Positions 1 to 64,000 of a DNA stretch of 64,000 nt are shown here, in pieces. The notes under the pieces are model-generated. The model searched no databases. It was not told where the DNA came from and saw nothing but the letters and a program-made list of their open reading frames with translations. The DNA is from Terriglobia bacterium (GTDB lineage Bacteria; Acidobacteriota; Terriglobia; UBA7540). The stretch covers positions 2,781-66,780 of the forward strand of contig JASHTY010000350.1 of the NCBI GenBank assembly GCA_030040315.1. The letters run 5' to 3'. Position 1 is the stretch's first letter. Every line of letters starts with the position of its first letter. The position numbers were made by a program, and so were the translations under genes.

Positions 1-1
1 C

Positions 2-619
2 ATTTCCATGAAGCTTTGCCGCTATTTTATTTCCGAAACCCCACCCGCCTCGATTGTGGACAGCGCTGCCGGCACGTTTACCATGACGCAGGGCAATATT
101 CCCTCGGTTTTGCGGACGATTTTAACTTCCCGCGAGTTCAATTCGCCGGCGGCGTTCCGTGCCAAGGTAAAATCGCCTTTCGAGCTGGTCGCCAGCTCCT
201 TCCGCGCGCTCGATGCGGATTCCGACGCCGGCGCGCCGCTGATGGGAATGATCATGCGCATGGGGCAGCCGCTTTTCCAGTATCAGGCGCCCACCGGATA
301 CCCGGACCGCGCCAGCAGTTGGATCAATTCCGGCACACTTCTGGCCAGGATGAATTTCTCCATGTCGCTTGCCGCCAATCGCATTCGTGGAACGCAGATT
401 GATCTTCAGGCTCTCACGCCGGGCGACGATCACGAGGCGATTTGGGACCATCTGGTGCAGCGCACTCTGGGTGGAGAGGTTTCCGCAAACACTAAGGCAG
501 CGGTGATGAAGGGTTTGGAGGAAGTCGGAAACGGCGGCGCGGGCAAGCCGGGCGCGTTTCCGAAGACGTCGTTAGCGGCGGCGCTGCTGCTGGGTTCGCC
601 GGAGTTCCAGCGGCGGTAG
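2..619 (+). CDS. DUF1800 family protein, C-terminal part (5' end outside window)
   Basis: The frame is open from the window edge. The C-terminus ...AALLLGSPEFQRR is a typical DUF1800 ending. It is followed by its usual partner, a DUF1501 gene. Confidence 0.6.
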   Translation: MSMKLCRYFISETPPASIVDSAAGTFTMTQGNIPSVLRTILTSREFNSPAAFRAKVKSPFELVASSFRALDADSDAGAPLMGMIMRMGQPLFQYQAPTGYPDRASSWINSGTLLARMNFSMSLAANRIRGTQIDLQALTPGDDHEAIWDHLVQRTLGGEVSANTKAAVMKGLEEVGNGGAGKPGAFPKTSLAAALLLGSPEFQRR

Positions 620-803
620 CAGGATTTTAGCGCTGAGCCTCAGCTCAGCACATGGCGACCTGAGGGCCGGCGCCACGGTAGGAAGGAAACGCGTCAGGCT
701 TGACGTGTCAGGTGTCAGACGTAAATCCCGAGTGGTAGTGGCTGGGTTTTGCTGGCACCTGGCGCCTGAATCCTGACGCCCGGTCAATGGGAGCGAGGCA
801 CGC

Positions 804-2078
804 ATGGGCATTTCGCGGCGATATTTTCTGAGAACTTCCGGCCTGAGCCTTTTCGGAGCCGGACTCGTGCCCAGCTTTCTGCGCCGGGCGGCCTACGCGC
901 TGGAATCGCCGGGCGGCCGGAAAATTCTGGTCGCGATTTTTCAGCGCGGCGCCGCAGATGGACTGAACATCGTCATTCCATTCGGCGAAAAAAGTTATCA
1001 CTCTATGCGCCCCACCATCGCCATCCCTGAGCCCTCTAAAAGAAGCGAGAGCGCACCGAGCGCCATCGATCTCGACGGATTTTTCGGCCTGCATCCCAGT
1101 CTCTCTTCGCTCAAGCCGTTGTTTGACTCCCGTCAGTTGGCCATCATTCACGCCGCCGGCTCGCCGGACAGCACTCGCTCGCATTTTGATGCGCAGGATT
1201 ACATGGAATCGGCGACGCCGGGCGTGAAGTCCACCCCTGATGGTTGGCTGAACCGCTTTCTACAGGGAACGCCGGTCCCCGATGCCTCGCCGTTCCGTGC
1301 CGTGGCCTTTGCTTCATCCACGCCGCGCACCATGATGGGCTCGGCATCTTGCCTGTGCACGCAGGACCTGCAGGGTTTCCATCTGGCCGGCAATATTAGC
1401 CCGCAGACGCGCGGCGTTCAACTTGTGGAGACGGCGTTCGAAGAAATGTATGCCTCAGCGTCTGACCGGCTGCTCTCCAGCACGGCGCACGAAACGTTTG
1501 AGGCCATTTCCACGCTGCAACGAATCCAAATCGGCCAGTACCAGCCGGCAAATGGCGCGGAATATCCCAAGGGTCCGCTGGGAAAAAGTTTGCAGCAAGT
1601 CGCGCAGCTCATCAAATCCGATGCCGGACTGCAGGTTGCCTTTGCGGAAGCCGGCGGATGGGACAATCACGTGAACGAAGGCGGAGTGACCGGTCAACTC
1701 GCCAATCGCCTGAAGGAATTCGGCGATGCGCTCGCGGCGTTTCATAAAGACATGGGCGAGCAAATGGCCGACATTACCGTCCTTACCATGAGCGAGTTCG
1801 GCCGCACCGCACACGAGAACGGCAACCGCGGCACCGACCACGGCCATGCCAACGCCATGTTCGTCCTCGGCGGGCCTGTAAAGGGCGGTAAGGTCTACGG
1901 AGACTGGCCGGGGCTGAAAGACCATCAGCTCCACGAAGGCCGCGACCTCGCTCTGACCACCGATTTCCGCGACGTCTTCGCGGAAGTCGCCGTTCGCCAC
2001 CTGGGAGTGCAAGACCCCACCGGAATTTTCCCCGGCTACACGATTTCACCCAATCGCTTTCGCGGATTTCTGGGCTGA
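804..2078 (+). CDS. DUF1501 family protein (sulfatase-like fold) with Tat signal
   Basis: The N-terminus MGISRRYFLRTSGLSLFGAG is a twin-arginine signal. It has the AGGWDNH and GTDHGH motifs typical of DUF1501. Length is 424 aa. Confidence 0.8.
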   Translation: MGISRRYFLRTSGLSLFGAGLVPSFLRRAAYALESPGGRKILVAIFQRGAADGLNIVIPFGEKSYHSMRPTIAIPEPSKRSESAPSAIDLDGFFGLHPSLSSLKPLFDSRQLAIIHAAGSPDSTRSHFDAQDYMESATPGVKSTPDGWLNRFLQGTPVPDASPFRAVAFASSTPRTMMGSASCLCTQDLQGFHLAGNISPQTRGVQLVETAFEEMYASASDRLLSSTAHETFEAISTLQRIQIGQYQPANGAEYPKGPLGKSLQQVAQLIKSDAGLQVAFAEAGGWDNHVNEGGVTGQLANRLKEFGDALAAFHKDMGEQMADITVLTMSEFGRTAHENGNRGTDHGHANAMFVLGGPVKGGKVYGDWPGLKDHQLHEGRDLALTTDFRDVFAEVAVRHLGVQDPTGIFPGYTISPNRFRGFLG

Positions 2079-2113
2079 TAGTGCTTAAACCAGGAACCCT
2101 CCATACTTCCCCA

Positions 2114-2395
2114 TCAGGCAAGAGCTCGTCCCAACAGGCGCATTCCTGACTCCGTGACGGTCACCGGTATGTTAAAGTCCGTGTGCACCAGTCTGCGGCC
2201 GTCGGGGTTTAGGGCGGGAATTCTTGCCGTGGGGTATTTTGCCCTCAGCCACGCGACCATCTCGGCTCTGGCGTTATCCGGAGCGCGGTGAGGGACGGCA
2301 TCGCCGCAGATGATCGGTGATGTCCGTGCGGGATTCTGCCAGGCATCATCCGATGTTCCAGCACCCAATTTCGTATGGGTCCAAACCGCTGTCAA
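2114..2395 (-). CDS. hypothetical protein (weak call)
   Basis: A 93-codon ORF with a TTG start fills the gap between DUF1501 and the PPC gene. No motif was recognised. Confidence 0.2.
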   Translation of the reverse strand: MTAVWTHTKLGAGTSDDAWQNPARTSPIICGDAVPHRAPDNARAEMVAWLRAKYPTARIPALNPDGRRLVHTDFNIPVTVTESGMRLLGRALA

Positions 2396-2449
2396 ATCAT
2401 CTTGAAGTTAGACCGCCTGTCCATTAATTTCCCTACCAGAGGAGGACCA

Positions 2450-2938
2450 ATGAAGAATGCTATTGGGGTCGTGAGCGCAATACTAATCACCGGATGCGGA
2501 CTCGCCGCGGCGCAGACGGTGCCGGATGCGGTTAGCGTCAGCGCAGAGATCAAGCGCGTGGTGATCGTTCGATTGAAGTACGACGCCGACTTGCTGGACG
2601 GAATTCAGCAAGCGGTCAAAAACGAAAAAGTCAAGAACGCCGTCATCCTGAGTGGTGTGGGGTCCGTCAAGAGTTATCACGTTCACGCTGTGAACAACAC
2701 CACGCTTCCGGCAAAGCTGGCATACACGCAGCGCGACGGGCCGATGGACCTAATCGCGGTGAACGGCTATGTGCTGGATGGGAGAATCCACGCGCACGTC
2801 ACCATAACCGATGACCAGAAGGCCTTTGGCGGGCACCTGCACGAGGGCACCAAGGTCTTTACCTTCGCGATCGTCACCCTCGGCGTTCTGGACGACAATC
2901 TCGACCTCAGCCGCTTCGACGATTCCAGTTGGCGATGA
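2450..2938 (+). CDS. PPC/DUF296 domain protein with lipoprotein signal peptide
   Basis: An internal ATG gives MKNAIGVVSAILITGCGLAAAQ, with lipobox I-T-G-C. The body (VNGYVLDGRIHAHVTITDDQKAFGGHLHEGTKVFTFAIVTLG) resembles the PPC/DUF296 fold. Confidence 0.6.
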   Translation: MKNAIGVVSAILITGCGLAAAQTVPDAVSVSAEIKRVVIVRLKYDADLLDGIQQAVKNEKVKNAVILSGVGSVKSYHVHAVNNTTLPAKLAYTQRDGPMDLIAVNGYVLDGRIHAHVTITDDQKAFGGHLHEGTKVFTFAIVTLGVLDDNLDLSRFDDSSWR

Positions 2939-3484
2939 GTCAGCGGAATGCGCGTGAGCATCAGCCGATCGCCCCCGAACCCCGGCCGGGAGCACTCGGG
3001 CTGTCCACGGTTCGCCATGAGCCGGCGACCGAACGTTGGAAGGCTCTGCCAAGAGGTCGATCTTCTCCCCAGTCGCATCAACCACAATTTGCAGAAAGCT
3101 GAAGGACCACGTCCCGGCGCGTTTCTCCGCCATCAAGTACAGTTTCCCTGTGCCCTTGGGGCCGGAAATCGGGATTGTCAGCTTCGCTTCACCGAAATCG
3201 CCGGAAGTGTTGATAGACCCGCTCCTCCACCAGCCCGCTTGAATGGGTCCGCCGAGCCGTTGAATTACCTCCGGGCTCGACCGCGCCCGGGCGAGGGCCT
3301 GCTTCTCTACGTCAGAATTCTTAAAGAGAGACATCACCAAAAAAACCAAGCTGCCGATCGCGGCAATCACCAGAGCTGTCACGCCAGCCGCCAACCCCAG
3401 GACTAACTTCCAGTTCCGCGCCAGCCAACCCCGGGGCGGCGGGGCTGGTGGTTGTCCGGGCACAACGGGGCTCATCTGCGACAT
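2750..3484 (-). CDS. Coa1-like (cytochrome oxidase assembly factor 1 family) membrane-anchored protein with an unusually long C-terminal tail
   Basis: It has a Pro-rich N-terminus, one TM helix (LVLGLAAGVTALVIAAIGSLVFLV), then SSPEVIQRLGGPIQAGWW...LTIPISGPKGTGKLYLMAEKRAGTWSF, characteristic of bacterial Coa1-like proteins. The frame has no stop until 2750. Confidence 0.55.
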   Translation of the reverse strand: MSQMSPVVPGQPPAPPPRGWLARNWKLVLGLAAGVTALVIAAIGSLVFLVMSLFKNSDVEKQALARARSSPEVIQRLGGPIQAGWWRSGSINTSGDFGEAKLTIPISGPKGTGKLYLMAEKRAGTWSFSFLQIVVDATGEKIDLLAEPSNVRSPAHGEPWTARVLPAGVRGRSADAHAHSADSSPTGIVEAAEVEIVVQNAEGDDREGKDLGALVQVPAKGLLVIGYGDVRVDSPIQHIAVHRD

Positions 3485-3689
3485 CAGGGCTCCTATCCGG
3501 GCGCAATTATGCGGATGCCGGCGGGCGGCGTCAAATCAATCCTGGTCACTCGCGGTTGCTTTTCCCTGTGGTTTCATCGTATGCTCGTAGTGCTCTAGTC
3601 AGCAAAGCTAACCTTAGTTCTGTGGGGAGGACCCGACGGCTCGAGTCTTCAAGCCTTACGCACTCGCGTGTATTAGCGTCGCTTCGGCG

Positions 3690-5387
3690 TTGCTCCTGAC
3701 GCTGCTCGTTCCCCCTCTCCACGATCAGTTCAAATTCCTGATGTTCGCCGTCGCTGTCGCCATAAGCGCGGCAGGCGGAGTGTGGCCCGGGATATTTGCC
3801 ACGGCAGCAAGCGCCGCGCTGGCGGACTATTTCGTGCTTCCTCCTGTACACACGCTTATCGGATCGGATCCCGGCGATTTGACCAGGCTGGTTTTGTTCT
3901 GTGGCTTCAGCCTGGCGGTAACGTGGATTGCCGACCGCTTTCGCCGTTACGATGAAACGATTCGCATAGCCGCCGCAGTGGTGGAGTCATCGGCAGACAG
4001 CATTGTGCGGCAGGACTTGGAGGGCACAATCCTGAGCTGGAACAGAGCCGCCGAGGTGATATACGGTTACCCGGCGCGCGAAGCGATCGGCCGCCCGGTC
4101 AATCTGACCATTCCGCCCGGCCGCGTGGAGGAAATGCAGCAGTTGCTGGCGCGTGTGCGCAAGGGCGATTCCATCTGCAGCCACGAAACAGTGCGAATGC
4201 GCAAGGACGGCTCCATCATTGATGTGGCGCTGACCTTGTCGCCCGTCGAGGACCGCAAGGGGCGGGTGGTGGGAGTCTCCAGCATTTCGCGCGAAATCAG
4301 CGCCCACAAGCGCGCGGAGGAGGCACTGCGGAATTCGCTCACCATTCTGGAGCGGCAGGCAAACCACCTGAAGCTCCTGGCGGAAATGGGTGAGATGCTG
4401 CAAGTCAGTGCCAATGCCACCGACGCGTACGCCGTCACCGCCCGATTCGCGCAGAAGCTGCTTCCGGGAAGCTCGGGCTCACTGTTTGTCCAATCCGCAA
4501 CGCGCGGTACCCTGGAGCTGGCGCTTCGCTGGGGAGAACCCGTTGAGAGTAAGAGTGATTTCCTTGCCAACGATGACTGCTGGGGGCTGCGTACCGGCCG
4601 CGTGCACCTTGTGGAAGTCCCGGAACTCGGCCTGCTGTGCAGCCATCTGCCGAAGCCCGCGCCATCGTGGCTGATCTGCGCCCCCATGATCGCCCGCGGT
4701 GAAACGCTGGGCCTGCTCCACATGTGGATTGGCGCCGCTGCCCAGGCGGCCAAAGATGCGCCCATCCCGCACTCGCTGGATTTGACCTGGCCCGTTCGAA
4801 CCATGGCGGAACGTCTGGCCCTGACATTGTCAGATATGCGGTTGCGCGAAGCGCTGCGCGCCGAGTCGATCTGCGACCCGCTCACCGGCTGGTACAACCG
4901 CCGCCACATGGAGGAAGCTCTCGAGCGCGACATCTGCCGCGCAAACCGCAGCGGACGCCCGCTTTCGCTGCTGATGCTCGACATCGACAATTTCAAGGAT
5001 TTCAACGATGCCTTTGGGCATGAAGCCGGCGACGTGGCGCTGCAAAGCATGTGCCGGATGCTGAAGTCTCTGATTCGCAGTGAAGACGTCGCCTGCCGGT
5101 ACGGTGGCGACGAATTCGTTCTGATTCTCCCCGAATCTTCCGCTGAGTTCGCTCTGCAGAGGGGCGAAGAGATGCGCATCGCCGTCGGACAAACCGCCCT
5201 GCAATATCAGAGCCGCTGGTTGAAGCCCATGACGCTGTCCTATGGCATTGCCACGTTCCCCGAAGACGGCCGCACTTCCCACGACTTGCTGCGCGCCGCG
5301 GATTTTGCACTTCTACGGGGCAAGCGGCCCGAACGCGAACGCACCCGCCTGCGCGGCGAAGCTTCGGAATCCAGCGCGAAAGTCTAA
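3690..5387 (+). CDS. sensor diguanylate cyclase (DUF4118-like TM region, PAS, GAF, GGDEF)
   Basis: It has an RYGGDEF active site with an RSED (RxxD) I-site 5 residues upstream, and a PAS-like block (ILSWNRAAEVIYGYPAREAIGRPV). The start is TTG; an ATG alternative is at 3741. Confidence 0.9.
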   Translation: MLLTLLVPPLHDQFKFLMFAVAVAISAAGGVWPGIFATAASAALADYFVLPPVHTLIGSDPGDLTRLVLFCGFSLAVTWIADRFRRYDETIRIAAAVVESSADSIVRQDLEGTILSWNRAAEVIYGYPAREAIGRPVNLTIPPGRVEEMQQLLARVRKGDSICSHETVRMRKDGSIIDVALTLSPVEDRKGRVVGVSSISREISAHKRAEEALRNSLTILERQANHLKLLAEMGEMLQVSANATDAYAVTARFAQKLLPGSSGSLFVQSATRGTLELALRWGEPVESKSDFLANDDCWGLRTGRVHLVEVPELGLLCSHLPKPAPSWLICAPMIARGETLGLLHMWIGAAAQAAKDAPIPHSLDLTWPVRTMAERLALTLSDMRLREALRAESICDPLTGWYNRRHMEEALERDICRANRSGRPLSLLMLDIDNFKDFNDAFGHEAGDVALQSMCRMLKSLIRSEDVACRYGGDEFVLILPESSAEFALQRGEEMRIAVGQTALQYQSRWLKPMTLSYGIATFPEDGRTSHDLLRAADFALLRGKRPERERTRLRGEASESSAKV

Positions 5388-5435
5388 AGCTGCAATTTGA
5401 TCAAGCGTCGCAAAATCACTCCGGTTGCGCAAATG

Positions 5436-6455
5436 TCACGGGTGGGTCCGATTTTTGGACTCCGATGGAATCCATAGGACTCCCGAAACCGGAGAGGCCC
5501 GAGGCACGGCGTGGTAACCCTTTGACCCTACCAGGCGCGCAAGCGGGCTGCGGAAATCCTCCCCGTTCTTCAGACGATCGATTACAAACTGGAAATCGTA
5601 GCGGGGCCGCCAGCCCAGCTCCTCGCGCGCGCGGTCGTTCACATAGACTCGGTCCATGCTGGCGAGCATTTTCCAACCGCGGCGAAAGCAAATTGTTTGA
5701 TACTCCGGAAAAAGGTTGCGCACCATGCGTGCGGCGTCGGCCCGCACATCCTCCATGTCACCGGGGATGAAGGGCGTCGTTGCGCTGATGATGTATTTGC
5801 GAAAACCCAAGGCCGGCGCGCGATCCGCGGCCAGCAGGTGAACGCGCACCACGTCCGAAATCTCCACGCGGCGGAACAGAAACTCATTCACTTTAAGATT
5901 TTCATCCGCATAATCGGCGCGTGCGGCCGGATCGTCATCTTCCTCCGGAAAAAACCGCGACGTTCGCAGCACCAGGCAGGCAAGGCCGTGGTTCCGGTGA
6001 AACAATTCGCAAAGATCCTCGGCCGCAGCCTTGGTAACGCCGTAGATGTTCTTGGGAATGGGCACGACATCTTCCGTGATCCATGCGGCAGGAGTTCCGG
6101 GGGGCGGCATGAGCGCGTGCCCGAATACGCTCGTAGTGCTGGTAAATATAAACGACTCAACGCCTGCCGCCACTGCCTCTTCCAGAAGAGTAAGCGTGCC
6201 GGTCAGGTTGGTGTCAATAAAGTCCTGCGGGCCGTGCGTGTTAAGATGCGGCTTGTGCAGTGTGGCGGCGTGAAACACCACTCGCGCGCGCGCTATGCTT
6301 TGCCGCACGTGGGCACGGTCAAGGATTGAACCCACATGCGTCGTGAAGGGGCGGTCGAGCAGGTCGAGTCCGGCAACATCATGTCCAAGCATCCGCAGCG
6401 TGCGCACCAGCCCTTCGCCAAGATGCCCGGAGCTTCCTGTAACCAGAACTTTCAT
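5436..6455 (-). CDS. NAD-dependent epimerase/dehydratase family protein (SDR)
   Basis: The N-terminal Rossmann motif is MKVLVTGSSGHLGEGL, with a YGVTKAAAE (YxxxK) catalytic motif. Length is 339 aa. Confidence 0.85.
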   Translation of the reverse strand: MKVLVTGSSGHLGEGLVRTLRMLGHDVAGLDLLDRPFTTHVGSILDRAHVRQSIARARVVFHAATLHKPHLNTHGPQDFIDTNLTGTLTLLEEAVAAGVESFIFTSTTSVFGHALMPPPGTPAAWITEDVVPIPKNIYGVTKAAAEDLCELFHRNHGLACLVLRTSRFFPEEDDDPAARADYADENLKVNEFLFRRVEISDVVRVHLLAADRAPALGFRKYIISATTPFIPGDMEDVRADAARMVRNLFPEYQTICFRRGWKMLASMDRVYVNDRAREELGWRPRYDFQFVIDRLKNGEDFRSPLARLVGSKGYHAVPRASPVSGVLWIPSESKNRTHP

Positions 6456-6538
6456 GGCGGATTATCGATGCAGATGGATCAAGGGTGTCAGACTTTGAAT
6501 CTCGATTTCGATTCGCGACCCGCTATTCTCCGGTTCAC

Positions 6539-7909
6539 TCAGACAAGCAGCTTGTACTTCTCCGCCTTGCGATAAAGAGTCCTCCGGTCGATGCCCAGAA
6601 TTTCCGAAGTCTTCACCCTGTTTCCGCCGGTCACCTTCAATACGTGCGCCATGTAGCGCCGCTCGACTTCATCAAGCGAAGGCAGCTCGGCGTAAAGGTC
6701 CTCCGGGCGCTTCACCTCCGTCGAATCGGTGCGCACCTTCTCCGGCAGATCCTCCGGCACAATCACGCCTGTTCGGTTGAGCGCCGCGGCGGATTCCAGC
6801 GCGTTCTCAAGTTCGCGCACATTCCCCGGCCACGAATACACGGAACTCATCAGCACGGAGAGTGCCTGTGGTGAAATGGTGAGCGCATGCTCCCGATCGT
6901 GCCCCATCTTCTTCAGAAAGTGTTCAACCAGCAGGGGAACGTCATCCAGGCGCTCGCGCAGCGGCGGGATGTCGATTTCAATAACTCGCAGGCGGTAGTA
7001 AAGGTCCTGGCGGAACTTCCCTTCCTCAACGCACTCCCCAAGATTGCGATTGCTGGCGGCGATGATGCGCACGTCCACCTTAACCACTTCATTGCTGCCG
7101 ATGCGGCGCACTTCCTGCTCCTCGAGCGTGCGCAGGACTTTCACCTGAAGGCCCGGGCTCATCTCGCTGACTTCGTCCAGAAAAACCGTCCCGCCGCTCG
7201 CCTCTTCAAAAATCCCGCGCTTGTTCACCATGGCGCCTGTAAAAGAGCCGCGGACGTGGCCGAATAGTTCTGTCTCCAAAAGGGTTTCGGTAAGGGCGCC
7301 GCAATTCACGGCGTAAAAGCACTGCTCGGCGCGCGGACCGTTGTAGTGGATGGCCTTCGCGACCAGCTCCTTGCCCGTTCCGCTCTCGCCGCAAATCAGC
7401 ACGGTGGAGCGCGAGTCAGCCACCATGGCAATCTTTTTGTAAATCTCCAGCATCTTGGCCGAATTCCCCACCAGGCTGGAAAGTTGCGCCTGCGCGCCCA
7501 GTTGCCGCTTCAAATTGCGATTCTCGCGCAACAGCTTGCGATTGCCCAGTGCGCGCTGAACCTGCAACAGAACTTCGTCAATCTTAAAGGGCTTCGAAAT
7601 GTAATCGAACGCGCCCGCCTTCACTGCCTCAATGGCCGTCTCCATGGAACCAAAGGCGGTAATGAGGATAACTTCTGACTCCGGCTGAAGGGTCTTATAG
7701 GCGCGAAGGACGTCCAGTCCGTTCAGGTCCGGCCCCAAGCGCATGTCGCTGATGATCACGTCAAAAAGCTCGCGCTGGCCGATTTCCGTGGCATCCTCAC
7801 CGCTGCCCGAGGTGTTGACGCGATAGCCCTCATCGCTAAGAACCTCGCGCAGCAGCTCGCGCGTGTCCGCGTCGTCGTCGACCACCAGAATGTTGGCGCT
7901 GTTATCCAT
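6539..7909 (-). CDS. sigma-54-dependent response regulator (NtrC family)
   Basis: It has a receiver domain (DVIISDMRL), AAA+ Walker A GESGTGKE, a GSFTGA loop (GAFTGA variant), and a C-terminal Fis-type HTH (TSEILGIDRRTLYRK). Confidence 0.93.
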   Translation of the reverse strand: MDNSANILVVDDDADTRELLREVLSDEGYRVNTSGSGEDATEIGQRELFDVIISDMRLGPDLNGLDVLRAYKTLQPESEVILITAFGSMETAIEAVKAGAFDYISKPFKIDEVLLQVQRALGNRKLLRENRNLKRQLGAQAQLSSLVGNSAKMLEIYKKIAMVADSRSTVLICGESGTGKELVAKAIHYNGPRAEQCFYAVNCGALTETLLETELFGHVRGSFTGAMVNKRGIFEEASGGTVFLDEVSEMSPGLQVKVLRTLEEQEVRRIGSNEVVKVDVRIIAASNRNLGECVEEGKFRQDLYYRLRVIEIDIPPLRERLDDVPLLVEHFLKKMGHDREHALTISPQALSVLMSSVYSWPGNVRELENALESAAALNRTGVIVPEDLPEKVRTDSTEVKRPEDLYAELPSLDEVERRYMAHVLKVTGGNRVKTSEILGIDRRTLYRKAEKYKLLV

Positions 7910-7930
7910 AAAACGCGGTGAAAAGTACTT

Positions 7931-7998
7931 TCACCACAGAGCACACAGAGGACCACAGAGATGTTTTCCTCTGTGCACCTCCGTGAACTTTGTGGTGA
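7931..7998. repeat. 68-nt imperfect inverted repeat (30-nt arms, 8-nt loop) in the kinase-regulator intercistronic spacer
   Basis: Left arm is 7931-7960 tcaccacagagcacacagaggaccacagag. Loop is atgttttc. Right arm is 7969-7998. By hand alignment 24 of 30 positions are complementary, and CACAGAG occurs three times in the left arm. Confidence 0.75.
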
Positions 7999-8028
7999 CC
8001 GCTCTTTCTTTCGTCCCAGGCCCGCGCG

Positions 8029-9621
8029 TCACTTCTCGCTCGCCACCAGTGTCAGGTCCGGCGCCTCCATCTTTTCGCGGCAATCGAGCAGCAGCCGAAT
8101 CGTAAAACTCGTACCGCGTCCAGGCTCGCTTTCGGCACGAATTGTTCCGGCGTGCTGGCGAATGATCTGCTCACAGATCGCCAAGCCCAGCCCCGCGCCT
8201 GTGCCGATGCGCTTGGTCGTAAACATGGGATCGAAAATGTGGGCAAGCGTTTCGCGCGCCATGCCCGCGCCGGTATCCGCCACGAGGACTTCCACATAAT
8301 TCGGCCCGTCCGCCGCCGGCGCTCGCAATTCGATCCGCAACTGCCCGCCCTGGGGCATGGCGTCGGAGCTGTTGTTGATCAGATTTAAGAAGACCTGGTG
8401 CAGGTATCCGGAATCACCGTAAATTTTCGGACAACCTTTGGCCATCTTCATCTGCACCTGAATCTTGCGGCTCTCCAGCAGCGGCGAGGAGAGCAGGACG
8501 GTGTCTTCCAAAATGTGCTGAAGGTCAACCTGCTCCAGTCGCAGATCGAATTTGCGCGTCCAGGAAAGCAACTGGCGCACTGTGCGGACGATGTTTTCCA
8601 CCTGCTTCTCGATTACCAGCAGGCGGCGCGCCGTGGATTCATCATTACTCTTGCGGCGCGCGAGCAGCTGCACGTGGCCGGAGATGGAATTCAGCGGCGT
8701 GCCGATTTCGTGCGCCAGGCTGGCGGCAAGTTGTCCGGCGACGGCCAAGCGCTCCGAGCGCGCAAGATTTTTCTGCGTTTCAAACAGCTCCTTATTGATG
8801 CCGCGCAGTTGTTCGTTGCGGTGCGCCAGCTCGCGGGTGGCTTCCTCCACCTTGCGGCCCATCTCATTGCTGAAATTCTCGATCCGACGCAGCATGCGGT
8901 TCAGGTGGGCGGCAAGCAAGCCGATTTCATCCAGGCTCTGCAGGCGCGCCCGCACGTCGAGCTGCCCCTTTTCCGCCGCCACCATCACCCGCATCATCTC
9001 CTTGATTGGCCGCCGCACGGCGCGCAGGAAGAAGAGGTGGATTACCAGGACCACCGCCGCGAAGCTCGCCAGCATCAGCAGCAGATTTTTCAGCACCAGA
9101 TCCCAGGTAACAGCGTTTAATCGCGAGCGCGAAACGTCAAGTATCAGGCAGCCGATAGGTTTGCCTTGCGAGATCAAGGTGGTGCTGATGATCCACATGC
9201 TGCGATTGTCGGTCTCAATGCTCTCCTGGTCTTCCTTTTCGGGTGGACGGTAGTACTCCTTGTAGGTCTCAACGTCGGGAAGGTTGTCGAGCTCCAGGTG
9301 CTGGCCTTTGGGATTGGTCGTGGCAACCAGATGGTGGTTGGGGGCGTGCACGAAAACATCCGCCTGGGTGATACCTGGCGAATCCTGCTGCAATTGGCGG
9401 AGCGCCTCAACCAGAACGTCGGGCTTGGCCAAGACTTCGGGAGCGGCAATCTGGTGAGCGGTCAGTTGCGCCTGAGCGAGCGCCTTCCGGTAAAGTTCGC
9501 CCTCTACGGGTTCAGAAATCGTCAGGAACGAAGCGATGATGGTGGAAACACCCAGCGCCACCATGACCGTGGCGGTGATAATGCCAATGATTTTAACTTG
9601 CAGGCTCAGGCGGTCAAACAT
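8029..9621 (-). CDS. sensor histidine kinase (periplasmic sensor, HAMP, HisKA, HATPase_c)
   Basis: It has the H-box SLAHEIGTPLNSISGHVQLL, N-box LNLINNSSDAM, and G-boxes DTGAGM and GTGAGLGLAI. Two TM segments flank a loop of about 150 aa. Confidence 0.9.
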   Translation of the reverse strand: MFDRLSLQVKIIGIITATVMVALGVSTIIASFLTISEPVEGELYRKALAQAQLTAHQIAAPEVLAKPDVLVEALRQLQQDSPGITQADVFVHAPNHHLVATTNPKGQHLELDNLPDVETYKEYYRPPEKEDQESIETDNRSMWIISTTLISQGKPIGCLILDVSRSRLNAVTWDLVLKNLLLMLASFAAVVLVIHLFFLRAVRRPIKEMMRVMVAAEKGQLDVRARLQSLDEIGLLAAHLNRMLRRIENFSNEMGRKVEEATRELAHRNEQLRGINKELFETQKNLARSERLAVAGQLAASLAHEIGTPLNSISGHVQLLARRKSNDESTARRLLVIEKQVENIVRTVRQLLSWTRKFDLRLEQVDLQHILEDTVLLSSPLLESRKIQVQMKMAKGCPKIYGDSGYLHQVFLNLINNSSDAMPQGGQLRIELRAPAADGPNYVEVLVADTGAGMARETLAHIFDPMFTTKRIGTGAGLGLAICEQIIRQHAGTIRAESEPGRGTSFTIRLLLDCREKMEAPDLTLVASEK

Positions 9622-10107
9622 GACACCTACTTATACTATTTTCAAACTACCACTACGCCCACAGGAAGGCAACCATCGCATCCGCCGGTCGCCGGTGTGG
9701 AAGACAAGATTGAGCAACGCTTTGCCCGCTGGAGGCGGCAATTTGGTCAAATTAAGAGCGGGGCGAGGCCCACGCGGGGGGCGTGGCTAGGGCACGGTGA
9801 AAGTGTACGGCCTACCTAAAATGAGGAGAGGACGACACGGCGGCGGGTCGGTATTCAGCGCAGATCCGGCCCGTGAAAAGTAATCTGCGTCGATCCCCGA
9901 AATCCGCAGTAATTATCCTCGGACTTACCAGGGAGGTCTGCGGAACCACATTCTCTCCATTGTGCCCTTGAGGGCCTCAGATAGACTCAGATTTGGCAAA
10001 TCGGACAGTCAAGAAGCAATCTGGTCAATCGGCGAGATCTTCGGCTGTGCCTTGTCCAAGTCCTCCGGAGCCACGATCGCAGGTGGAGATCAGTCAGCCG
10101 ACGGACA

Positions 10108-11151
10108 CTACAACTGCGCCTGCTGCACCGCGTCGGCGACCATGTGGTACAGCAGAAACACCGGCACTAGCACCAGGCCTGCGGCGAACATCCACCAATA
10201 GGATTCCAGCACGTACAATTTCTGCAATTCAGCAAGCATGTTGCCCCAGCTTGGCGCAGGCTCGCTTACGCCGAGGCCGAGGAATGAGAACGTCACTTCC
10301 GCCAGGACGTATTGTGGAATCAGCAGTGCTGCCTGGGTCAGAACCACTCCGTAGGTTTCAGGCAGAATGTGGCGGCGCAGCAGGTAGAAATTTGACGCTC
10401 CGAAGCTGCGCGCGGCCAGCACGTACTCGCGGTGCTTGGCGCTCAGCACCACCCCGCGCACCAGTCGCGACGGGCGCGCCCAGCCCGTCAGGCCGATCAC
10501 CCCCACCAGCAGGAAGAACGATTCCTGAGCGCCAACGTGCAGTGGCAGGAAGGCCCGCACCGCAAACAGCAGATAAATCCACGGCAGCGCCATGAAAATC
10601 TCCGCGCCGCGCATGATGACGGCGTCCGGCCACGAGCCGTAAAACCCCGAAACGCTTCCCAGCAGAATTCCCAGGCCCAGCGAGAGCACGGCGGCAAACA
10701 GTCCGGCAAATAGCGAGACTTGGCCGCCGTAAAGCAAGCGCGAAAGCTGGTCGCGGCCGTAATCGTCCGTGCCGAACAGAAAGATTTCGCCGGGTGAATC
10801 GACCCCGAAAAGGCGCAGATGATTGGTGCGCTGCGGCTCGCCGGAAGCGGCGCTCTGCGAATTACCATGGGTGGTGGTCGATTCCACGAAAAAGCGCAGC
10901 GGCAGCGCACGGCTGCGATCATCCTCATACGGCCCGGCGGCGGACGATTCCGAATGGTAGACTAGCGCGTAGACAAATGGCCGCAAGTGCAGATGCCCCT
11001 GAGCGTCCACCCAGTGCAGTAGCATGGGCGGAGCGAAGGCGAAATCGCGGTGCTGCTCCGCAGGGTCGTAAGGTGCAAAGAAGCGCGCGCCAAGCACCGC
11101 AAGGTGGATCAGCACCAGGCCCAGCAGCGCAAATTTAAGTTTCTTTTGCAT
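10108..11151 (-). CDS. ABC transporter permease, OppC/DppC type
   Basis: The LFGTDDYGRDQLSRLLYG motif is typical of DppC/OppC. There is a long loop after TM1. The ATG at 11151 lies 1 nt after the upstream stop (11153), so the longer ORF start at 11265 was rejected. Confidence 0.85.
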   Translation of the reverse strand: MQKKLKFALLGLVLIHLAVLGARFFAPYDPAEQHRDFAFAPPMLLHWVDAQGHLHLRPFVYALVYHSESSAAGPYEDDRSRALPLRFFVESTTTHGNSQSAASGEPQRTNHLRLFGVDSPGEIFLFGTDDYGRDQLSRLLYGGQVSLFAGLFAAVLSLGLGILLGSVSGFYGSWPDAVIMRGAEIFMALPWIYLLFAVRAFLPLHVGAQESFFLLVGVIGLTGWARPSRLVRGVVLSAKHREYVLAARSFGASNFYLLRRHILPETYGVVLTQAALLIPQYVLAEVTFSFLGLGVSEPAPSWGNMLAELQKLYVLESYWWMFAAGLVLVPVFLLYHMVADAVQQAQL

Positions 11152-11152
11152 C

Positions 11153-12115
11153 TCACTCCGCGCGAATTCGCGGGTCTGCCGCGTACAACAAGACATCCGC
11201 CACAAAATTCCCCGCCACCAAAAAAACTGCCGACAACAGCACGGCCGCGACCACCACGTACGCATCGCGCTCCAGAATCGCTTCCAGCAGCAGCGGGCCC
11301 AGGCCCGGCCAGCTCATCACCACTTCAATCAGCAGCGAGCCGCTCAGCAACGTTCCAAGCGACACACCGAAGAGCGAAATCAATGGATTCGCCGCGGCGG
11401 GCAGCGCATGGCGGAACAGCAGGCGCGCGCGCGGGATTCCGTGGCCACGCGCGGCCAGCAGGTAGGGCGAATCCAGCACGTCGAGCATCGCCGAGCGCAC
11501 ATGGCGCACGAGAATGGGCAGCACTCCCGCCGCCAGCGCCGCCGCCGGCAGGATGAGGTGCAGAACGAAATCCCGCACGCGCGCCGCGGGGCCCATCGCC
11601 TGCGCTGCGACAGACGCCATTCCACCTGTGGGGAACCATCCGGTCCGCAGCGCGAAGGCCAGCAGGCCAAGAGCGATCAGGACATCCGGCAAAGCCAGCA
11701 GCAACGTCGTTCCCGCGCTCGTGGCACGGTCAAGCGACGCGCCCCGGTGCGCTGCGGCCCAGACTCCCAGCGGAATCGCCACGAGCCAGGCGCCCGCCAT
11801 GGCAAGGAGTGAAAGAATAAGCGTATTCGAGGCGCGCGACCGCAGAAGCGGCCACACGGGAGTGTTGTAGGCAAACGAATAGCCCAGGTCGCCGCGCAGC
11901 GCCGAGCGCAGCCAGCGCAGATAGGTTACAGGCAGAGAGCGATTCAGACCGTAGGCATGCCGCAGGGCGGTGACGGTTTGGGGGGAAATCTGCGGGTTAA
12001 GGCGCATCCCGGCAAAGTAGTCGCCGGGAGCAAGTTTCAGGAGGGCAAAGGTAAGGATGGAAACGCCCAGCAGGACCAGAATCGCATGACCAAGCCGCCG
12101 GGCGAGATAGCTCAT
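11153..12115 (-). CDS. ABC transporter permease, OppB/DppB type
   Basis: The N-terminus MSYLARRLGHAILVLLGVSILTFALLKLAPGDYF is a classical DppB/OppB start. The ATG at 12115 overlaps the upstream stop by 4 nt. Confidence 0.85.
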   Translation of the reverse strand: MSYLARRLGHAILVLLGVSILTFALLKLAPGDYFAGMRLNPQISPQTVTALRHAYGLNRSLPVTYLRWLRSALRGDLGYSFAYNTPVWPLLRSRASNTLILSLLAMAGAWLVAIPLGVWAAAHRGASLDRATSAGTTLLLALPDVLIALGLLAFALRTGWFPTGGMASVAAQAMGPAARVRDFVLHLILPAAALAAGVLPILVRHVRSAMLDVLDSPYLLAARGHGIPRARLLFRHALPAAANPLISLFGVSLGTLLSGSLLIEVVMSWPGLGPLLLEAILERDAYVVVAAVLLSAVFLVAGNFVADVLLYAADPRIRAE

Positions 12116-12936
12116 GACGCTGGCCTGCTCCGCCACGCCCCGGCAGCCTGAAGCAGTGACTGCCCCTGTGGGCTGCGCGGGCCGGCAAACCACTCCCGGA
12201 CGGGCGCCGATTCCACGATGCGGCCCTGGTCCATGACGGCTATGTCGCTCGCCAGGCGCGCCACCAGGGTCAGGTCGTGCGAGATCCAAAGGTAGGTGAG
12301 CGCGCGGGCTCGCTGAATCTCCAGCAGCAGGTTGGCCATCTGCGCCTGGGTCGACAGGTCCAGGCCCGCCAGTGCTTCATCGAGGATCAAAATGCGCGGC
12401 TCAAGCACCAATGCCCGCGCCAAAGCCAGCCGCCGGCGCTGTCCGCCACTGAATTCCCCCGCCCGCCGGTTCGCCGCGTCAGCCTGTAACCCCAATGTTG
12501 TCATCAGGCCAATAGCCCGGTGGAGCCTCTCTCGTGTGGTTCCCCAATTGGAAATCAGCAGCGGCTCCGACACGATTTCCGCAGCGGTGAATCGGGGATT
12601 CGTGGACAATCCACAATCTTGGAAGATCATGTAGATCGGCCCCGATGCGTGGGCATTTTCGGAATAACCGCTTTGCCTGCCGGAAATCCAGACTTCGCCA
12701 CAATCGGGCCGTTCGATTCCCGCAAGGCATCGTGCCAACGTCGACTTCCCCGAACCCGAAGCTCCGATCAATGCCAGCGACGCACCCGCGTGGACTTGCA
12801 GGTCGATGCCGCGCAGCGGTTCGATGAGCAGGCGGCTCCTCCGCCAGCCTCTGCCACGCGAGTATCGCTTTTGGAGATTCACGACGCGCAAGAGCGGTTC
12901 CCGGCTTTCGGCCTGTGTCTGCGCCTGGTCATTCAT
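12112..12936 (-). CDS. ABC transporter ATP-binding protein, OppF/DppF type
   Basis: It has Walker A GASGSGKST, signature FSGGQRRRLALARAL, and Walker B ILDEALAGLD. The start at 12936 overlaps the upstream stop by 8 nt. Confidence 0.85.
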   Translation of the reverse strand: MNDQAQTQAESREPLLRVVNLQKRYSRGRGWRRSRLLIEPLRGIDLQVHAGASLALIGASGSGKSTLARCLAGIERPDCGEVWISGRQSGYSENAHASGPIYMIFQDCGLSTNPRFTAAEIVSEPLLISNWGTTRERLHRAIGLMTTLGLQADAANRRAGEFSGGQRRRLALARALVLEPRILILDEALAGLDLSTQAQMANLLLEIQRARALTYLWISHDLTLVARLASDIAVMDQGRIVESAPVREWFAGPRSPQGQSLLQAAGAWRSRPAS

Positions 12937-13903
12937 ATTTGATGCACCGGACGATCCTCGACTTCCCGGAGTGTGATTCCACCGGCTCCCGTGTTTGGCA
13001 AACTTCCATCCGGTCACTGCAACGCGGCGCAAAAGCGCAGCCCGCGGGTAACGCCGCGAGATTGGGCGGCTCGCCTGGAATTGAGCTCAGAGGGCCTGCG
13101 GGAGATTCCTGCGGCAACAAATCCAATCCGCTGTCTAACAATCCTTGTGTGTAGGGATGCAACGGAGCTTGCAGAACCTCAGGGGCCAGGCCCTGCTCAA
13201 CGATGCGACCCGCGTACATCACCATGATCCGATGAGCGATGGGAACGAGGACAGCGGGAGTGTGAGTAATCAAAATGAGTGCGAGATGAAAATGCTGTTG
13301 GAGGGTCTTCAGTAGAGTGATGATTTCCACTTGAACCAACGCGTCAAGCGCCGTGACGGGCTCATCGGCAATGACTAGCGCAGGCCCGCAGGCAATTGCC
13401 TGGGCGATTGCCACTCGCTGCTTCTGTCCGCCGCTTAATTGATGGGGAAAGGCCCGGTCAATTTGCTCATGGCCGGCAAATCCTATTTGAGCAAGAATTT
13501 TCCTCGCCTCCCCAGACGCTTGCCGGAAGCTTATGCGGCGATGGGCGATTAGAACTTCGGCAATTTGATCGCCGACGCGCAGCACGGGATTTAGCGCCAG
13601 GCCAGCGTCCTGATGGACAAAAGAGATCTCCGCCCCTCGAACCCTTTGCAGATCAGCCTCATGCAATTCGATAAGATTTGTGCCCTTGAAACGCACCTCA
13701 CCACACTGGACAAATCCTCCTCTGGGAAGCAGACCGAGTAGCGCCAAAGCCAGAGACGTCTTGCCACAGCCCGATTCGCCGATGATGCCCAACGTTTCGC
13801 CCGCTGCGAGGTCGAAGCTTGCGTTGTCGACAACGTGAGTTGGGGGCTCAGTTCCTTTACGGTAGCACACCCTCAAATCCCTCACTTCCAATAAACGATC
13901 CAT
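12929..13903 (-). CDS. ABC transporter ATP-binding protein, OppD/DppD type
   Basis: It has Walker A GESGCGKT, signature LSGGQKQRVAIA, Walker B IADEPVTALD, and a C-terminal oligopeptide-type extension (HPYTQGLL ... CAFAPRC). Confidence 0.88.
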   Translation of the reverse strand: MDRLLEVRDLRVCYRKGTEPPTHVVDNASFDLAAGETLGIIGESGCGKTSLALALLGLLPRGGFVQCGEVRFKGTNLIELHEADLQRVRGAEISFVHQDAGLALNPVLRVGDQIAEVLIAHRRISFRQASGEARKILAQIGFAGHEQIDRAFPHQLSGGQKQRVAIAQAIACGPALVIADEPVTALDALVQVEIITLLKTLQQHFHLALILITHTPAVLVPIAHRIMVMYAGRIVEQGLAPEVLQAPLHPYTQGLLDSGLDLLPQESPAGPLSSIPGEPPNLAALPAGCAFAPRCSDRMEVCQTREPVESHSGKSRIVRCIKYE

Positions 13904-14427
13904 ACCGCCTCAAGAATTGATCCTATGCGCTGCCGCTCTTGTTCTCCTAAATCGAGCGGCCCATGGCGAATCGCGAATTCGGCTTAATGCATCGGCTATC
14001 GAGTCTGCCCTCTTCCACCGTCAAAGGCGGTGTCCTTTGCCGGCGTGAGCTTTTGAAAGCAAAACCCGTGCAGAAAGAACAATCCCGTGGCAAAACATAT
14101 TATCCAAACTTCCCTGGAAGTTCATAGGTAGACTGAGCACGAATCGCGCGGGATTGACCCGCCGGGGCAATCATTGTCTCGCGCTGATGGTCTAATCTCC
14201 CGCAGCGTCGAGAAAACTCTTGAATCGTTTAAGGCTATGAATTTTTCGTTTGGGATTATTGCTGAAGCGGGGAGGTCGAATGCGTGGCAGGAGACGATGG
14301 GGCACAATCCGGTGGCATCCGCGTGAATAGATTCGTCAACCGAAATGGCGGCAAAATGCGGGGTGGAACTTCGCCGAATTCCCAAGGTAGGCAAGCAATG
14401 CGTGGAGCCAGGCAAGCGCTGAGGGTG

Positions 14428-14467
14428 GCAATCGATACCCCCGCCGCGTCAGTATCAGCAATCGATA
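14428..14467. repeat. two identical 10-mers GCAATCGATA spaced 30 bp apart in a non-coding spacer
   Basis: The copies are at 14428-14437 and 14458-14467. Each contains the palindrome ATCGAT. They lie in the 722-bp gap between the ATP-grasp gene and the ABC operon. Confidence 0.6.
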
Positions 14468-14625
14468 GAATTTTTTCAGCAGTTCGTCCGACCCGCCTTG
14501 CTCGTAGGTCAAGTTCTCACGCTCCGGATGATGCAGGCACGAGCGAATTTTTGCGAAAGAAATGCTGAATGCTGATACATATTTTTCGACATTAGAGTTG
14601 TGTGCTCCAATGCCTGGCGGAAAGA

Positions 14626-15849
14626 TCAGAATCCCCGCTTCACGACCAGATAAGGAATTAGCGCAATTTCCGCAATCCCGGGCATCGGGTCCTCACGGCT
14701 GAAAACTGCTTCGATGTCAACACCTCCCAGCGACCGTAGATAAGGCAGCAATCCATGCTGGCCACCAAGAATTCCATTGATACCCGCAGGCAGATCTGTG
14801 ACCAGCCTGATCCATTTAACTCCCACACGGCCGCGACTCTCTTCAATCGGTTCTCCTATCTGGTCGGAATAAAGCATTGAGGGGAAGTCTACTCCTGCTC
14901 CGGGACCAAGAGTGTGATATCCCCACGTACGCCCGTTGACATCCAGCAGTTTGTACTGCTGGCTACGCGGGTCAAGCTTGTATTCCAATTCCACAAGCCC
15001 GTAATAGTCGATGGCCCGCAGAAATCGCTGTGAAAGTTCCTCCAGGATTGGGATATCGACAGTTTCGACATAGGTGCTGGAGCGGCCAAATTCGAGCGGG
15101 TGTTGGCGGGCCCGCCGGACCACCATGCTCCCCACTGCCCTGCCCTGTTTGAAAAATGCACAATAGGCAAACTGCTGGCTTCCTCCACCGGGGATCAGCT
15201 CCTGGATCATGACCTCACCCGGCCCCACAAGCTTCGACGCCCGCTTAAAAACCACCTCCAGTTCCGCACGATTATCGGCGCGCCACGCCTTTGCCTTGGT
15301 GCTGTAGATAAAGTGTTCTTTGATAGCCGGCTTGATGACGTAGGGCGGGTCGGCATCGACGTGCTTGAGATCGTCCAAATCGTGGATGTACCACGTGGAT
15401 GGTGTAGGAATTTCCAATTCACTTGCGCGGCGATATGTATTGCGTTTGTCCCATACCCATTGTGTTGTTCCCCAGACAGGCGTGGGGACGCGGAAAAGCT
15501 CATTCAGGGTATCGCGATAGCGTGCAATCGCAGCCACCGTCTCGTCTCGAGTCGGGTAGAGCACCCAACCTTTCAAGTTCAACCGCCTGCCGATCTCCAT
15601 GATCCGGTCGACGGTCTGCTTTTGATCGCGGAGGCTGTCAACCAGCACATTGTAAGTTGTGTATTTTGAGAAACGAGCGATGGAGTGCTCGTCATCAACA
15701 ACACAAATGGGCACTTTTCGTCGTCCGAGACTTCGAACAATCCCCAAACCCTGATAGTCGCCGCCGACCACGACGGCACCAATAGTTTGGTTCAAGCTCC
15801 TCGGCAATACACGGGAGGTGACGGACAAGTTTTCTACAGCTGTGGACAT
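14626..15849 (-). CDS. ATP-grasp domain carboxylate-amine ligase (COG3919-like, D-aspartate-ligase family)
   Basis: The N-terminus is VVVGGDYQGLGIVRSLGRRKVPICVVD. The central ATP-grasp blocks are YVIKPAIKEH, VMIQELIPGG and LVELEYKLD...LLDVNGR. Confidence 0.8.
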   Translation of the reverse strand: MSTAVENLSVTSRVLPRSLNQTIGAVVVGGDYQGLGIVRSLGRRKVPICVVDDEHSIARFSKYTTYNVLVDSLRDQKQTVDRIMEIGRRLNLKGWVLYPTRDETVAAIARYRDTLNELFRVPTPVWGTTQWVWDKRNTYRRASELEIPTPSTWYIHDLDDLKHVDADPPYVIKPAIKEHFIYSTKAKAWRADNRAELEVVFKRASKLVGPGEVMIQELIPGGGSQQFAYCAFFKQGRAVGSMVVRRARQHPLEFGRSSTYVETVDIPILEELSQRFLRAIDYYGLVELEYKLDPRSQQYKLLDVNGRTWGYHTLGPGAGVDFPSMLYSDQIGEPIEESRGRVGVKWIRLVTDLPAGINGILGGQHGLLPYLRSLGGVDIEAVFSREDPMPGIAEIALIPYLVVKRGF

Positions 15850-15855
15850 ATGAAT

Positions 15856-17061
15856 CTACTGGGCCCGCGGCGCAATGGGCTCCCGCCCTGAAACGGAGCG
15901 GCACAGCGCGCGCGACACGTAGCGCGAGCCGGAAACAAACTGCATTAGGGGTCCAAAGCTCCAGGCGGCCGGTGCGCCAACGATATGCAGGCGCGGCACT
16001 GAAGTTTCAAGCCCTTCCTTCAGGATGGGGAATCCGTTTGAACGGCGAATTGCTCCAAGCAGCTCCGGCCCAAGGAAAGAATATTTTGAAACATCTATCT
16101 TGTAACCGGTACCCAGCAGAACATGATCCACCACACAGACCGAGCCATTACTGAGATGGACTTGCAGCTTCTCGCCAACAACGGAGACCGATGCTACAGA
16201 ACACTTCAGCCGGAGGGGAACATCCTTTAGCCGTGCCACCAACCAGCGAGCTCCCGCCGGCCGCGTGGCACGCTTCCGAAGCTTGTCCTGAAGAGTGCGC
16301 GGAAGCCCTCTGACGAAACGCGGACGCGCCAGAACCTGGCTGATGCCGGCTGGCCCAACGTCCGTCGGTGCATACAGCAAATGGCGAACGAACTTTCCCA
16401 TCCGATGGTGAAGGGCTTTGGAAACAAATCCCTGGAGCCAATTGATATGCGGGGCCCTGGTGACGACTTCCACTTCGGCGCCCGCCTCATGGAGCAGCGC
16501 CCCGGACTCGAGGGCGCTTTGCCCTCCTCCAATGACCAGAACCTTTTTGCCGGCAAATTTGGTGAAATCGCGATGGACCGACGAATGCGTGGCAAGCTCT
16601 GAAGGGAGGCCCTCAAATTCCGCCGGACGCCGGGCAAAGGAAGCGATGCCTGCGGCGACAATTACGCGCCGCGTGGCCAATGCCTCGCCATCAGCAAAGT
16701 GGACACGAAAACCAGCAGAGTCAGTTTCGACTCGCATAACGATCCGTCTTTCAACGTCCGGCACTGCCTGACTTTGATACCACAATCCGTACTGCACGAA
16801 ATCGTCGAGGGGTACGGGCAGCGAAAACCGGCGACCTGTAGCTGCCTGAAACGCCTCCAGGGTCAACCGCCCGTCGGGATCTGCGATCTGCGTTGCCGTC
16901 CAATTGGACCGGAGAAACATACCGGCCGGCATGTTCTGATTCCAGAATGACATCGGCTCGCCGAATACCCGCACTTCCAACCCCTTCACCGTGCGCAAAT
17001 GGCGAGCGACGGACAGGCCGTACGGACCGGCGCCAACTATCACAACGTCGCTGGTCATCAT
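15856..17061 (-). CDS. FAD/NAD(P)-binding flavoprotein, class B (N-hydroxylating/FMO-like) monooxygenase-like
   Basis: It has two dinucleotide folds (VVIVGAGPYGLS and VLVIGGGQSALESG) and an LLGTGYK motif. Its start overlaps the upstream stop by 4 nt (ATGA). Confidence 0.7.
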   Translation of the reverse strand: MMTSDVVIVGAGPYGLSVARHLRTVKGLEVRVFGEPMSFWNQNMPAGMFLRSNWTATQIADPDGRLTLEAFQAATGRRFSLPVPLDDFVQYGLWYQSQAVPDVERRIVMRVETDSAGFRVHFADGEALATRRVIVAAGIASFARRPAEFEGLPSELATHSSVHRDFTKFAGKKVLVIGGGQSALESGALLHEAGAEVEVVTRAPHINWLQGFVSKALHHRMGKFVRHLLYAPTDVGPAGISQVLARPRFVRGLPRTLQDKLRKRATRPAGARWLVARLKDVPLRLKCSVASVSVVGEKLQVHLSNGSVCVVDHVLLGTGYKIDVSKYSFLGPELLGAIRRSNGFPILKEGLETSVPRLHIVGAPAAWSFGPLMQFVSGSRYVSRALCRSVSGREPIAPRAQ

Positions 17062-26997: not shown

Positions 26998-28062
26998 TCA
27001 CGCATTTTGTATTCGCCGGGATTCTTCATCCTTTTGATGATGGACGATTGACTCCCCCTGCGGGGTTACCGTGAATCGGAAATCTTTGGAGTAATCGCCG
27101 TCCCACCTTCGCCAGAAGGCGTCCCAGGCCTTTTGGATCAGGGCACGAGGGAGCCATCGCATGAACCTTTTCCAATCGTACGAATAGTTGACGGACGCTA
27201 ATCCTTGCCGATGAAACTCCCAATACTCCGAAGGCAAGCGATGGAGCGAACACGCCGATTGGGTAAGCTGCAAGAAATAATTCTGTTCGGCGCGCTTCAT
27301 GCACGTGCGAAACTCGTCTTCCGAGAGGGAATTCCTCCCGTGTGCGGCCAGCATTGTAAAAGGCAGAAAGGCGCCCAGCCCGAATCCGCGCACGCGACAC
27401 ATGATCCCGCCATTCTCGGTGCGTGAATAGGTCAGCAATTGATGGACAAAACCAAAGTCCCAGCTGCGGAGCGCGTAAAAGTAAGCGTGGCCGTCTTCGA
27501 ATGGCGCGTATCGCTCTTCAAAGAATGGCTGCCCTGATCTTACTACCTCCGAACGGACAAGAGTTGAAGTTGGTGAGCCAAAAACGTACCTTCCCTTCAG
27601 AAAATAAAGCCGGCAAGCCTCGCGGCCCGACAACATGGACACAGGGTAAGGGATACCGTCGAGACTTACCTCGTCCCCTTCGATCCGGTATGCTGCGACC
27701 AATCCAACGGAAGGGTGGCGCTCCGCCACCTCAACCATGCTGCGGATGCAATCTGGAAAAATCCAATCATCCGCCTGCACCATCTTGCAGTATTTGCTCT
27801 CGGGCGATATGCACGTAAGGGAGAAATTGTAGTTTTGAACCTGGTTTCGAAACGTATCAGCATGGACAACCCGAATCCGGCCGGGAAATCGCGAAGCGTA
27901 CTGGTCGGCAATTTCACCGGACCCATCGGTGCTGCGATTATCCACCAGAACGTATTCCCAGTCCGCGTAGGTCTGGCGAAGAACGCTTTCGATGCAATCG
28001 CCCAAAAAAGCGGCGGTGTTGTAGAAGGGAGTTACGACGCTTACCAAAGGCATACTTCCCAT
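26998..28062 (-). CDS. glycosyltransferase family 2
   Basis: MPLVSVVTPFYNTAAFLGDCIESVLRQTYADWEYVLVDNRSTDGS and the QADD motif. Confidence 0.88.
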   Translation of the reverse strand: MGSMPLVSVVTPFYNTAAFLGDCIESVLRQTYADWEYVLVDNRSTDGSGEIADQYASRFPGRIRVVHADTFRNQVQNYNFSLTCISPESKYCKMVQADDWIFPDCIRSMVEVAERHPSVGLVAAYRIEGDEVSLDGIPYPVSMLSGREACRLYFLKGRYVFGSPTSTLVRSEVVRSGQPFFEERYAPFEDGHAYFYALRSWDFGFVHQLLTYSRTENGGIMCRVRGFGLGAFLPFTMLAAHGRNSLSEDEFRTCMKRAEQNYFLQLTQSACSLHRLPSEYWEFHRQGLASVNYSYDWKRFMRWLPRALIQKAWDAFWRRWDGDYSKDFRFTVTPQGESIVHHQKDEESRRIQNA

Positions 28063-28185
28063 TTTATTTCACCGATATCAGTATGAATTGGCCCAGTACG
28101 CCGCTCCAAGACCCAAATGGCAACTCATCATGTCGACAACTGCCATTCAGGCAGCACGATCGAAAACTCAGGAAGTATCGGCCGA

Positions 28186-29964
28186 CTACTGTGCACCTTC
28201 CCACACAGTTACGGACGCGCGCAGCCAGTGGTCGGGAAGTATTTTGGGCTCTCCTATTGAGGGGGAGGGGACATACAGTTTGCGCCCGAGCGAAGTCAAC
28301 CACGCTGGAAGATGGGGACTTGGGGAGTACAAGAATATGGTGCTCCCTCCTTCCAAAAATGATCGAGTTTGCGCAAGCGAGGCATCGTCCTCGGGCAGAA
28401 CGACCACAAGATCGCCGGACCTAGGATCGCCACCAGCACGACCCATAATACTCCGGTATACTTCTAGCGGCTCGTCTTTGGTCAAAGCCGGAGTAACCAA
28501 GAGAACTGTTTCCGCAAGTCCCGGTTTGTCCTCGGCACGTTCAATGGGTAATCCTCGATAGCCTAGGTAGGCACCGAATTCCATCATCTCGTAGCGGCCC
28601 GCAAACGGAAAGAAAAGCCTCTTCGCATTGCTGGCCCTTCCCTGAAACTGCTCTTGAACTACAGTCGCAATCTCAGACTTGGCGTGAATCAGATTCTTCT
28701 TATAGTATTCGAACGTCGTGGACAGTAATGCATTTTGGGTCAGGACAAGGCAAATCCCACAAGCCAGCGCTGCTTTCGTTCCTGACTGCAGATCTCTCCA
28801 TGATAAAAACACAAGCCTACCGAGATATAGGACCGCAATGACGTCCGTGGGCGCCAGGTAGTACACGCTATAAATACGCAACCAACAGAATGCGATAAAA
28901 TAAGTTACCCCTCCGTATGCCAGCCCCTCCCAGAATGGTGATGGCGCGATCCTGCGTTGATAGATGCGAAAAGCCCGAGCCAAGGCGGTGATTGTGAGCA
29001 AGAACGCCAACAGATCGGTCTTAATATACGACAATAGCACCTCCAATTCCGGCCAGCGCGCAGCCTGGAGATATTCAAGGTTCGTATGCCGAAACATGAC
29101 GGCACCGTAGTAGAGCAGAAAAATCAAACCAAGTGATGCAAGGCAAAAATCCAAACGGCTCGGCTTTTCCCAAAGCCGGGAGAAGTCCCATCCAGAACGG
29201 TCTGCATTCCGGCAACACAATAACGACCGTCCCGCGACGAAACCCCATAATATGAGGAAAGCCGTCTCCTTATAATAGAGCATGAACTGTGCTGACACGA
29301 TTGCAGCGATCGCCATGCCAGCGGAATGAGTTTGGTCAAACCTCTTTACGGCAAATATCAGACAAACAAGCCAGAAAACTTCGTTGCGTTCCGGATAAAT
29401 CAAACTTCCGAACGAAACCACAATGCCCGTTGCGATTAGGAGGCACGCAGTCAAGAACAAACGAGCTGTAAATTTCAGATCTGCATCGAAGCTTAGGAGG
29501 ATGGCACAAACAATAAGTAGTTGCAGGATCGGAAGGGCATAATATGTACCAACGCTGGTGCCTAAATGACGGATAAAGTTGAATTCCAAAAAGGCGAGAG
29601 GTGTAAATCGTCCTGCACCAACCCAGATGAGTGGCGAATAGTTGCTGCCCCTGAGAGCAACACAGGTAAGCTGATTGTTTCCGTAATATGCAAAATCCTC
29701 CCACTTTATTATCAGAGCGATGTAACACGCTAGGAAGAAAAGAAACAAGACGACTGGCAGCCAGTTCCTGATAGACCAAGCCTTGTTTCCCGCTTTGAAT
29801 TCGGCCGAATTAATTCTCCGATCCGGAGGCGCTGAAGCTGTCGCCCGGCACACGAGCAACAGCGTGACGAACGCGGCTGAAACGGTCACACCGACCCAGA
29901 TGGGCAAAAAAAAACTCACTCTGGCCTGCCAAACCGTAGCGAGGATGTGGTAGATAGAGTGCAA
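28186..29964 (-). CDS. polytopic membrane protein, GT-C-like candidate with C-terminal soluble domain
   Basis: A 592-codon ORF with a TTG start, many hydrophobic segments, a KWEDFAYYG acidic motif in the first loop, and a C-terminal non-membrane region of about 180 aa. It is AT-richer than its neighbours. Confidence 0.4.
   Translation of the reverse strand: MHSIYHILATVWQARVSFFLPIWVGVTVSAAFVTLLLVCRATASAPPDRRINSAEFKAGNKAWSIRNWLPVVLFLFFLACYIALIIKWEDFAYYGNNQLTCVALRGSNYSPLIWVGAGRFTPLAFLEFNFIRHLGTSVGTYYALPILQLLIVCAILLSFDADLKFTARLFLTACLLIATGIVVSFGSLIYPERNEVFWLVCLIFAVKRFDQTHSAGMAIAAIVSAQFMLYYKETAFLILWGFVAGRSLLCCRNADRSGWDFSRLWEKPSRLDFCLASLGLIFLLYYGAVMFRHTNLEYLQAARWPELEVLLSYIKTDLLAFLLTITALARAFRIYQRRIAPSPFWEGLAYGGVTYFIAFCWLRIYSVYYLAPTDVIAVLYLGRLVFLSWRDLQSGTKAALACGICLVLTQNALLSTTFEYYKKNLIHAKSEIATVVQEQFQGRASNAKRLFFPFAGRYEMMEFGAYLGYRGLPIERAEDKPGLAETVLLVTPALTKDEPLEVYRSIMGRAGGDPRSGDLVVVLPEDDASLAQTRSFLEGGSTIFLYSPSPHLPAWLTSLGRKLYVPSPSIGEPKILPDHWLRASVTVWEGAQ
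29906..29914. repeat. A9/T9 homopolymer at the extreme 5' end of the 28186-29964 gene
   Basis: The plus strand reads tgggcAAAAAAAAActc. On the coding strand this is GTG AGT TTT TTT TTG CCC (codons 16-21). Confidence 0.9.
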
Positions 29965-30029
29965 TCTTGGAAATTGAATAGCAGCGGTTTAGGATCAATG
30001 AACAAAACGCTTGAGTGCGAGACATACGG

Positions 30030-31142
30030 TTACATAACTGCGGCCTCGGTGGATCGCACCCTCACCTGGGCTGAGAGAAATCTCCCGCGCTGCATCGCGG
30101 GTTTTTCCACCAAGAAATACGAAAGCGGTACAATTAGGCAAAGTGCCGGCAAGCAGAACGAGACGATCTGACCATTTCCAAAGAAGTCTACTTTGGGAGC
30201 CGTGAAGAGTTGTTGCCAAAGATAAATCCCATAGGACGTCAGGCCAATAGCCTGTACGGGCTTATTACATAGGAAAGTCCGAAGCCAGCCTTCTCCCCGT
30301 TCGAGGCTCGTTAGGAGCACAAGGGCAATCCCAGAAGGCACCAGCAAACTTTCATATATTGCAGCTTGCCAATTGGTCGATCCCAGGGGACGTATCAAAA
30401 GTGTGAGTCCGACAATCGCAACAATAATAGCAGGAACTTCGCTTGCGATGGAGCGGACGCGCACTTCGTAGATTGCCATTAAGATGCCACACGCGATGCA
30501 GGCGAAGCCAGCCCGAGAGGCACTTGAGATTAGCGAGTTCCATCCCGTATAGGTAATGAGAAAATTCCAGGCCGCACACAAGAAAAATACAACAATGAAC
30601 GTCTGACCTTTCCGTGCCCTTGGGGTTAGAATCCAGATGGTCGGGAAGATTAGGTAGAATTGCTCTTCCACTGCTAAGCTCCAGGTATGGCCCACAAACC
30701 AGCTATAGCGCGGGAGCAAGGTAGTGTCACGAATCAGCAACGCCCCCCCAAAGATTGCGTTCCAATGCTCGTCAATCAGCCCGAGACATAATAACAGCGA
30801 TATTGCCCCAAGGTAGATAAACAGGGGTGGGAGGATGCGAAACGCTCTCCTTATATAAAATGCTCGCAGGGAAACTGAACCATAACGCAGTTCCTCTGAG
30901 ATCAACAGTCTGCAAATCACAAAACCACTGATTACAAAGAAGATATCAACGCCAAGGGGCCCGGAGTAGTGAACGAAATGATCGAGATACGGAAATCGGG
31001 ATATCAAACGATGATGTTGAAATCCGCCGATATGGTGCGCAATGACGAGCATAACACTCATCGCTCGCCAGCCGTCCAGTTCACGGAGGCGGCCGCCAGC
31101 AACTTTTTCCACTGCAAGTCGCGCTCCCAGGCTTTGAACCAT
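30030..31142 (-). CDS. acyltransferase family 3 (O-acetyltransferase, OafA-like) membrane protein
   Basis: LRELDGWRAMSVMLVIAHHIG, about 10 TM segments, and a WSLAVEEQFY motif. Confidence 0.85.
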   Translation of the reverse strand: MVQSLGARLAVEKVAGGRLRELDGWRAMSVMLVIAHHIGGFQHHRLISRFPYLDHFVHYSGPLGVDIFFVISGFVICRLLISEELRYGSVSLRAFYIRRAFRILPPLFIYLGAISLLLCLGLIDEHWNAIFGGALLIRDTTLLPRYSWFVGHTWSLAVEEQFYLIFPTIWILTPRARKGQTFIVVFFLCAAWNFLITYTGWNSLISSASRAGFACIACGILMAIYEVRVRSIASEVPAIIVAIVGLTLLIRPLGSTNWQAAIYESLLVPSGIALVLLTSLERGEGWLRTFLCNKPVQAIGLTSYGIYLWQQLFTAPKVDFFGNGQIVSFCLPALCLIVPLSYFLVEKPAMQRGRFLSAQVRVRSTEAAVM

Positions 31143-31182
31143 TTCAGAGGGTACGACCTTCCTTTTCGTCTGCTTGCCGTGT

Positions 31183-33006
31183 TCAGTGAATGAACGGACG
31201 GGCGCGAGTTCGATCGATGGTCTGAATAATTAAGGCTTCATCCGGAACGGCGCCGCTCGTAAAACGCGTTGCGTCCCCGGCGACACGAACAAACCCTTCC
31301 TCTGTCCCGCACTTAACGAAAATGAGATCTCGATCGAGAGCCCGCGAATGCAGGATGCAACCAGGAGGAGTGGGCGGGTCACTCAAAAAGGTGCCTTCCT
31401 GGGGCCGGAGGTAATAGCGGTCGGAAACGAGTGACTCAATCGAAGCAGCAAAATCACGTTGTTGAAAATCCTGCGTAATCAAGTGCGGCAGGGCCACAGC
31501 CCGTGTCGCAATCAGTGCCGGAATTCGCGCAACCGCCGAAGCGCCGAAGCGATCAAATTCCGCCTTCTGAAACTCCTCCGGCGCGCGATGGTCAGCGGTT
31601 ATAAACAACAATCCCTTCTGTAGAAATCCGGTTGCCTGCAGCCCCTCGTAGAACGCTCCAATTTGCGCATCGGTCTGCCGTATAACCAGGTCTTCGCCGT
31701 TCAGGCTTCCTCCATTCTGATCTGTGAACGGCCGATGACTCCAGAATGTCTGCACGACCATGAAGAATGGCTTGTCGACAGGCATCTGCGCTACCTCTTT
31801 CAGGGCGATTTGGAAGAGGAGCCGGTCAGGCACAGAGTTAAAAGGGCCGCGGATTTTCTGCCCCGCAAATCGCGGGTCGTCCGATCCAATGATCTTCTTG
31901 AAACCAACCCCCTTGAGCCATCGGTCCTGGCCGATGAACTCCAGGTCCCCCCCAGCCACGTACTCTGTCGCATACCCCTGATCCGAAAGCACTCGCGCAA
32001 TCGGCCGGCTGACATCCATATAGTCGCCAAGCGTCGGTGCACCGAATGGATTGTACTTCGTGTGCTCAGGGACAAATGGAAAGGTTCCCCCCACCAACGA
32101 AACCAACCCTCCTATGGTGGTCCAGCCGTTCGCATAAAAGTTGGTGAGCGCCGTTTCACTTTCGGCGATTTTGTCAAGGCACGGCGTACGGTCTGCCAGG
32201 CCCGAGAAAAACTTTGAATTGTAGGCAGAAAAGCTTTCGACCATCACCAGGATCACATTGAGTCGTTGTTGCCGGCCTGGGTGAATGGTTTCCGGTTCCG
32301 GTGTCGCCAGGATTCGGGCTCGGAAGGCATCGCTGAAATTTGTATAGGTGAAGAAACTTTCGTTGCGCTCAATGAAATTCTGGTAGAGCGCCCTATCATA
32401 GAAAGAATAGACGTACCCGGGAACCGGCACGAGCCACACCATCGTAAGCAGCACTGCGGCGCCCACCAGAAAGCGCTTCGGGAGCGGAGAATCCTGCGGC
32501 TTAGCCAGGAGCAGGTAGAACGCCCTGAGCCAGAGGAATATGACAAGCACCTCAATTGCGTCCTTCCATAGGGAATCTCCCGATGTAGCCCTCAAACCTG
32601 ACCTCAATAACGACTCAATGGCTCGATGCTCAGATGAAAAAGTCACGATATCGGCGGCATACAACCGAGTCCCAAAGAAGTGGAAGGCAAAGACGTCTGC
32701 CGCGTAAATTACCAGGACCAGAACAAGTGCCAACATGCACAGCTTAGAGAAAATCCTTGCTGTGATGCGGGTCATCCCCGGGCGGATATCCGAGCCGAGA
32801 CTCTGTGCGGCAACATACAGGAACAGCACCAATGCGAAAATGGCAGCATCATGTTGGAAGGTAGCGAGGAAAAGTCGCGGGCCCCGTGCGGCCGCCATCA
32901 TGTGCCTCACTCTCCAAATCAATAAAGCTGGAACCAGGACCACGATCGTAAATTCCGGGCGCCAGAGCCAATTGCCCGCCGTTGATTTCCAACCTTGTTG
33001 AGTCAT
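31183..33006 (-). CDS. LTA-synthase/sulfatase-family membrane protein (phosphoglycerol- or phosphoethanolamine-type transferase)
   Basis: An N-terminal multi-TM region followed by an alkaline-phosphatase-superfamily domain beginning LNVILVMVESFSAYNS. Confidence 0.75.
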   Translation of the reverse strand: MTQQGWKSTAGNWLWRPEFTIVVLVPALLIWRVRHMMAAARGPRLFLATFQHDAAIFALVLFLYVAAQSLGSDIRPGMTRITARIFSKLCMLALVLVLVIYAADVFAFHFFGTRLYAADIVTFSSEHRAIESLLRSGLRATSGDSLWKDAIEVLVIFLWLRAFYLLLAKPQDSPLPKRFLVGAAVLLTMVWLVPVPGYVYSFYDRALYQNFIERNESFFTYTNFSDAFRARILATPEPETIHPGRQQRLNVILVMVESFSAYNSKFFSGLADRTPCLDKIAESETALTNFYANGWTTIGGLVSLVGGTFPFVPEHTKYNPFGAPTLGDYMDVSRPIARVLSDQGYATEYVAGGDLEFIGQDRWLKGVGFKKIIGSDDPRFAGQKIRGPFNSVPDRLLFQIALKEVAQMPVDKPFFMVVQTFWSHRPFTDQNGGSLNGEDLVIRQTDAQIGAFYEGLQATGFLQKGLLFITADHRAPEEFQKAEFDRFGASAVARIPALIATRAVALPHLITQDFQQRDFAASIESLVSDRYYLRPQEGTFLSDPPTPPGCILHSRALDRDLIFVKCGTEEGFVRVAGDATRFTSGAVPDEALIIQTIDRTRARPFIH

Positions 33007-33151
33007 TTCCGATTGCTCGATGGAGGGATGATTTGGAACCTTGTTCCGCCCGCGCCATTCGTCGAGGCTTCGATCAACTGGTTATTAGAGATGATTATGA
33101 GTTGGCAAGAAACCTTCAACTGCGACTCGCCCAGCGCAGAGGTGCCACAGA

Positions 33152-34564
33152 TCATTTCGCAAGACCAGCCAGAGTGTCGTATTGACGGGTTAAAGCGATC
33201 AGGTTTCGCTGCAAGTAATCTGCTATCTGCTCGATAATGATTTTTTTCCTCTGTTCCACACGACCGAGAGCCTTGACCACATCGTCCGCTGTGAAATCTC
33301 GAATGCGCAAAACGTAATCGCTCTGTTCCACGTCTTCCATCACCCAGTCCACCTTGGGATCGAAGGAAATGGCAATGACGGGTTTTTGAGTCGAAAAACC
33401 AAGAATGACACTGTGCAGACGGCTGGCAATAAGGAAATCAACGTCCCTAAGGGATGCGACAAGCTCCTTCCACGAGGTGATTGAGGGGACATAAATCTGC
33501 CCACCATGCAACTTCCTGCAGTCCTCACCTAGACGGCCAAGCATTTCGGCCGTGACGCTTTCGTCGTCGCCCAACGATGAGGAAACCACGACGATGAAGT
33601 AACCCTTTTGGACGAGTTGCGACACAATCTGCGTCATCTGTTGCAGGTATCGATCGTAATGGGCGGAGTCTTCATACGGCCAGCTTCCGGGCTTGGCATA
33701 AGCAATCGGGCTGATCGCGACAATGGTGCGACTGTGCGACAGCGATCGAATGCCTGCGGGCGGCGGCAATTCCGAGCTGGGTAAGCTGAATGCCAGATCC
33801 GCGACGATTTCGTCACCCTTGGCTCGGGGCAGCAAATCCGCGGCGATATTCTTACTATTCCTGTCCCGATATGATCGATATCGCGCCATCCGAAGCGCTG
33901 AAGAAAGGAAAAAACGCGACGTATGCGAACTTATCTTGCAGGCGCCCACGCTTGCGACGGCATATGGGACTCTTGCCATCCAGGCCAACACTGCCCACTT
34001 AAAGAGCGCGAAAGGGTGGCCCCATGCCCCTCCCCACTCATCATCCAGTTGACCGCCGCCCGACACGATCAACAAATCCTGCCTGCGGAGGAAGCGATAC
34101 CCTGCGACGCTATGACGAAACTCCCGCCAGACGCGCTTTCCAAAGGAGTAAATCGTCTTTAGGCCCCAACCCACGACAGGCACACCCTTAAGCGCCTGTT
34201 TTATTACACTCACATCCAAGCTTTTGTTATTTGACGGTCGCCTTGGGATATCTCCCTCTCCGGGCCGGCGCATCACCTTTCCAGAGTACATTCTGTAAAA
34301 TCGTTGTTCCGATCCGCAAAGTGGGAATGCTTCCGTGCCGTGCCGATCCATAAAATTGTCGCTGTTTAGCGAGAGTCCTGCAAACTGGGCGCGAGGGAGC
34401 CGATGGCGAAGGTGGGCGATCATCGCATCCTGAATGGCGGCATCACCGAGGTTGCCTCCGGTGTACGGCGTCAGCAGTGCGATTCGCGGGCGAGCTCCAT
34501 CAACTTCCTGACCAGGCTGATGAGCAGGAACATGAGCGGAGGAACGCAGTTCATCGATACCCAA
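33152..34564 (-). CDS. polysaccharide pyruvyl transferase family protein
   Basis: IALLTPYTGGNLGDAAIQDAMI at the N-terminus and DFLIASRLHSVILGF near the C-terminus. The start is TTG with GGAG upstream. Confidence 0.78.
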   Translation of the reverse strand: MGIDELRSSAHVPAHQPGQEVDGARPRIALLTPYTGGNLGDAAIQDAMIAHLRHRLPRAQFAGLSLNSDNFMDRHGTEAFPLCGSEQRFYRMYSGKVMRRPGEGDIPRRPSNNKSLDVSVIKQALKGVPVVGWGLKTIYSFGKRVWREFRHSVAGYRFLRRQDLLIVSGGGQLDDEWGGAWGHPFALFKWAVLAWMARVPYAVASVGACKISSHTSRFFLSSALRMARYRSYRDRNSKNIAADLLPRAKGDEIVADLAFSLPSSELPPPAGIRSLSHSRTIVAISPIAYAKPGSWPYEDSAHYDRYLQQMTQIVSQLVQKGYFIVVVSSSLGDDESVTAEMLGRLGEDCRKLHGGQIYVPSITSWKELVASLRDVDFLIASRLHSVILGFSTQKPVIAISFDPKVDWVMEDVEQSDYVLRIRDFTADDVVKALGRVEQRKKIIIEQIADYLQRNLIALTRQYDTLAGLAK

Positions 34565-34680
34565 GCGGTCGGTCGTACTCCCTGCTCCTTATAATCTCAT
34601 TTATGGAAATGCATCAGGCGGCGATTCAGCAGTACGGGCGGCAACGTTGCGACCCTTTCCCGACGTTTATCAACGAGTCT

Positions 34681-35511
34681 TTAGGAACGCGGATTCTCTG
34701 CCGCCACCGCAGACACCGCGCCGCGATGTTCGCTCAGAAAACTGGTGATGTCCTTCCGCAAGCCTGCTCCACCGGCAATGAGGCCCGAGAGTAATGAAGA
34801 TTTGCGATTGAAGGCCGGTCGTGTACCTTCCAGGCTTTGCACATATCCTCCCGCGGATTCGATGAGTGCGACGCCGGCTGCAATATCCCATTCGTTCTTG
34901 GGCGAAAGAGTCCACGTGGCATCTGCTAGTCCGGCCGACACCAACGCAAGCTTGTAAGCCACCGACCCGGTGGGACGGACCACGAAGTGCGGGCTGTGAA
35001 ATATCTCCCACTCACCGCGCTTGACTTCGCTACGGCTGGCGAGCACGACGGCATCGGTAAGACTGTTTTTGCCGGTTACGCGCACCGGCCGTCCGTTATA
35101 CGTGGCTCCGGCGTCAATCGAGCCGAGAAACAACTCTCGCGTGAGGGGATTGTAGATGCCTCCTGCCACCGCGCGCCCGTGTTCGATCCATCCGACTGAA
35201 ATACACCATTCGGGGATCCCTGCCAGAAACTCCAGAGTCCCATCGATCGGATCAACAATCCACACGTGCGTCTTATTCAGACGCTCATGGTCATCCGCGC
35301 TCTCCTCCGAAAGCCAACCTTCACCATCGCGAACCAGCATTTTTCGGAGCAAACCGTTAATCGCTCGATCGGCTTCGGTTACGGGGCCGCGCCCGCCGAG
35401 TTTCTGCGAGGTCTCAATTTTCCCGGGAATAAACGACGAGGCGAGCTCACCCGAGGCTTCAAGCGCTTCGTGTATTCTCGGCAGAATCGGCTGTGCGATG
35501 AATTCGCCCAT
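34681..35511 (-). CDS. cysQ: 3'(2'),5'-bisphosphate nucleotidase (inositol monophosphatase family)
   Basis: Motifs are WLSEES, WIVDPIDGTLEF and WDIAAGVALIESAGG. It sits next to a PAPS-forming enzyme. Confidence 0.8.
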   Translation of the reverse strand: MGEFIAQPILPRIHEALEASGELASSFIPGKIETSQKLGGRGPVTEADRAINGLLRKMLVRDGEGWLSEESADDHERLNKTHVWIVDPIDGTLEFLAGIPEWCISVGWIEHGRAVAGGIYNPLTRELFLGSIDAGATYNGRPVRVTGKNSLTDAVVLASRSEVKRGEWEIFHSPHFVVRPTGSVAYKLALVSAGLADATWTLSPKNEWDIAAGVALIESAGGYVQSLEGTRPAFNRKSSLLSGLIAGGAGLRKDITSFLSEHRGAVSAVAAENPRS

Positions 35512-35529
35512 TGACCGTGAGGGTTCCTT

Positions 35530-36396
35530 TCACGCCCACAACATCCGCGCCCCGCAAACCATCAAGATCAAGTACAGGACAAACCGGAGAGTTTGGCCCG
35601 GCAGCACCGTGCTCAGCTTTACACCCAAGAATGAACCTGGGATGGAACCGATCAGCAACGGAAGCACCAGGGACATGTCCACCATGCCGAGGTGCCAGTC
35701 CAGCAAGCTGGCGAAGCCGGTGAGGGCTACGGCATGCGCAATGTCGGAGGCAACCAGCACCACAGGAGAGCTCTGAACAAACGTCAGCAGCAAGGCCATG
35801 ATGACGCTGCCCGATCCAACCGAGCTCACGCCGACCAAAAATCCTGCGATCAAACCTATAATTACGATCGCAGGGTAAAGCTCGTTGGCAGGCCTCTTCT
35901 TAATCGCGAGAAACTTCTCGATCCTGCCCTGAATAAGCAAGAAGGCGGGAATACAAACCAGCAGAACGCCAATGAATGTTCTAAGAATTGTGTTGACTTC
36001 ACTTCCATACACCGACCGCAAATGTCCCAACAGCAACGCACCAAGAAGTGTACCAGGTAGACTGCCAGCGGCCAGTGCTGCTACCAGCGACCAGTTCACT
36101 GTCTTGTTGCGCCAATGGATCCAACTGGCCGATACCTTCGTGAAAGCATTGAAAGCAGCGGCCGACCCCACTGCGGTGAGAGCCGGCACGCCCAGTCCAA
36201 AGATCAAGATGGGCAACAAGGCCACACCCCCGCCCATTCCGCTCATGCCGATCAGCACTCCGACAAAAGCCCCGATTAATACTTTGCCAACAATAAGCGG
36301 CATCACATCCTCGTATTCGACTTCCAACCTGAATTCAAAGGCGAGGTTTGAAAAATCTTTTCTGCGGAGAGGATTTGCTGCAGCGTCGCCGCCCAT
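35530..36396 (-). CDS. TauE/SafE (TSUP) family anion permease
   Basis: Glycine-rich TM repeats (GVLIGMSGMGGGV, and GFLVGVSSVGSGS in the second half). The ATG at 36396 lies 1 nt after the sat/cysC stop. Alternative starts are at 36429 and 36303. Confidence 0.8.
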   Translation of the reverse strand: MGGDAAANPLRRKDFSNLAFEFRLEVEYEDVMPLIVGKVLIGAFVGVLIGMSGMGGGVALLPILIFGLGVPALTAVGSAAAFNAFTKVSASWIHWRNKTVNWSLVAALAAGSLPGTLLGALLLGHLRSVYGSEVNTILRTFIGVLLVCIPAFLLIQGRIEKFLAIKKRPANELYPAIVIIGLIAGFLVGVSSVGSGSVIMALLLTFVQSSPVVLVASDIAHAVALTGFASLLDWHLGMVDMSLVLPLLIGSIPGSFLGVKLSTVLPGQTLRFVLYLILMVCGARMLWA

Positions 36397-36397
36397 T

Positions 36398-38158
36398 TCA
36401 ATCCGACGCAGCCGAATCAGAGCTTGCATGCCCTTGACGATTCACGCCGATAAACCCCATTTTTTCTAAATGGAGGAAGATCTCCTGGGCAGCCTCTTCA
36501 GGGGTGAGATTGCTTGTGTCGATCGCCACATCAGCATCAGTGGGCGGCTCGTATGGATCAGACACACCCGTAAATTGTTTCACCAGACCCGCCCGCGCCT
36601 TGGCATAAAGACCCTTTCGGTCGCGCGACTCGCAGACCTCAAGGGAAGTCGAGAGGTGGACAAGAATGAATCCGCCATTCGGTTGGATCATCGCCCTGAC
36701 TTCCTTGCGAATGGAATCGTATGGAGCGATTGGGGCGCAGATCGCGATTCCGCCATTCTTGGTAATTTCGGACGCCACAAAACCAATCCGCCGGATGTTG
36801 ATATCTCGATGCTCTCTCGAAAAGCCCAGCTCAGAAGAAAGGTGCTTGCGAACAATGTCGCCGTCCAGCAGGGTAACCGGACGTCCACTCATTTCCAGGA
36901 ATTTTACACGCAGCACGTTGGCGATGGTCGATTTTCCCGAGCCCGAAAGGCCGGTGAATAAAACCGTAAAGCCTTGTCGATGACGGGGGGGGTAGTCGCG
37001 CTGAAGTTCCTTGGCCACATCTGGAAAAGTAAACCACGATGGGATTTCACGGCCTTCGGAAAGACGCCGGCGCAACTCGGTGCCGGAAATACTGAGAGTT
37101 GCTGCACCTTTGGGGACCTCGTTATCGGGAACGTAGGCGTCCTGATCCGAAAGATACACCATCATGCTGAATGGCACCATGGTAACACCCAGCTCGGCCT
37201 GGTGCTTCCCCAGGAGTTCCTGCGCAGCGTATGGCCCATAAAAGGGTTTTCCGTTCTCATCATTTCCGGGGCCTGCATGGTCGCGTCCAACAATCAGGTG
37301 GCTGCATCCGTAGTTCTTCCGAATGATGGCATGCCACACAGCCTCACGTGGCCCCCCCATTCGCATTGCCAGCGGCAACAGCGCTAACCGGGCAGTATCC
37401 TTCGGATATCTCGAAAGGATGGCTTGATAGCATCGAACTCGGATGTAATACTCAACATCGCCGGGTTTGGTCATTCCCACGGAAGGATGTATGAGCAGGT
37501 TTGCTTCGACTTCTTTCGCCGCACGCAAAGTCAACTCCTGGTGGGCACGATGCATGGGGTTACGGGTCTGAAAAGCCACGATCCGGCGCCAGCCGAGGCG
37601 GATAAATTCCGCGCGAAGCTCAGCGGGAGTCAGGCGCAATGCGCGAAAGTCATAATGAGCTGGAAGCTGGAGGCCTTCCACGCGGCCACCCACGTACCAG
37701 GGATGAGTGTTTTTCATGATGTGGGCTGCGCCGGGATGAACGGCGCTCGTAGTTCCGTACACAGCCTCGACCTCCGCGTTGCGATCCGGCTGCCAAACAT
37801 CCTCCACGTGCAACGCGGCGACCATGACGCCTTCAGGATCGCGAAGGGCCACCGTTTTCCCCGCGCCAATCGACCTCGCGAATTCCTCGCTAACGTCCAA
37901 AACAATAGGTATGGGCCATAAAACGCCACTCTTCAGGCGCATGGAACAAGAAACGCCCTCATAGTCGGCGCGTGACATGAATCCGCAGAGCGGGGAAAAG
38001 CCGCCGTTCAATAGCAGCTCCACGTCACAGAGTTGCCGCGGGGTTAAATCCCAAGACGGCCATTCACGCGAAGCAGTTTGCAACTCGGCGCCTCGTTCCG
38101 GCGATGCGACAAGATTTATGAGTTCCCCACCATGAGGCGCGATTAAATGATCAACCAT
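36398..38158 (-). CDS. sat/cysC: bifunctional sulfate adenylyltransferase / adenylylsulfate kinase
   Basis: The ATP-sulfurylase motifs are QTRNPMHRAHQELT and VGRDHAG. The C-terminal APS kinase has the P-loop FTGLSGSGKSTIAN. Confidence 0.93.
   Translation of the reverse strand: MVDHLIAPHGGELINLVASPERGAELQTASREWPSWDLTPRQLCDVELLLNGGFSPLCGFMSRADYEGVSCSMRLKSGVLWPIPIVLDVSEEFARSIGAGKTVALRDPEGVMVAALHVEDVWQPDRNAEVEAVYGTTSAVHPGAAHIMKNTHPWYVGGRVEGLQLPAHYDFRALRLTPAELRAEFIRLGWRRIVAFQTRNPMHRAHQELTLRAAKEVEANLLIHPSVGMTKPGDVEYYIRVRCYQAILSRYPKDTARLALLPLAMRMGGPREAVWHAIIRKNYGCSHLIVGRDHAGPGNDENGKPFYGPYAAQELLGKHQAELGVTMVPFSMMVYLSDQDAYVPDNEVPKGAATLSISGTELRRRLSEGREIPSWFTFPDVAKELQRDYPPRHRQGFTVLFTGLSGSGKSTIANVLRVKFLEMSGRPVTLLDGDIVRKHLSSELGFSREHRDINIRRIGFVASEITKNGGIAICAPIAPYDSIRKEVRAMIQPNGGFILVHLSTSLEVCESRDRKGLYAKARAGLVKQFTGVSDPYEPPTDADVAIDTSNLTPEEAAQEIFLHLEKMGFIGVNRQGHASSDSAASD
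36985..36992. repeat. G8/C8 homopolymer inside sat/cysC at the domain junction
   Basis: The coding strand reads GAC TAC CCC CCC CGT CAT (…DYPPRH…), 10 codons before the APS-kinase P-loop. Confidence 0.9.
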
Positions 38159-38208
38159 ACTGTGAAACCTTCCTCCTGACTTGGTCCCACGCTAACCGGG
38201 CGGGAACC

Positions 38209-39183
38209 TTAGATCTTCAATGCACCTCGAAGCCACCGCTTGACGCCTTTTCCGGCAGATTCCGCTTTGAAGGCTATCGAGGCAGAGATCGAAATCGCTT
38301 TGTTACTAATCGCGGGCTTGTAACCTAGTTCCAGCATTAAGGGTCCTGCAAGGCGCTCAATCAGAGCAATTTCCCGCTTCGAAAGTTCCGAATGCCAACT
38401 GTCCGTTTTGCCGATCCTCCAGCTTTCTTTCCCCATTCTGGCTACATCGAAAGGAGCTCCGTCAAGTTTGCCCGCTTTCAGATTCTGGATACTGCATTCC
38501 TCGACGTAGCGCTGGCAATCGTCCAGGCTTGTCGGAATTCCCAAGCCGGTAAGAATACGGAACAGTGTCTCGGGACCCTCAGAGATCAAATCTTCGTACT
38601 TGACCTCAAGGTAGTTCGGCGTGTCCAGAGGGATTTTGCGTCCCCGGCGGACGTCGGCAATCCACCTTTCGCAGTTCGTGGAGATCCGTGGGGACGCCCA
38701 ATCCGCAGCCCAAGTCCTTGACGCCACGCGAAGTGAAGCCACCACTGACCGGGGATCACGAATGATATGGATGAAGTGAGCATCGGGCCAGGCGTCGAGA
38801 ATCTCCCTCGAACATTGCACGTGGGTGGGGGACTTGTCCAAAACGACCGTCGCGGAGGGCTTGCTCGTCGCAATTTTCGCGAAGACAAATCCCGAGGCAA
38901 GGCGCAATAAGGAGCGATATTCATCATCGTTCAGAACTTTCACCACGCCTACTTTTGCGCCGGTCCTTCGATCATCAGTCCATCGTTCAACCATTGACCG
39001 CAAAAACGCACTGAATAAGTGCGTCTCTTGAGCAGTCACCACCGAAGGGGATCGGGCAAGCAGGAGTTGAAGCCATGTCGTGCCACTGCGCGGTGCGCCG
39101 ACGAGAAATGCCAGTTTCTTGCCGTGGAGTATTTCTTCGGCCCGGTCCAGAGTGGGCGTCATTGCTCGAAGGTCGTTTTCCAT
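38209..39183 (-). CDS. sulfotransferase family protein
   Basis: The 5'-PSB-type loop is LVGAPRSGTTWLQLLL and the 3'-PB-type motif is IHIIRDPRSVVAS. Confidence 0.85.
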   Translation of the reverse strand: MENDLRAMTPTLDRAEEILHGKKLAFLVGAPRSGTTWLQLLLARSPSVVTAQETHLFSAFLRSMVERWTDDRRTGAKVGVVKVLNDDEYRSLLRLASGFVFAKIATSKPSATVVLDKSPTHVQCSREILDAWPDAHFIHIIRDPRSVVASLRVASRTWAADWASPRISTNCERWIADVRRGRKIPLDTPNYLEVKYEDLISEGPETLFRILTGLGIPTSLDDCQRYVEECSIQNLKAGKLDGAPFDVARMGKESWRIGKTDSWHSELSKREIALIERLAGPLMLELGYKPAISNKAISISASIAFKAESAGKGVKRWLRGALKI

Positions 39184-39290
39184 TTTGTTCCCGAAGGCGG
39201 TTCCTATTATTTTCGACGGCGATTTCCCAGTGTAAAGTCACTTGGGTGCCCGGAAATTGCACCCTCGCCGTGGCGGGGATAATCCGGACG

Positions 39291-40085
39291 CTAGGTGCCA
39301 TCCTTTACGAATATTAAATATTCACTTTGACCCGGCAGGTTTGGGGCCAGGAAGCTCGCATGCAAAGCGCACCCTCGCTGGCCAAAGTAGGAGATCAGCA
39401 AATCTCGTGGAATCACGCACCGGGAATAGGTGCGGCATGCAATCCACTTCTCGATCGTTTCGTCATTCATGCACCTGTCCGAGACGACATCAAAAACGAT
39501 CTGCCCCCCTGGCCGGACGACGCGGACCATCTCCTTGAAGTATTGGAAGGTTACTACAAATGGGAGATAAACAAACACTTTGTGCGCATGAACCAGTTCC
39601 ATCGATCCACTCGCGGTGTCGCGCAGACTTGTGCCGTCCGCCTCGCGGGCGATCACATGATATGTCCGCGCCAGCCAATTCGACCACTCCGGGTCAGTTT
39701 CATATATTTCGTAAGAATGCGGGGCGCACATTTTCTGGACGATATCAAGGTAACGGCCGGAACCCGGGCCGATTTCACATATGCTGTCAATCTTCCCCTG
39801 GAACACGCCGAAACCCGCCATCTGATCGACTGTCGCCTGTGTTGTCCCGGGCACGTGATACTTCGAGTCAATGTAATCTCCAACTGACAATCCCGCTTTC
39901 CTTGCGCCATCCAGCGTCTCACGAAATGGGATAAACGACCTTACCGCGTCCCTCTCACCAGGACGTACCAATTGAAACCCCGTCCGGCCCAGCAGGGCAT
40001 TAAACTTATTGCGAGCAGCTTTGCGATAGGTACTCATCTTTTCTTCATGGGAGGCCAGGGCGCAAAAACCGATGCGGCGTACCAC
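39291..40085 (-). CDS. class I SAM-dependent methyltransferase
   Basis: The EIGPGSGRY glycine-rich SAM loop, with a later acidic/VRPGG block. The start is GTG at 40085, with an ATG alternative at 40037. Confidence 0.72.
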   Translation of the reverse strand: MVRRIGFCALASHEEKMSTYRKAARNKFNALLGRTGFQLVRPGERDAVRSFIPFRETLDGARKAGLSVGDYIDSKYHVPGTTQATVDQMAGFGVFQGKIDSICEIGPGSGRYLDIVQKMCAPHSYEIYETDPEWSNWLARTYHVIAREADGTSLRDTASGSMELVHAHKVFVYLPFVVTFQYFKEMVRVVRPGGQIVFDVVSDRCMNDETIEKWIACRTYSRCVIPRDLLISYFGQRGCALHASFLAPNLPGQSEYLIFVKDGT

Positions 40086-40121
40086 GCCTGCAAAAGAAGG
40101 TAGGCGGGAAAAGCGAACTGC

Positions 40122-41393
40122 TTATTTGACCTCCAACTTTCCACTGCCGCTACCTTCGCTTACCAGACCTGTAAGACTTTTTTCCCAAGCTGGATGGACC
40201 TCCTGCCGTGTAACTTTCGGAAAGCAATTTACACCGCCTCTCACGTCTTCGTCGTGACTGACGTAGATGGTTACCGCAGGCTCCCACCTGTCATAACTTG
40301 TCTGAGTATCGTACCGGAATACGCCAACGCAAGGGTGAAACATGCCAGCCGTCATATTCAGGCTGAGTTCAAATGTGCAAGTGAAAACTTCCCCGGCCTC
40401 CAGGTTAAAGTTGCCATGGCCGAGCCGTTCGGTCGAAGTGTTGAACACCACCTGATGCTCCTCATCCTTGATGTAGAACTGAACCGCCAGCTTCTTGCAG
40501 AGCGATCGTCCAGTGACTTCTATGTCGATCCAGACTTTATCACCCGACTGAAAGCGCGTGCCTTCACCATGCTCGTCCCGAATTCTTACGCTTGTAATAA
40601 GGGCCTGCTTTTCGCTGACGTCCTGCAGCGTGCTCAACTGGGCCCGGTTCAAATAGGTGGAAATGACCTCCTCAACGGGACCGATTTTCAGCACACGGCC
40701 GCGGTCCAGAAAGAGGCACCTCTGGCAGAATTCGGACACCGTTTTCATGTTATGCGATACGAACAAAACCGTTGCCCCGCCCCGGATCACTTCCTTCATG
40801 CGCTCCACACATCTGCGCTGGAAAGCCCAATCTCCCACACTCAAGACTTCATCCACCAGCAGGACGTCAGGGTTCACATGACAGGCAACAGAAAAACCCA
40901 GGCGTGCATACATTCCTGACGAGTATCTCTTCACAGGCGTATCGATGAATTCCTCCAGCCCGGAGAATCCAACAATATCGTCGAACTTGGCCGTAATCTC
41001 CGCACGAGTCATACCCAAAATGGCGCCGTACAGATAGATATTTTCTCGCCCCGTCAGGTCCTGGTGGAAGCCTGCCGCCAACTCGATCAGGGCCGATACT
41101 CTGCCCTTAACCTGAAATGTGCCGCGGCTTGGCTTCATGACGCGGCTTAGAAGCTTCAACATGGTGCTCTTCCCTGCCCCATTGTGGCCAATGATGCCGA
41201 AGGCTTCGCCCTCGGCCACTTCGAACGAAATGTCTCGCAATGCCCAGAACTCCCGCCGGTCGCTTTCACTCAGGTCTTCCTGACGGAACATCCGTCCCGT
41301 CAAGGCGGGTATGAGGTCGCGCAGGGAATTAAAGACCTCGCCTTTATGGAATTTCTTGTAAACGTGCTCCATTCGGAGCGCAACATCAGCCAT
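40122..41393 (-). CDS. wzt: polysaccharide ABC exporter ATP-binding protein with C-terminal Wzt-type carbohydrate-binding domain
   Basis: It has Walker A GHNGAGKST, signature YSSGMYARLGF (Wzt/TagH/KpsT style) and Walker B LLVDEV, plus a beta-rich C-terminal extension of about 170 aa. Confidence 0.88.
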   Translation of the reverse strand: MADVALRMEHVYKKFHKGEVFNSLRDLIPALTGRMFRQEDLSESDRREFWALRDISFEVAEGEAFGIIGHNGAGKSTMLKLLSRVMKPSRGTFQVKGRVSALIELAAGFHQDLTGRENIYLYGAILGMTRAEITAKFDDIVGFSGLEEFIDTPVKRYSSGMYARLGFSVACHVNPDVLLVDEVLSVGDWAFQRRCVERMKEVIRGGATVLFVSHNMKTVSEFCQRCLFLDRGRVLKIGPVEEVISTYLNRAQLSTLQDVSEKQALITSVRIRDEHGEGTRFQSGDKVWIDIEVTGRSLCKKLAVQFYIKDEEHQVVFNTSTERLGHGNFNLEAGEVFTCTFELSLNMTAGMFHPCVGVFRYDTQTSYDRWEPAVTIYVSHDEDVRGGVNCFPKVTRQEVHPAWEKSLTGLVSEGSGSGKLEVK

Positions 41394-41462
41394 AAGACTA
41401 AACTTTCAAGTCGCTATCGGTGAATTGGAAAAAATGTTCCCCAAAGGCAAAACGGCTCTTCG

Positions 41463-42248
41463 TCAGATACTCTCCGCAAATGCCGGCTCAAGATGTTTGA
41501 AGAAAACGTACCCACCGAGAATAGCCACAAGACCAAAGCCGAGGCTGTATCCGAGCCAGCGAAGGTCCGGCGGCTCATGCAACGCGACACATGCGCTGAG
41601 TCCGTCCAGGATAGGAGCGATGGGGTTAAGCAACAGCCATTTTCCCTTTGCGCCCAGCATGCTGGTGTCGTAAAAGACCGGTGTAAAAAAAATCCCAAAG
41701 GTCAGCAGGATTTCCACGATGTACTTCACATCCCGAAAAAACAGGCTTGCGGCAGAGACGATCATGCCGACGCCGGCGGCCAAGATCACCATCATCGCGA
41801 TCAACACAGGAGTCCAGAGGAGGTACACACTCCAGCCGATCCGAAAGGCCAGGAGTAAAGCAATCAGCGCCACGGAAGCCACAAGAAAATCGAACAGGCT
41901 GGCCAGCACCGCGGCCATCGGAAAAATCTCTTTTGGGAAATAAACCTTGGTCACCAGGTTTGGATTGAGGACGAGGCTGTTGCAGCCGAACCTGATGCTG
42001 GAAACCAGAAACGCCCAGGGCAGCGATTTGACGGCAACGCTGGCGATGTCGGAAGGCTCCAGATGTTTGCCTGCGATCAGGACATACCCGTACCGAACCA
42101 GGACCCCGGCCATAACAATCAGAACAGGCATCAAAATCGCCCAGAGAAACCCCATCACCGATTGCTTGTACCGAACCTTGATGTCGCGGTAGGCAAGCAT
42201 GTAGAGAAGCTCCCGGTATTTGATCAGCTCGCGAAGATTCTCTCTCAC
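41463..42248 (-). CDS. wzm: ABC-2 type polysaccharide exporter permease
   Basis: The N-terminus is ELIKYRELLYMLAYRDIKVRYKQSVMGFLWAIL, with 6 TM segments and a length of 261 aa. Confidence 0.88.
   Translation of the reverse strand: MRENLRELIKYRELLYMLAYRDIKVRYKQSVMGFLWAILMPVLIVMAGVLVRYGYVLIAGKHLEPSDIASVAVKSLPWAFLVSSIRFGCNSLVLNPNLVTKVYFPKEIFPMAAVLASLFDFLVASVALIALLLAFRIGWSVYLLWTPVLIAMMVILAAGVGMIVSAASLFFRDVKYIVEILLTFGIFFTPVFYDTSMLGAKGKWLLLNPIAPILDGLSACVALHEPPDLRWLGYSLGFGLVAILGGYVFFKHLEPAFAESI
41685..41692. repeat. A8/T8 homopolymer inside wzm
   Basis: The coding strand reads GGG ATT TTT TTT ACA (G-I-F-F-T). Confidence 0.9.
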
Positions 42249-42321
42249 CTTGACGTTCTCCCCACACTTGCCGTTTCACATCCAGCCATATTGGATATCA
42301 TAGACCTGATCAGGATCGCTC

Positions 42322-43686
42322 CTAATTAAACCTTCGATTAACCGGTTTCACCGGCCGTCCGTGCAAATGTTTGTCAATCCCCTCATCCAGGGCCTTGCGA
42401 TAAATGATGTGCGCCTCGTACACTGCCTCCGCGGTCCGATCGATATCCTGGTCGGTATGCGAGAAGCTCATCACAAACGATGGGGCAATGATGCCTCGCC
42501 GGATCAATTCCTGCAGGAACAGCGTGCGGAAAGCCTCCGACCGCTTGCCGTCCTGGTCCCGAGTTGCAAAAACCAGGTTGCAAGGCCGCCCGATCATTTC
42601 AAAAAATCCCTGCAGGCGGTTTTCCGAAACCGACCGGTTCACGAGCGCGCGCAGGCGCTCACCCTGCCGCCAAAGATGTTCCACCACCTTACGCTCACGG
42701 TAAATCCGCAGCGTTTCCAAGGAAGCCGCCAACGCATGACCTTCTGCGCCATGGGTCGTGGAGAGCAAGAAGACCCTGGGCTGGTCGTGGTCCAACCCGC
42801 CCAACCGCATGATCTCCCGCTTGCCCGCCAGCGCGGCGATGGCAAATCCGTTCCCGAGCGCTTTGCCGAATGTGGACAAATGCGGAACGACGCCATGAAA
42901 CTTTTGCGCCCCGCCCAGGTGCCAGCGAAATCCTGTAATCATCTCGTCGAAGATCAGAACGGCTCCACGCTCCTCGCACAGGGCCTTGACGCCGCTCAGG
43001 TAGCAGGGCTCGGGCGGGACATCGGCTTCCGCCTCGAATAAAACGCAGGCAATCCGCCCGGGAAACCGGTCGAAAAGGTCGCGCAAACTCTCCAGGTTGT
43101 TGTAGCGGAACTTCAATGTCATTTCCCTGATGACCTCAGGAATTCCCGCATTCATCTGCATCGTTCCGATAAACCAATCGTCGAATGAATAGAATGGCTG
43201 ATCACCGCAAATTGCGATCAGATCCCGGCCGGTATATGCGCGGGCCAGTTTCACGGCCGCGGTGGTGACGTCGGAGCCGTTCTTGGCAAACTTCACCATG
43301 TCAGCTCCGTCGATCACCTCCAATACCGCCTCCGCAAGTTCGATTTCGACCGCTGCCGGCCGGGTGAAGTTGACGCCACGCTGCATTTGGCGATACGCCG
43401 CTTCAACAACTGGCTCGTAGGCATGTCCAAGGGTGACGGCGCGCAATCCCATTCCGTATTCGATGAACTCATTTCCATCGATGTCCCACACGTGGCAGCC
43501 CTTGCCGCGCTCGATGAATCCCGGAGCCATTTCCGGGAACTGATCGTCGCCTTTTGCATACGTATGCGCTCCGCCCGGAATGAGCTTGTGAGCCTTCGGC
43601 CGAAGGGCGCGCGAATTCGGATAGTCCCGCTGGGGAGAGGGGGCTGCAACCGCCGGCCCGCCCGTTGGGTTTTCAACCTTGGCCAC
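42322..43686 (-). CDS. class III (glutamate-1-semialdehyde aminomutase-like) PLP aminotransferase
   Basis: LIFDEMITGFR and STFGKALGNG (PLP lysine) motifs. Length is 454 aa. Confidence 0.88.
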   Translation of the reverse strand: MAKVENPTGGPAVAAPSPQRDYPNSRALRPKAHKLIPGGAHTYAKGDDQFPEMAPGFIERGKGCHVWDIDGNEFIEYGMGLRAVTLGHAYEPVVEAAYRQMQRGVNFTRPAAVEIELAEAVLEVIDGADMVKFAKNGSDVTTAAVKLARAYTGRDLIAICGDQPFYSFDDWFIGTMQMNAGIPEVIREMTLKFRYNNLESLRDLFDRFPGRIACVLFEAEADVPPEPCYLSGVKALCEERGAVLIFDEMITGFRWHLGGAQKFHGVVPHLSTFGKALGNGFAIAALAGKREIMRLGGLDHDQPRVFLLSTTHGAEGHALAASLETLRIYRERKVVEHLWRQGERLRALVNRSVSENRLQGFFEMIGRPCNLVFATRDQDGKRSEAFRTLFLQELIRRGIIAPSFVMSFSHTDQDIDRTAEAVYEAHIIYRKALDEGIDKHLHGRPVKPVNRRFN

Positions 43687-43700
43687 AACACGTTCCTCAG

Positions 43701-44363
43701 TTAAACGGCGGACTTAAGAATTACCTTCCGGGCGTAAAAGGCCTCTGCCAGACCGCTGGGGGAGTTCGACTCCATGCCTCTGATGCGCATCAAGCCCATA
43801 AATGTAGACCGGTCGAACCACTTCTTCGCTTGCTGGGACCCGAAGGCTTCAAACAGAATATCGACCTTGCGTTCGCACAGCCGCTCCTCAAGAGGCACAA
43901 AAAAGTTGGGACGCCCCAGATCGCCGTCCCACTTCGGGATCTCATACTCGAGGATCAGATGATTCCGGAAAGTATTCCAGGTCAACTCTGAAAGCAGCCG
44001 GTGATCCTGGTGAGCATCGCCTTGCCAGTGGGTAAAGACCAGGTCCGGATTCACCCGGCCCTTAAGTTCTTCGAAGAATTCCTTCACCTCGCTGCCGTTG
44101 TAAGGCAGAAATCCATCCCGGCAGGTTTTGAGAAGTAGCTCCTTTTCGCACCCGGCAGTGAACAATTCAGCGGCCTTCGTTGCTTCCGCCCCGCGGACTC
44201 CCGGAGCGCTGAAAACCACCCAGGAAAATTTTATGTTGGGAAGAGTCTTCTGAAGATGGAGCAGAGTTCCACCGCAGCCAATCTCGATGTCGTCCGCATG
44301 GGCGCCCAGGCAGAGTACAACGGTCTGACCCGAATCCTTCCCCGAAAGGCTCAGCCTCATCAC
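43701..44363 (-). CDS. PIG-L/LmbE family N-deacetylase
   Basis: The VLCLGAHADDIEIGCGGT motif. Its start overlaps the rfbF stop by 4 nt. Confidence 0.85.
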   Translation of the reverse strand: MMRLSLSGKDSGQTVVLCLGAHADDIEIGCGGTLLHLQKTLPNIKFSWVVFSAPGVRGAEATKAAELFTAGCEKELLLKTCRDGFLPYNGSEVKEFFEELKGRVNPDLVFTHWQGDAHQDHRLLSELTWNTFRNHLILEYEIPKWDGDLGRPNFFVPLEERLCERKVDILFEAFGSQQAKKWFDRSTFMGLMRIRGMESNSPSGLAEAFYARKVILKSAV

Positions 44364-45166
44364 GCCACGACCCGCGTCGCGGTTTTACCATTTTTCCACA
44401 AGCACCAGGGGGCCTCGCCGCTGGCTTCGAGCTCATCCAGGATCTGCTTGTCTCGAAAGGTATCCATGCACTGCCAGAATCCAGTGTACCGCATTGACCA
44501 GACCTTGCCCTCCGCAATCAAGCGGCGGAGGGGTTCGTAGACCAACTCCTCCTTGGGTTTTATGTACCGGAAAATGTCCCGGCGCAGCACGAAGTAACCG
44601 CCATTTACCCAGATGTCCGATTCCTTCATCGTCTTGATCGCCCGCACCGAACCATCCTCACTCATCTGGACCGTATCCAGGCTGCTGGTGCGCGGTTGTA
44701 CGGATAGAAATGCTGCGGTGCCGTCGCGCCGGCCGAACTCGCCGATCAATTCGGGCAGCGGGTAATCCGTCAGGCCGTCGCTGTAATTGGCGAGAAAAAC
44801 CTCATCCTTGCCGATGTGAGGCTCGACCAGCCGAAGCCGGTCGGCGATGGTGGAGTGCAAACCGGTATCCACAAAGGTTATCGTCCAGTCGTCGATGTCG
44901 CGCTGCGTGAATTCAAGCTTCCTGCCGCCCTGCGAAAAAACAAAGTCGTTGGAAACGGATTCTTCGTACTGCAGAAAGTAATCTTTGATGGAGTTTGCCT
45001 TGTAACCGAGGCAGAGGATGAACTCCTTGTGGCCAAAGTGGGCGTAATACTTCATCACGTGCCACAAGACGGGGCGCGAGCCGATGGTTACCATGGGTTT
45101 CGGAACGTCCTCCGAATAACCCCGCAAGCGCATTCCCGCTCCGCCGCAGAATAATACGACTTTCAT
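44360..45166 (-). CDS. rfbF: glucose-1-phosphate cytidylyltransferase
   Basis: MKVVLFCGGAGMRLRGYSEDVPKPMVTIGSRPVLWHVMKYYAHFGHKEFILCLGYKA closely follows the RfbF/DdhA N-terminus. Confidence 0.9.
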   Translation of the reverse strand: MKVVLFCGGAGMRLRGYSEDVPKPMVTIGSRPVLWHVMKYYAHFGHKEFILCLGYKANSIKDYFLQYEESVSNDFVFSQGGRKLEFTQRDIDDWTITFVDTGLHSTIADRLRLVEPHIGKDEVFLANYSDGLTDYPLPELIGEFGRRDGTAAFLSVQPRTSSLDTVQMSEDGSVRAIKTMKESDIWVNGGYFVLRRDIFRYIKPKEELVYEPLRRLIAEGKVWSMRYTGFWQCMDTFRDKQILDELEASGEAPWCLWKNGKTATRVVA

Positions 45167-45175
45167 ATTCCCCCC

Positions 45176-46105
45176 TCACCGCCCCGCCTGCAGACTTGGC
45201 GCCGCGGCAGTCTTTGCGTATTGCAGCTCCGTGCCATCCTGATAAAGCGCAATCGCCTCCGCGGGCAGGTGGGACAGATCGGTCCCACGGAGGTAATCGC
45301 CCATGGTCGTGCCTGTACAAGCCGAATCAATGTTGGCAGCACCCTTTTGCCCCACGACGTCGTCCAGGTGAACGGTCCGAAAATCGATGCTGTAGCGAAT
45401 CAGATTCGTGGTGTTGGGGACGGTGGAATGCAGATGCGCGGCCGAGAACAAGTATGCACCGCCAACTTTACAGACCAGCCGGATCTGCGGGTCAAGCTCC
45501 ACCGGCTCCTCGGGGCGCGGCTGAACGCGCGTGTCGGTCTTGACGTGCTGGGCGGCGGAACTGCGGCTTTCCAGATTCCACTTGTGATAGTTGTACCCGC
45601 TTGAGCCGTTTTTCAAGGGTGTATAAAAGTACCGGGGATGAATCGCCATGCTGTTGTCCGGGGAAATGTCAAAAATGGGCATCCACCAGTTGATTTGACA
45701 GTAGGGCGCCGAATACCAAGTGTCACGATGGGGATGAAAGGCATAGGCAATCCCCGATTTCAGGTAATCGCCAGGAAATGCCGTGCGCATGCGCGGAACA
45801 TCAAAATAGGTCTTTTCAAGGTCGCACCCCACTTCCTTCAGCATTCCCCGGATCAGCTCTTTGGATTTCGGGTGGTGGATGAACTTGGGCTTCAGGGCGG
45901 AAAGGATCCGGGCGCTTTCTTCCGCGGGCAACTTCTCATGGACGCTTTGCGGATCGAGCGAGCCAAACGCCTCAGCAATCAGCTCCTTTGCCAGATCGCA
46001 GAGTTGCAAGGCGCTGGGGGAGGGAGAGAACGTAAAAATCGATCCCGCGTAAATCTCCGTTCGCCTTTCGCCGTCGGTCTTCATGGAGTCGACAAAAACA
46101 TTCAT
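45176..46105 (-). CDS. hypothetical protein; possible non-haem Fe(II) oxygenase-like (function uncertain)
   Basis: A 309-aa ORF tightly packed in the operon. HPHRD (HxD) and a later HLHS could form a 2-His-1-carboxylate triad. No other motif was recognised. Confidence 0.35.
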   Translation of the reverse strand: MNVFVDSMKTDGERRTEIYAGSIFTFSPSPSALQLCDLAKELIAEAFGSLDPQSVHEKLPAEESARILSALKPKFIHHPKSKELIRGMLKEVGCDLEKTYFDVPRMRTAFPGDYLKSGIAYAFHPHRDTWYSAPYCQINWWMPIFDISPDNSMAIHPRYFYTPLKNGSSGYNYHKWNLESRSSAAQHVKTDTRVQPRPEEPVELDPQIRLVCKVGGAYLFSAAHLHSTVPNTTNLIRYSIDFRTVHLDDVVGQKGAANIDSACTGTTMGDYLRGTDLSHLPAEAIALYQDGTELQYAKTAAAPSLQAGR

Positions 46106-46180
46106 CAGTTACCTCCCCATCACGCGATTTCAATGGTGGGCACGAAGAAAATCAATATGCACGCCCGAACGCCGGCACTT

Positions 46181-47488
46181 CTATATGACGGTTGCCCTGG
46201 GGATGGGCACGACCAATTTACCGCCCCACTCCCGCACGTATTGTAACTGCTTCGAAATCTCGTCTTTCAGGTTCCAGGGCAGAATGACCACGTAATCCGG
46301 TTTAGTCTCGCTGATCCGGTCGGGATGATAGATCGGGATACGAGTGCCGGGCAAAAATCGGCCTTGCTTGTAGGGGCTGCGGTCCACCGTATAGGAGATC
46401 AAATCCTTGCCAATCCCGCAGTAATGAAGCAGCGTGGCGCTCTTCCCCGGAGCGCCGTATCCCGCAACCGACTTCCCCTGCCGGGCAGCAGAAATCAGGA
46501 ATTCCACCAGGGCAAACTTTGTCTCCATCACCTGGCGCGCGAAGCTCTCGTAACCCTGCGCCGAGCCCAGGCCCGCTTTCCGCTCTTCGGCTACGACGGC
46601 CTCCACGCGGCCGGTTGTCTTGTGTGTCCCATCCTCGGCGCGGCAGGCAAAAACCCGCAGCGAACCCCCGTGCGTCGTCAACTCTTCCACGTCGAACGCC
46701 CTTAGCCCATGGGCCTGAAGGATCATCACCGTGGTCAGCATTGAAAAGTATGAAAAATGCTCGTGGTAGATTGTGTCAAATTCGTTGTGTTCAATCAGGC
46801 GCAGCAGGTGCGGGAATTCCAGCGTCAGGACGCCGTGGGGCTTCAGCAGAATCCTGAGCCCTTCAACAAAATCGTTCAGATCCGGCACTTGCGCCAGGAC
46901 GTTGTTTCCCAAGACCACGTCGGCGTTGCGGCCCTCGGCGGCAAGAGTGTTCGCCAAATCTGTCCCGAAAAAACGGACCACGGTCGGGACGCCCTTTTCT
47001 ACCGCCACCTTGGCCACGTTTGCCGCAGGTTCGATGCCCAGAACCGGAACTCCCCGCCGGACGAAGTACTGAAGCAGATACCCGTCATTGCTGGCCACTT
47101 CCACCACCAGGCTCTGCGCGTTCAGGCCAAACCGCGTGGCCATCATCTGGCAATAATTCTCAGAATGCTTCAGCCAGGAATCGGAGAAGGAGGAAAAATA
47201 TGCGTAGTCGCTGAAAATGTTTTCAGGCGTCTCATATTCTTCCAATTGGACCAGAAAGCACTTCTCGCAAACATAAACGTGCAGCGGATAATAGGTCTCA
47301 CCGTGGTTCAAATCGGCGGCTGAGGGATACGTTTCGCACAACGGCGACATTCCCAAATCTACAAAGGTCCGGGTGAGCGGAGCATAACAGAACCGGCAGG
47401 ACTTGGTTGCAGCCTGCTGTTGAATTTCGGCTGTGTAAGTCGATGTCACTTGGGGTTTACCTGTTCGAATCGCTGAGAAATCAGACAT
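46181..47488 (-). CDS. NDP-hexose C-methyltransferase-type SAM methyltransferase (N-terminal Zn-ribbon + class I MT + C-terminal domain)
   Basis: Cys pairs CRFCYAPL ... CEKCFLVQL, a SAM loop [10 protein letters not shown], and a C-terminal domain typical of TylC3-like C-methyltransferases. Confidence 0.8.
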
Positions 47489-48533
47489 TAACCGTCGAAC
47501 CGGCAGGTTGCGCGCTCCAGTGCAGGGACGGATCCAATTTTCCCGCCTTCGTAAGGCGCTGAATGTGTTTCAGTCGAACGTAGCGGCCGGATTCCATGTC
47601 CTGGCGCGTAAGCCCGGCATTGCGATAGGCATCGTAGAGCTCCTGCGCGCCTTGGCGGGCCGTCCATTGGGGACGGAAGCCCGGCAACATGCGTAGGATT
47701 TTCTCGCAGGAGACGCGATAGCACCGCAAGTCAGGACCACCGCCCGGGGCATACTCCACGCGCGACCCGGGAACGACCTCCGCCACAAAGTTCGCCAGTT
47801 CGCGGATGCGATAATTCTCCGCGGTCATTCCCACGTTGAAAACCTGGTTGTGAACAACTTCGCGCGGCGCTTCAAGCGCCGCCAGGGCCGCCCCCACAAT
47901 GTCGCGAATGTGTATGATGGGACGCCAGGGCGTACCGTCACTCTTGATATAAACCCTCCCCTGGGTGTACGCGGCCGCCACCAGGTCGTTCAAAACGATG
48001 TCCAGACGGAGGCGCGGAGAAACACCGTAGGCGGTAGCATTGCGCATGTAGGTGGGGCTGAACCGCTCGTCAGCCAGGGGCAGGATATCCCGTTCCGCCA
48101 TGACCTTGGATTCGCCGTAGGGCGTTACGGGCTTCAGTGAAGCGCTCTCATCCAGAAAACCGTCTCCCGCCGCTCCGTAGGTGCTGCATGAGGACGAAAA
48201 CACAAATCGGCGAACGCCGGCCTCCTTGGCGAGTACCGCCAGCCGCACCGAAGCATAATAATTGATGTCATAGGTCAGGTTCGGATCGATGTCACCCAGG
48301 GGATCGTTGGAAAGCGCGGCGAAATGCAGGACTGCGTCGAAACCTTCCAGATCCTGCGTTGTAACGTCGCGCAGGTCTTTGAAAATCTCGGGAATATTGG
48401 GAACGGGCCCCCCGAAATCGCAGCCCGCAAACAGATCCGAGTCCAGGCCCACAACCTGGTGGCCGGCGGCCATCAAGATCGGCCCGGCGATGCTGCCAAT
48501 GTAACCTTTATGCCCGGTCAGCAATATTTTCAT
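47481..48533 (-). CDS. NAD-dependent epimerase/dehydratase (SDR)
   Basis: [14 protein letters not shown] and [10 protein letters not shown] (YxxxK). It overlaps the downstream methyltransferase start by 8 nt. Confidence 0.88.
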
Positions 48534-48593
48534 CAGCGTTCACCCTTTTTTGTTGGAGAGGTCCCAACCTGAAAACCCACGTCGATGGGACCC

Positions 48594-49958
48594 TCATTGG
48601 TTTTGGGAATTGGTCTTGTGCCGCGCTGCATCCTGCATTTTGGTTTTCACCCGATCTTCACCGGCAACGGAAAGCAAGCCCTTTTGGCAAAGCAGCTCGG
48701 CGGCCGCATGAATCCTGGAGAATACGATACCAGACTGGTCCGCGATGTCCAATAGCGAGTGCTGGCCGTCCGAGAGGTTCAGAACCCAAAGCCGGGCCAT
48801 GATCTCTTCCCCGCCCGCCTCTGAGCCGTAAAGACCCCTTCGCCCCAACTGCGGCTCGCCATACGGAAGCGTGTTCTGGTAAGACTGATTGTTCTCAAGC
48901 ACATCTAGAATGGTTGCGCAAACACGCAGAGAATTGGCAAGACTCGACGGCTTGATGAAGTCGAGATTATCGGCCGAGGTGTGATACTCCGGAAACGATC
49001 CCCAGACGCTGCGCATCAGGCAGCCAACCGGAAGGTTGAATCCCGGCGAGCAGTACTGCCGCTCATCGTAGCCATAGGGAGAGAACTCAAGAACCTTCGC
49101 GGGCTCCCCGCAATGGCGCAGGACGTGAGCGGCTGCGCGGTCAATTTCCGCGTTCCCCCGCCGGCTCTTCTTGTAGTGGAACCCGCCCGCATCGCCGATG
49201 CACGTGAGCACCAGGCCATGGCGAATCCGTCCCGCCGTTTCGCGATTCCGGGCCAGCCAGGTAATGGCGCCGATCGTTCCGGGGATGAACAGGAAGCGGT
49301 ACGAATACCGAAGATCATGGCCCGCCAGATGTTTGGCCAGAAAAGTCGCCACCGTTACGCCCGACAGGTTGTCGTTCGCGAGTGAGGGATGGCAGGCGTG
49401 ACAGGAAATGAGAATCTCGTCGCCAGAGCGCCCCGGCAAAAAGCATTCACCGTAAGTCAGGCAACCATCCTCAAGCGTCGAGTCAATGCGCACCTGGTAT
49501 TCCCCGTCCTTCAATTGGGTCATCTGGCGGTGCGCCAGGCAAAAACCCCAATCCTCCTTGTAATATGAAGTACGATAAGGTATCCAATCGGGATATTCTG
49601 GTAGTGTAAACAGATGGGCTTTCAGCCTGTCGAGCGGCATCCTTTCGTCTATGGGAACGCTGTAATTCAGGACGTGCAGGTTGCATTTCTGGAAATCCAC
49701 CACCCGTCTGCCGCCCACGTCCGCGATGTAAGCGTCGCGAATATTCCATTCTTTGGGCACAGTCCAATCGAAAACCTTTGTCCCGCTGGGGACATCATAG
49801 GCGTCAAGGGGAATGCGGGTTTCGATGCGCGCCAAGGTTTCTCGAATCCCCTTTCCGGTGATGCTTCGGCAAATCGGGAACAGGCTGGCAGCGAAATCGT
49901 GCATCTCCTGCCCGAGGTTTGGCCGCGCGGCCTCCTCCAGACCGTTGAACAGGCTCAT
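48594..49958 (-). CDS. DUF4910 / aminopeptidase-like (M28-fold) domain protein
   Basis: LFPICRSITGKGIRETL, DWTVPKEWNI and ISCHACHPSLANDNLSG resemble the DUF2172/DUF4910 proteins found in sugar-modification loci. Confidence 0.7.
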   Translation of the reverse strand: MSLFNGLEEAARPNLGQEMHDFAASLFPICRSITGKGIRETLARIETRIPLDAYDVPSGTKVFDWTVPKEWNIRDAYIADVGGRRVVDFQKCNLHVLNYSVPIDERMPLDRLKAHLFTLPEYPDWIPYRTSYYKEDWGFCLAHRQMTQLKDGEYQVRIDSTLEDGCLTYGECFLPGRSGDEILISCHACHPSLANDNLSGVTVATFLAKHLAGHDLRYSYRFLFIPGTIGAITWLARNRETAGRIRHGLVLTCIGDAGGFHYKKSRRGNAEIDRAAAHVLRHCGEPAKVLEFSPYGYDERQYCSPGFNLPVGCLMRSVWGSFPEYHTSADNLDFIKPSSLANSLRVCATILDVLENNQSYQNTLPYGEPQLGRRGLYGSEAGGEEIMARLWVLNLSDGQHSLLDIADQSGIVFSRIHAAAELLCQKGLLSVAGEDRVKTKMQDAARHKTNSQNQ

Positions 49959-50491
49959 CAGGCTACCTGAAAATCGGGATACGTGCCGTCCCGTTCAGAA
50001 ATGACTTCCACTTTCGCCGGCCAGGCGATTCGGAACGCCGGATCGTCCCAGCGCACGCCGCGGGCCGATTCCGGGTGATACGACTCCGACATTTGATAGA
50101 AGACTTCAACGTCATCTTCCAGGGTTTGGAACCCGTGCGCGCAGCCCTCCGGCACGTAGAGCATATTGTGATTGCCGGCGGCCAGGCGCAGGGCGATCCA
50201 TTCCTTGTATTTTGGCGATTGGGGGCGCAGATCAAGCACCACGTCGTAGATGGCTCCTCGGGTGCAGCGTACCAGTTTTGCCTCCGCATGCGGCGCCACC
50301 TGGTAGTGCATGCCCCGCAGAGTGCCCTTTCGCGACGTGACTGAGATGTTGCATTGCACCAATTTCGAGTTCAGACCATGCGAAGCAAATTCGCTCTGGC
50401 ACCAGGCACGGGCAAAGAATCCGCGCTCATCCGCATGCGGTTCCAGCAGGATCTCGTACACTCCGGGAAGCTTCACCTCTTGAAATAGCAT
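49958..50491 (-). CDS. rfbC: dTDP-4-dehydrorhamnose 3,5-epimerase family (RmlC-like cupin)
   Basis: From the internal ATG: MLFQEVKLPGVYEILLEPHADERGFFARAW...LRGMHYQ...KLVRCTRGAIYDVVLDLR. The stop overlaps the DUF4910 start by 1 nt. Confidence 0.88.
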   Translation of the reverse strand: MLFQEVKLPGVYEILLEPHADERGFFARAWCQSEFASHGLNSKLVQCNISVTSRKGTLRGMHYQVAPHAEAKLVRCTRGAIYDVVLDLRPQSPKYKEWIALRLAAGNHNMLYVPEGCAHGFQTLEDDVEVFYQMSESYHPESARGVRWDDPAFRIAWPAKVEVISERDGTYPDFQVA

Positions 50492-50516
50492 CGGGAAAAC
50501 CGCCGGGCCTGACGGA

Positions 50517-51086
50517 TCAGTGCAAAGGCGAAAAGAACCTGGACCGGATGTCATCAAGTGAGGCGGCGACGTAACCGTAGCCGTCCTCCACGACCGGCGG
50601 TGCGTCGTTCGGCCGGAGCAGGATGGCTGTGCCCACACCTGCCGCTTTGGCCGCCTGAATGTCGGAAGGGCTATCGCCGACCAGCATACTTGCGCCCAGG
50701 TCCAGATTAAAGTCCTCACGCCCGCGTAGAAGCATTCCGGGACTCGGCTTCCGGTCCGGTGAATCGCATTTATATTGGCCTATTCCGTGTTCGGGATGAT
50801 GGGGGCAGTAGTAAACGTGAGCGATGTGAATGTGTTGCTCGCGAAATTTCTCAACCATCCAATTGGTCAGCTCCAGGAACTGGGCCTCCGTGAAGTAGCC
50901 CCTTCCGATACCCGTTTGATTGGTCACGACCAGCAAAAGGTAACCGCGATCCTGCGCCGCGCGGCACAAATCGAAAATCCCATTTTGAAAGTGAAAATCT
51001 TCCCGGCGATGGATGTATTCGTCGTAGAGATTGATCACTCCATCGCGGTCGAGAAAAAGCGCCTTTCTGCTCTGTTCATTCCGCAA
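50517..51086 (-). CDS. gmhB: HAD-IIIA phosphatase, D,D-heptose 1,7-bisphosphate phosphatase-like
   Basis: LFLDRDGVIN, VVTNQTGIGRGY and YYCPHHPEHGIGQYKCDSPDRKPSPGML closely parallel GmhB. The usual CxC is altered to CDSPD. Confidence 0.8.
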   Translation of the reverse strand: MRNEQSRKALFLDRDGVINLYDEYIHRREDFHFQNGIFDLCRAAQDRGYLLLVVTNQTGIGRGYFTEAQFLELTNWMVEKFREQHIHIAHVYYCPHHPEHGIGQYKCDSPDRKPSPGMLLRGREDFNLDLGASMLVGDSPSDIQAAKAAGVGTAILLRPNDAPPVVEDGYGYVAASLDDIRSRFFSPLH

Positions 51087-51148
51087 AGGATCAATGCCCT
51101 CTCACTCCGGGATCCGCCCTGGCCGTGGATACAGAATTCCACATCCCT

Positions 51149-52654
51149 CTAGCTTCCGCTCGATTGTCTCATCTCGGTGAACAACTTGCGAAGAGACAGA
51201 ACTTCTTCCCTGATGGTTGGGACAAGGAGAGAGAGCCCATAGGCGACTGCAAAGCCAGAAGCTGCCGCCAGGAGCTGGGGAATCGTGTCCTTCCGGGCGA
51301 ATAAGTGCAGGGTAAATTCCCCAAAAACTATCCCCGCAAGGCTCAATGAAATCGGGCACAGCAAGGCTCCCCCCAGACGTCGCAAGGTCAACTGCGTGCC
51401 GCGGAAGGTATACCTGAGAATCCACGGAAGCATGGCGATCAAAACCAACGAACCCGAAAGTGCCACTCCCTTTATTCCGAAGGGCAAACCCACCGCAAAG
51501 CTGAGAATCACAATGGGTGAGATCACAATCATCATTTTCAGGAATTGCGCGGACTTACCCATGCTTACAAACAACCAGACCGTAGTATCCAGTAACACCT
51601 GCCCAATTGCCGATACGACAAGAATCTGAAAGACCGGGGCGGCGGCGACCCATTTCCTCCCCAGCAAGAGAACGATCACGGGGTCCGCGGTAACGAAAAG
51701 GTAGGCAAAGACGGGAGCACAAATCCACACCACCAGATTGACGGTTCGCAAATAGTATCGGGCAAGCCGCTCCGGCTCAGCCTGAATTCTGCTATAGGCG
51801 GGAATGGCCACGCTGCTTACAGGCGCATTGAGCTGGCGAACGGGCAGCATGAGGAGATTGAACGCCCTCGAGTAAAGTCCCAGGGGATTTGCCCCCCAAT
51901 ACCATCCAATCAGGACGCTGTCAGCGCTGCGATTCACGTTGTAGATCACGTATGAGGCGGCAACGTTCCCGCCGAATTTGACGAGTGAACCCACCTCGGA
52001 GGCACGGAAGTGCCTGCCCGGAATCCACCTGATCATCATCCAGGAGAAAGCCATCCGGCCAAACGGCCCAATCAGCGCGTGAGCGACCAAAGCCCAGTAA
52101 GCATAGCCTTTCAAGGCCAGAATGATTGCGACCGGTACGGCGAGTCCCACGGAAGCCACATCGCGAATCGCCAGCGCCACAAACCGCATCTGGCGCTTCA
52201 GAAGCGCGTCATGCTGCACGCGCAGGCCACCGAAAAGAAATATGAGTGACAGCGCTAAGGTAATGCCCTTCAGTCGAGGCTCACGATAAAACCAGGTCAG
52301 CACAGGAGCCAGAGACGCGGTGATGAGCATAAGCCCCACCCCGATCCCCACGTTGATCCAAAACAACGTGCTGACCTGCTCATGCCGGAGCTCGGGGTGC
52401 TGGATGGTTGCCTCGGAAAGGCCGAAATCGGCAAATGACTGGCCCAGCCACGTTATCGCCCACACCATCGCCACCAGCCCAAAGTCTGCGGGCGTCAGCA
52501 ATCGCGCCAAAACGATGGTGGCTACCGACTGGATGACGAACTGGGCTCCCTGCGAAACCAGGGTTACAACGCCGCCCCGAACGGAGCGCCCTTTCAGGTC
52601 CGCGTGGAGGTGATCGGTTGTCAGAACCTCTTGTTGTTGTGTTTGGGTCGGCAT
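51149..52654 (-). CDS. wzx: oligosaccharide/polysaccharide flippase (MOP superfamily)
   Basis: LKGRSVRGGVVTLVSQGAQFVIQSVATIVLARLLTPADFGLVAM and about 14 TM segments. Confidence 0.85.
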   Translation of the reverse strand: MPTQTQQQEVLTTDHLHADLKGRSVRGGVVTLVSQGAQFVIQSVATIVLARLLTPADFGLVAMVWAITWLGQSFADFGLSEATIQHPELRHEQVSTLFWINVGIGVGLMLITASLAPVLTWFYREPRLKGITLALSLIFLFGGLRVQHDALLKRQMRFVALAIRDVASVGLAVPVAIILALKGYAYWALVAHALIGPFGRMAFSWMMIRWIPGRHFRASEVGSLVKFGGNVAASYVIYNVNRSADSVLIGWYWGANPLGLYSRAFNLLMLPVRQLNAPVSSVAIPAYSRIQAEPERLARYYLRTVNLVVWICAPVFAYLFVTADPVIVLLLGRKWVAAAPVFQILVVSAIGQVLLDTTVWLFVSMGKSAQFLKMMIVISPIVILSFAVGLPFGIKGVALSGSLVLIAMLPWILRYTFRGTQLTLRRLGGALLCPISLSLAGIVFGEFTLHLFARKDTIPQLLAAASGFAVAYGLSLLVPTIREEVLSLRKLFTEMRQSSGS

Positions 52655-52700
52655 TCCGGATCAAACCAGGTTTCTCAGACTGGAATCGGCGTGCAGTGGG

Positions 52701-53918
52701 TCATTCCCCATTATTCGTTTTCGTATGCAATCCGAGCAAATTTGCATAGGTGCTGGCGGTCATATTCCCAACCACTTCCCAGGAATGCCTTTTGGCGACG
52801 TAATCCCGTATTTCCTGGCGTCTTCTGTCCAGCGTCCCGCAGAGTTCACTCCTCAGATATTTCTCGATGGTTCCCGCCAAGTCGTCAGAATCCCCAGGCC
52901 GAAAGACGTACCCCGTCTTGCCCTCCACAATCTCATCTTTCAGGCTGCCCACGTCGGCGACCAGGGCGGGCAATCCGAAGTTGTAGCCAACAAACAAGAC
53001 ACCGCTTTGGAAGATTTCCCGGTAGGGCAGAACGAATGCGTCCGCAGCTTTGAAATAAACCTCGGTCTCCTCATCCGGGATGAATTCCGCCCGCACCACC
53101 ACGCGCCCCTTCTGCACGTCCTCTCGAATCGATCTTTGAACTTCTTTCCAGTATTCGTCACACTTGTCCGGGGCCCCGGCAATAATCAACTGGCAATCTT
53201 CCCGCTGGGCGGCGACCTTGTGAAATGCCGCCACCAGGAATTCAAGCCCCTTGCGCGGAGCGATCTGGCCGTAAAAAAGAAGAGTTTTGCTCTCCTCGCG
53301 AAGACCCAACCGCTTCTTAGCCTGTGCGGATGTGAGGCCCGTGTTCGGGAGATAGTGATAGATCCCGAAGGGAATGACCGTAATCCGTGCCGCGGGCACG
53401 CCAAACGCCTGTATCAGCTCCATTTTCATTTTGTCGGTGTGTACGAAGATATGATCGGCAAGCCGGTATTGAATTCGAAGCGTCAGCCTGTTGATGAGCG
53501 TGTCTTTTGAATCCCTTCGAGCTTCATTTACATTATGGGCCGTATGCACAACCTTCTTCCCCATGAGCTTGTAATACAGCAACAGGAGGGTACGATCAAA
53601 AAACTCGAACTTATTATTCCATAGAACGTGAAAGATTCTGGGCTTGGCATTCGCCGCGTACCGAATCAACCTGACGTAGAACCTGAACAGCCGGCTCACC
53701 TTTTCTGTAAAGGCCACATCGAGCCGATTGCTGCCTCGAAGGTTAAGAAAGTTGACTTCGCGCTTGCTGCGGAACACCGGCAAGTCGAGGCTGTCGCTGC
53801 CAATCACGTCCAAAGCCACTCCTTTCGACAGGAGTGACGTCGCCAAGCCCTGAGTGTAGTGCGGGTCGCGGCCGCCGGTCAGCAAAGCGGCCATAATGCT
53901 GTTTTCCGGTTCTGCCAT
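52701..53918 (-). CDS. glycosyltransferase family 4 (GT-B)
   Basis: A 405-aa protein with a C-terminal GT-B nucleotide-sugar domain (ADAFVLPYREIFQSGVLFVGYNFGLPALVADVGSL). Confidence 0.85.
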   Translation of the reverse strand: MAEPENSIMAALLTGGRDPHYTQGLATSLLSKGVALDVIGSDSLDLPVFRSKREVNFLNLRGSNRLDVAFTEKVSRLFRFYVRLIRYAANAKPRIFHVLWNNKFEFFDRTLLLLYYKLMGKKVVHTAHNVNEARRDSKDTLINRLTLRIQYRLADHIFVHTDKMKMELIQAFGVPAARITVIPFGIYHYLPNTGLTSAQAKKRLGLREESKTLLFYGQIAPRKGLEFLVAAFHKVAAQREDCQLIIAGAPDKCDEYWKEVQRSIREDVQKGRVVVRAEFIPDEETEVYFKAADAFVLPYREIFQSGVLFVGYNFGLPALVADVGSLKDEIVEGKTGYVFRPGDSDDLAGTIEKYLRSELCGTLDRRRQEIRDYVAKRHSWEVVGNMTASTYANLLGLHTKTNNGE

Positions 53919-53951
53919 AAAAGGTGGAAATACCCCCGGGCTCTGAGAGTT

Positions 53952-54998
53952 CTAATTCATCTCCATCGAGGAGGTTGGAATCCCATTCTGGTCTTTGCGG
54001 GTTTCAAATTCAAAGAGGGCCTTGTCCCATCTTCTCATAATCGCCGCTTTGTACTGAGGAATGGTCATCTGCGCCCACTTCGCCGCTCTCCATCCCAGGA
54101 ACGGTCTGATCCAGGCAAATTTCCACCGGAGCGCAGGAACTGTCAGGTTCCCGCCAAGCTCCCTGGCCAGGATCTCCAGTTTGGAAAGCAGGTCCAGGCG
54201 CTCTGGATAGAAGAAGAAGCTCCATTTCTGAAGGTAAGTCAGGCAGGCCGCACGCACGCGTTCGCTCTCCTCAAGCGAGCGGAGGTACTGGACATGGAGG
54301 TTCATGGAAGCAAACAGGGAGTCTTTCTTCTTGTTGGAGTTGCCGATAAAGCTGACTCGATTCATCCCCGTCTGCCTGTAGTAAACGCCCGCGCCCGGCA
54401 CGAAGCGCGTGCCCTCGGAGGCAAGAAGCACCCGGCAGAAGTATTCTCCGTCCTGATCATGCCACAGGTCTTCCTTCCATGGACCGGCTGCCTCAACCAG
54501 TTCCCGGCTCGGCAGCCAGGTGGCGTTCTGCATGTGCAGATCTCCCCCCATCTTCCGCAGAAGCCACTCGACCGGGGTCAGGTCCTGGCACAGGGGAGTT
54601 TCGAAGTAGCGGGCGTTTCGAGTTCTGTAATAAAAGTACGCCATGGGTGAGGAGAGCAGAAGGCGCTTGCTGTCGCCTTCCCGCAATGACATCATTTGCC
54701 GCTCAATTTTTTCGGGCGCCAAAATGTCGTCCGCGTCCAGTTCCTGAATGTAATCACCCTCGCAGAATTTCAGTCCATAGTTGACCGCTGCGGAGAGGCC
54801 CCGGTTCTCCGTGGACAGAAGCCTGACCCCCTTCGAAACAAATCCCCGCACGATGTCGGGGGTGCGGTCTGTTGACCCGTCGTCCACCACAACGATTTCC
54901 TTGCGGGACCAGGTCTGGGCCACCGCGGATTGCAGTGTATACCCAACCCAATCTTCGGCATTGTAAGCAGGAATGATGATTGAGACCAAAGGCTTCAT
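53952..54998 (-). CDS. glycosyltransferase family 2
   Basis: MKPLVSIIIPAYNAEDWVGYTLQSAVAQTWSRKEIVVVDDGSTDRT and LDADD. The ATG at 54998 has AAGGA 7 nt upstream. Confidence 0.88.
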   Translation of the reverse strand: MKPLVSIIIPAYNAEDWVGYTLQSAVAQTWSRKEIVVVDDGSTDRTPDIVRGFVSKGVRLLSTENRGLSAAVNYGLKFCEGDYIQELDADDILAPEKIERQMMSLREGDSKRLLLSSPMAYFYYRTRNARYFETPLCQDLTPVEWLLRKMGGDLHMQNATWLPSRELVEAAGPWKEDLWHDQDGEYFCRVLLASEGTRFVPGAGVYYRQTGMNRVSFIGNSNKKKDSLFASMNLHVQYLRSLEESERVRAACLTYLQKWSFFFYPERLDLLSKLEILARELGGNLTVPALRWKFAWIRPFLGWRAAKWAQMTIPQYKAAIMRRWDKALFEFETRKDQNGIPTSSMEMN

Positions 54999-55095
54999 CG
55001 CTTGATCCTTTCCACAAAGCAATTCTTTTTCAGGTTAATCCATATTCCCTTTTGACCAAAATTCTATCGGGGTAGGCCAGAGCTTTTTCCAGAGC

Positions 55096-55139
55096 GTCAA
55101 GTGTTCACTTGACACTCGGTCCTTTTTGTTCGATAGTAT
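55096..55139 (+). promoter_or_regulatory. candidate promoter with an 18-nt perfect palindrome over the -35
   Basis: GTCAAGTG-TT-CACTTGAC spans 55096-55113. TTGACA is at 55109-55114. -10-like hexamers GATAGT (17-nt spacer) and TAGTAT (19-nt spacer) lie at 55132-55139. This is 144 nt upstream of the only plus-strand gene in the locus. Confidence 0.4.
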
Positions 55140-55282
55140 GGGGCCAAGGCGGGGTAGTTGCCTGGAAGCCCCTCACGAGCAAGCAAGCGGGAATTGCCCG
55201 CTTGAACTTTCGAAATTAACCCGGCGCTTGCTTCGGGATAGCTCATCGATTTTGAAATTCATTTTCGAACAGGGGGGTTGTT

Positions 55283-64000: not shown

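What the first reader, a model, noticed from the sequence alone, without database searches (positions are those of the whole stretch)
34681..39183. Self-contained sulfate-activation and sulfotransferase module inside a polysaccharide locus (predicted sulfated glycan)
Four consecutive minus-strand genes, read in transcription order, form the module. They encode a sulfotransferase (PRSGTTW and RDPRSVVAS PAPS-binding motifs), a fused ATP sulfurylase/APS kinase (QTRNPMHRAHQ, GRDHAG, GLSGSGKST), a TauE/TSUP anion permease starting 1 nt after the sat/cysC stop, and CysQ (WIVDPIDGT, WDIAAG). Established knowledge: Sat plus CysC make PAPS, sulfotransferases consume it, and CysQ removes the inhibitory product PAP. 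No PAPS reductase (cysH) or sulfite reductase is present in the window. The block sits between a pyruvyl transferase and wzm/wzt. The inference is that it is dedicated to glycan sulfation rather than cysteine synthesis. Genetically defined sulfated bacterial polysaccharide systems are few (rhizobial Nod-factor/LPS sulfation, mycobacterial sulfolipids, a cyanobacterial sulfated EPS). A permease-coupled version in this lineage would be new.
Basis: partly seen in the sequence, partly recalled or inferred. Interest (0 to 1): 0.75.

Follow-up and report, generated by a model that had tools for sequence, protein, structure and literature searches.

The report
Sulfate-activation cassette beside a glycan sulfotransferase
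A soil acidobacterium carries, inside a large surface-sugar gene island, a sulfotransferase followed by a widely conserved three-gene kit that most likely imports sulfate, makes the donor PAPS and clears the by-product; this predicts a sulfated surface glycan, but the design is already known from other bacteria.

Summary
Four co-directional minus-strand genes at 34681-39183 encode a PAPS-type sulfotransferase, a bifunctional Sat/CysC, a TauE/TSUP permease and an IMPase-family phosphatase.

The "module" is two units with different histories:
- Sat/CysC->TauE->IMPase is a conserved operon. It occurs in 34 of the 55 related metagenome loci with enough downstream sequence.
- The sulfotransferase belongs to a conserved wzm-wzt(CBM)-methyltransferase-sulfotransferase-pyruvyltransferase core. 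None of 86 other loci with this sulfotransferase has the cassette.

The cassette associates with sulfotransferases and glycan genes, not with cysH (1 of 89 loci). A close relative has another sulfotransferase followed by the same cassette in a different polysaccharide locus. The same assembly also holds a 98%-identical stand-alone Sat/CysC. This favours a sulfation-dedicated copy, but the window's own genome could not be checked.

"CysQ" is not established by sequence or fold; it rests on synteny.

Published Cobetia and Vibrio capsule clusters already combine PAPS genes and sulfotransferases (Cobetia also cysQ and a permease). This is therefore a new member or variant in Acidobacteriota, not a new kind. 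An untested possibility is that sulfate is a chain-end cap read by the Wzt CBM.

The parts
38209..39183 (-). PAPS-dependent sulfotransferase (324 aa) with no TM segment and a cationic amphipathic C-terminal helix (residues 295-321). Predicted glycan sulfotransferase acting at the cytoplasmic face of the membrane.
   Evidence: Pfam hits. Invariant R32/G34/T35/T36/W37, E53 and R142/S150 in 41 homologues. AF2 model pLDDT 92.4. All top PDB fold matches are PAP/PAPS-bound sulfotransferases. Amphipathic helix with muH 0.66 and charge +5. Immediate neighbours in about 73 loci are glycan genes.
36398..38158 (-). Bifunctional ATP sulfurylase/APS kinase (Sat/CysC, 586 aa), a PAPS synthase.
   Evidence: NF004040 scores 903.6 bits against a cut-off of 669. 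PUA_2, ATP-sulfurylase and APS_kinase domains. Catalytic motifs and an intact P-loop. 78-84% identical to hundreds of Terriglobia proteins.
35530..36396 (-). TauE/TSUP-family permease (288 aa; alternative start at 36429). Predicted sulfate importer, with a start codon 1 nt after the sat/cysC stop.
   Evidence: PF01925 E=4e-41. At least 7 TM-like segments. Conserved between Sat/CysC and the phosphatase in 34 of 55 loci. In L173 a sulfate ABC importer lies beside the Sat/CysC-phosphatase pair in place of TauE. C. glutamicum CysZ is a TSUP-family sulfate importer (PMC5840216).
34681..35511 (-). IMPase-superfamily phosphatase (276 aa). Predicted PAP (3'-phosphoadenosine-5'-phosphate) phosphatase, functionally 'CysQ-like'.
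   Evidence: PF00459 E=4.5e-45. CysQ and HisN profiles both score below cut-off. SuhB/IMPase are nearest in PDB by sequence and fold. It follows Sat/CysC in 41 of 55 loci. NCBI names 61-69% identical homologues CysQ, while JGI names them IMPase.
40122..42248 (-). Wzm (41463-42248) and Wzt with a C-terminal carbohydrate-binding domain (40122-41393): the ABC exporter of the glycan presumed to be sulfated.
   Evidence: ABC2_membrane; ABC_tran plus Wzt_C at 62.3 bits. Best PDB match is full-length Aquifex Wzt, extending into the CBM. Syntenic with the sulfotransferase in all 6 Acidobacteriota genome loci with enough upstream sequence.
39291..40085 (-). SAM-dependent methyltransferase between wzt and the sulfotransferase (context gene).
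   Evidence: Methyltransf_11/23/25. 52-63% identical homologues at the same position in L001-L006 and L012.
33152..34564 (-). Polysaccharide pyruvyl transferase. In related loci it directly follows the sulfotransferase.
   Evidence: PS_pyruv_trans E=1e-24. 57-65% identical homologues immediately downstream of the sulfotransferase in L001-L006, L012, L014 and L016.

Best explanation
A PAPS-supply cassette sits directly downstream of a membrane-peripheral glycan sulfotransferase, inside an ABC-transporter-dependent (Wzm/Wzt) polysaccharide locus of a Terriglobia (Acidobacteriota) bacterium.

Proposed mechanism:
1. The TSUP permease imports sulfate.
2. Sat/CysC converts sulfate and 2 ATP to PAPS.
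3. The sulfotransferase, tethered to the inner face of the membrane by its C-terminal amphipathic helix, transfers sulfate to the lipid-linked glycan while the glycan is still cytoplasmic.
4. The IMPase-family enzyme hydrolyses the inhibitory product PAP to AMP.
5. Wzm/Wzt exports the finished glycan, which is probably also pyruvylated and methylated.

What is shown: gene identities at the domain level; conservation of the three-gene cassette; its association with sulfotransferases and glycan genes; and the fact that its placement in this locus is exceptional.

What is inferred: the acceptor (a glycan); the direction and substrate of the permease; the PAP specificity of the phosphatase; and that this copy mainly serves sulfation.
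For: - Domain and motif identities.
- Sulfotransferase fold with PAP-bound structural neighbours.
- Tight co-directional packing without terminators.
- Cassette conservation: the trio is present in 34 of 55 informative metagenome loci, and Sat followed by the phosphatase in 7 more.
- Nearest neighbours of the cassette: Polysacc_deac_1 12, GT2 9, GT4 4, AsnB-like 3, Sulfotransfer_1 3, with no PAPS_reduct or NIR_SIR among the top 25 families.
- Sulfotransferase-like ORFs lie within 10 kb in 12 of 86 Sat/CysC loci, several with 2-3 copies; L008 adds one more by precomputed Pfam.
- The CysH signature occurs near only 1 of 89 Sat/CysC loci.
- L172 carries a different sulfotransferase followed by Sat/CysC (84% identical), TauE (73%) and IMPase (73%) in a Wzx/exosortase polysaccharide locus. 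L007, from the same assembly, holds a stand-alone Sat/CysC that is 98% identical in protein and 97.6% in DNA over the ORF only.
- Immediate neighbours of the sulfotransferase family are all glycan genes.
- Precedents with chemically proven sulfated capsules: PMC11766843, PMC11641403.
Against: - The rest of the source genome could not be searched. This could be its only sulfate-activating system, with cysH elsewhere; an uptake-PAPS-PAPase trio also fits PAPS-dependent cysteine synthesis.
- The phosphatase is closer to SuhB/IMPase than to solved CysQ enzymes.
- TauE-family members include exporters.
- No chemistry is available for any acidobacterial glycan; a literature search found nothing.
- It is not proven that the two Sat/CysC copies in ERZ25039512 lie in one genome. 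The ERZ accession may be a per-sample assembly.
Confidence: 0.68

Rival explanations
1. Dual-use or housekeeping. The cassette is the genome's only sulfate-activation system. It feeds a PAPS reductase (cysH) located elsewhere for cysteine synthesis, as well as any sulfotransferases. Its position in the glycan island is then incidental gene-order shuffling.
For: Sat/CysC is 78-84% identical across hundreds of Terriglobia proteins, which is more conserved than the sulfotransferase, as expected for a core gene. Its closest orthologues (L007, L010, L011) are stand-alone in non-glycan contexts. In L173 it sits beside a cysPTWA-like sulfate importer and an Rrf2 regulator, a typical assimilation context. 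E. coli-type PAPS assimilation also needs CysQ (established knowledge). The cassette has no compositional anomaly.
Against: cysH is near only 1 of 89 Sat/CysC loci. The cassette's neighbours are enriched in glycan genes and sulfotransferases. The near-identical second copy inside a sulfotransferase module in a close relative argues for dedicated copies. The published Vibrio cluster shows the same 'second copy' logic (PMC11641403).
Confidence: 0.27
2. The sulfotransferase installs a sulfate on the non-reducing terminal sugar only. This cap terminates polymerisation and is recognised by the Wzt carbohydrate-binding module as the export signal, analogous to the methyl, methyl-phosphate, Kdo or pyruvate caps of E. 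coli and Klebsiella O antigens.
For: Wzt carries a Wzt_C CBM (62 bits) and aligns to full-length Aquifex Wzt, and CBM-bearing Wzt marks capped systems (PMC11231755, PMC9445017). The sulfotransferase is the only candidate modifier always present next to wzt in the 6 informative Acidobacteriota genome loci. It lies within 3 kb on the same strand as wzm-wzt in 22 of 79 loci across several phyla. Those Wzt proteins are long (397-447 aa), some with Wzt_C. In Aeromonas salmonicida a sulfotransferase gene follows wzt, yet no sulfate is seen in the bulk O antigen (PMC4483657), as expected for a substoichiometric cap.
Against: The family is equally often next to Wzx-type flippases (8 versus 8 immediate neighbours), and a large alphaproteobacterial subclade has no wzm/wzt nearby. 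The sulfotransferase has no extended coiled-coil ruler, only a 27-residue terminal helix. A dedicated PAPS factory seems excessive for one sulfate per chain. A methyltransferase and a pyruvyl transferase are equally plausible cappers.
Confidence: 0.18
3. The sulfotransferase acts on a non-glycan acceptor, for example protein tyrosine (RaxST/TPST-like) or a lipid or small molecule, and its position in the glycan locus is coincidental.
For: The best fold and profile matches in PDB are tyrosylprotein sulfotransferases (TM about 0.62-0.67; 56 bits) and polyketide sulfotransferases.
Against: The similarity is limited to the PAPS-binding two-thirds (residues 19-215) at about 20% identity. The only NCBIfam hit is NoeE, a Nod-factor sugar sulfotransferase. 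No peptide-export or precursor genes are nearby. Immediate neighbours across about 73 loci are all glycan genes. No solved bacterial glycan sulfotransferase of this clade appears among the PDB matches, so the ranking reflects what the database holds.
Confidence: 0.06
4. The TauE/TSUP protein is an exporter (of sulfite, a sulfonate, or excess sulfate or PAP-derived products) rather than a sulfate importer.
For: The Pfam family is named for the sulfite/sulfoacetate exporters TauE/SafE. TSUP substrates are mostly unknown (PMC5840216).
Against: Nothing in the cassette produces sulfite or a sulfonate. The permease is translationally coupled to Sat/CysC in dozens of loci. In L173 a sulfate ABC importer lies beside the Sat/CysC-phosphatase pair in place of TauE. 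C. glutamicum CysZ, a TSUP member, is a genetically shown sulfate importer (PMC5840216).
Confidence: 0.12

Closest known systems
Cobetia marina KMM 1449 capsular polysaccharide gene cluster (PMC11766843)
   Same: A polysaccharide locus exported by an ABC transporter. It contains sulfotransferase genes plus its own PAPS-supply operon with a PAP phosphatase (cysQ) and a sulfate permease. The product is chemically shown to be sulfated (Rha2S) and glycerophosphorylated (Man6PGro). The window likewise has an OpgB/LtaS-like phosphoglycerol-transferase homologue next door (31183-33006).
   Different: Cobetia uses heterodimeric CysD/CysN-CysC, a canonical CysQ, a differently annotated sulfate permease and a Kps-type group 3 capsule exporter. 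The window uses a Sat-type ATP sulfurylase fused to CysC, a TSUP permease, an IMPase-like phosphatase and Wzm/Wzt with a CBM. The phylum also differs (Gammaproteobacteria versus Acidobacteriota).
Vibrio sp. KMM 8419 sulfated capsule cluster (PMC11641403)
   Same: Second copies of the PAPS-synthesis genes lie inside a polysaccharide cluster with sulfotransferases. [quoted passage not shown]
   Different: The Vibrio genes are cysN/cysD/cysC, and no cysQ or permease is reported in the cluster. In the window's genome the existence of a second copy is unverified.
Rhizobial nodPQ + nodH / noeE (Nod-factor sulfation) and Xanthomonas raxPQ + raxST (from established knowledge, not re-tested here)
   Same: Dedicated PAPS-synthase paralogues are genetically linked to a specific sulfotransferase that modifies a secreted molecule. 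NoeE is the only NCBIfam family hit by the window's sulfotransferase (47.9 bits, far below its cut-off).
   Different: The acceptors are lipo-chitooligosaccharide or a peptide, not a polymer. The synthases are CysDN-type. No permease or PAP phosphatase is part of the unit.
WbdD / Wzt-CBM capped O-antigen systems of E. coli O8/O9a and Klebsiella (PMC3482155, PMC11231755, PMC9445017)
   Same: Wzm and Wzt with a C-terminal carbohydrate-binding module, and small-group transferases (methyl-, pyruvyl-, and here sulfo-) encoded right next to wzt. Modification occurs in the cytoplasm before export.
   Different: The known caps are methyl, methyl-phosphate, Kdo and pyruvate; sulfate has not been described. 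Terminators typically carry a long coiled-coil ruler, which the sulfotransferase model lacks.
Corynebacterium glutamicum CysZ (a TSUP-family sulfate importer in the fpr2-cysIXHDNYZ assimilation cluster; cited through PMC5840216)
   Same: A TSUP/TauE-family permease genetically coupled to sulfate-activating enzymes.
   Different: The C. glutamicum cluster is assimilatory and includes cysH and sulfite reductase. The acidobacterial cassette lacks these and is associated with sulfotransferases.

Membership tests
PAPS-dependent sulfotransferase (Pfam Sulfotransfer_3 / Sulfotransfer_1) | Profile score above the curated cut-off | tested here: met
   PF13469 scores 111.7 bits (cut-off 27) and PF00685 scores 61.7 bits (cut-off 22).
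PAPS-dependent sulfotransferase (Pfam Sulfotransfer_3 / Sulfotransfer_1) | 5'-phosphosulfate-binding loop (P-K/R-S-G-T-T-W) and 3'-phosphate motif (R-x7-S), conserved in the family | tested here: met
   PRSGTTW at residue 31 and RDPRSVVAS at 142. R32, G34, T35, T36, W37, R142 and S150 are invariant in 41 homologues.
PAPS-dependent sulfotransferase (Pfam Sulfotransfer_3 / Sulfotransfer_1) | Sulfotransferase fold; candidate catalytic base | tested here: met
   AF2 pLDDT 92.4. All top 50 PDB fold matches are sulfotransferase-fold proteins, many of them PAP/PAPS-bound. The invariant E53 aligns with the 'EET' Glu of TPST2; that this Glu is the TPST2 catalytic base is from memory.
PAPS-dependent sulfotransferase (Pfam Sulfotransfer_3 / Sulfotransfer_1) | Sulfotransfer activity and identity of the acceptor | not testable with these tools
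   Needs enzymology. A glycan acceptor is inferred from gene context only.
Bifunctional sulfate adenylyltransferase/adenylylsulfate kinase (NCBIfam NF004040) | Equivalog profile above cut-off over the full length, with intact catalytic motifs in both halves | tested here: met
   903.6 bits against a cut-off of 669, residues 5-570. QTRNPMHRAH, GRDHAG, P-loop GLSGSGKST and LDGD are all present.
TSUP / TauE-SafE permease (PF01925) | Profile above cut-off; polytopic membrane protein | tested here: met
   141.6 bits against a cut-off of 32.6. At least 7 TM-like segments.
TSUP / TauE-SafE permease (PF01925) | Transported substrate and direction (sulfate import) | not testable with these tools
   Inferred from conserved coupling to Sat/CysC and from a sulfate ABC importer lying beside the cassette in place of TauE in L173.
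CysQ 3'(2'),5'-bisphosphate nucleotidase (TIGR01331 / NF008182) | Equivalog profile score above cut-off | tested here: not met
   TIGR01331 scores 94.3 bits against a cut-off of 228.8, and NF008182 scores 65.6 against 379. HisN scores higher (110.6 bits, also below its cut-off).
CysQ 3'(2'),5'-bisphosphate nucleotidase (TIGR01331 / NF008182) | Closer to solved PAP phosphatases than to IMPase/SuhB | tested here: not met
   By sequence or profile, SuhB/IMPase score 105-125 bits, B. thetaiotaomicron CysQ 102 and M. tuberculosis CysQ 74. By fold, the top 50 matches are all SuhB/IMPase/HisN-type.
CysQ 3'(2'),5'-bisphosphate nucleotidase (TIGR01331 / NF008182) | Functional linkage to PAPS metabolism (works like CysQ) | tested here: met
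   It follows Sat/CysC (with or without TauE) in 41 of 55 informative loci. NCBI names 61-69% identical homologues CysQ. IMPase superfamily membership is firm (PF00459, 154.7 bits).
Tyrosylprotein sulfotransferase (TPST / RaxST-like) | Specific similarity beyond the PAPS core, and a peptide-substrate or secretion context | tested here: not met
   The alignment covers only residues 19-215 at about 20% identity, with TM 0.62-0.67. Polyketide sulfotransferases score similarly. Neighbours are glycan genes.
Capped-glycan ABC-export system (WbdD/WbbB-type terminator plus Wzt-CBM) | Wzt with a C-terminal carbohydrate-binding module | tested here: met
   Wzt_C scores 62.3 bits (cut-off 30.4), residues 261-387. 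The alignment to full-length Aquifex Wzt reaches residue 358.
Capped-glycan ABC-export system (WbdD/WbbB-type terminator plus Wzt-CBM) | [quoted passage not shown] | tested here: not met
   The sulfotransferase model has only one 27-residue C-terminal helix. The methyltransferase and pyruvyl transferase were not modelled.
Capped-glycan ABC-export system (WbdD/WbbB-type terminator plus Wzt-CBM) | Modification restricted to the non-reducing terminus and required for export | not testable with these tools
   Needs glycan structure and genetics.
Polysaccharide gene cluster with an in-cluster PAPS supply (Cobetia/Vibrio type) | Sulfotransferase, PAPS synthase, PAP phosphatase, sulfate permease and exporter in one co-directional cluster | tested here: met
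   The parts are analogous but not orthologous to those of Cobetia (PMC11766843).
Polysaccharide gene cluster with an in-cluster PAPS supply (Cobetia/Vibrio type) | A sulfated polysaccharide product | not testable with these tools
   No chemistry is available. No paper on sulfated acidobacterial glycans was found.

The most novel reading that the evidence does not exclude
This sulfotransferase family adds a sulfate cap to the non-reducing end of ABC-transporter-exported glycans. The cap is read by the Wzt carbohydrate-binding module as the chain-termination and export signal. That would be a new capping chemistry. It is present in Acidobacteriota and, judging from the recurrent wzm-wzt-sulfotransferase adjacency, also in Actinomycetota (including Bifidobacterium breve MAGs), Gemmatimonadota and Phycisphaerae. 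In the window it would be backed by its own PAPS factory.
Probability: 0.15. Interest if true: 0.7.

Novelty: new member of a known kind. Interest (0 to 1): 0.36.

Why it matters
Acidobacteriota are among the most abundant soil bacteria, yet no sulfated glycan has been described from them. The Sat/CysC-TSUP-IMPase cassette is widespread in soil metagenomes. It is linked to sulfotransferases and polysaccharide genes rather than to sulfate reduction.

If its members really feed sulfotransferases, sulfated surface glycans could be common in these organisms. That could matter for soil ester-sulfate pools, aggregation, water retention and metal binding.

Practically, the cassette is a compact three-gene PAPS-supply kit (uptake, activation and by-product removal). 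It could be useful for engineering sulfated polysaccharides. It also gives testable functional assignments for one TSUP permease clade and one IMPase clade. The design principle itself is already published for marine Gammaproteobacteria, so a specialist would not be surprised.

Tried and rejected
- Looking up the window's own contig by exact protein failed. Only a 4.5 kb sibling contig was found (GCA_030047395.1, 99.7% identical). The whole-genome test for a second sat/cysH could therefore not be run.
- The genome-contig scan did not contain the source genome (best hit 66% identity).
- P0125, an NCBI-only Sat/CysC at 84% identity, was checked as a possible second copy in the same MAG. It belongs to an unrelated assembly.
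- I tried to settle 'CysQ versus IMPase' by NCBIfam, by PDB sequence, profile and fold search, and by source names. None discriminates, and if anything they favour SuhB/IMPase. I rely on synteny instead.
- Cassette insertion by a mobile element or foreign DNA: no compositional anomaly in GC or GC3, and no terminators at the junctions. Not pursued further.
- Rfam and tRNA scans of the window found nothing.
- The Pfam 'Sulfatase' hit next door (31183-33006) was considered as a desulfation partner and rejected. NCBIfam places it with OpgB/LtaS-type phosphoglycerol transferases.
- PDB sequence searches with the methyltransferase and the pyruvyl transferase gave no hits.
- The Mann/Kimber/Whitfield 2019 survey of capping chemistries is not in the held library, so I could not check whether sulfate caps were already proposed there.
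- A tyrosine-sulfotransferase reading was considered because of the fold matches, and rejected on context.

Full report
**1. Observation**

The four minus-strand ORFs are present exactly as described.

- **Sulfotransferase (38209-39183, 324 aa).** It matches Sulfotransfer_3 (E=7.7e-32) and Sulfotransfer_1.
- **Sat/CysC (36398-38158, 586 aa).** It has PUA_2, ATP-sulfurylase and APS_kinase domains. It passes the NCBIfam equivalog for bifunctional Sat/CysC, at 903.6 bits against a cut-off of 669.
- **TauE/TSUP permease (35530-36396).** PF01925, E=4e-41. Its second ATG lies 1 nt after the Sat/CysC stop. That is the start NCBI uses.
- **IMPase-superfamily protein (34681-35511).** PF00459, E=4.5e-45.

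All quoted motifs were located. The intergenic gaps are 50, 1 and 18 nt, and no terminator-like sites lie in them.

The window is a glycan island of about 50 kb read almost entirely on the minus strand. It holds Wzm/Wzt, a Wzx-like flippase, many glycosyltransferases and many decorating enzymes. It contains no PAPS reductase or sulfite reductase and no CysH signature.

**2. Organism**

Close homologues are named Terriglobia, Acidobacteriaceae or Candidatus Sulfotelmatobacter. The source genome is not among the species representatives searched. A sibling NCBI MAG contig (GCA_030047395.1) is 99.7% identical over 34662-39129.

**3. The block is two units**

*The cassette.* I scanned metagenomes with Sat/CysC, which returned 80 loci at 67-82% identity. 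Of these, 55 have at least 1.9 kb of downstream sequence:

| Arrangement downstream of Sat/CysC | Loci |
|---|---|
| Sat/CysC -> TauE -> IMPase, same order, strand and spacing as the window | 34 |
| Sat/CysC -> IMPase, no TauE | 7 |
| Sat/CysC -> TauE only | 2 |
| Neither | 12 |

. The three-gene cassette is therefore a conserved, widespread operon.

*The sulfotransferase.* It belongs to another conserved unit. In related Acidobacteriota loci the order is nucleotide-sugar genes, then wzm, wzt (with CBM), an optional methyltransferase, the sulfotransferase and a pyruvyl transferase. There the sulfotransferase is followed directly by the pyruvyl transferase. In none of 86 other loci carrying a homologue of this sulfotransferase is Sat/CysC, TauE or the IMPase gene found within 10 kb.

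The window's peculiarity is the placement of the cassette between the sulfotransferase and the pyruvyl transferase. The cassette is compositionally indistinguishable from its neighbours.

**4. What the cassette is for**

- **cysH.** A CysH-type signature occurs near only 1 of 89 Sat/CysC loci, and that locus has a different arrangement.
- **Nearest neighbours.** I took a Pfam census of the two nearest genes on each side of the cassette (124 ORFs from 42 of the 47 cassette loci). It is led by polysaccharide deacetylase (12), phosphopantetheinyl transferase (10), GT2 (9), GT4 (4), AsnB-like (3) and Sulfotransfer_1 (3). No PAPS reductase or sulfite reductase appears among the 25 most frequent families.
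- **Sulfotransferases nearby.** A profile search finds sulfotransferase-like ORFs within 10 kb in 12 of 86 Sat/CysC loci, several with two or three. L008 adds another by precomputed Pfam.
- **L172.** This locus carries a sulfotransferase of a different subfamily, then Sat/CysC (84% identical to the window's), TauE (73%) and IMPase (73%). It lies inside a Wzx/FkbH/exosortase polysaccharide locus.
- **Two copies in one assembly.** The assembly holding L172 (ERZ25039512) also holds L007, a stand-alone Sat/CysC. The two proteins are 98% identical. The DNA identity (97.6%) covers just the ORF, and the flanks are unrelated. This looks like duplication of the housekeeping gene into a sulfation module. 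I could not prove that the two contigs belong to one genome.
- **L173.** Here Sat/CysC -> IMPase lies beside a sulfate ABC importer and an Rrf2 regulator. This supports a sulfate-uptake role for TauE, and it shows that some copies sit in an assimilation-like setting.

**5. The individual proteins**

*Sulfotransferase.* The model is confident (pLDDT 92.4), and all top PDB matches are PAP/PAPS-bound sulfotransferases. The best are tyrosylprotein sulfotransferases. However, the similarity covers only the PAPS-binding two-thirds at about 20% identity, and polyketide sulfotransferases score similarly.

The PSB loop, the R-x7-S motif and E53 are invariant in 41 homologues. E53 aligns to the TPST2 'EET' Glu. 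The protein has no signal peptide or TM segment. It ends in a strongly amphipathic cationic helix, which fits action at the cytoplasmic membrane face on a lipid-linked glycan.

Across about 73 loci its immediate neighbours are all glycan genes: GT2 19, Wzx-type flippase 8, Wzt-type ATPase 8 (5 with Wzt_C), methyltransferases 8, pyruvyl transferase 4 and GT4 4. This argues for a carbohydrate acceptor.

*'CysQ'.* This name is not justified by sequence or fold:
- The CysQ and HisN profiles both score below their cut-offs.
- SuhB/IMPase are nearest by sequence, by profile and by fold.
- Annotation sources disagree.

A PAP-phosphatase role is inferred from its conserved position after Sat/CysC.

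**6. Mechanism proposed**

1. The TSUP permease imports sulfate.
2. Sat/CysC makes PAPS.
3. The membrane-peripheral sulfotransferase sulfates the und-PP-linked glycan in the cytoplasm.
4. The IMPase-like enzyme removes PAP.
5. Wzm/Wzt exports the product.

The domain identities, the conservation of the cassette and its associations are shown. The acceptor, the transport direction, the PAP specificity and dedication of this copy are inferred. My confidence is about 0.68.

The main rival, at about 0.27, is that this is the genome's only sulfate-activating system and also feeds cysH elsewhere.

**7. The cap idea**

Wzt carries a Wzt_C carbohydrate-binding module and aligns to full-length Aquifex Wzt. 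In characterised systems such a module reads a non-reducing-end cap (methyl, methyl-phosphate or Kdo) added before export (PMC11231755, PMC9445017).

The sulfotransferase is the modifier most constantly adjacent to wzt in Acidobacteriota. It lies within 3 kb of wzm-wzt in 22 of 79 loci across phyla, next to long Wzt proteins. In Aeromonas salmonicida a wzt-adjacent sulfotransferase coexists with an O antigen in which no sulfate was seen (PMC4483657). A sulfate cap is therefore conceivable.

Against it:
- The family is equally linked to Wzx flippases.
- The sulfotransferase lacks a coiled-coil ruler.
- A methyltransferase and a pyruvyl transferase are alternative cappers.

I give the cap model about 0.15-0.18.

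**8. Comparison with what is known, and novelty**

- The Cobetia marina capsule cluster contains cysN/cysC, cysD, cysQ and a sulfate permease, together with sulfotransferases and an ABC exporter. Its product is Rha2S/Man6PGro (PMC11766843).
- The Vibrio KMM 8419 cluster contains second copies of cysC/N/D. Its authors call PAPS genes plus sulfotransferases a hallmark of sulfated polysaccharide synthesis (PMC11641403).
- Rhizobial nodPQ/nodH and Xanthomonas raxPQ/raxST follow the same logic (from established knowledge).
- A TSUP sulfate importer coupled to sulfate activation is known from C. glutamicum (PMC5840216).

The window's version uses non-orthologous parts: Sat-CysC fusion, TSUP and IMPase-like. 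It comes from a phylum with no described sulfated glycan (one search found none). I rate it a new member of a known kind, bordering on a new variant, with interest 0.36.

Noticed in passing
window 31183-33006 (-): A 607-aa protein hits Pfam 'Sulfatase', but NCBIfam places it with OpgB/LtaS-type phosphoglycerol transferases and it has an N-terminal membrane region. It is probably a glycerophosphate-decorating enzyme, not a sulfatase. A 62% identical homologue lies near the sulfotransferase in L028. It parallels the sulfated and glycerophosphorylated Cobetia capsule.
   Followed up: partly
window 42322-50719 (-): A conserved nucleotide-sugar cassette is syntenic with the sulfotransferase core in L001-L004, L012, L014 and L028, and partly in a betaproteobacterial locus (L049). 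It comprises a class-III aminotransferase, PIG-L deacetylase, nucleotidyltransferase, a 309-aa ORF without Pfam hit (45176-46105), a sugar C-methyltransferase, a dehydratase/epimerase, a DUF4910/DUF2172/HTH_47 protein and an RmlC-like epimerase. It probably makes an unusual C-methylated amino-deoxy sugar.
   Followed up: partly
window 40122-42248 and 51149-59382 (-): The island encodes two export or assembly routes: Wzm/Wzt, and a Wzx-like flippase (Polysacc_synt_3, 51149-52654) with a Wzy_C-like protein (57952-59382). There may be two different glycans, and which one is sulfated is assumed from adjacency only.
   Followed up: no
window 21188-23047, 30030-31142, 59402-60322, 62084-63973 (-): Further decorating enzymes are present: a NodU/CmcH-type carbamoyltransferase, an Acyl_transf_3 O-acyltransferase, an FkbM methyltransferase and an AsnB-like amidotransferase. 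They suggest a heavily substituted, polyanionic glycan.
   Followed up: no
L059, L061, L073, L079, L087, L089 (Actinomycetes, including a Bifidobacterium breve MAG); L034 (Gemmatimonadota); L068 (Phycisphaerae); L064: Distant homologues (31-44% identity) of the sulfotransferase sit just downstream of wzm and a long Wzt (397-447 aa), sometimes with a GT2 gene between them. Some of these Wzt have a recognisable Wzt_C domain; others have an unrecognised C-terminal extension of about 150 aa.
   Followed up: partly
L007 10001-11761 versus L172 10001-11761 (both from ERZ25039512): Two Sat/CysC genes are 97.6% identical in DNA over 1813 bp, which is the ORF only, with unrelated flanks. One is stand-alone next to proB/proA-like genes. 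The other is inside a sulfotransferase-TauE-IMPase module. This indicates a recent duplication, gene conversion or transfer.
   Followed up: partly
L173 11987-16832: In this relative the Sat/CysC-IMPase pair lies next to a divergently oriented sulfate ABC importer (substrate-binding protein, two permeases, ATPase with TOBE domain) and an Rrf2 regulator, in place of TauE.
   Followed up: no
window 36398-38158 (-): NCBI annotates Sat/CysC as 561 aa (P0121), but 586-aa homologues cover the full length and the PUA_2 match starts at residue 6. The longer start at 38158 is therefore more likely. Likewise TauE has two in-frame ATGs (36429 and 36396).
   Followed up: partly
window 3690-9621: A PAS-GGDEF diguanylate cyclase and a sigma-54-dependent two-component system (histidine kinase 8029-9621, response regulator 6539-7909) lie at the left edge of the island. 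They are possible regulators of glycan production. Similar sigma-54 two-component genes also flank the stand-alone Sat/CysC in L007 and L010.
   Followed up: no
cassette loci L092-L171: A 4'-phosphopantetheinyl transferase (ACPS/AASDHPPT_N) is among the commonest immediate neighbours of the Sat/CysC-TauE-IMPase cassette (10 of 124 neighbour ORFs). The association is unexplained. One unverified thought is that such transferases release 3',5'-ADP, chemically the same as PAP, so a shared PAP phosphatase might be the link.
   Followed up: no

What the first reader, a model, noticed from the sequence alone, without database searches (positions are those of the whole stretch)
38209..42248. wzm-wzt(with C-terminal binding domain)-methyltransferase-sulfotransferase order suggests a capped, ABC-exported glycan whose terminator could be methyl or sulfate
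Seen in sequence: Wzt carries a beta-rich extension of about 170 aa after the NBD. The next two genes downstream are a 264-aa SAM methyltransferase and the sulfotransferase. Established knowledge: in ABC-transporter-dependent O-antigen systems with a Wzt C-terminal module (E. coli O8/O9a type), that module recognises a non-reducing-end cap such as methyl or phospho-methyl, and the cap also sets chain length. Inference: the adjacent methyltransferase and/or sulfotransferase supplies the cap. To my knowledge a sulfate cap read by a Wzt module has not been described.
Basis: inference. Interest (0 to 1): 0.6.

Follow-up and report, generated by a model that had tools for sequence, protein, structure and literature searches.

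The report
Sulfated glycan export cassette, sulfate not cap
A soil acidobacterium carries a surface-sugar export operon with a real "cap-reading" domain on its pump, followed by a methyltransferase, a sulfotransferase and a sulfate-activating module; comparison with about 100 related loci indicates the sulfate is an optional decoration, not the signal the pump reads.

Summary
On the minus strand lie wzm (41463-42248), wzt (40122-41393), a SAM methyltransferase (39291-40085; likely start 40037, so 248 aa) and a sulfotransferase (38209-39183). Wzt carries a Pfam Wzt_C domain. Its AlphaFold model best matches the solved Wzt carbohydrate-binding domains.

Downstream lie a PAPS synthase, a TauE permease and a CysQ-like phosphatase, so a sulfated glycan is very likely.

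The sulfate-cap reading is not supported. This Wzt-C subtype belongs to a conserved cassette in Terriglobia and peat or soil metagenomes. An NDP-sugar block, wzm and wzt are followed by a variable slot. In unbiased, dereplicated loci with at least 6 kb downstream (n=25):
- sulfotransferase: 16%
- a small methyltransferase: 56%
- pyruvyltransferase: 80%

The upstream sugar block occurs in 17 of 20 loci. Sulfotransferase presence is scattered on the Wzt-C tree, and no Wzt-C column co-varies with it. Neither transferase shows the coiled-coil ruler of known terminators.

The sulfotransferase orthologue itself occurs only inside this cassette, right after wzt.

Best reading: methylation and sulfation are cytoplasmic tailoring in a serotype-like slot, and the reader domain recognises a family-wide feature. 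A methyl cap remains possible.

This scan has noted sulfotransferases beside cap-reading Wzt proteins in many other genomes. This case is weaker than those.

The parts
41463..42248 (-). wzm, ABC-2 permease of the glycan exporter
   Evidence: Pfam ABC2_membrane 28.5 bits. Orthologues at 62-82% identity sit directly upstream of wzt in almost all related loci.
40122..41393 (-). wzt, ABC ATPase (residues about 46-250) with a C-terminal Wzt-C carbohydrate-binding module (residues about 264-401)
   Evidence: Pfam ABC_tran and Wzt_C. PDB 8dku/7k2t, Aquifex Wzt, E=2e-67. AF2 model pLDDT 84.7. Foldseek top hits are 8dky, 6o14, 5hnp, 5hno and 2r5o.
39291..40037 (-). Small class I SAM methyltransferase (248 aa from the ATG; the maximal ORF reaches 40085). 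First gene of the variable tailoring slot.
   Evidence: Pfam Methyltransf_11/23/25. Conserved CEIGPGSGRYL motif and start position in 12 aligned orthologues. No PDB or NCBIfam match.
38209..39183 (-). PAPS-dependent sulfotransferase (324 aa), an accessory gene of the slot
   Evidence: Sulfotransfer_3 111.7 bits. PAPS-binding motifs. Weak hits to tyrosylprotein sulfotransferase, the CurM sulfotransferase and NoeE. Orthologues found only inside this cassette.
36398..38158 (-). Bifunctional ATP sulfurylase / APS kinase (PAPS synthase)
   Evidence: NCBIfam NF004040, 903.6 bits against a cut-off of 669. Pfam ATP-sulfurylase, APS_kinase and PUA_2. It is the only APS kinase found in the 73%-complete MAG.
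35530..36429 (-). TauE/TSUP-family anion permease. Sulfate uptake is inferred.
   Evidence: Pfam TauE 141.6 bits. The same trio, PAPS synthase-TauE-CysQ, lies beside the cassette in L172.
34681..35511 (-). CysQ-like 3'(2'),5'-bisphosphate nucleotidase. PAP removal is inferred.
   Evidence: Pfam Inositol_P 154.7 bits. NCBIfam CysQ 94 bits, below its cut-off.
33152..34564 (-). Polysaccharide pyruvyltransferase, the commonest downstream partner of this Wzt-C subtype
   Evidence: Pfam PS_pyruv_trans 88 bits. NCBIfam CsaB-like 78 bits, below cut-off. Present in 20 of 25 loci with at least 6 kb downstream and in 19 of 22 with at least 9 kb.
42322..50719 (-). NDP-sugar block inherited together with wzm-wzt: RmlC-like, DUF4910, SDR, C-methyltransferase, orf309, nucleotidyltransferase, PIG-L, class III aminotransferase
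   Evidence: Pfam. The same genes in the same order lie upstream of wzm in relatives. At least 5 of the 8 genes are present in 17 of 20 dereplicated loci with at least 8 kb upstream.

Best explanation
The stretch is the export-and-tailoring core of an ABC-transporter-dependent surface glycan cassette, probably O-antigen-like, in a Terriglobia (Acidobacteriota) MAG. By analogy with known systems, the polymer is built on the cytoplasmic face. There the 248-aa methyltransferase O-methylates it and the sulfotransferase O-sulfates it. PAPS comes from the adjacent sulfurylase/APS-kinase, sulfate probably enters through TauE, and PAP is cleared by the CysQ-like enzyme. Wzm/Wzt then exports the polymer.

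The Wzt C-terminal module is a genuine cap or terminus reader. What it reads is a feature shared by the whole cassette family, not sulfate. The genes just after wzt form a variable, serotype-like slot. It may hold a methyltransferase, a methyltransferase plus sulfotransferase, a sulfotransferase alone, a second methyltransferase family, or a dehydrogenase pair, among others. Sulfate is one optional decoration in that slot.

Candidates for the conserved determinant are, in order of linkage: the product of the invariably adjacent NDP-sugar block, a pyruvate ketal, or an O-methyl group.

Shown here: gene content, fold, linkage statistics, lack of co-variation. Inferred: the acceptor, the site of sulfation, and what the module binds.
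For:
- Complete sulfation module. The only APS kinase in the MAG lies here. A second cassette, L172, has the same PAPS trio beside it.
- Conserved cassette with a variable slot.
- Unbiased dereplicated counts. With at least 6 kb downstream, n=25: sulfotransferase 4, small methyltransferase 14, pyruvyltransferase 20. The upstream sugar block is present in 17 of 20.
- In the same order, 11 of 137 genomes carry the Wzt-C subtype. The orthologous sulfotransferase is in 3 of those 11 and in none without it.
- Sulfotransferase orthologues looked up independently were all directly after wzt or wzt-MT (3 of 3).
- On the Wzt-C tree the sulfotransferase label needs 6 changes for 6 rows, no better than shuffles.
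- About 35% of Wzt-C columns are at least 95% conserved regardless of slot content, and no column separates loci with the sulfotransferase from the rest.
Against: - Nothing here shows where on the glycan the sulfate or the methyl group sits. A terminal position cannot be excluded by sequence.
- Wzt-C domains at 50-60% identity could in principle tolerate or read different terminal groups.
- The window's own lineage (with its closest relative G410, which also has MT-ST) differs from the family consensus at three positions. These align with the Aquifex methyl-pocket residues: S355C, L357G, Y359F.
- Flanks of metagenome contigs are limited to 10 kb, so transferases encoded elsewhere would be missed.
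Confidence: 0.6

Rival explanations
1. Methyl cap. The 248-aa methyltransferase directly after wzt O-methylates the non-reducing terminal sugar. The Wzt-C module reads that methyl group, as in E. coli O8 or Aquifex aeolicus. Sulfate is a separate decoration.
For: - The best structural match of the module is the Aquifex domain solved with 3-O-methyl-mannose (8dky, E=1e-10; PMC9445017).
- A small SAM methyltransferase is the commonest first gene after wzt: 23 of 44 dereplicated loci, combining two different methyltransferase families.
- One is present in 8 of 9 species genomes of the same family.
- A largely conserved Trp (W370, 87%) lies within one position of where Aquifex Trp362 would fall if the alignment were extended. 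That extension is tentative.
Against: - 44% of dereplicated loci have no small methyltransferase within 6-9 kb of wzt, yet keep the same reader residues.
- W370 is replaced by L or R mostly in loci that have the methyltransferase or the sulfotransferase (six of nine cases, the other three on contigs too short to classify) and never in methyltransferase-free Gluc2dh3-type loci, the opposite of what a methyl-lid Trp predicts.
- The enzyme has no long coiled coil. Helices are 17 residues or shorter in a low-confidence model, and a crude heptad scan found none.
Confidence: 0.22
2. Sulfate cap. The sulfotransferase sulfates the terminal residue, and the Wzt-C module needs that sulfate for export.
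For: - The sulfotransferase orthologue group is found only in this cassette, always one or two genes after wzt.
- In two loci it directly follows wzt with no methyltransferase (L106, L172).
- A dedicated PAPS module is present.
- Several Arg residues are invariant in the module: R272, R323, R360.
Against: - The same invariant Arg residues occur in the 85% of loci that have no sulfotransferase.
- There is no co-variation and no clustering on the tree.
- The window lineage's own pocket-aligned changes are to C, G and F, not to basic residues.
- The catalytic domain fills residues 25-281 of 324, so there is no ruler.
- In Aeromonas salmonicida, a sulfotransferase-domain ORF after wzt has no matching sulfate in the known O-antigen structure (PMC4483657).
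Confidence: 0.06
3. Pyruvate or rare-sugar cap. The conserved determinant read by this Wzt-C subtype is a terminal pyruvate ketal added by the 470-aa pyruvyltransferase, or a terminal residue of the C-methylated amino sugar made by the adjacent block. This is a specific sub-case of the best explanation.
For: - These are the two features most tightly linked to the subtype: pyruvyltransferase in 80-86% of loci and the sugar block in 85%.
- Invariant Arg residues could bind a carboxylate.
- A terminal pyruvate is known on the ABC-exported K. pneumoniae O1 antigen (PMC11231755).
Against: - Loci of the MT_U2/PMT_2 type lack a pyruvyltransferase within 10 kb.
- In K. pneumoniae O1 the pyruvate is not needed for export.
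- Linkage of a sugar pathway is equally expected if the sugar is in every repeat unit.
Confidence: 0.3

Closest known systems
E. coli O9a/O8 (= K. pneumoniae O3/O5) polymannose O-antigen system: Wzm, Wzt with C-terminal CBM, WbdD terminator (PDB 2r5o; PMC3482155; PMC11231755)
   Same: ABC-2 permease plus an ATPase carrying a Wzt-C beta-sandwich (Foldseek 2r5o, rmsd 2.0 A, E=3e-7). A methyltransferase gene lies next to wzt.
   Different: No WbdD-like kinase or coiled-coil ruler. The methyltransferase is a 248-aa single-domain protein. Sequence identity to the O9a module is only about 16%. The cap is unknown.
Aquifex aeolicus WzmWzt with a 3-O-methyl-mannose/rhamnose cap (PDB 8dky, 8dku, 7k2t; PMC9445017)
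   Same: Closest solved relative by sequence (E=2e-67 for the full length) and by fold. The module aligns over strands 1-7.
   Different: The Aquifex cap-contact residues are replaced by F/L306, Y307, S320, C/S355, G/L357 and F/Y359. The Aquifex residues are Ile299, Leu300, Asn313, Thr346, Ala348 and His350. A different ligand is therefore expected.
K. pneumoniae O1 terminal pyruvate on an ABC-exported O-antigen (PMC11231755)
   Same: A pyruvyltransferase in an ABC-transporter-dependent glycan locus. A non-sugar group that diversifies the polymer before export.
   Different: According to the paper, the pyruvate there is not needed for export. From my own knowledge, that transporter has no CBM. 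Here a CBM is present, and the role of pyruvate is untested.
Rhizobial PAPS-dependent glycan sulfation: NodPQ/NodH, NoeE, and LPS or K-antigen sulfotransferases of Sinorhizobium and Mesorhizobium (own knowledge; NoeE hit)
   Same: A PAPS synthase genetically coupled to a carbohydrate sulfotransferase that decorates a surface or secreted glycan in the cytoplasm.
   Different: Only a weak match to NoeE (48 bits against a cut-off of 500). Different phylum. Here the module is embedded in a Wzm/Wzt-CBM cassette.
Aeromonas salmonicida wb(salmo) cluster: wzt followed by a 216-aa sulfotransferase-domain ORF (PMC4483657)
   Same: The same gene order, wzt then a small sulfotransferase-domain protein, in an ABC-dependent O-antigen cluster.
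   Different: No sulfate is reported in that O-antigen, and no PAPS module is adjacent. Orthology was not tested.

Membership tests
Wzm/Wzt glycan ABC exporter with a Wzt-C carbohydrate-binding module (PF14524) | ABC-2 type permease gene adjacent to the ATPase gene | tested here: met
   ABC2_membrane, 28.5 bits against a cut-off of 26.9. The gene ends 69 nt upstream of wzt.
Wzm/Wzt glycan ABC exporter with a Wzt-C carbohydrate-binding module (PF14524) | Wzt/TagH-type nucleotide-binding domain | tested here: met
   ABC_tran 70 bits. Aquifex Wzt 8dku E=2e-67, TarH/TagH about 1e-54. Walker A GHNGAGKST and signature YSSGM are visible.
Wzm/Wzt glycan ABC exporter with a Wzt-C carbohydrate-binding module (PF14524) | C-terminal beta-sandwich of the Wzt-C fold | tested here: met
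   Wzt_C 62.3 bits against a cut-off of 30.4. AF2 pLDDT above 90 for 129 of 179 residues. The top 17 Foldseek hits are all Wzt CBDs.
Wzm/Wzt glycan ABC exporter with a Wzt-C carbohydrate-binding module (PF14524) | The module binds the non-reducing terminal modification, and export depends on it | not testable with these tools
   Needs binding assays and genetics. Only conservation of a polar and aromatic surface is seen.
Polymerase-terminator systems with a coiled-coil ruler terminator (WbdD, WbbB, Kp O4 ORF7, Kp O7 ORF6) | The terminating enzyme carries an extended coiled coil | tested here: not met
   Methyltransferase: helices of 17 residues or fewer in the AF2 model, which is low confidence at pLDDT 64. 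Sulfotransferase: the catalytic domain spans residues 25-281 of 324. A crude heptad scan found nothing in either. That scan is not a validated predictor.
Polymerase-terminator systems with a coiled-coil ruler terminator (WbdD, WbbB, Kp O4 ORF7, Kp O7 ORF6) | The terminator gene is inherited together with the matching Wzt-C subtype | tested here: not met
   Sulfotransferase: 4 of 25 loci, 3 of 11 genomes, scattered on the tree. Small methyltransferases: 14 of 25 loci, which is inconclusive.
PAPS-dependent carbohydrate sulfation module | Sulfotransferase with 5'-PSB and 3'-PB PAPS-binding motifs | tested here: met
   Sulfotransfer_3 111.7 bits and Sulfotransfer_1 61.7 bits. GAPRSGTTW and RDPRSVVAS.
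PAPS-dependent carbohydrate sulfation module | Linked PAPS synthesis (ATP sulfurylase plus APS kinase) | tested here: met
   NF004040 equivalog, 903.6 bits against a cut-off of 669. It is the only APS kinase detected in the MAG.
PAPS-dependent carbohydrate sulfation module | PAP phosphatase (CysQ) | tested here: inconclusive
   Inositol_P family, 154.7 bits. The NCBIfam CysQ model scores 94 bits, below its cut-off of 228.8, and HisN scores 110 bits, also below its cut-off.
PAPS-dependent carbohydrate sulfation module | The acceptor is the exported glycan | not testable with these tools
   Supported only by linkage. The orthologues are confined to this cassette.

The most novel reading that the evidence does not exclude
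In this lineage, and perhaps in the minority of cassettes that carry the sulfotransferase, sulfate on the terminal residue is part of what the Wzt reader recognises. Sulfate would then be a new kind of export-licensing cap. The pocket-aligned substitutions shared by the window and its nearest relative (S355C, L357G, Y359F) would be the adaptation. A second unexcluded novelty is that the family-wide cap is a pyruvate ketal or a C-methylated amino sugar. Neither is known as a ligand of a Wzt carbohydrate-binding module.
Probability: 0.1. Interest if true: 0.7.

Novelty: new member of a known kind. Interest (0 to 1): 0.35.

Why it matters
The work defines a widespread, uncharacterised surface-glycan cassette of peat and soil Acidobacteriota. 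It has a conserved exporter and reader and a swappable tailoring slot. That makes it a natural system for asking what a Wzt carbohydrate-binding module reads when the decorations vary.

It also predicts a methylated, sulfated and probably pyruvylated envelope polymer in an uncultured Terriglobia lineage. This bears on soil aggregation, metal binding and phage or predator recognition.

For the scan, this case is a useful negative control. A sulfotransferase beside a cap-reading Wzt is not enough to call a sulfate cap.

Tried and rejected
- The genome-contig scan with the full-length Wzt alignment chose Walker-type motifs and returned only generic Wzt/TagH relatives (41% identity or less beyond the nucleotide-binding domain). 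A C-terminal-only alignment (A3) then worked on metagenome contigs.
- A phylum-wide sample of 401 genomes held the subtype only in the window's own genome, plus one 33% match. The order-level search was the informative one.
- The listing of cluster members gave no organism names. Taxonomy was obtained from RpoB instead.
- The AF2 model of the methyltransferase was too poor (pLDDT 63.8) to justify a fold search.
- The methyltransferase has no PDB or NCBIfam match.
- The promoter and terminator scan gave no more sites than shuffles, so operon structure rests on spacing only.
- My heptad scan is a home-made heuristic. It flagged only short C-terminal helices in the pyruvyltransferase (404-439) and in orf592. 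On reading the sequence I did not accept either as a ruler.
- I considered that the Wzx/Wzy genes further upstream might own the sulfation module. I rejected this because wzt-(MT)-sulfotransferase adjacency recurs in loci without wzx.
- I looked for basic-residue gains in Wzt-C of sulfotransferase-bearing loci and found none.

Full report
**Observation**

Window 38209-42248 holds four co-directional minus-strand ORFs.
- wzm is an ABC-2 permease.
- wzt encodes 423 aa with ABC_tran plus Pfam Wzt_C (62.3 bits, cut-off 30.4, residues 261-387).
- The third ORF is a class I SAM methyltransferase.
- The fourth is a Sulfotransfer_3/Sulfotransfer_1 protein with both PAPS-binding motifs.

The extension after the nucleotide-binding domain is about 173 aa. 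An AlphaFold model built on 47 sequences gives mean pLDDT 84.7 and an all-beta sandwich over residues 264-401. Its 17 best Foldseek hits in the PDB are all Wzt carbohydrate-binding domains:
- Aquifex aeolicus 8dky/6o14
- Klebsiella/Raoultella O12 5hnp/5hno
- E. coli O9a 2r5o

One small correction: the methyltransferase most likely starts at the ATG at 40037. That gives 248 aa, as in all 11 aligned orthologues, not 264 aa.

**Surroundings**

The four genes sit inside a polysaccharide island of about 50 kb. Directly downstream are:
- a bifunctional ATP sulfurylase/APS kinase (NCBIfam equivalog, 903.6 bits);
- a TauE-family permease;
- a CysQ-like phosphatase;
- a pyruvyltransferase;
- a membrane sulfatase-fold protein, weakly like phosphoglycerol transferase;
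- an acyltransferase, glycosyltransferases and a carbamoyltransferase.

Directly upstream is an eight-gene NDP-sugar block. Further up lie wzx and a Wzy_C/ligase-type gene. The APS kinase is the only one detected in the 73%-complete MAG. A sulfated product is therefore very likely.

RpoB places the MAG in Terriglobia, Acidobacteriota, at 88-92% identity to proteins named 'MAG: Terriglobia bacterium'.

**Relatives**

The Wzt-C part has at least 322 relatives at about 50-60% identity. Named examples come from Candidatus Sulfotelmatobacter and Verrucomicrobiota MAGs.

I collected neighbourhoods in three ways:
- exact look-ups of four Wzt homologues;
- 80 metagenome loci found with a C-terminal-only alignment;
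- ten species genomes of the same order.

I labelled ORFs by BLASTP against the window's proteins and by Pfam on cluster representatives.

The result is a clear cassette. The order is RmlC-like, DUF4910, SDR, C-methyltransferase, (orf309), nucleotidyltransferase, PIG-L, class III aminotransferase, wzm, wzt-CBM. A variable slot follows. After that usually come a pyruvyltransferase and two conserved GT2 genes.

The slot holds one of:
- the window's methyltransferase family;
- that family plus the sulfotransferase;
- the sulfotransferase alone (L106, L172);
- a second methyltransferase family (MT_U2);
- a Gluconate_2-dh3 and GMC-oxidoreductase pair;
- an apiosidase-like hydrolase;
- PMT_2-type membrane proteins.

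**Counts**

I dereplicated at 90% Wzt identity and excluded the three loci I had fetched through the sulfotransferase.

| Downstream sequence | n | Sulfotransferase | Small methyltransferase | Pyruvyltransferase |
|---|---|---|---|---|
| at least 3 kb | 33 | 5 | 18 | 17 |
| at least 6 kb | 25 | 4 | 14 | 20 |
| at least 9 kb | 22 | 3 | 12 | 19 |

Of 20 loci with at least 8 kb upstream, 17 have at least 5 of the 8 sugar-block genes.

At genome level, 11 of 137 genomes of the same order carry the Wzt-C subtype. The orthologous sulfotransferase is in 3 of those 11 and in no genome without the subtype. Two further hits are paralogues at 36-37% identity.

The converse look-up gave the same picture. 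Three sulfotransferase orthologues at 61-74% identity all lie one or two genes after a Wzt_C-bearing wzt in the same cassette. One of them, L172, also has the PAPS synthase-TauE-CysQ trio beside the cassette.

**Co-variation**

A maximum-likelihood tree of 69 Wzt-C domains needs 6 changes to explain 6 sulfotransferase-bearing rows. That is no better than shuffled labels (500 of 500). The methyltransferase labels are only weakly clustered.

Many polar and aromatic positions are at least 95% conserved whatever the slot holds. They include R272, G276, E277, W288, D290, E292, T319-S320-T321, R323, C339, E342, N346, R360, T365, Y367 and D368. No column separates sulfotransferase loci from the rest.

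The HMM alignment to the Aquifex domain, read with the residue numbers of PMC9445017, pairs the Aquifex cap contacts with family positions as follows:

| Aquifex residue | Family position |
|---|---|
| Ile299/Leu300 | 306/307 |
| Asn313 | 320 |
| Thr346 | 355 |
| Ala348 | 357 |
| His350 | 359 |
| trap loop | 361-365 (YDTQT) |

These positions differ from Aquifex but are conserved within the family, which argues for one shared ligand that is not the Aquifex one.

W370 is a possible counterpart of the Aquifex methyl-lid Trp362. This is tentative, because the alignment stops before it. It is replaced by L or R in nine loci: six carry the window's methyltransferase family or the sulfotransferase, and three sit on contigs too short to classify. 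It is never replaced in methyltransferase-free Gluc2dh3-type loci.

The window and its nearest relative G410 (77% identical, also wzt-MT-ST) share S355C, L357G and Y359F. These are neutral, not basic, and other sulfotransferase loci lack them. I record this as unexplained lineage divergence.

**Comparison with known systems**

According to PMC11231755, known caps read by Wzt modules are methyl, methyl-phosphate, and alpha- or beta-Kdo. Terminators consistently carry a coiled-coil ruler. The terminal pyruvate of K. pneumoniae O1 diversifies the polymer but is not required for export.

Here neither transferase has room for a ruler. The sulfotransferase domain spans residues 25-281 of 324. The methyltransferase model shows helices of 17 residues or fewer, at low confidence. 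A crude heptad scan found nothing in either.

PMC4483657 reports wzt followed by a sulfotransferase-domain ORF in Aeromonas salmonicida, with no sulfate in the known O-antigen. Adjacency alone is therefore a weak argument.

Full-text searches found no paper describing a sulfate cap read by Wzt, and none on sulfated glycans of Acidobacteria.

**Verdict**

A cap-reading exporter and a sulfated, methylated product are well founded. The specific idea that the sulfotransferase supplies the cap is not supported in this family. The methyltransferase remains a possible cap enzyme, at about one chance in four or five.

The best-supported mechanism is cytoplasmic tailoring in a variable, serotype-like slot, followed by export through a reader that recognises a family-wide determinant. 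The linked rare-sugar block and the pyruvyltransferase are the strongest candidates for making that determinant.

**Relation to earlier notes of the scan**

Earlier notes describe many sulfotransferases next to CBM-bearing Wzt proteins in other genomes. Several of those have coiled-coil or GT-fused sulfotransferases, or reader subtypes that almost always travel with a sulfotransferase. I applied those same two criteria here, and this locus fails both. It should be ranked below those cases.

**Limits**

- Flanks are at most 10 kb.
- Metagenome contigs are fragmentary.
- Labels rest on BLASTP and Pfam.
- No chemistry is available.

Noticed in passing
window 39291-40085 (minus strand): The methyltransferase ORF called from GTG (264 aa) most likely starts at the ATG at 40037 (248 aa). 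All 11 orthologues align from that Met, and their N-terminus is a conserved basic helix (MxTLRKxARKxLN).
   Followed up: yes
window 42322-50719 and loci L003, L086, L089, L117, L133, L141, L190-L198: The eight-gene NDP-sugar block is inherited as a unit with wzm-wzt across relatives, in the same order, with 60-90% identity per gene. Its genes are RmlC-like, DUF4910/DUF2172/wHTH, SDR, Zn-ribbon C-methyltransferase, orf309, nucleotidyltransferase, PIG-L and a class III aminotransferase. The aminotransferase passes NCBIfam PRK06209, 'glutamate-1-semialdehyde aminomutase', at 706 bits. That name is probably wrong in this context. The product sugar is unknown.
   Followed up: partly
window 40122-40658 (Wzt residues 355, 357, 359) and L175:1311-1847: The window and its closest relative share C355, G357 and F359, where the family consensus is S, L and Y. 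These positions align with the Aquifex methyl-pocket residues Thr346, Ala348 and His350. The window's Wzt-C also has the second-longest terminal branch on the tree among reliably placed rows, after L159 (0.95 against a median of 0.27). Unexplained.
   Followed up: partly
L091, L095, L096, L108, L192 (between wzm and wzt): In several relatives a 610-640-aa ORF is inserted between wzm and wzt. In L108 and L192 it resembles the apiosidase-like glycoside hydrolase family that is otherwise found downstream of wzt. A hydrolase inside an exporter operon is unusual.
   Followed up: no
L152 (metagenome contig Ga0335075_10000128): Two wzm-wzt pairs lie in tandem. One Wzt is 48% and the other 66% identical to the window's. 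The sugar-block genes lie downstream instead of upstream, a rearranged version of the cassette.
   Followed up: no
L172:1-2400: A second, independent cassette has PAPS synthase (78% identical), TauE and a CysQ-like gene. There they lie upstream of the sugar block rather than after the sulfotransferase, and the sulfotransferase follows wzt with no methyltransferase. The contig has many frameshifted gene calls, probably long-read assembly errors.
   Followed up: partly
whole MAG (G000), contig C504:14019-14393: The APS kinase in the window is the only one found in the 73%-complete MAG. A second, weak Sulfotransfer_3 match (36.7 bits) lies on another contig.
   Followed up: no
window 31183-33006: The 607-aa 'sulfatase' is a membrane-anchored sulfatase-fold protein with a weak match to phosphoglycerol transferase I. 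It is more likely a periplasmic phospho-substituent transferase than a sulfatase. It co-occurs with the sulfotransferase in the window, L003 and L094, and also occurs without it in L110.
   Followed up: partly
window 33152-33290 (pyruvyltransferase residues about 404-439): The pyruvyltransferase has a C-terminal helix of about 40 residues beyond its catalytic domain, flagged by a crude heptad scan. It is too short to call a ruler, but it is the only tailoring enzyme in the cluster with such a tail.
   Followed up: partly
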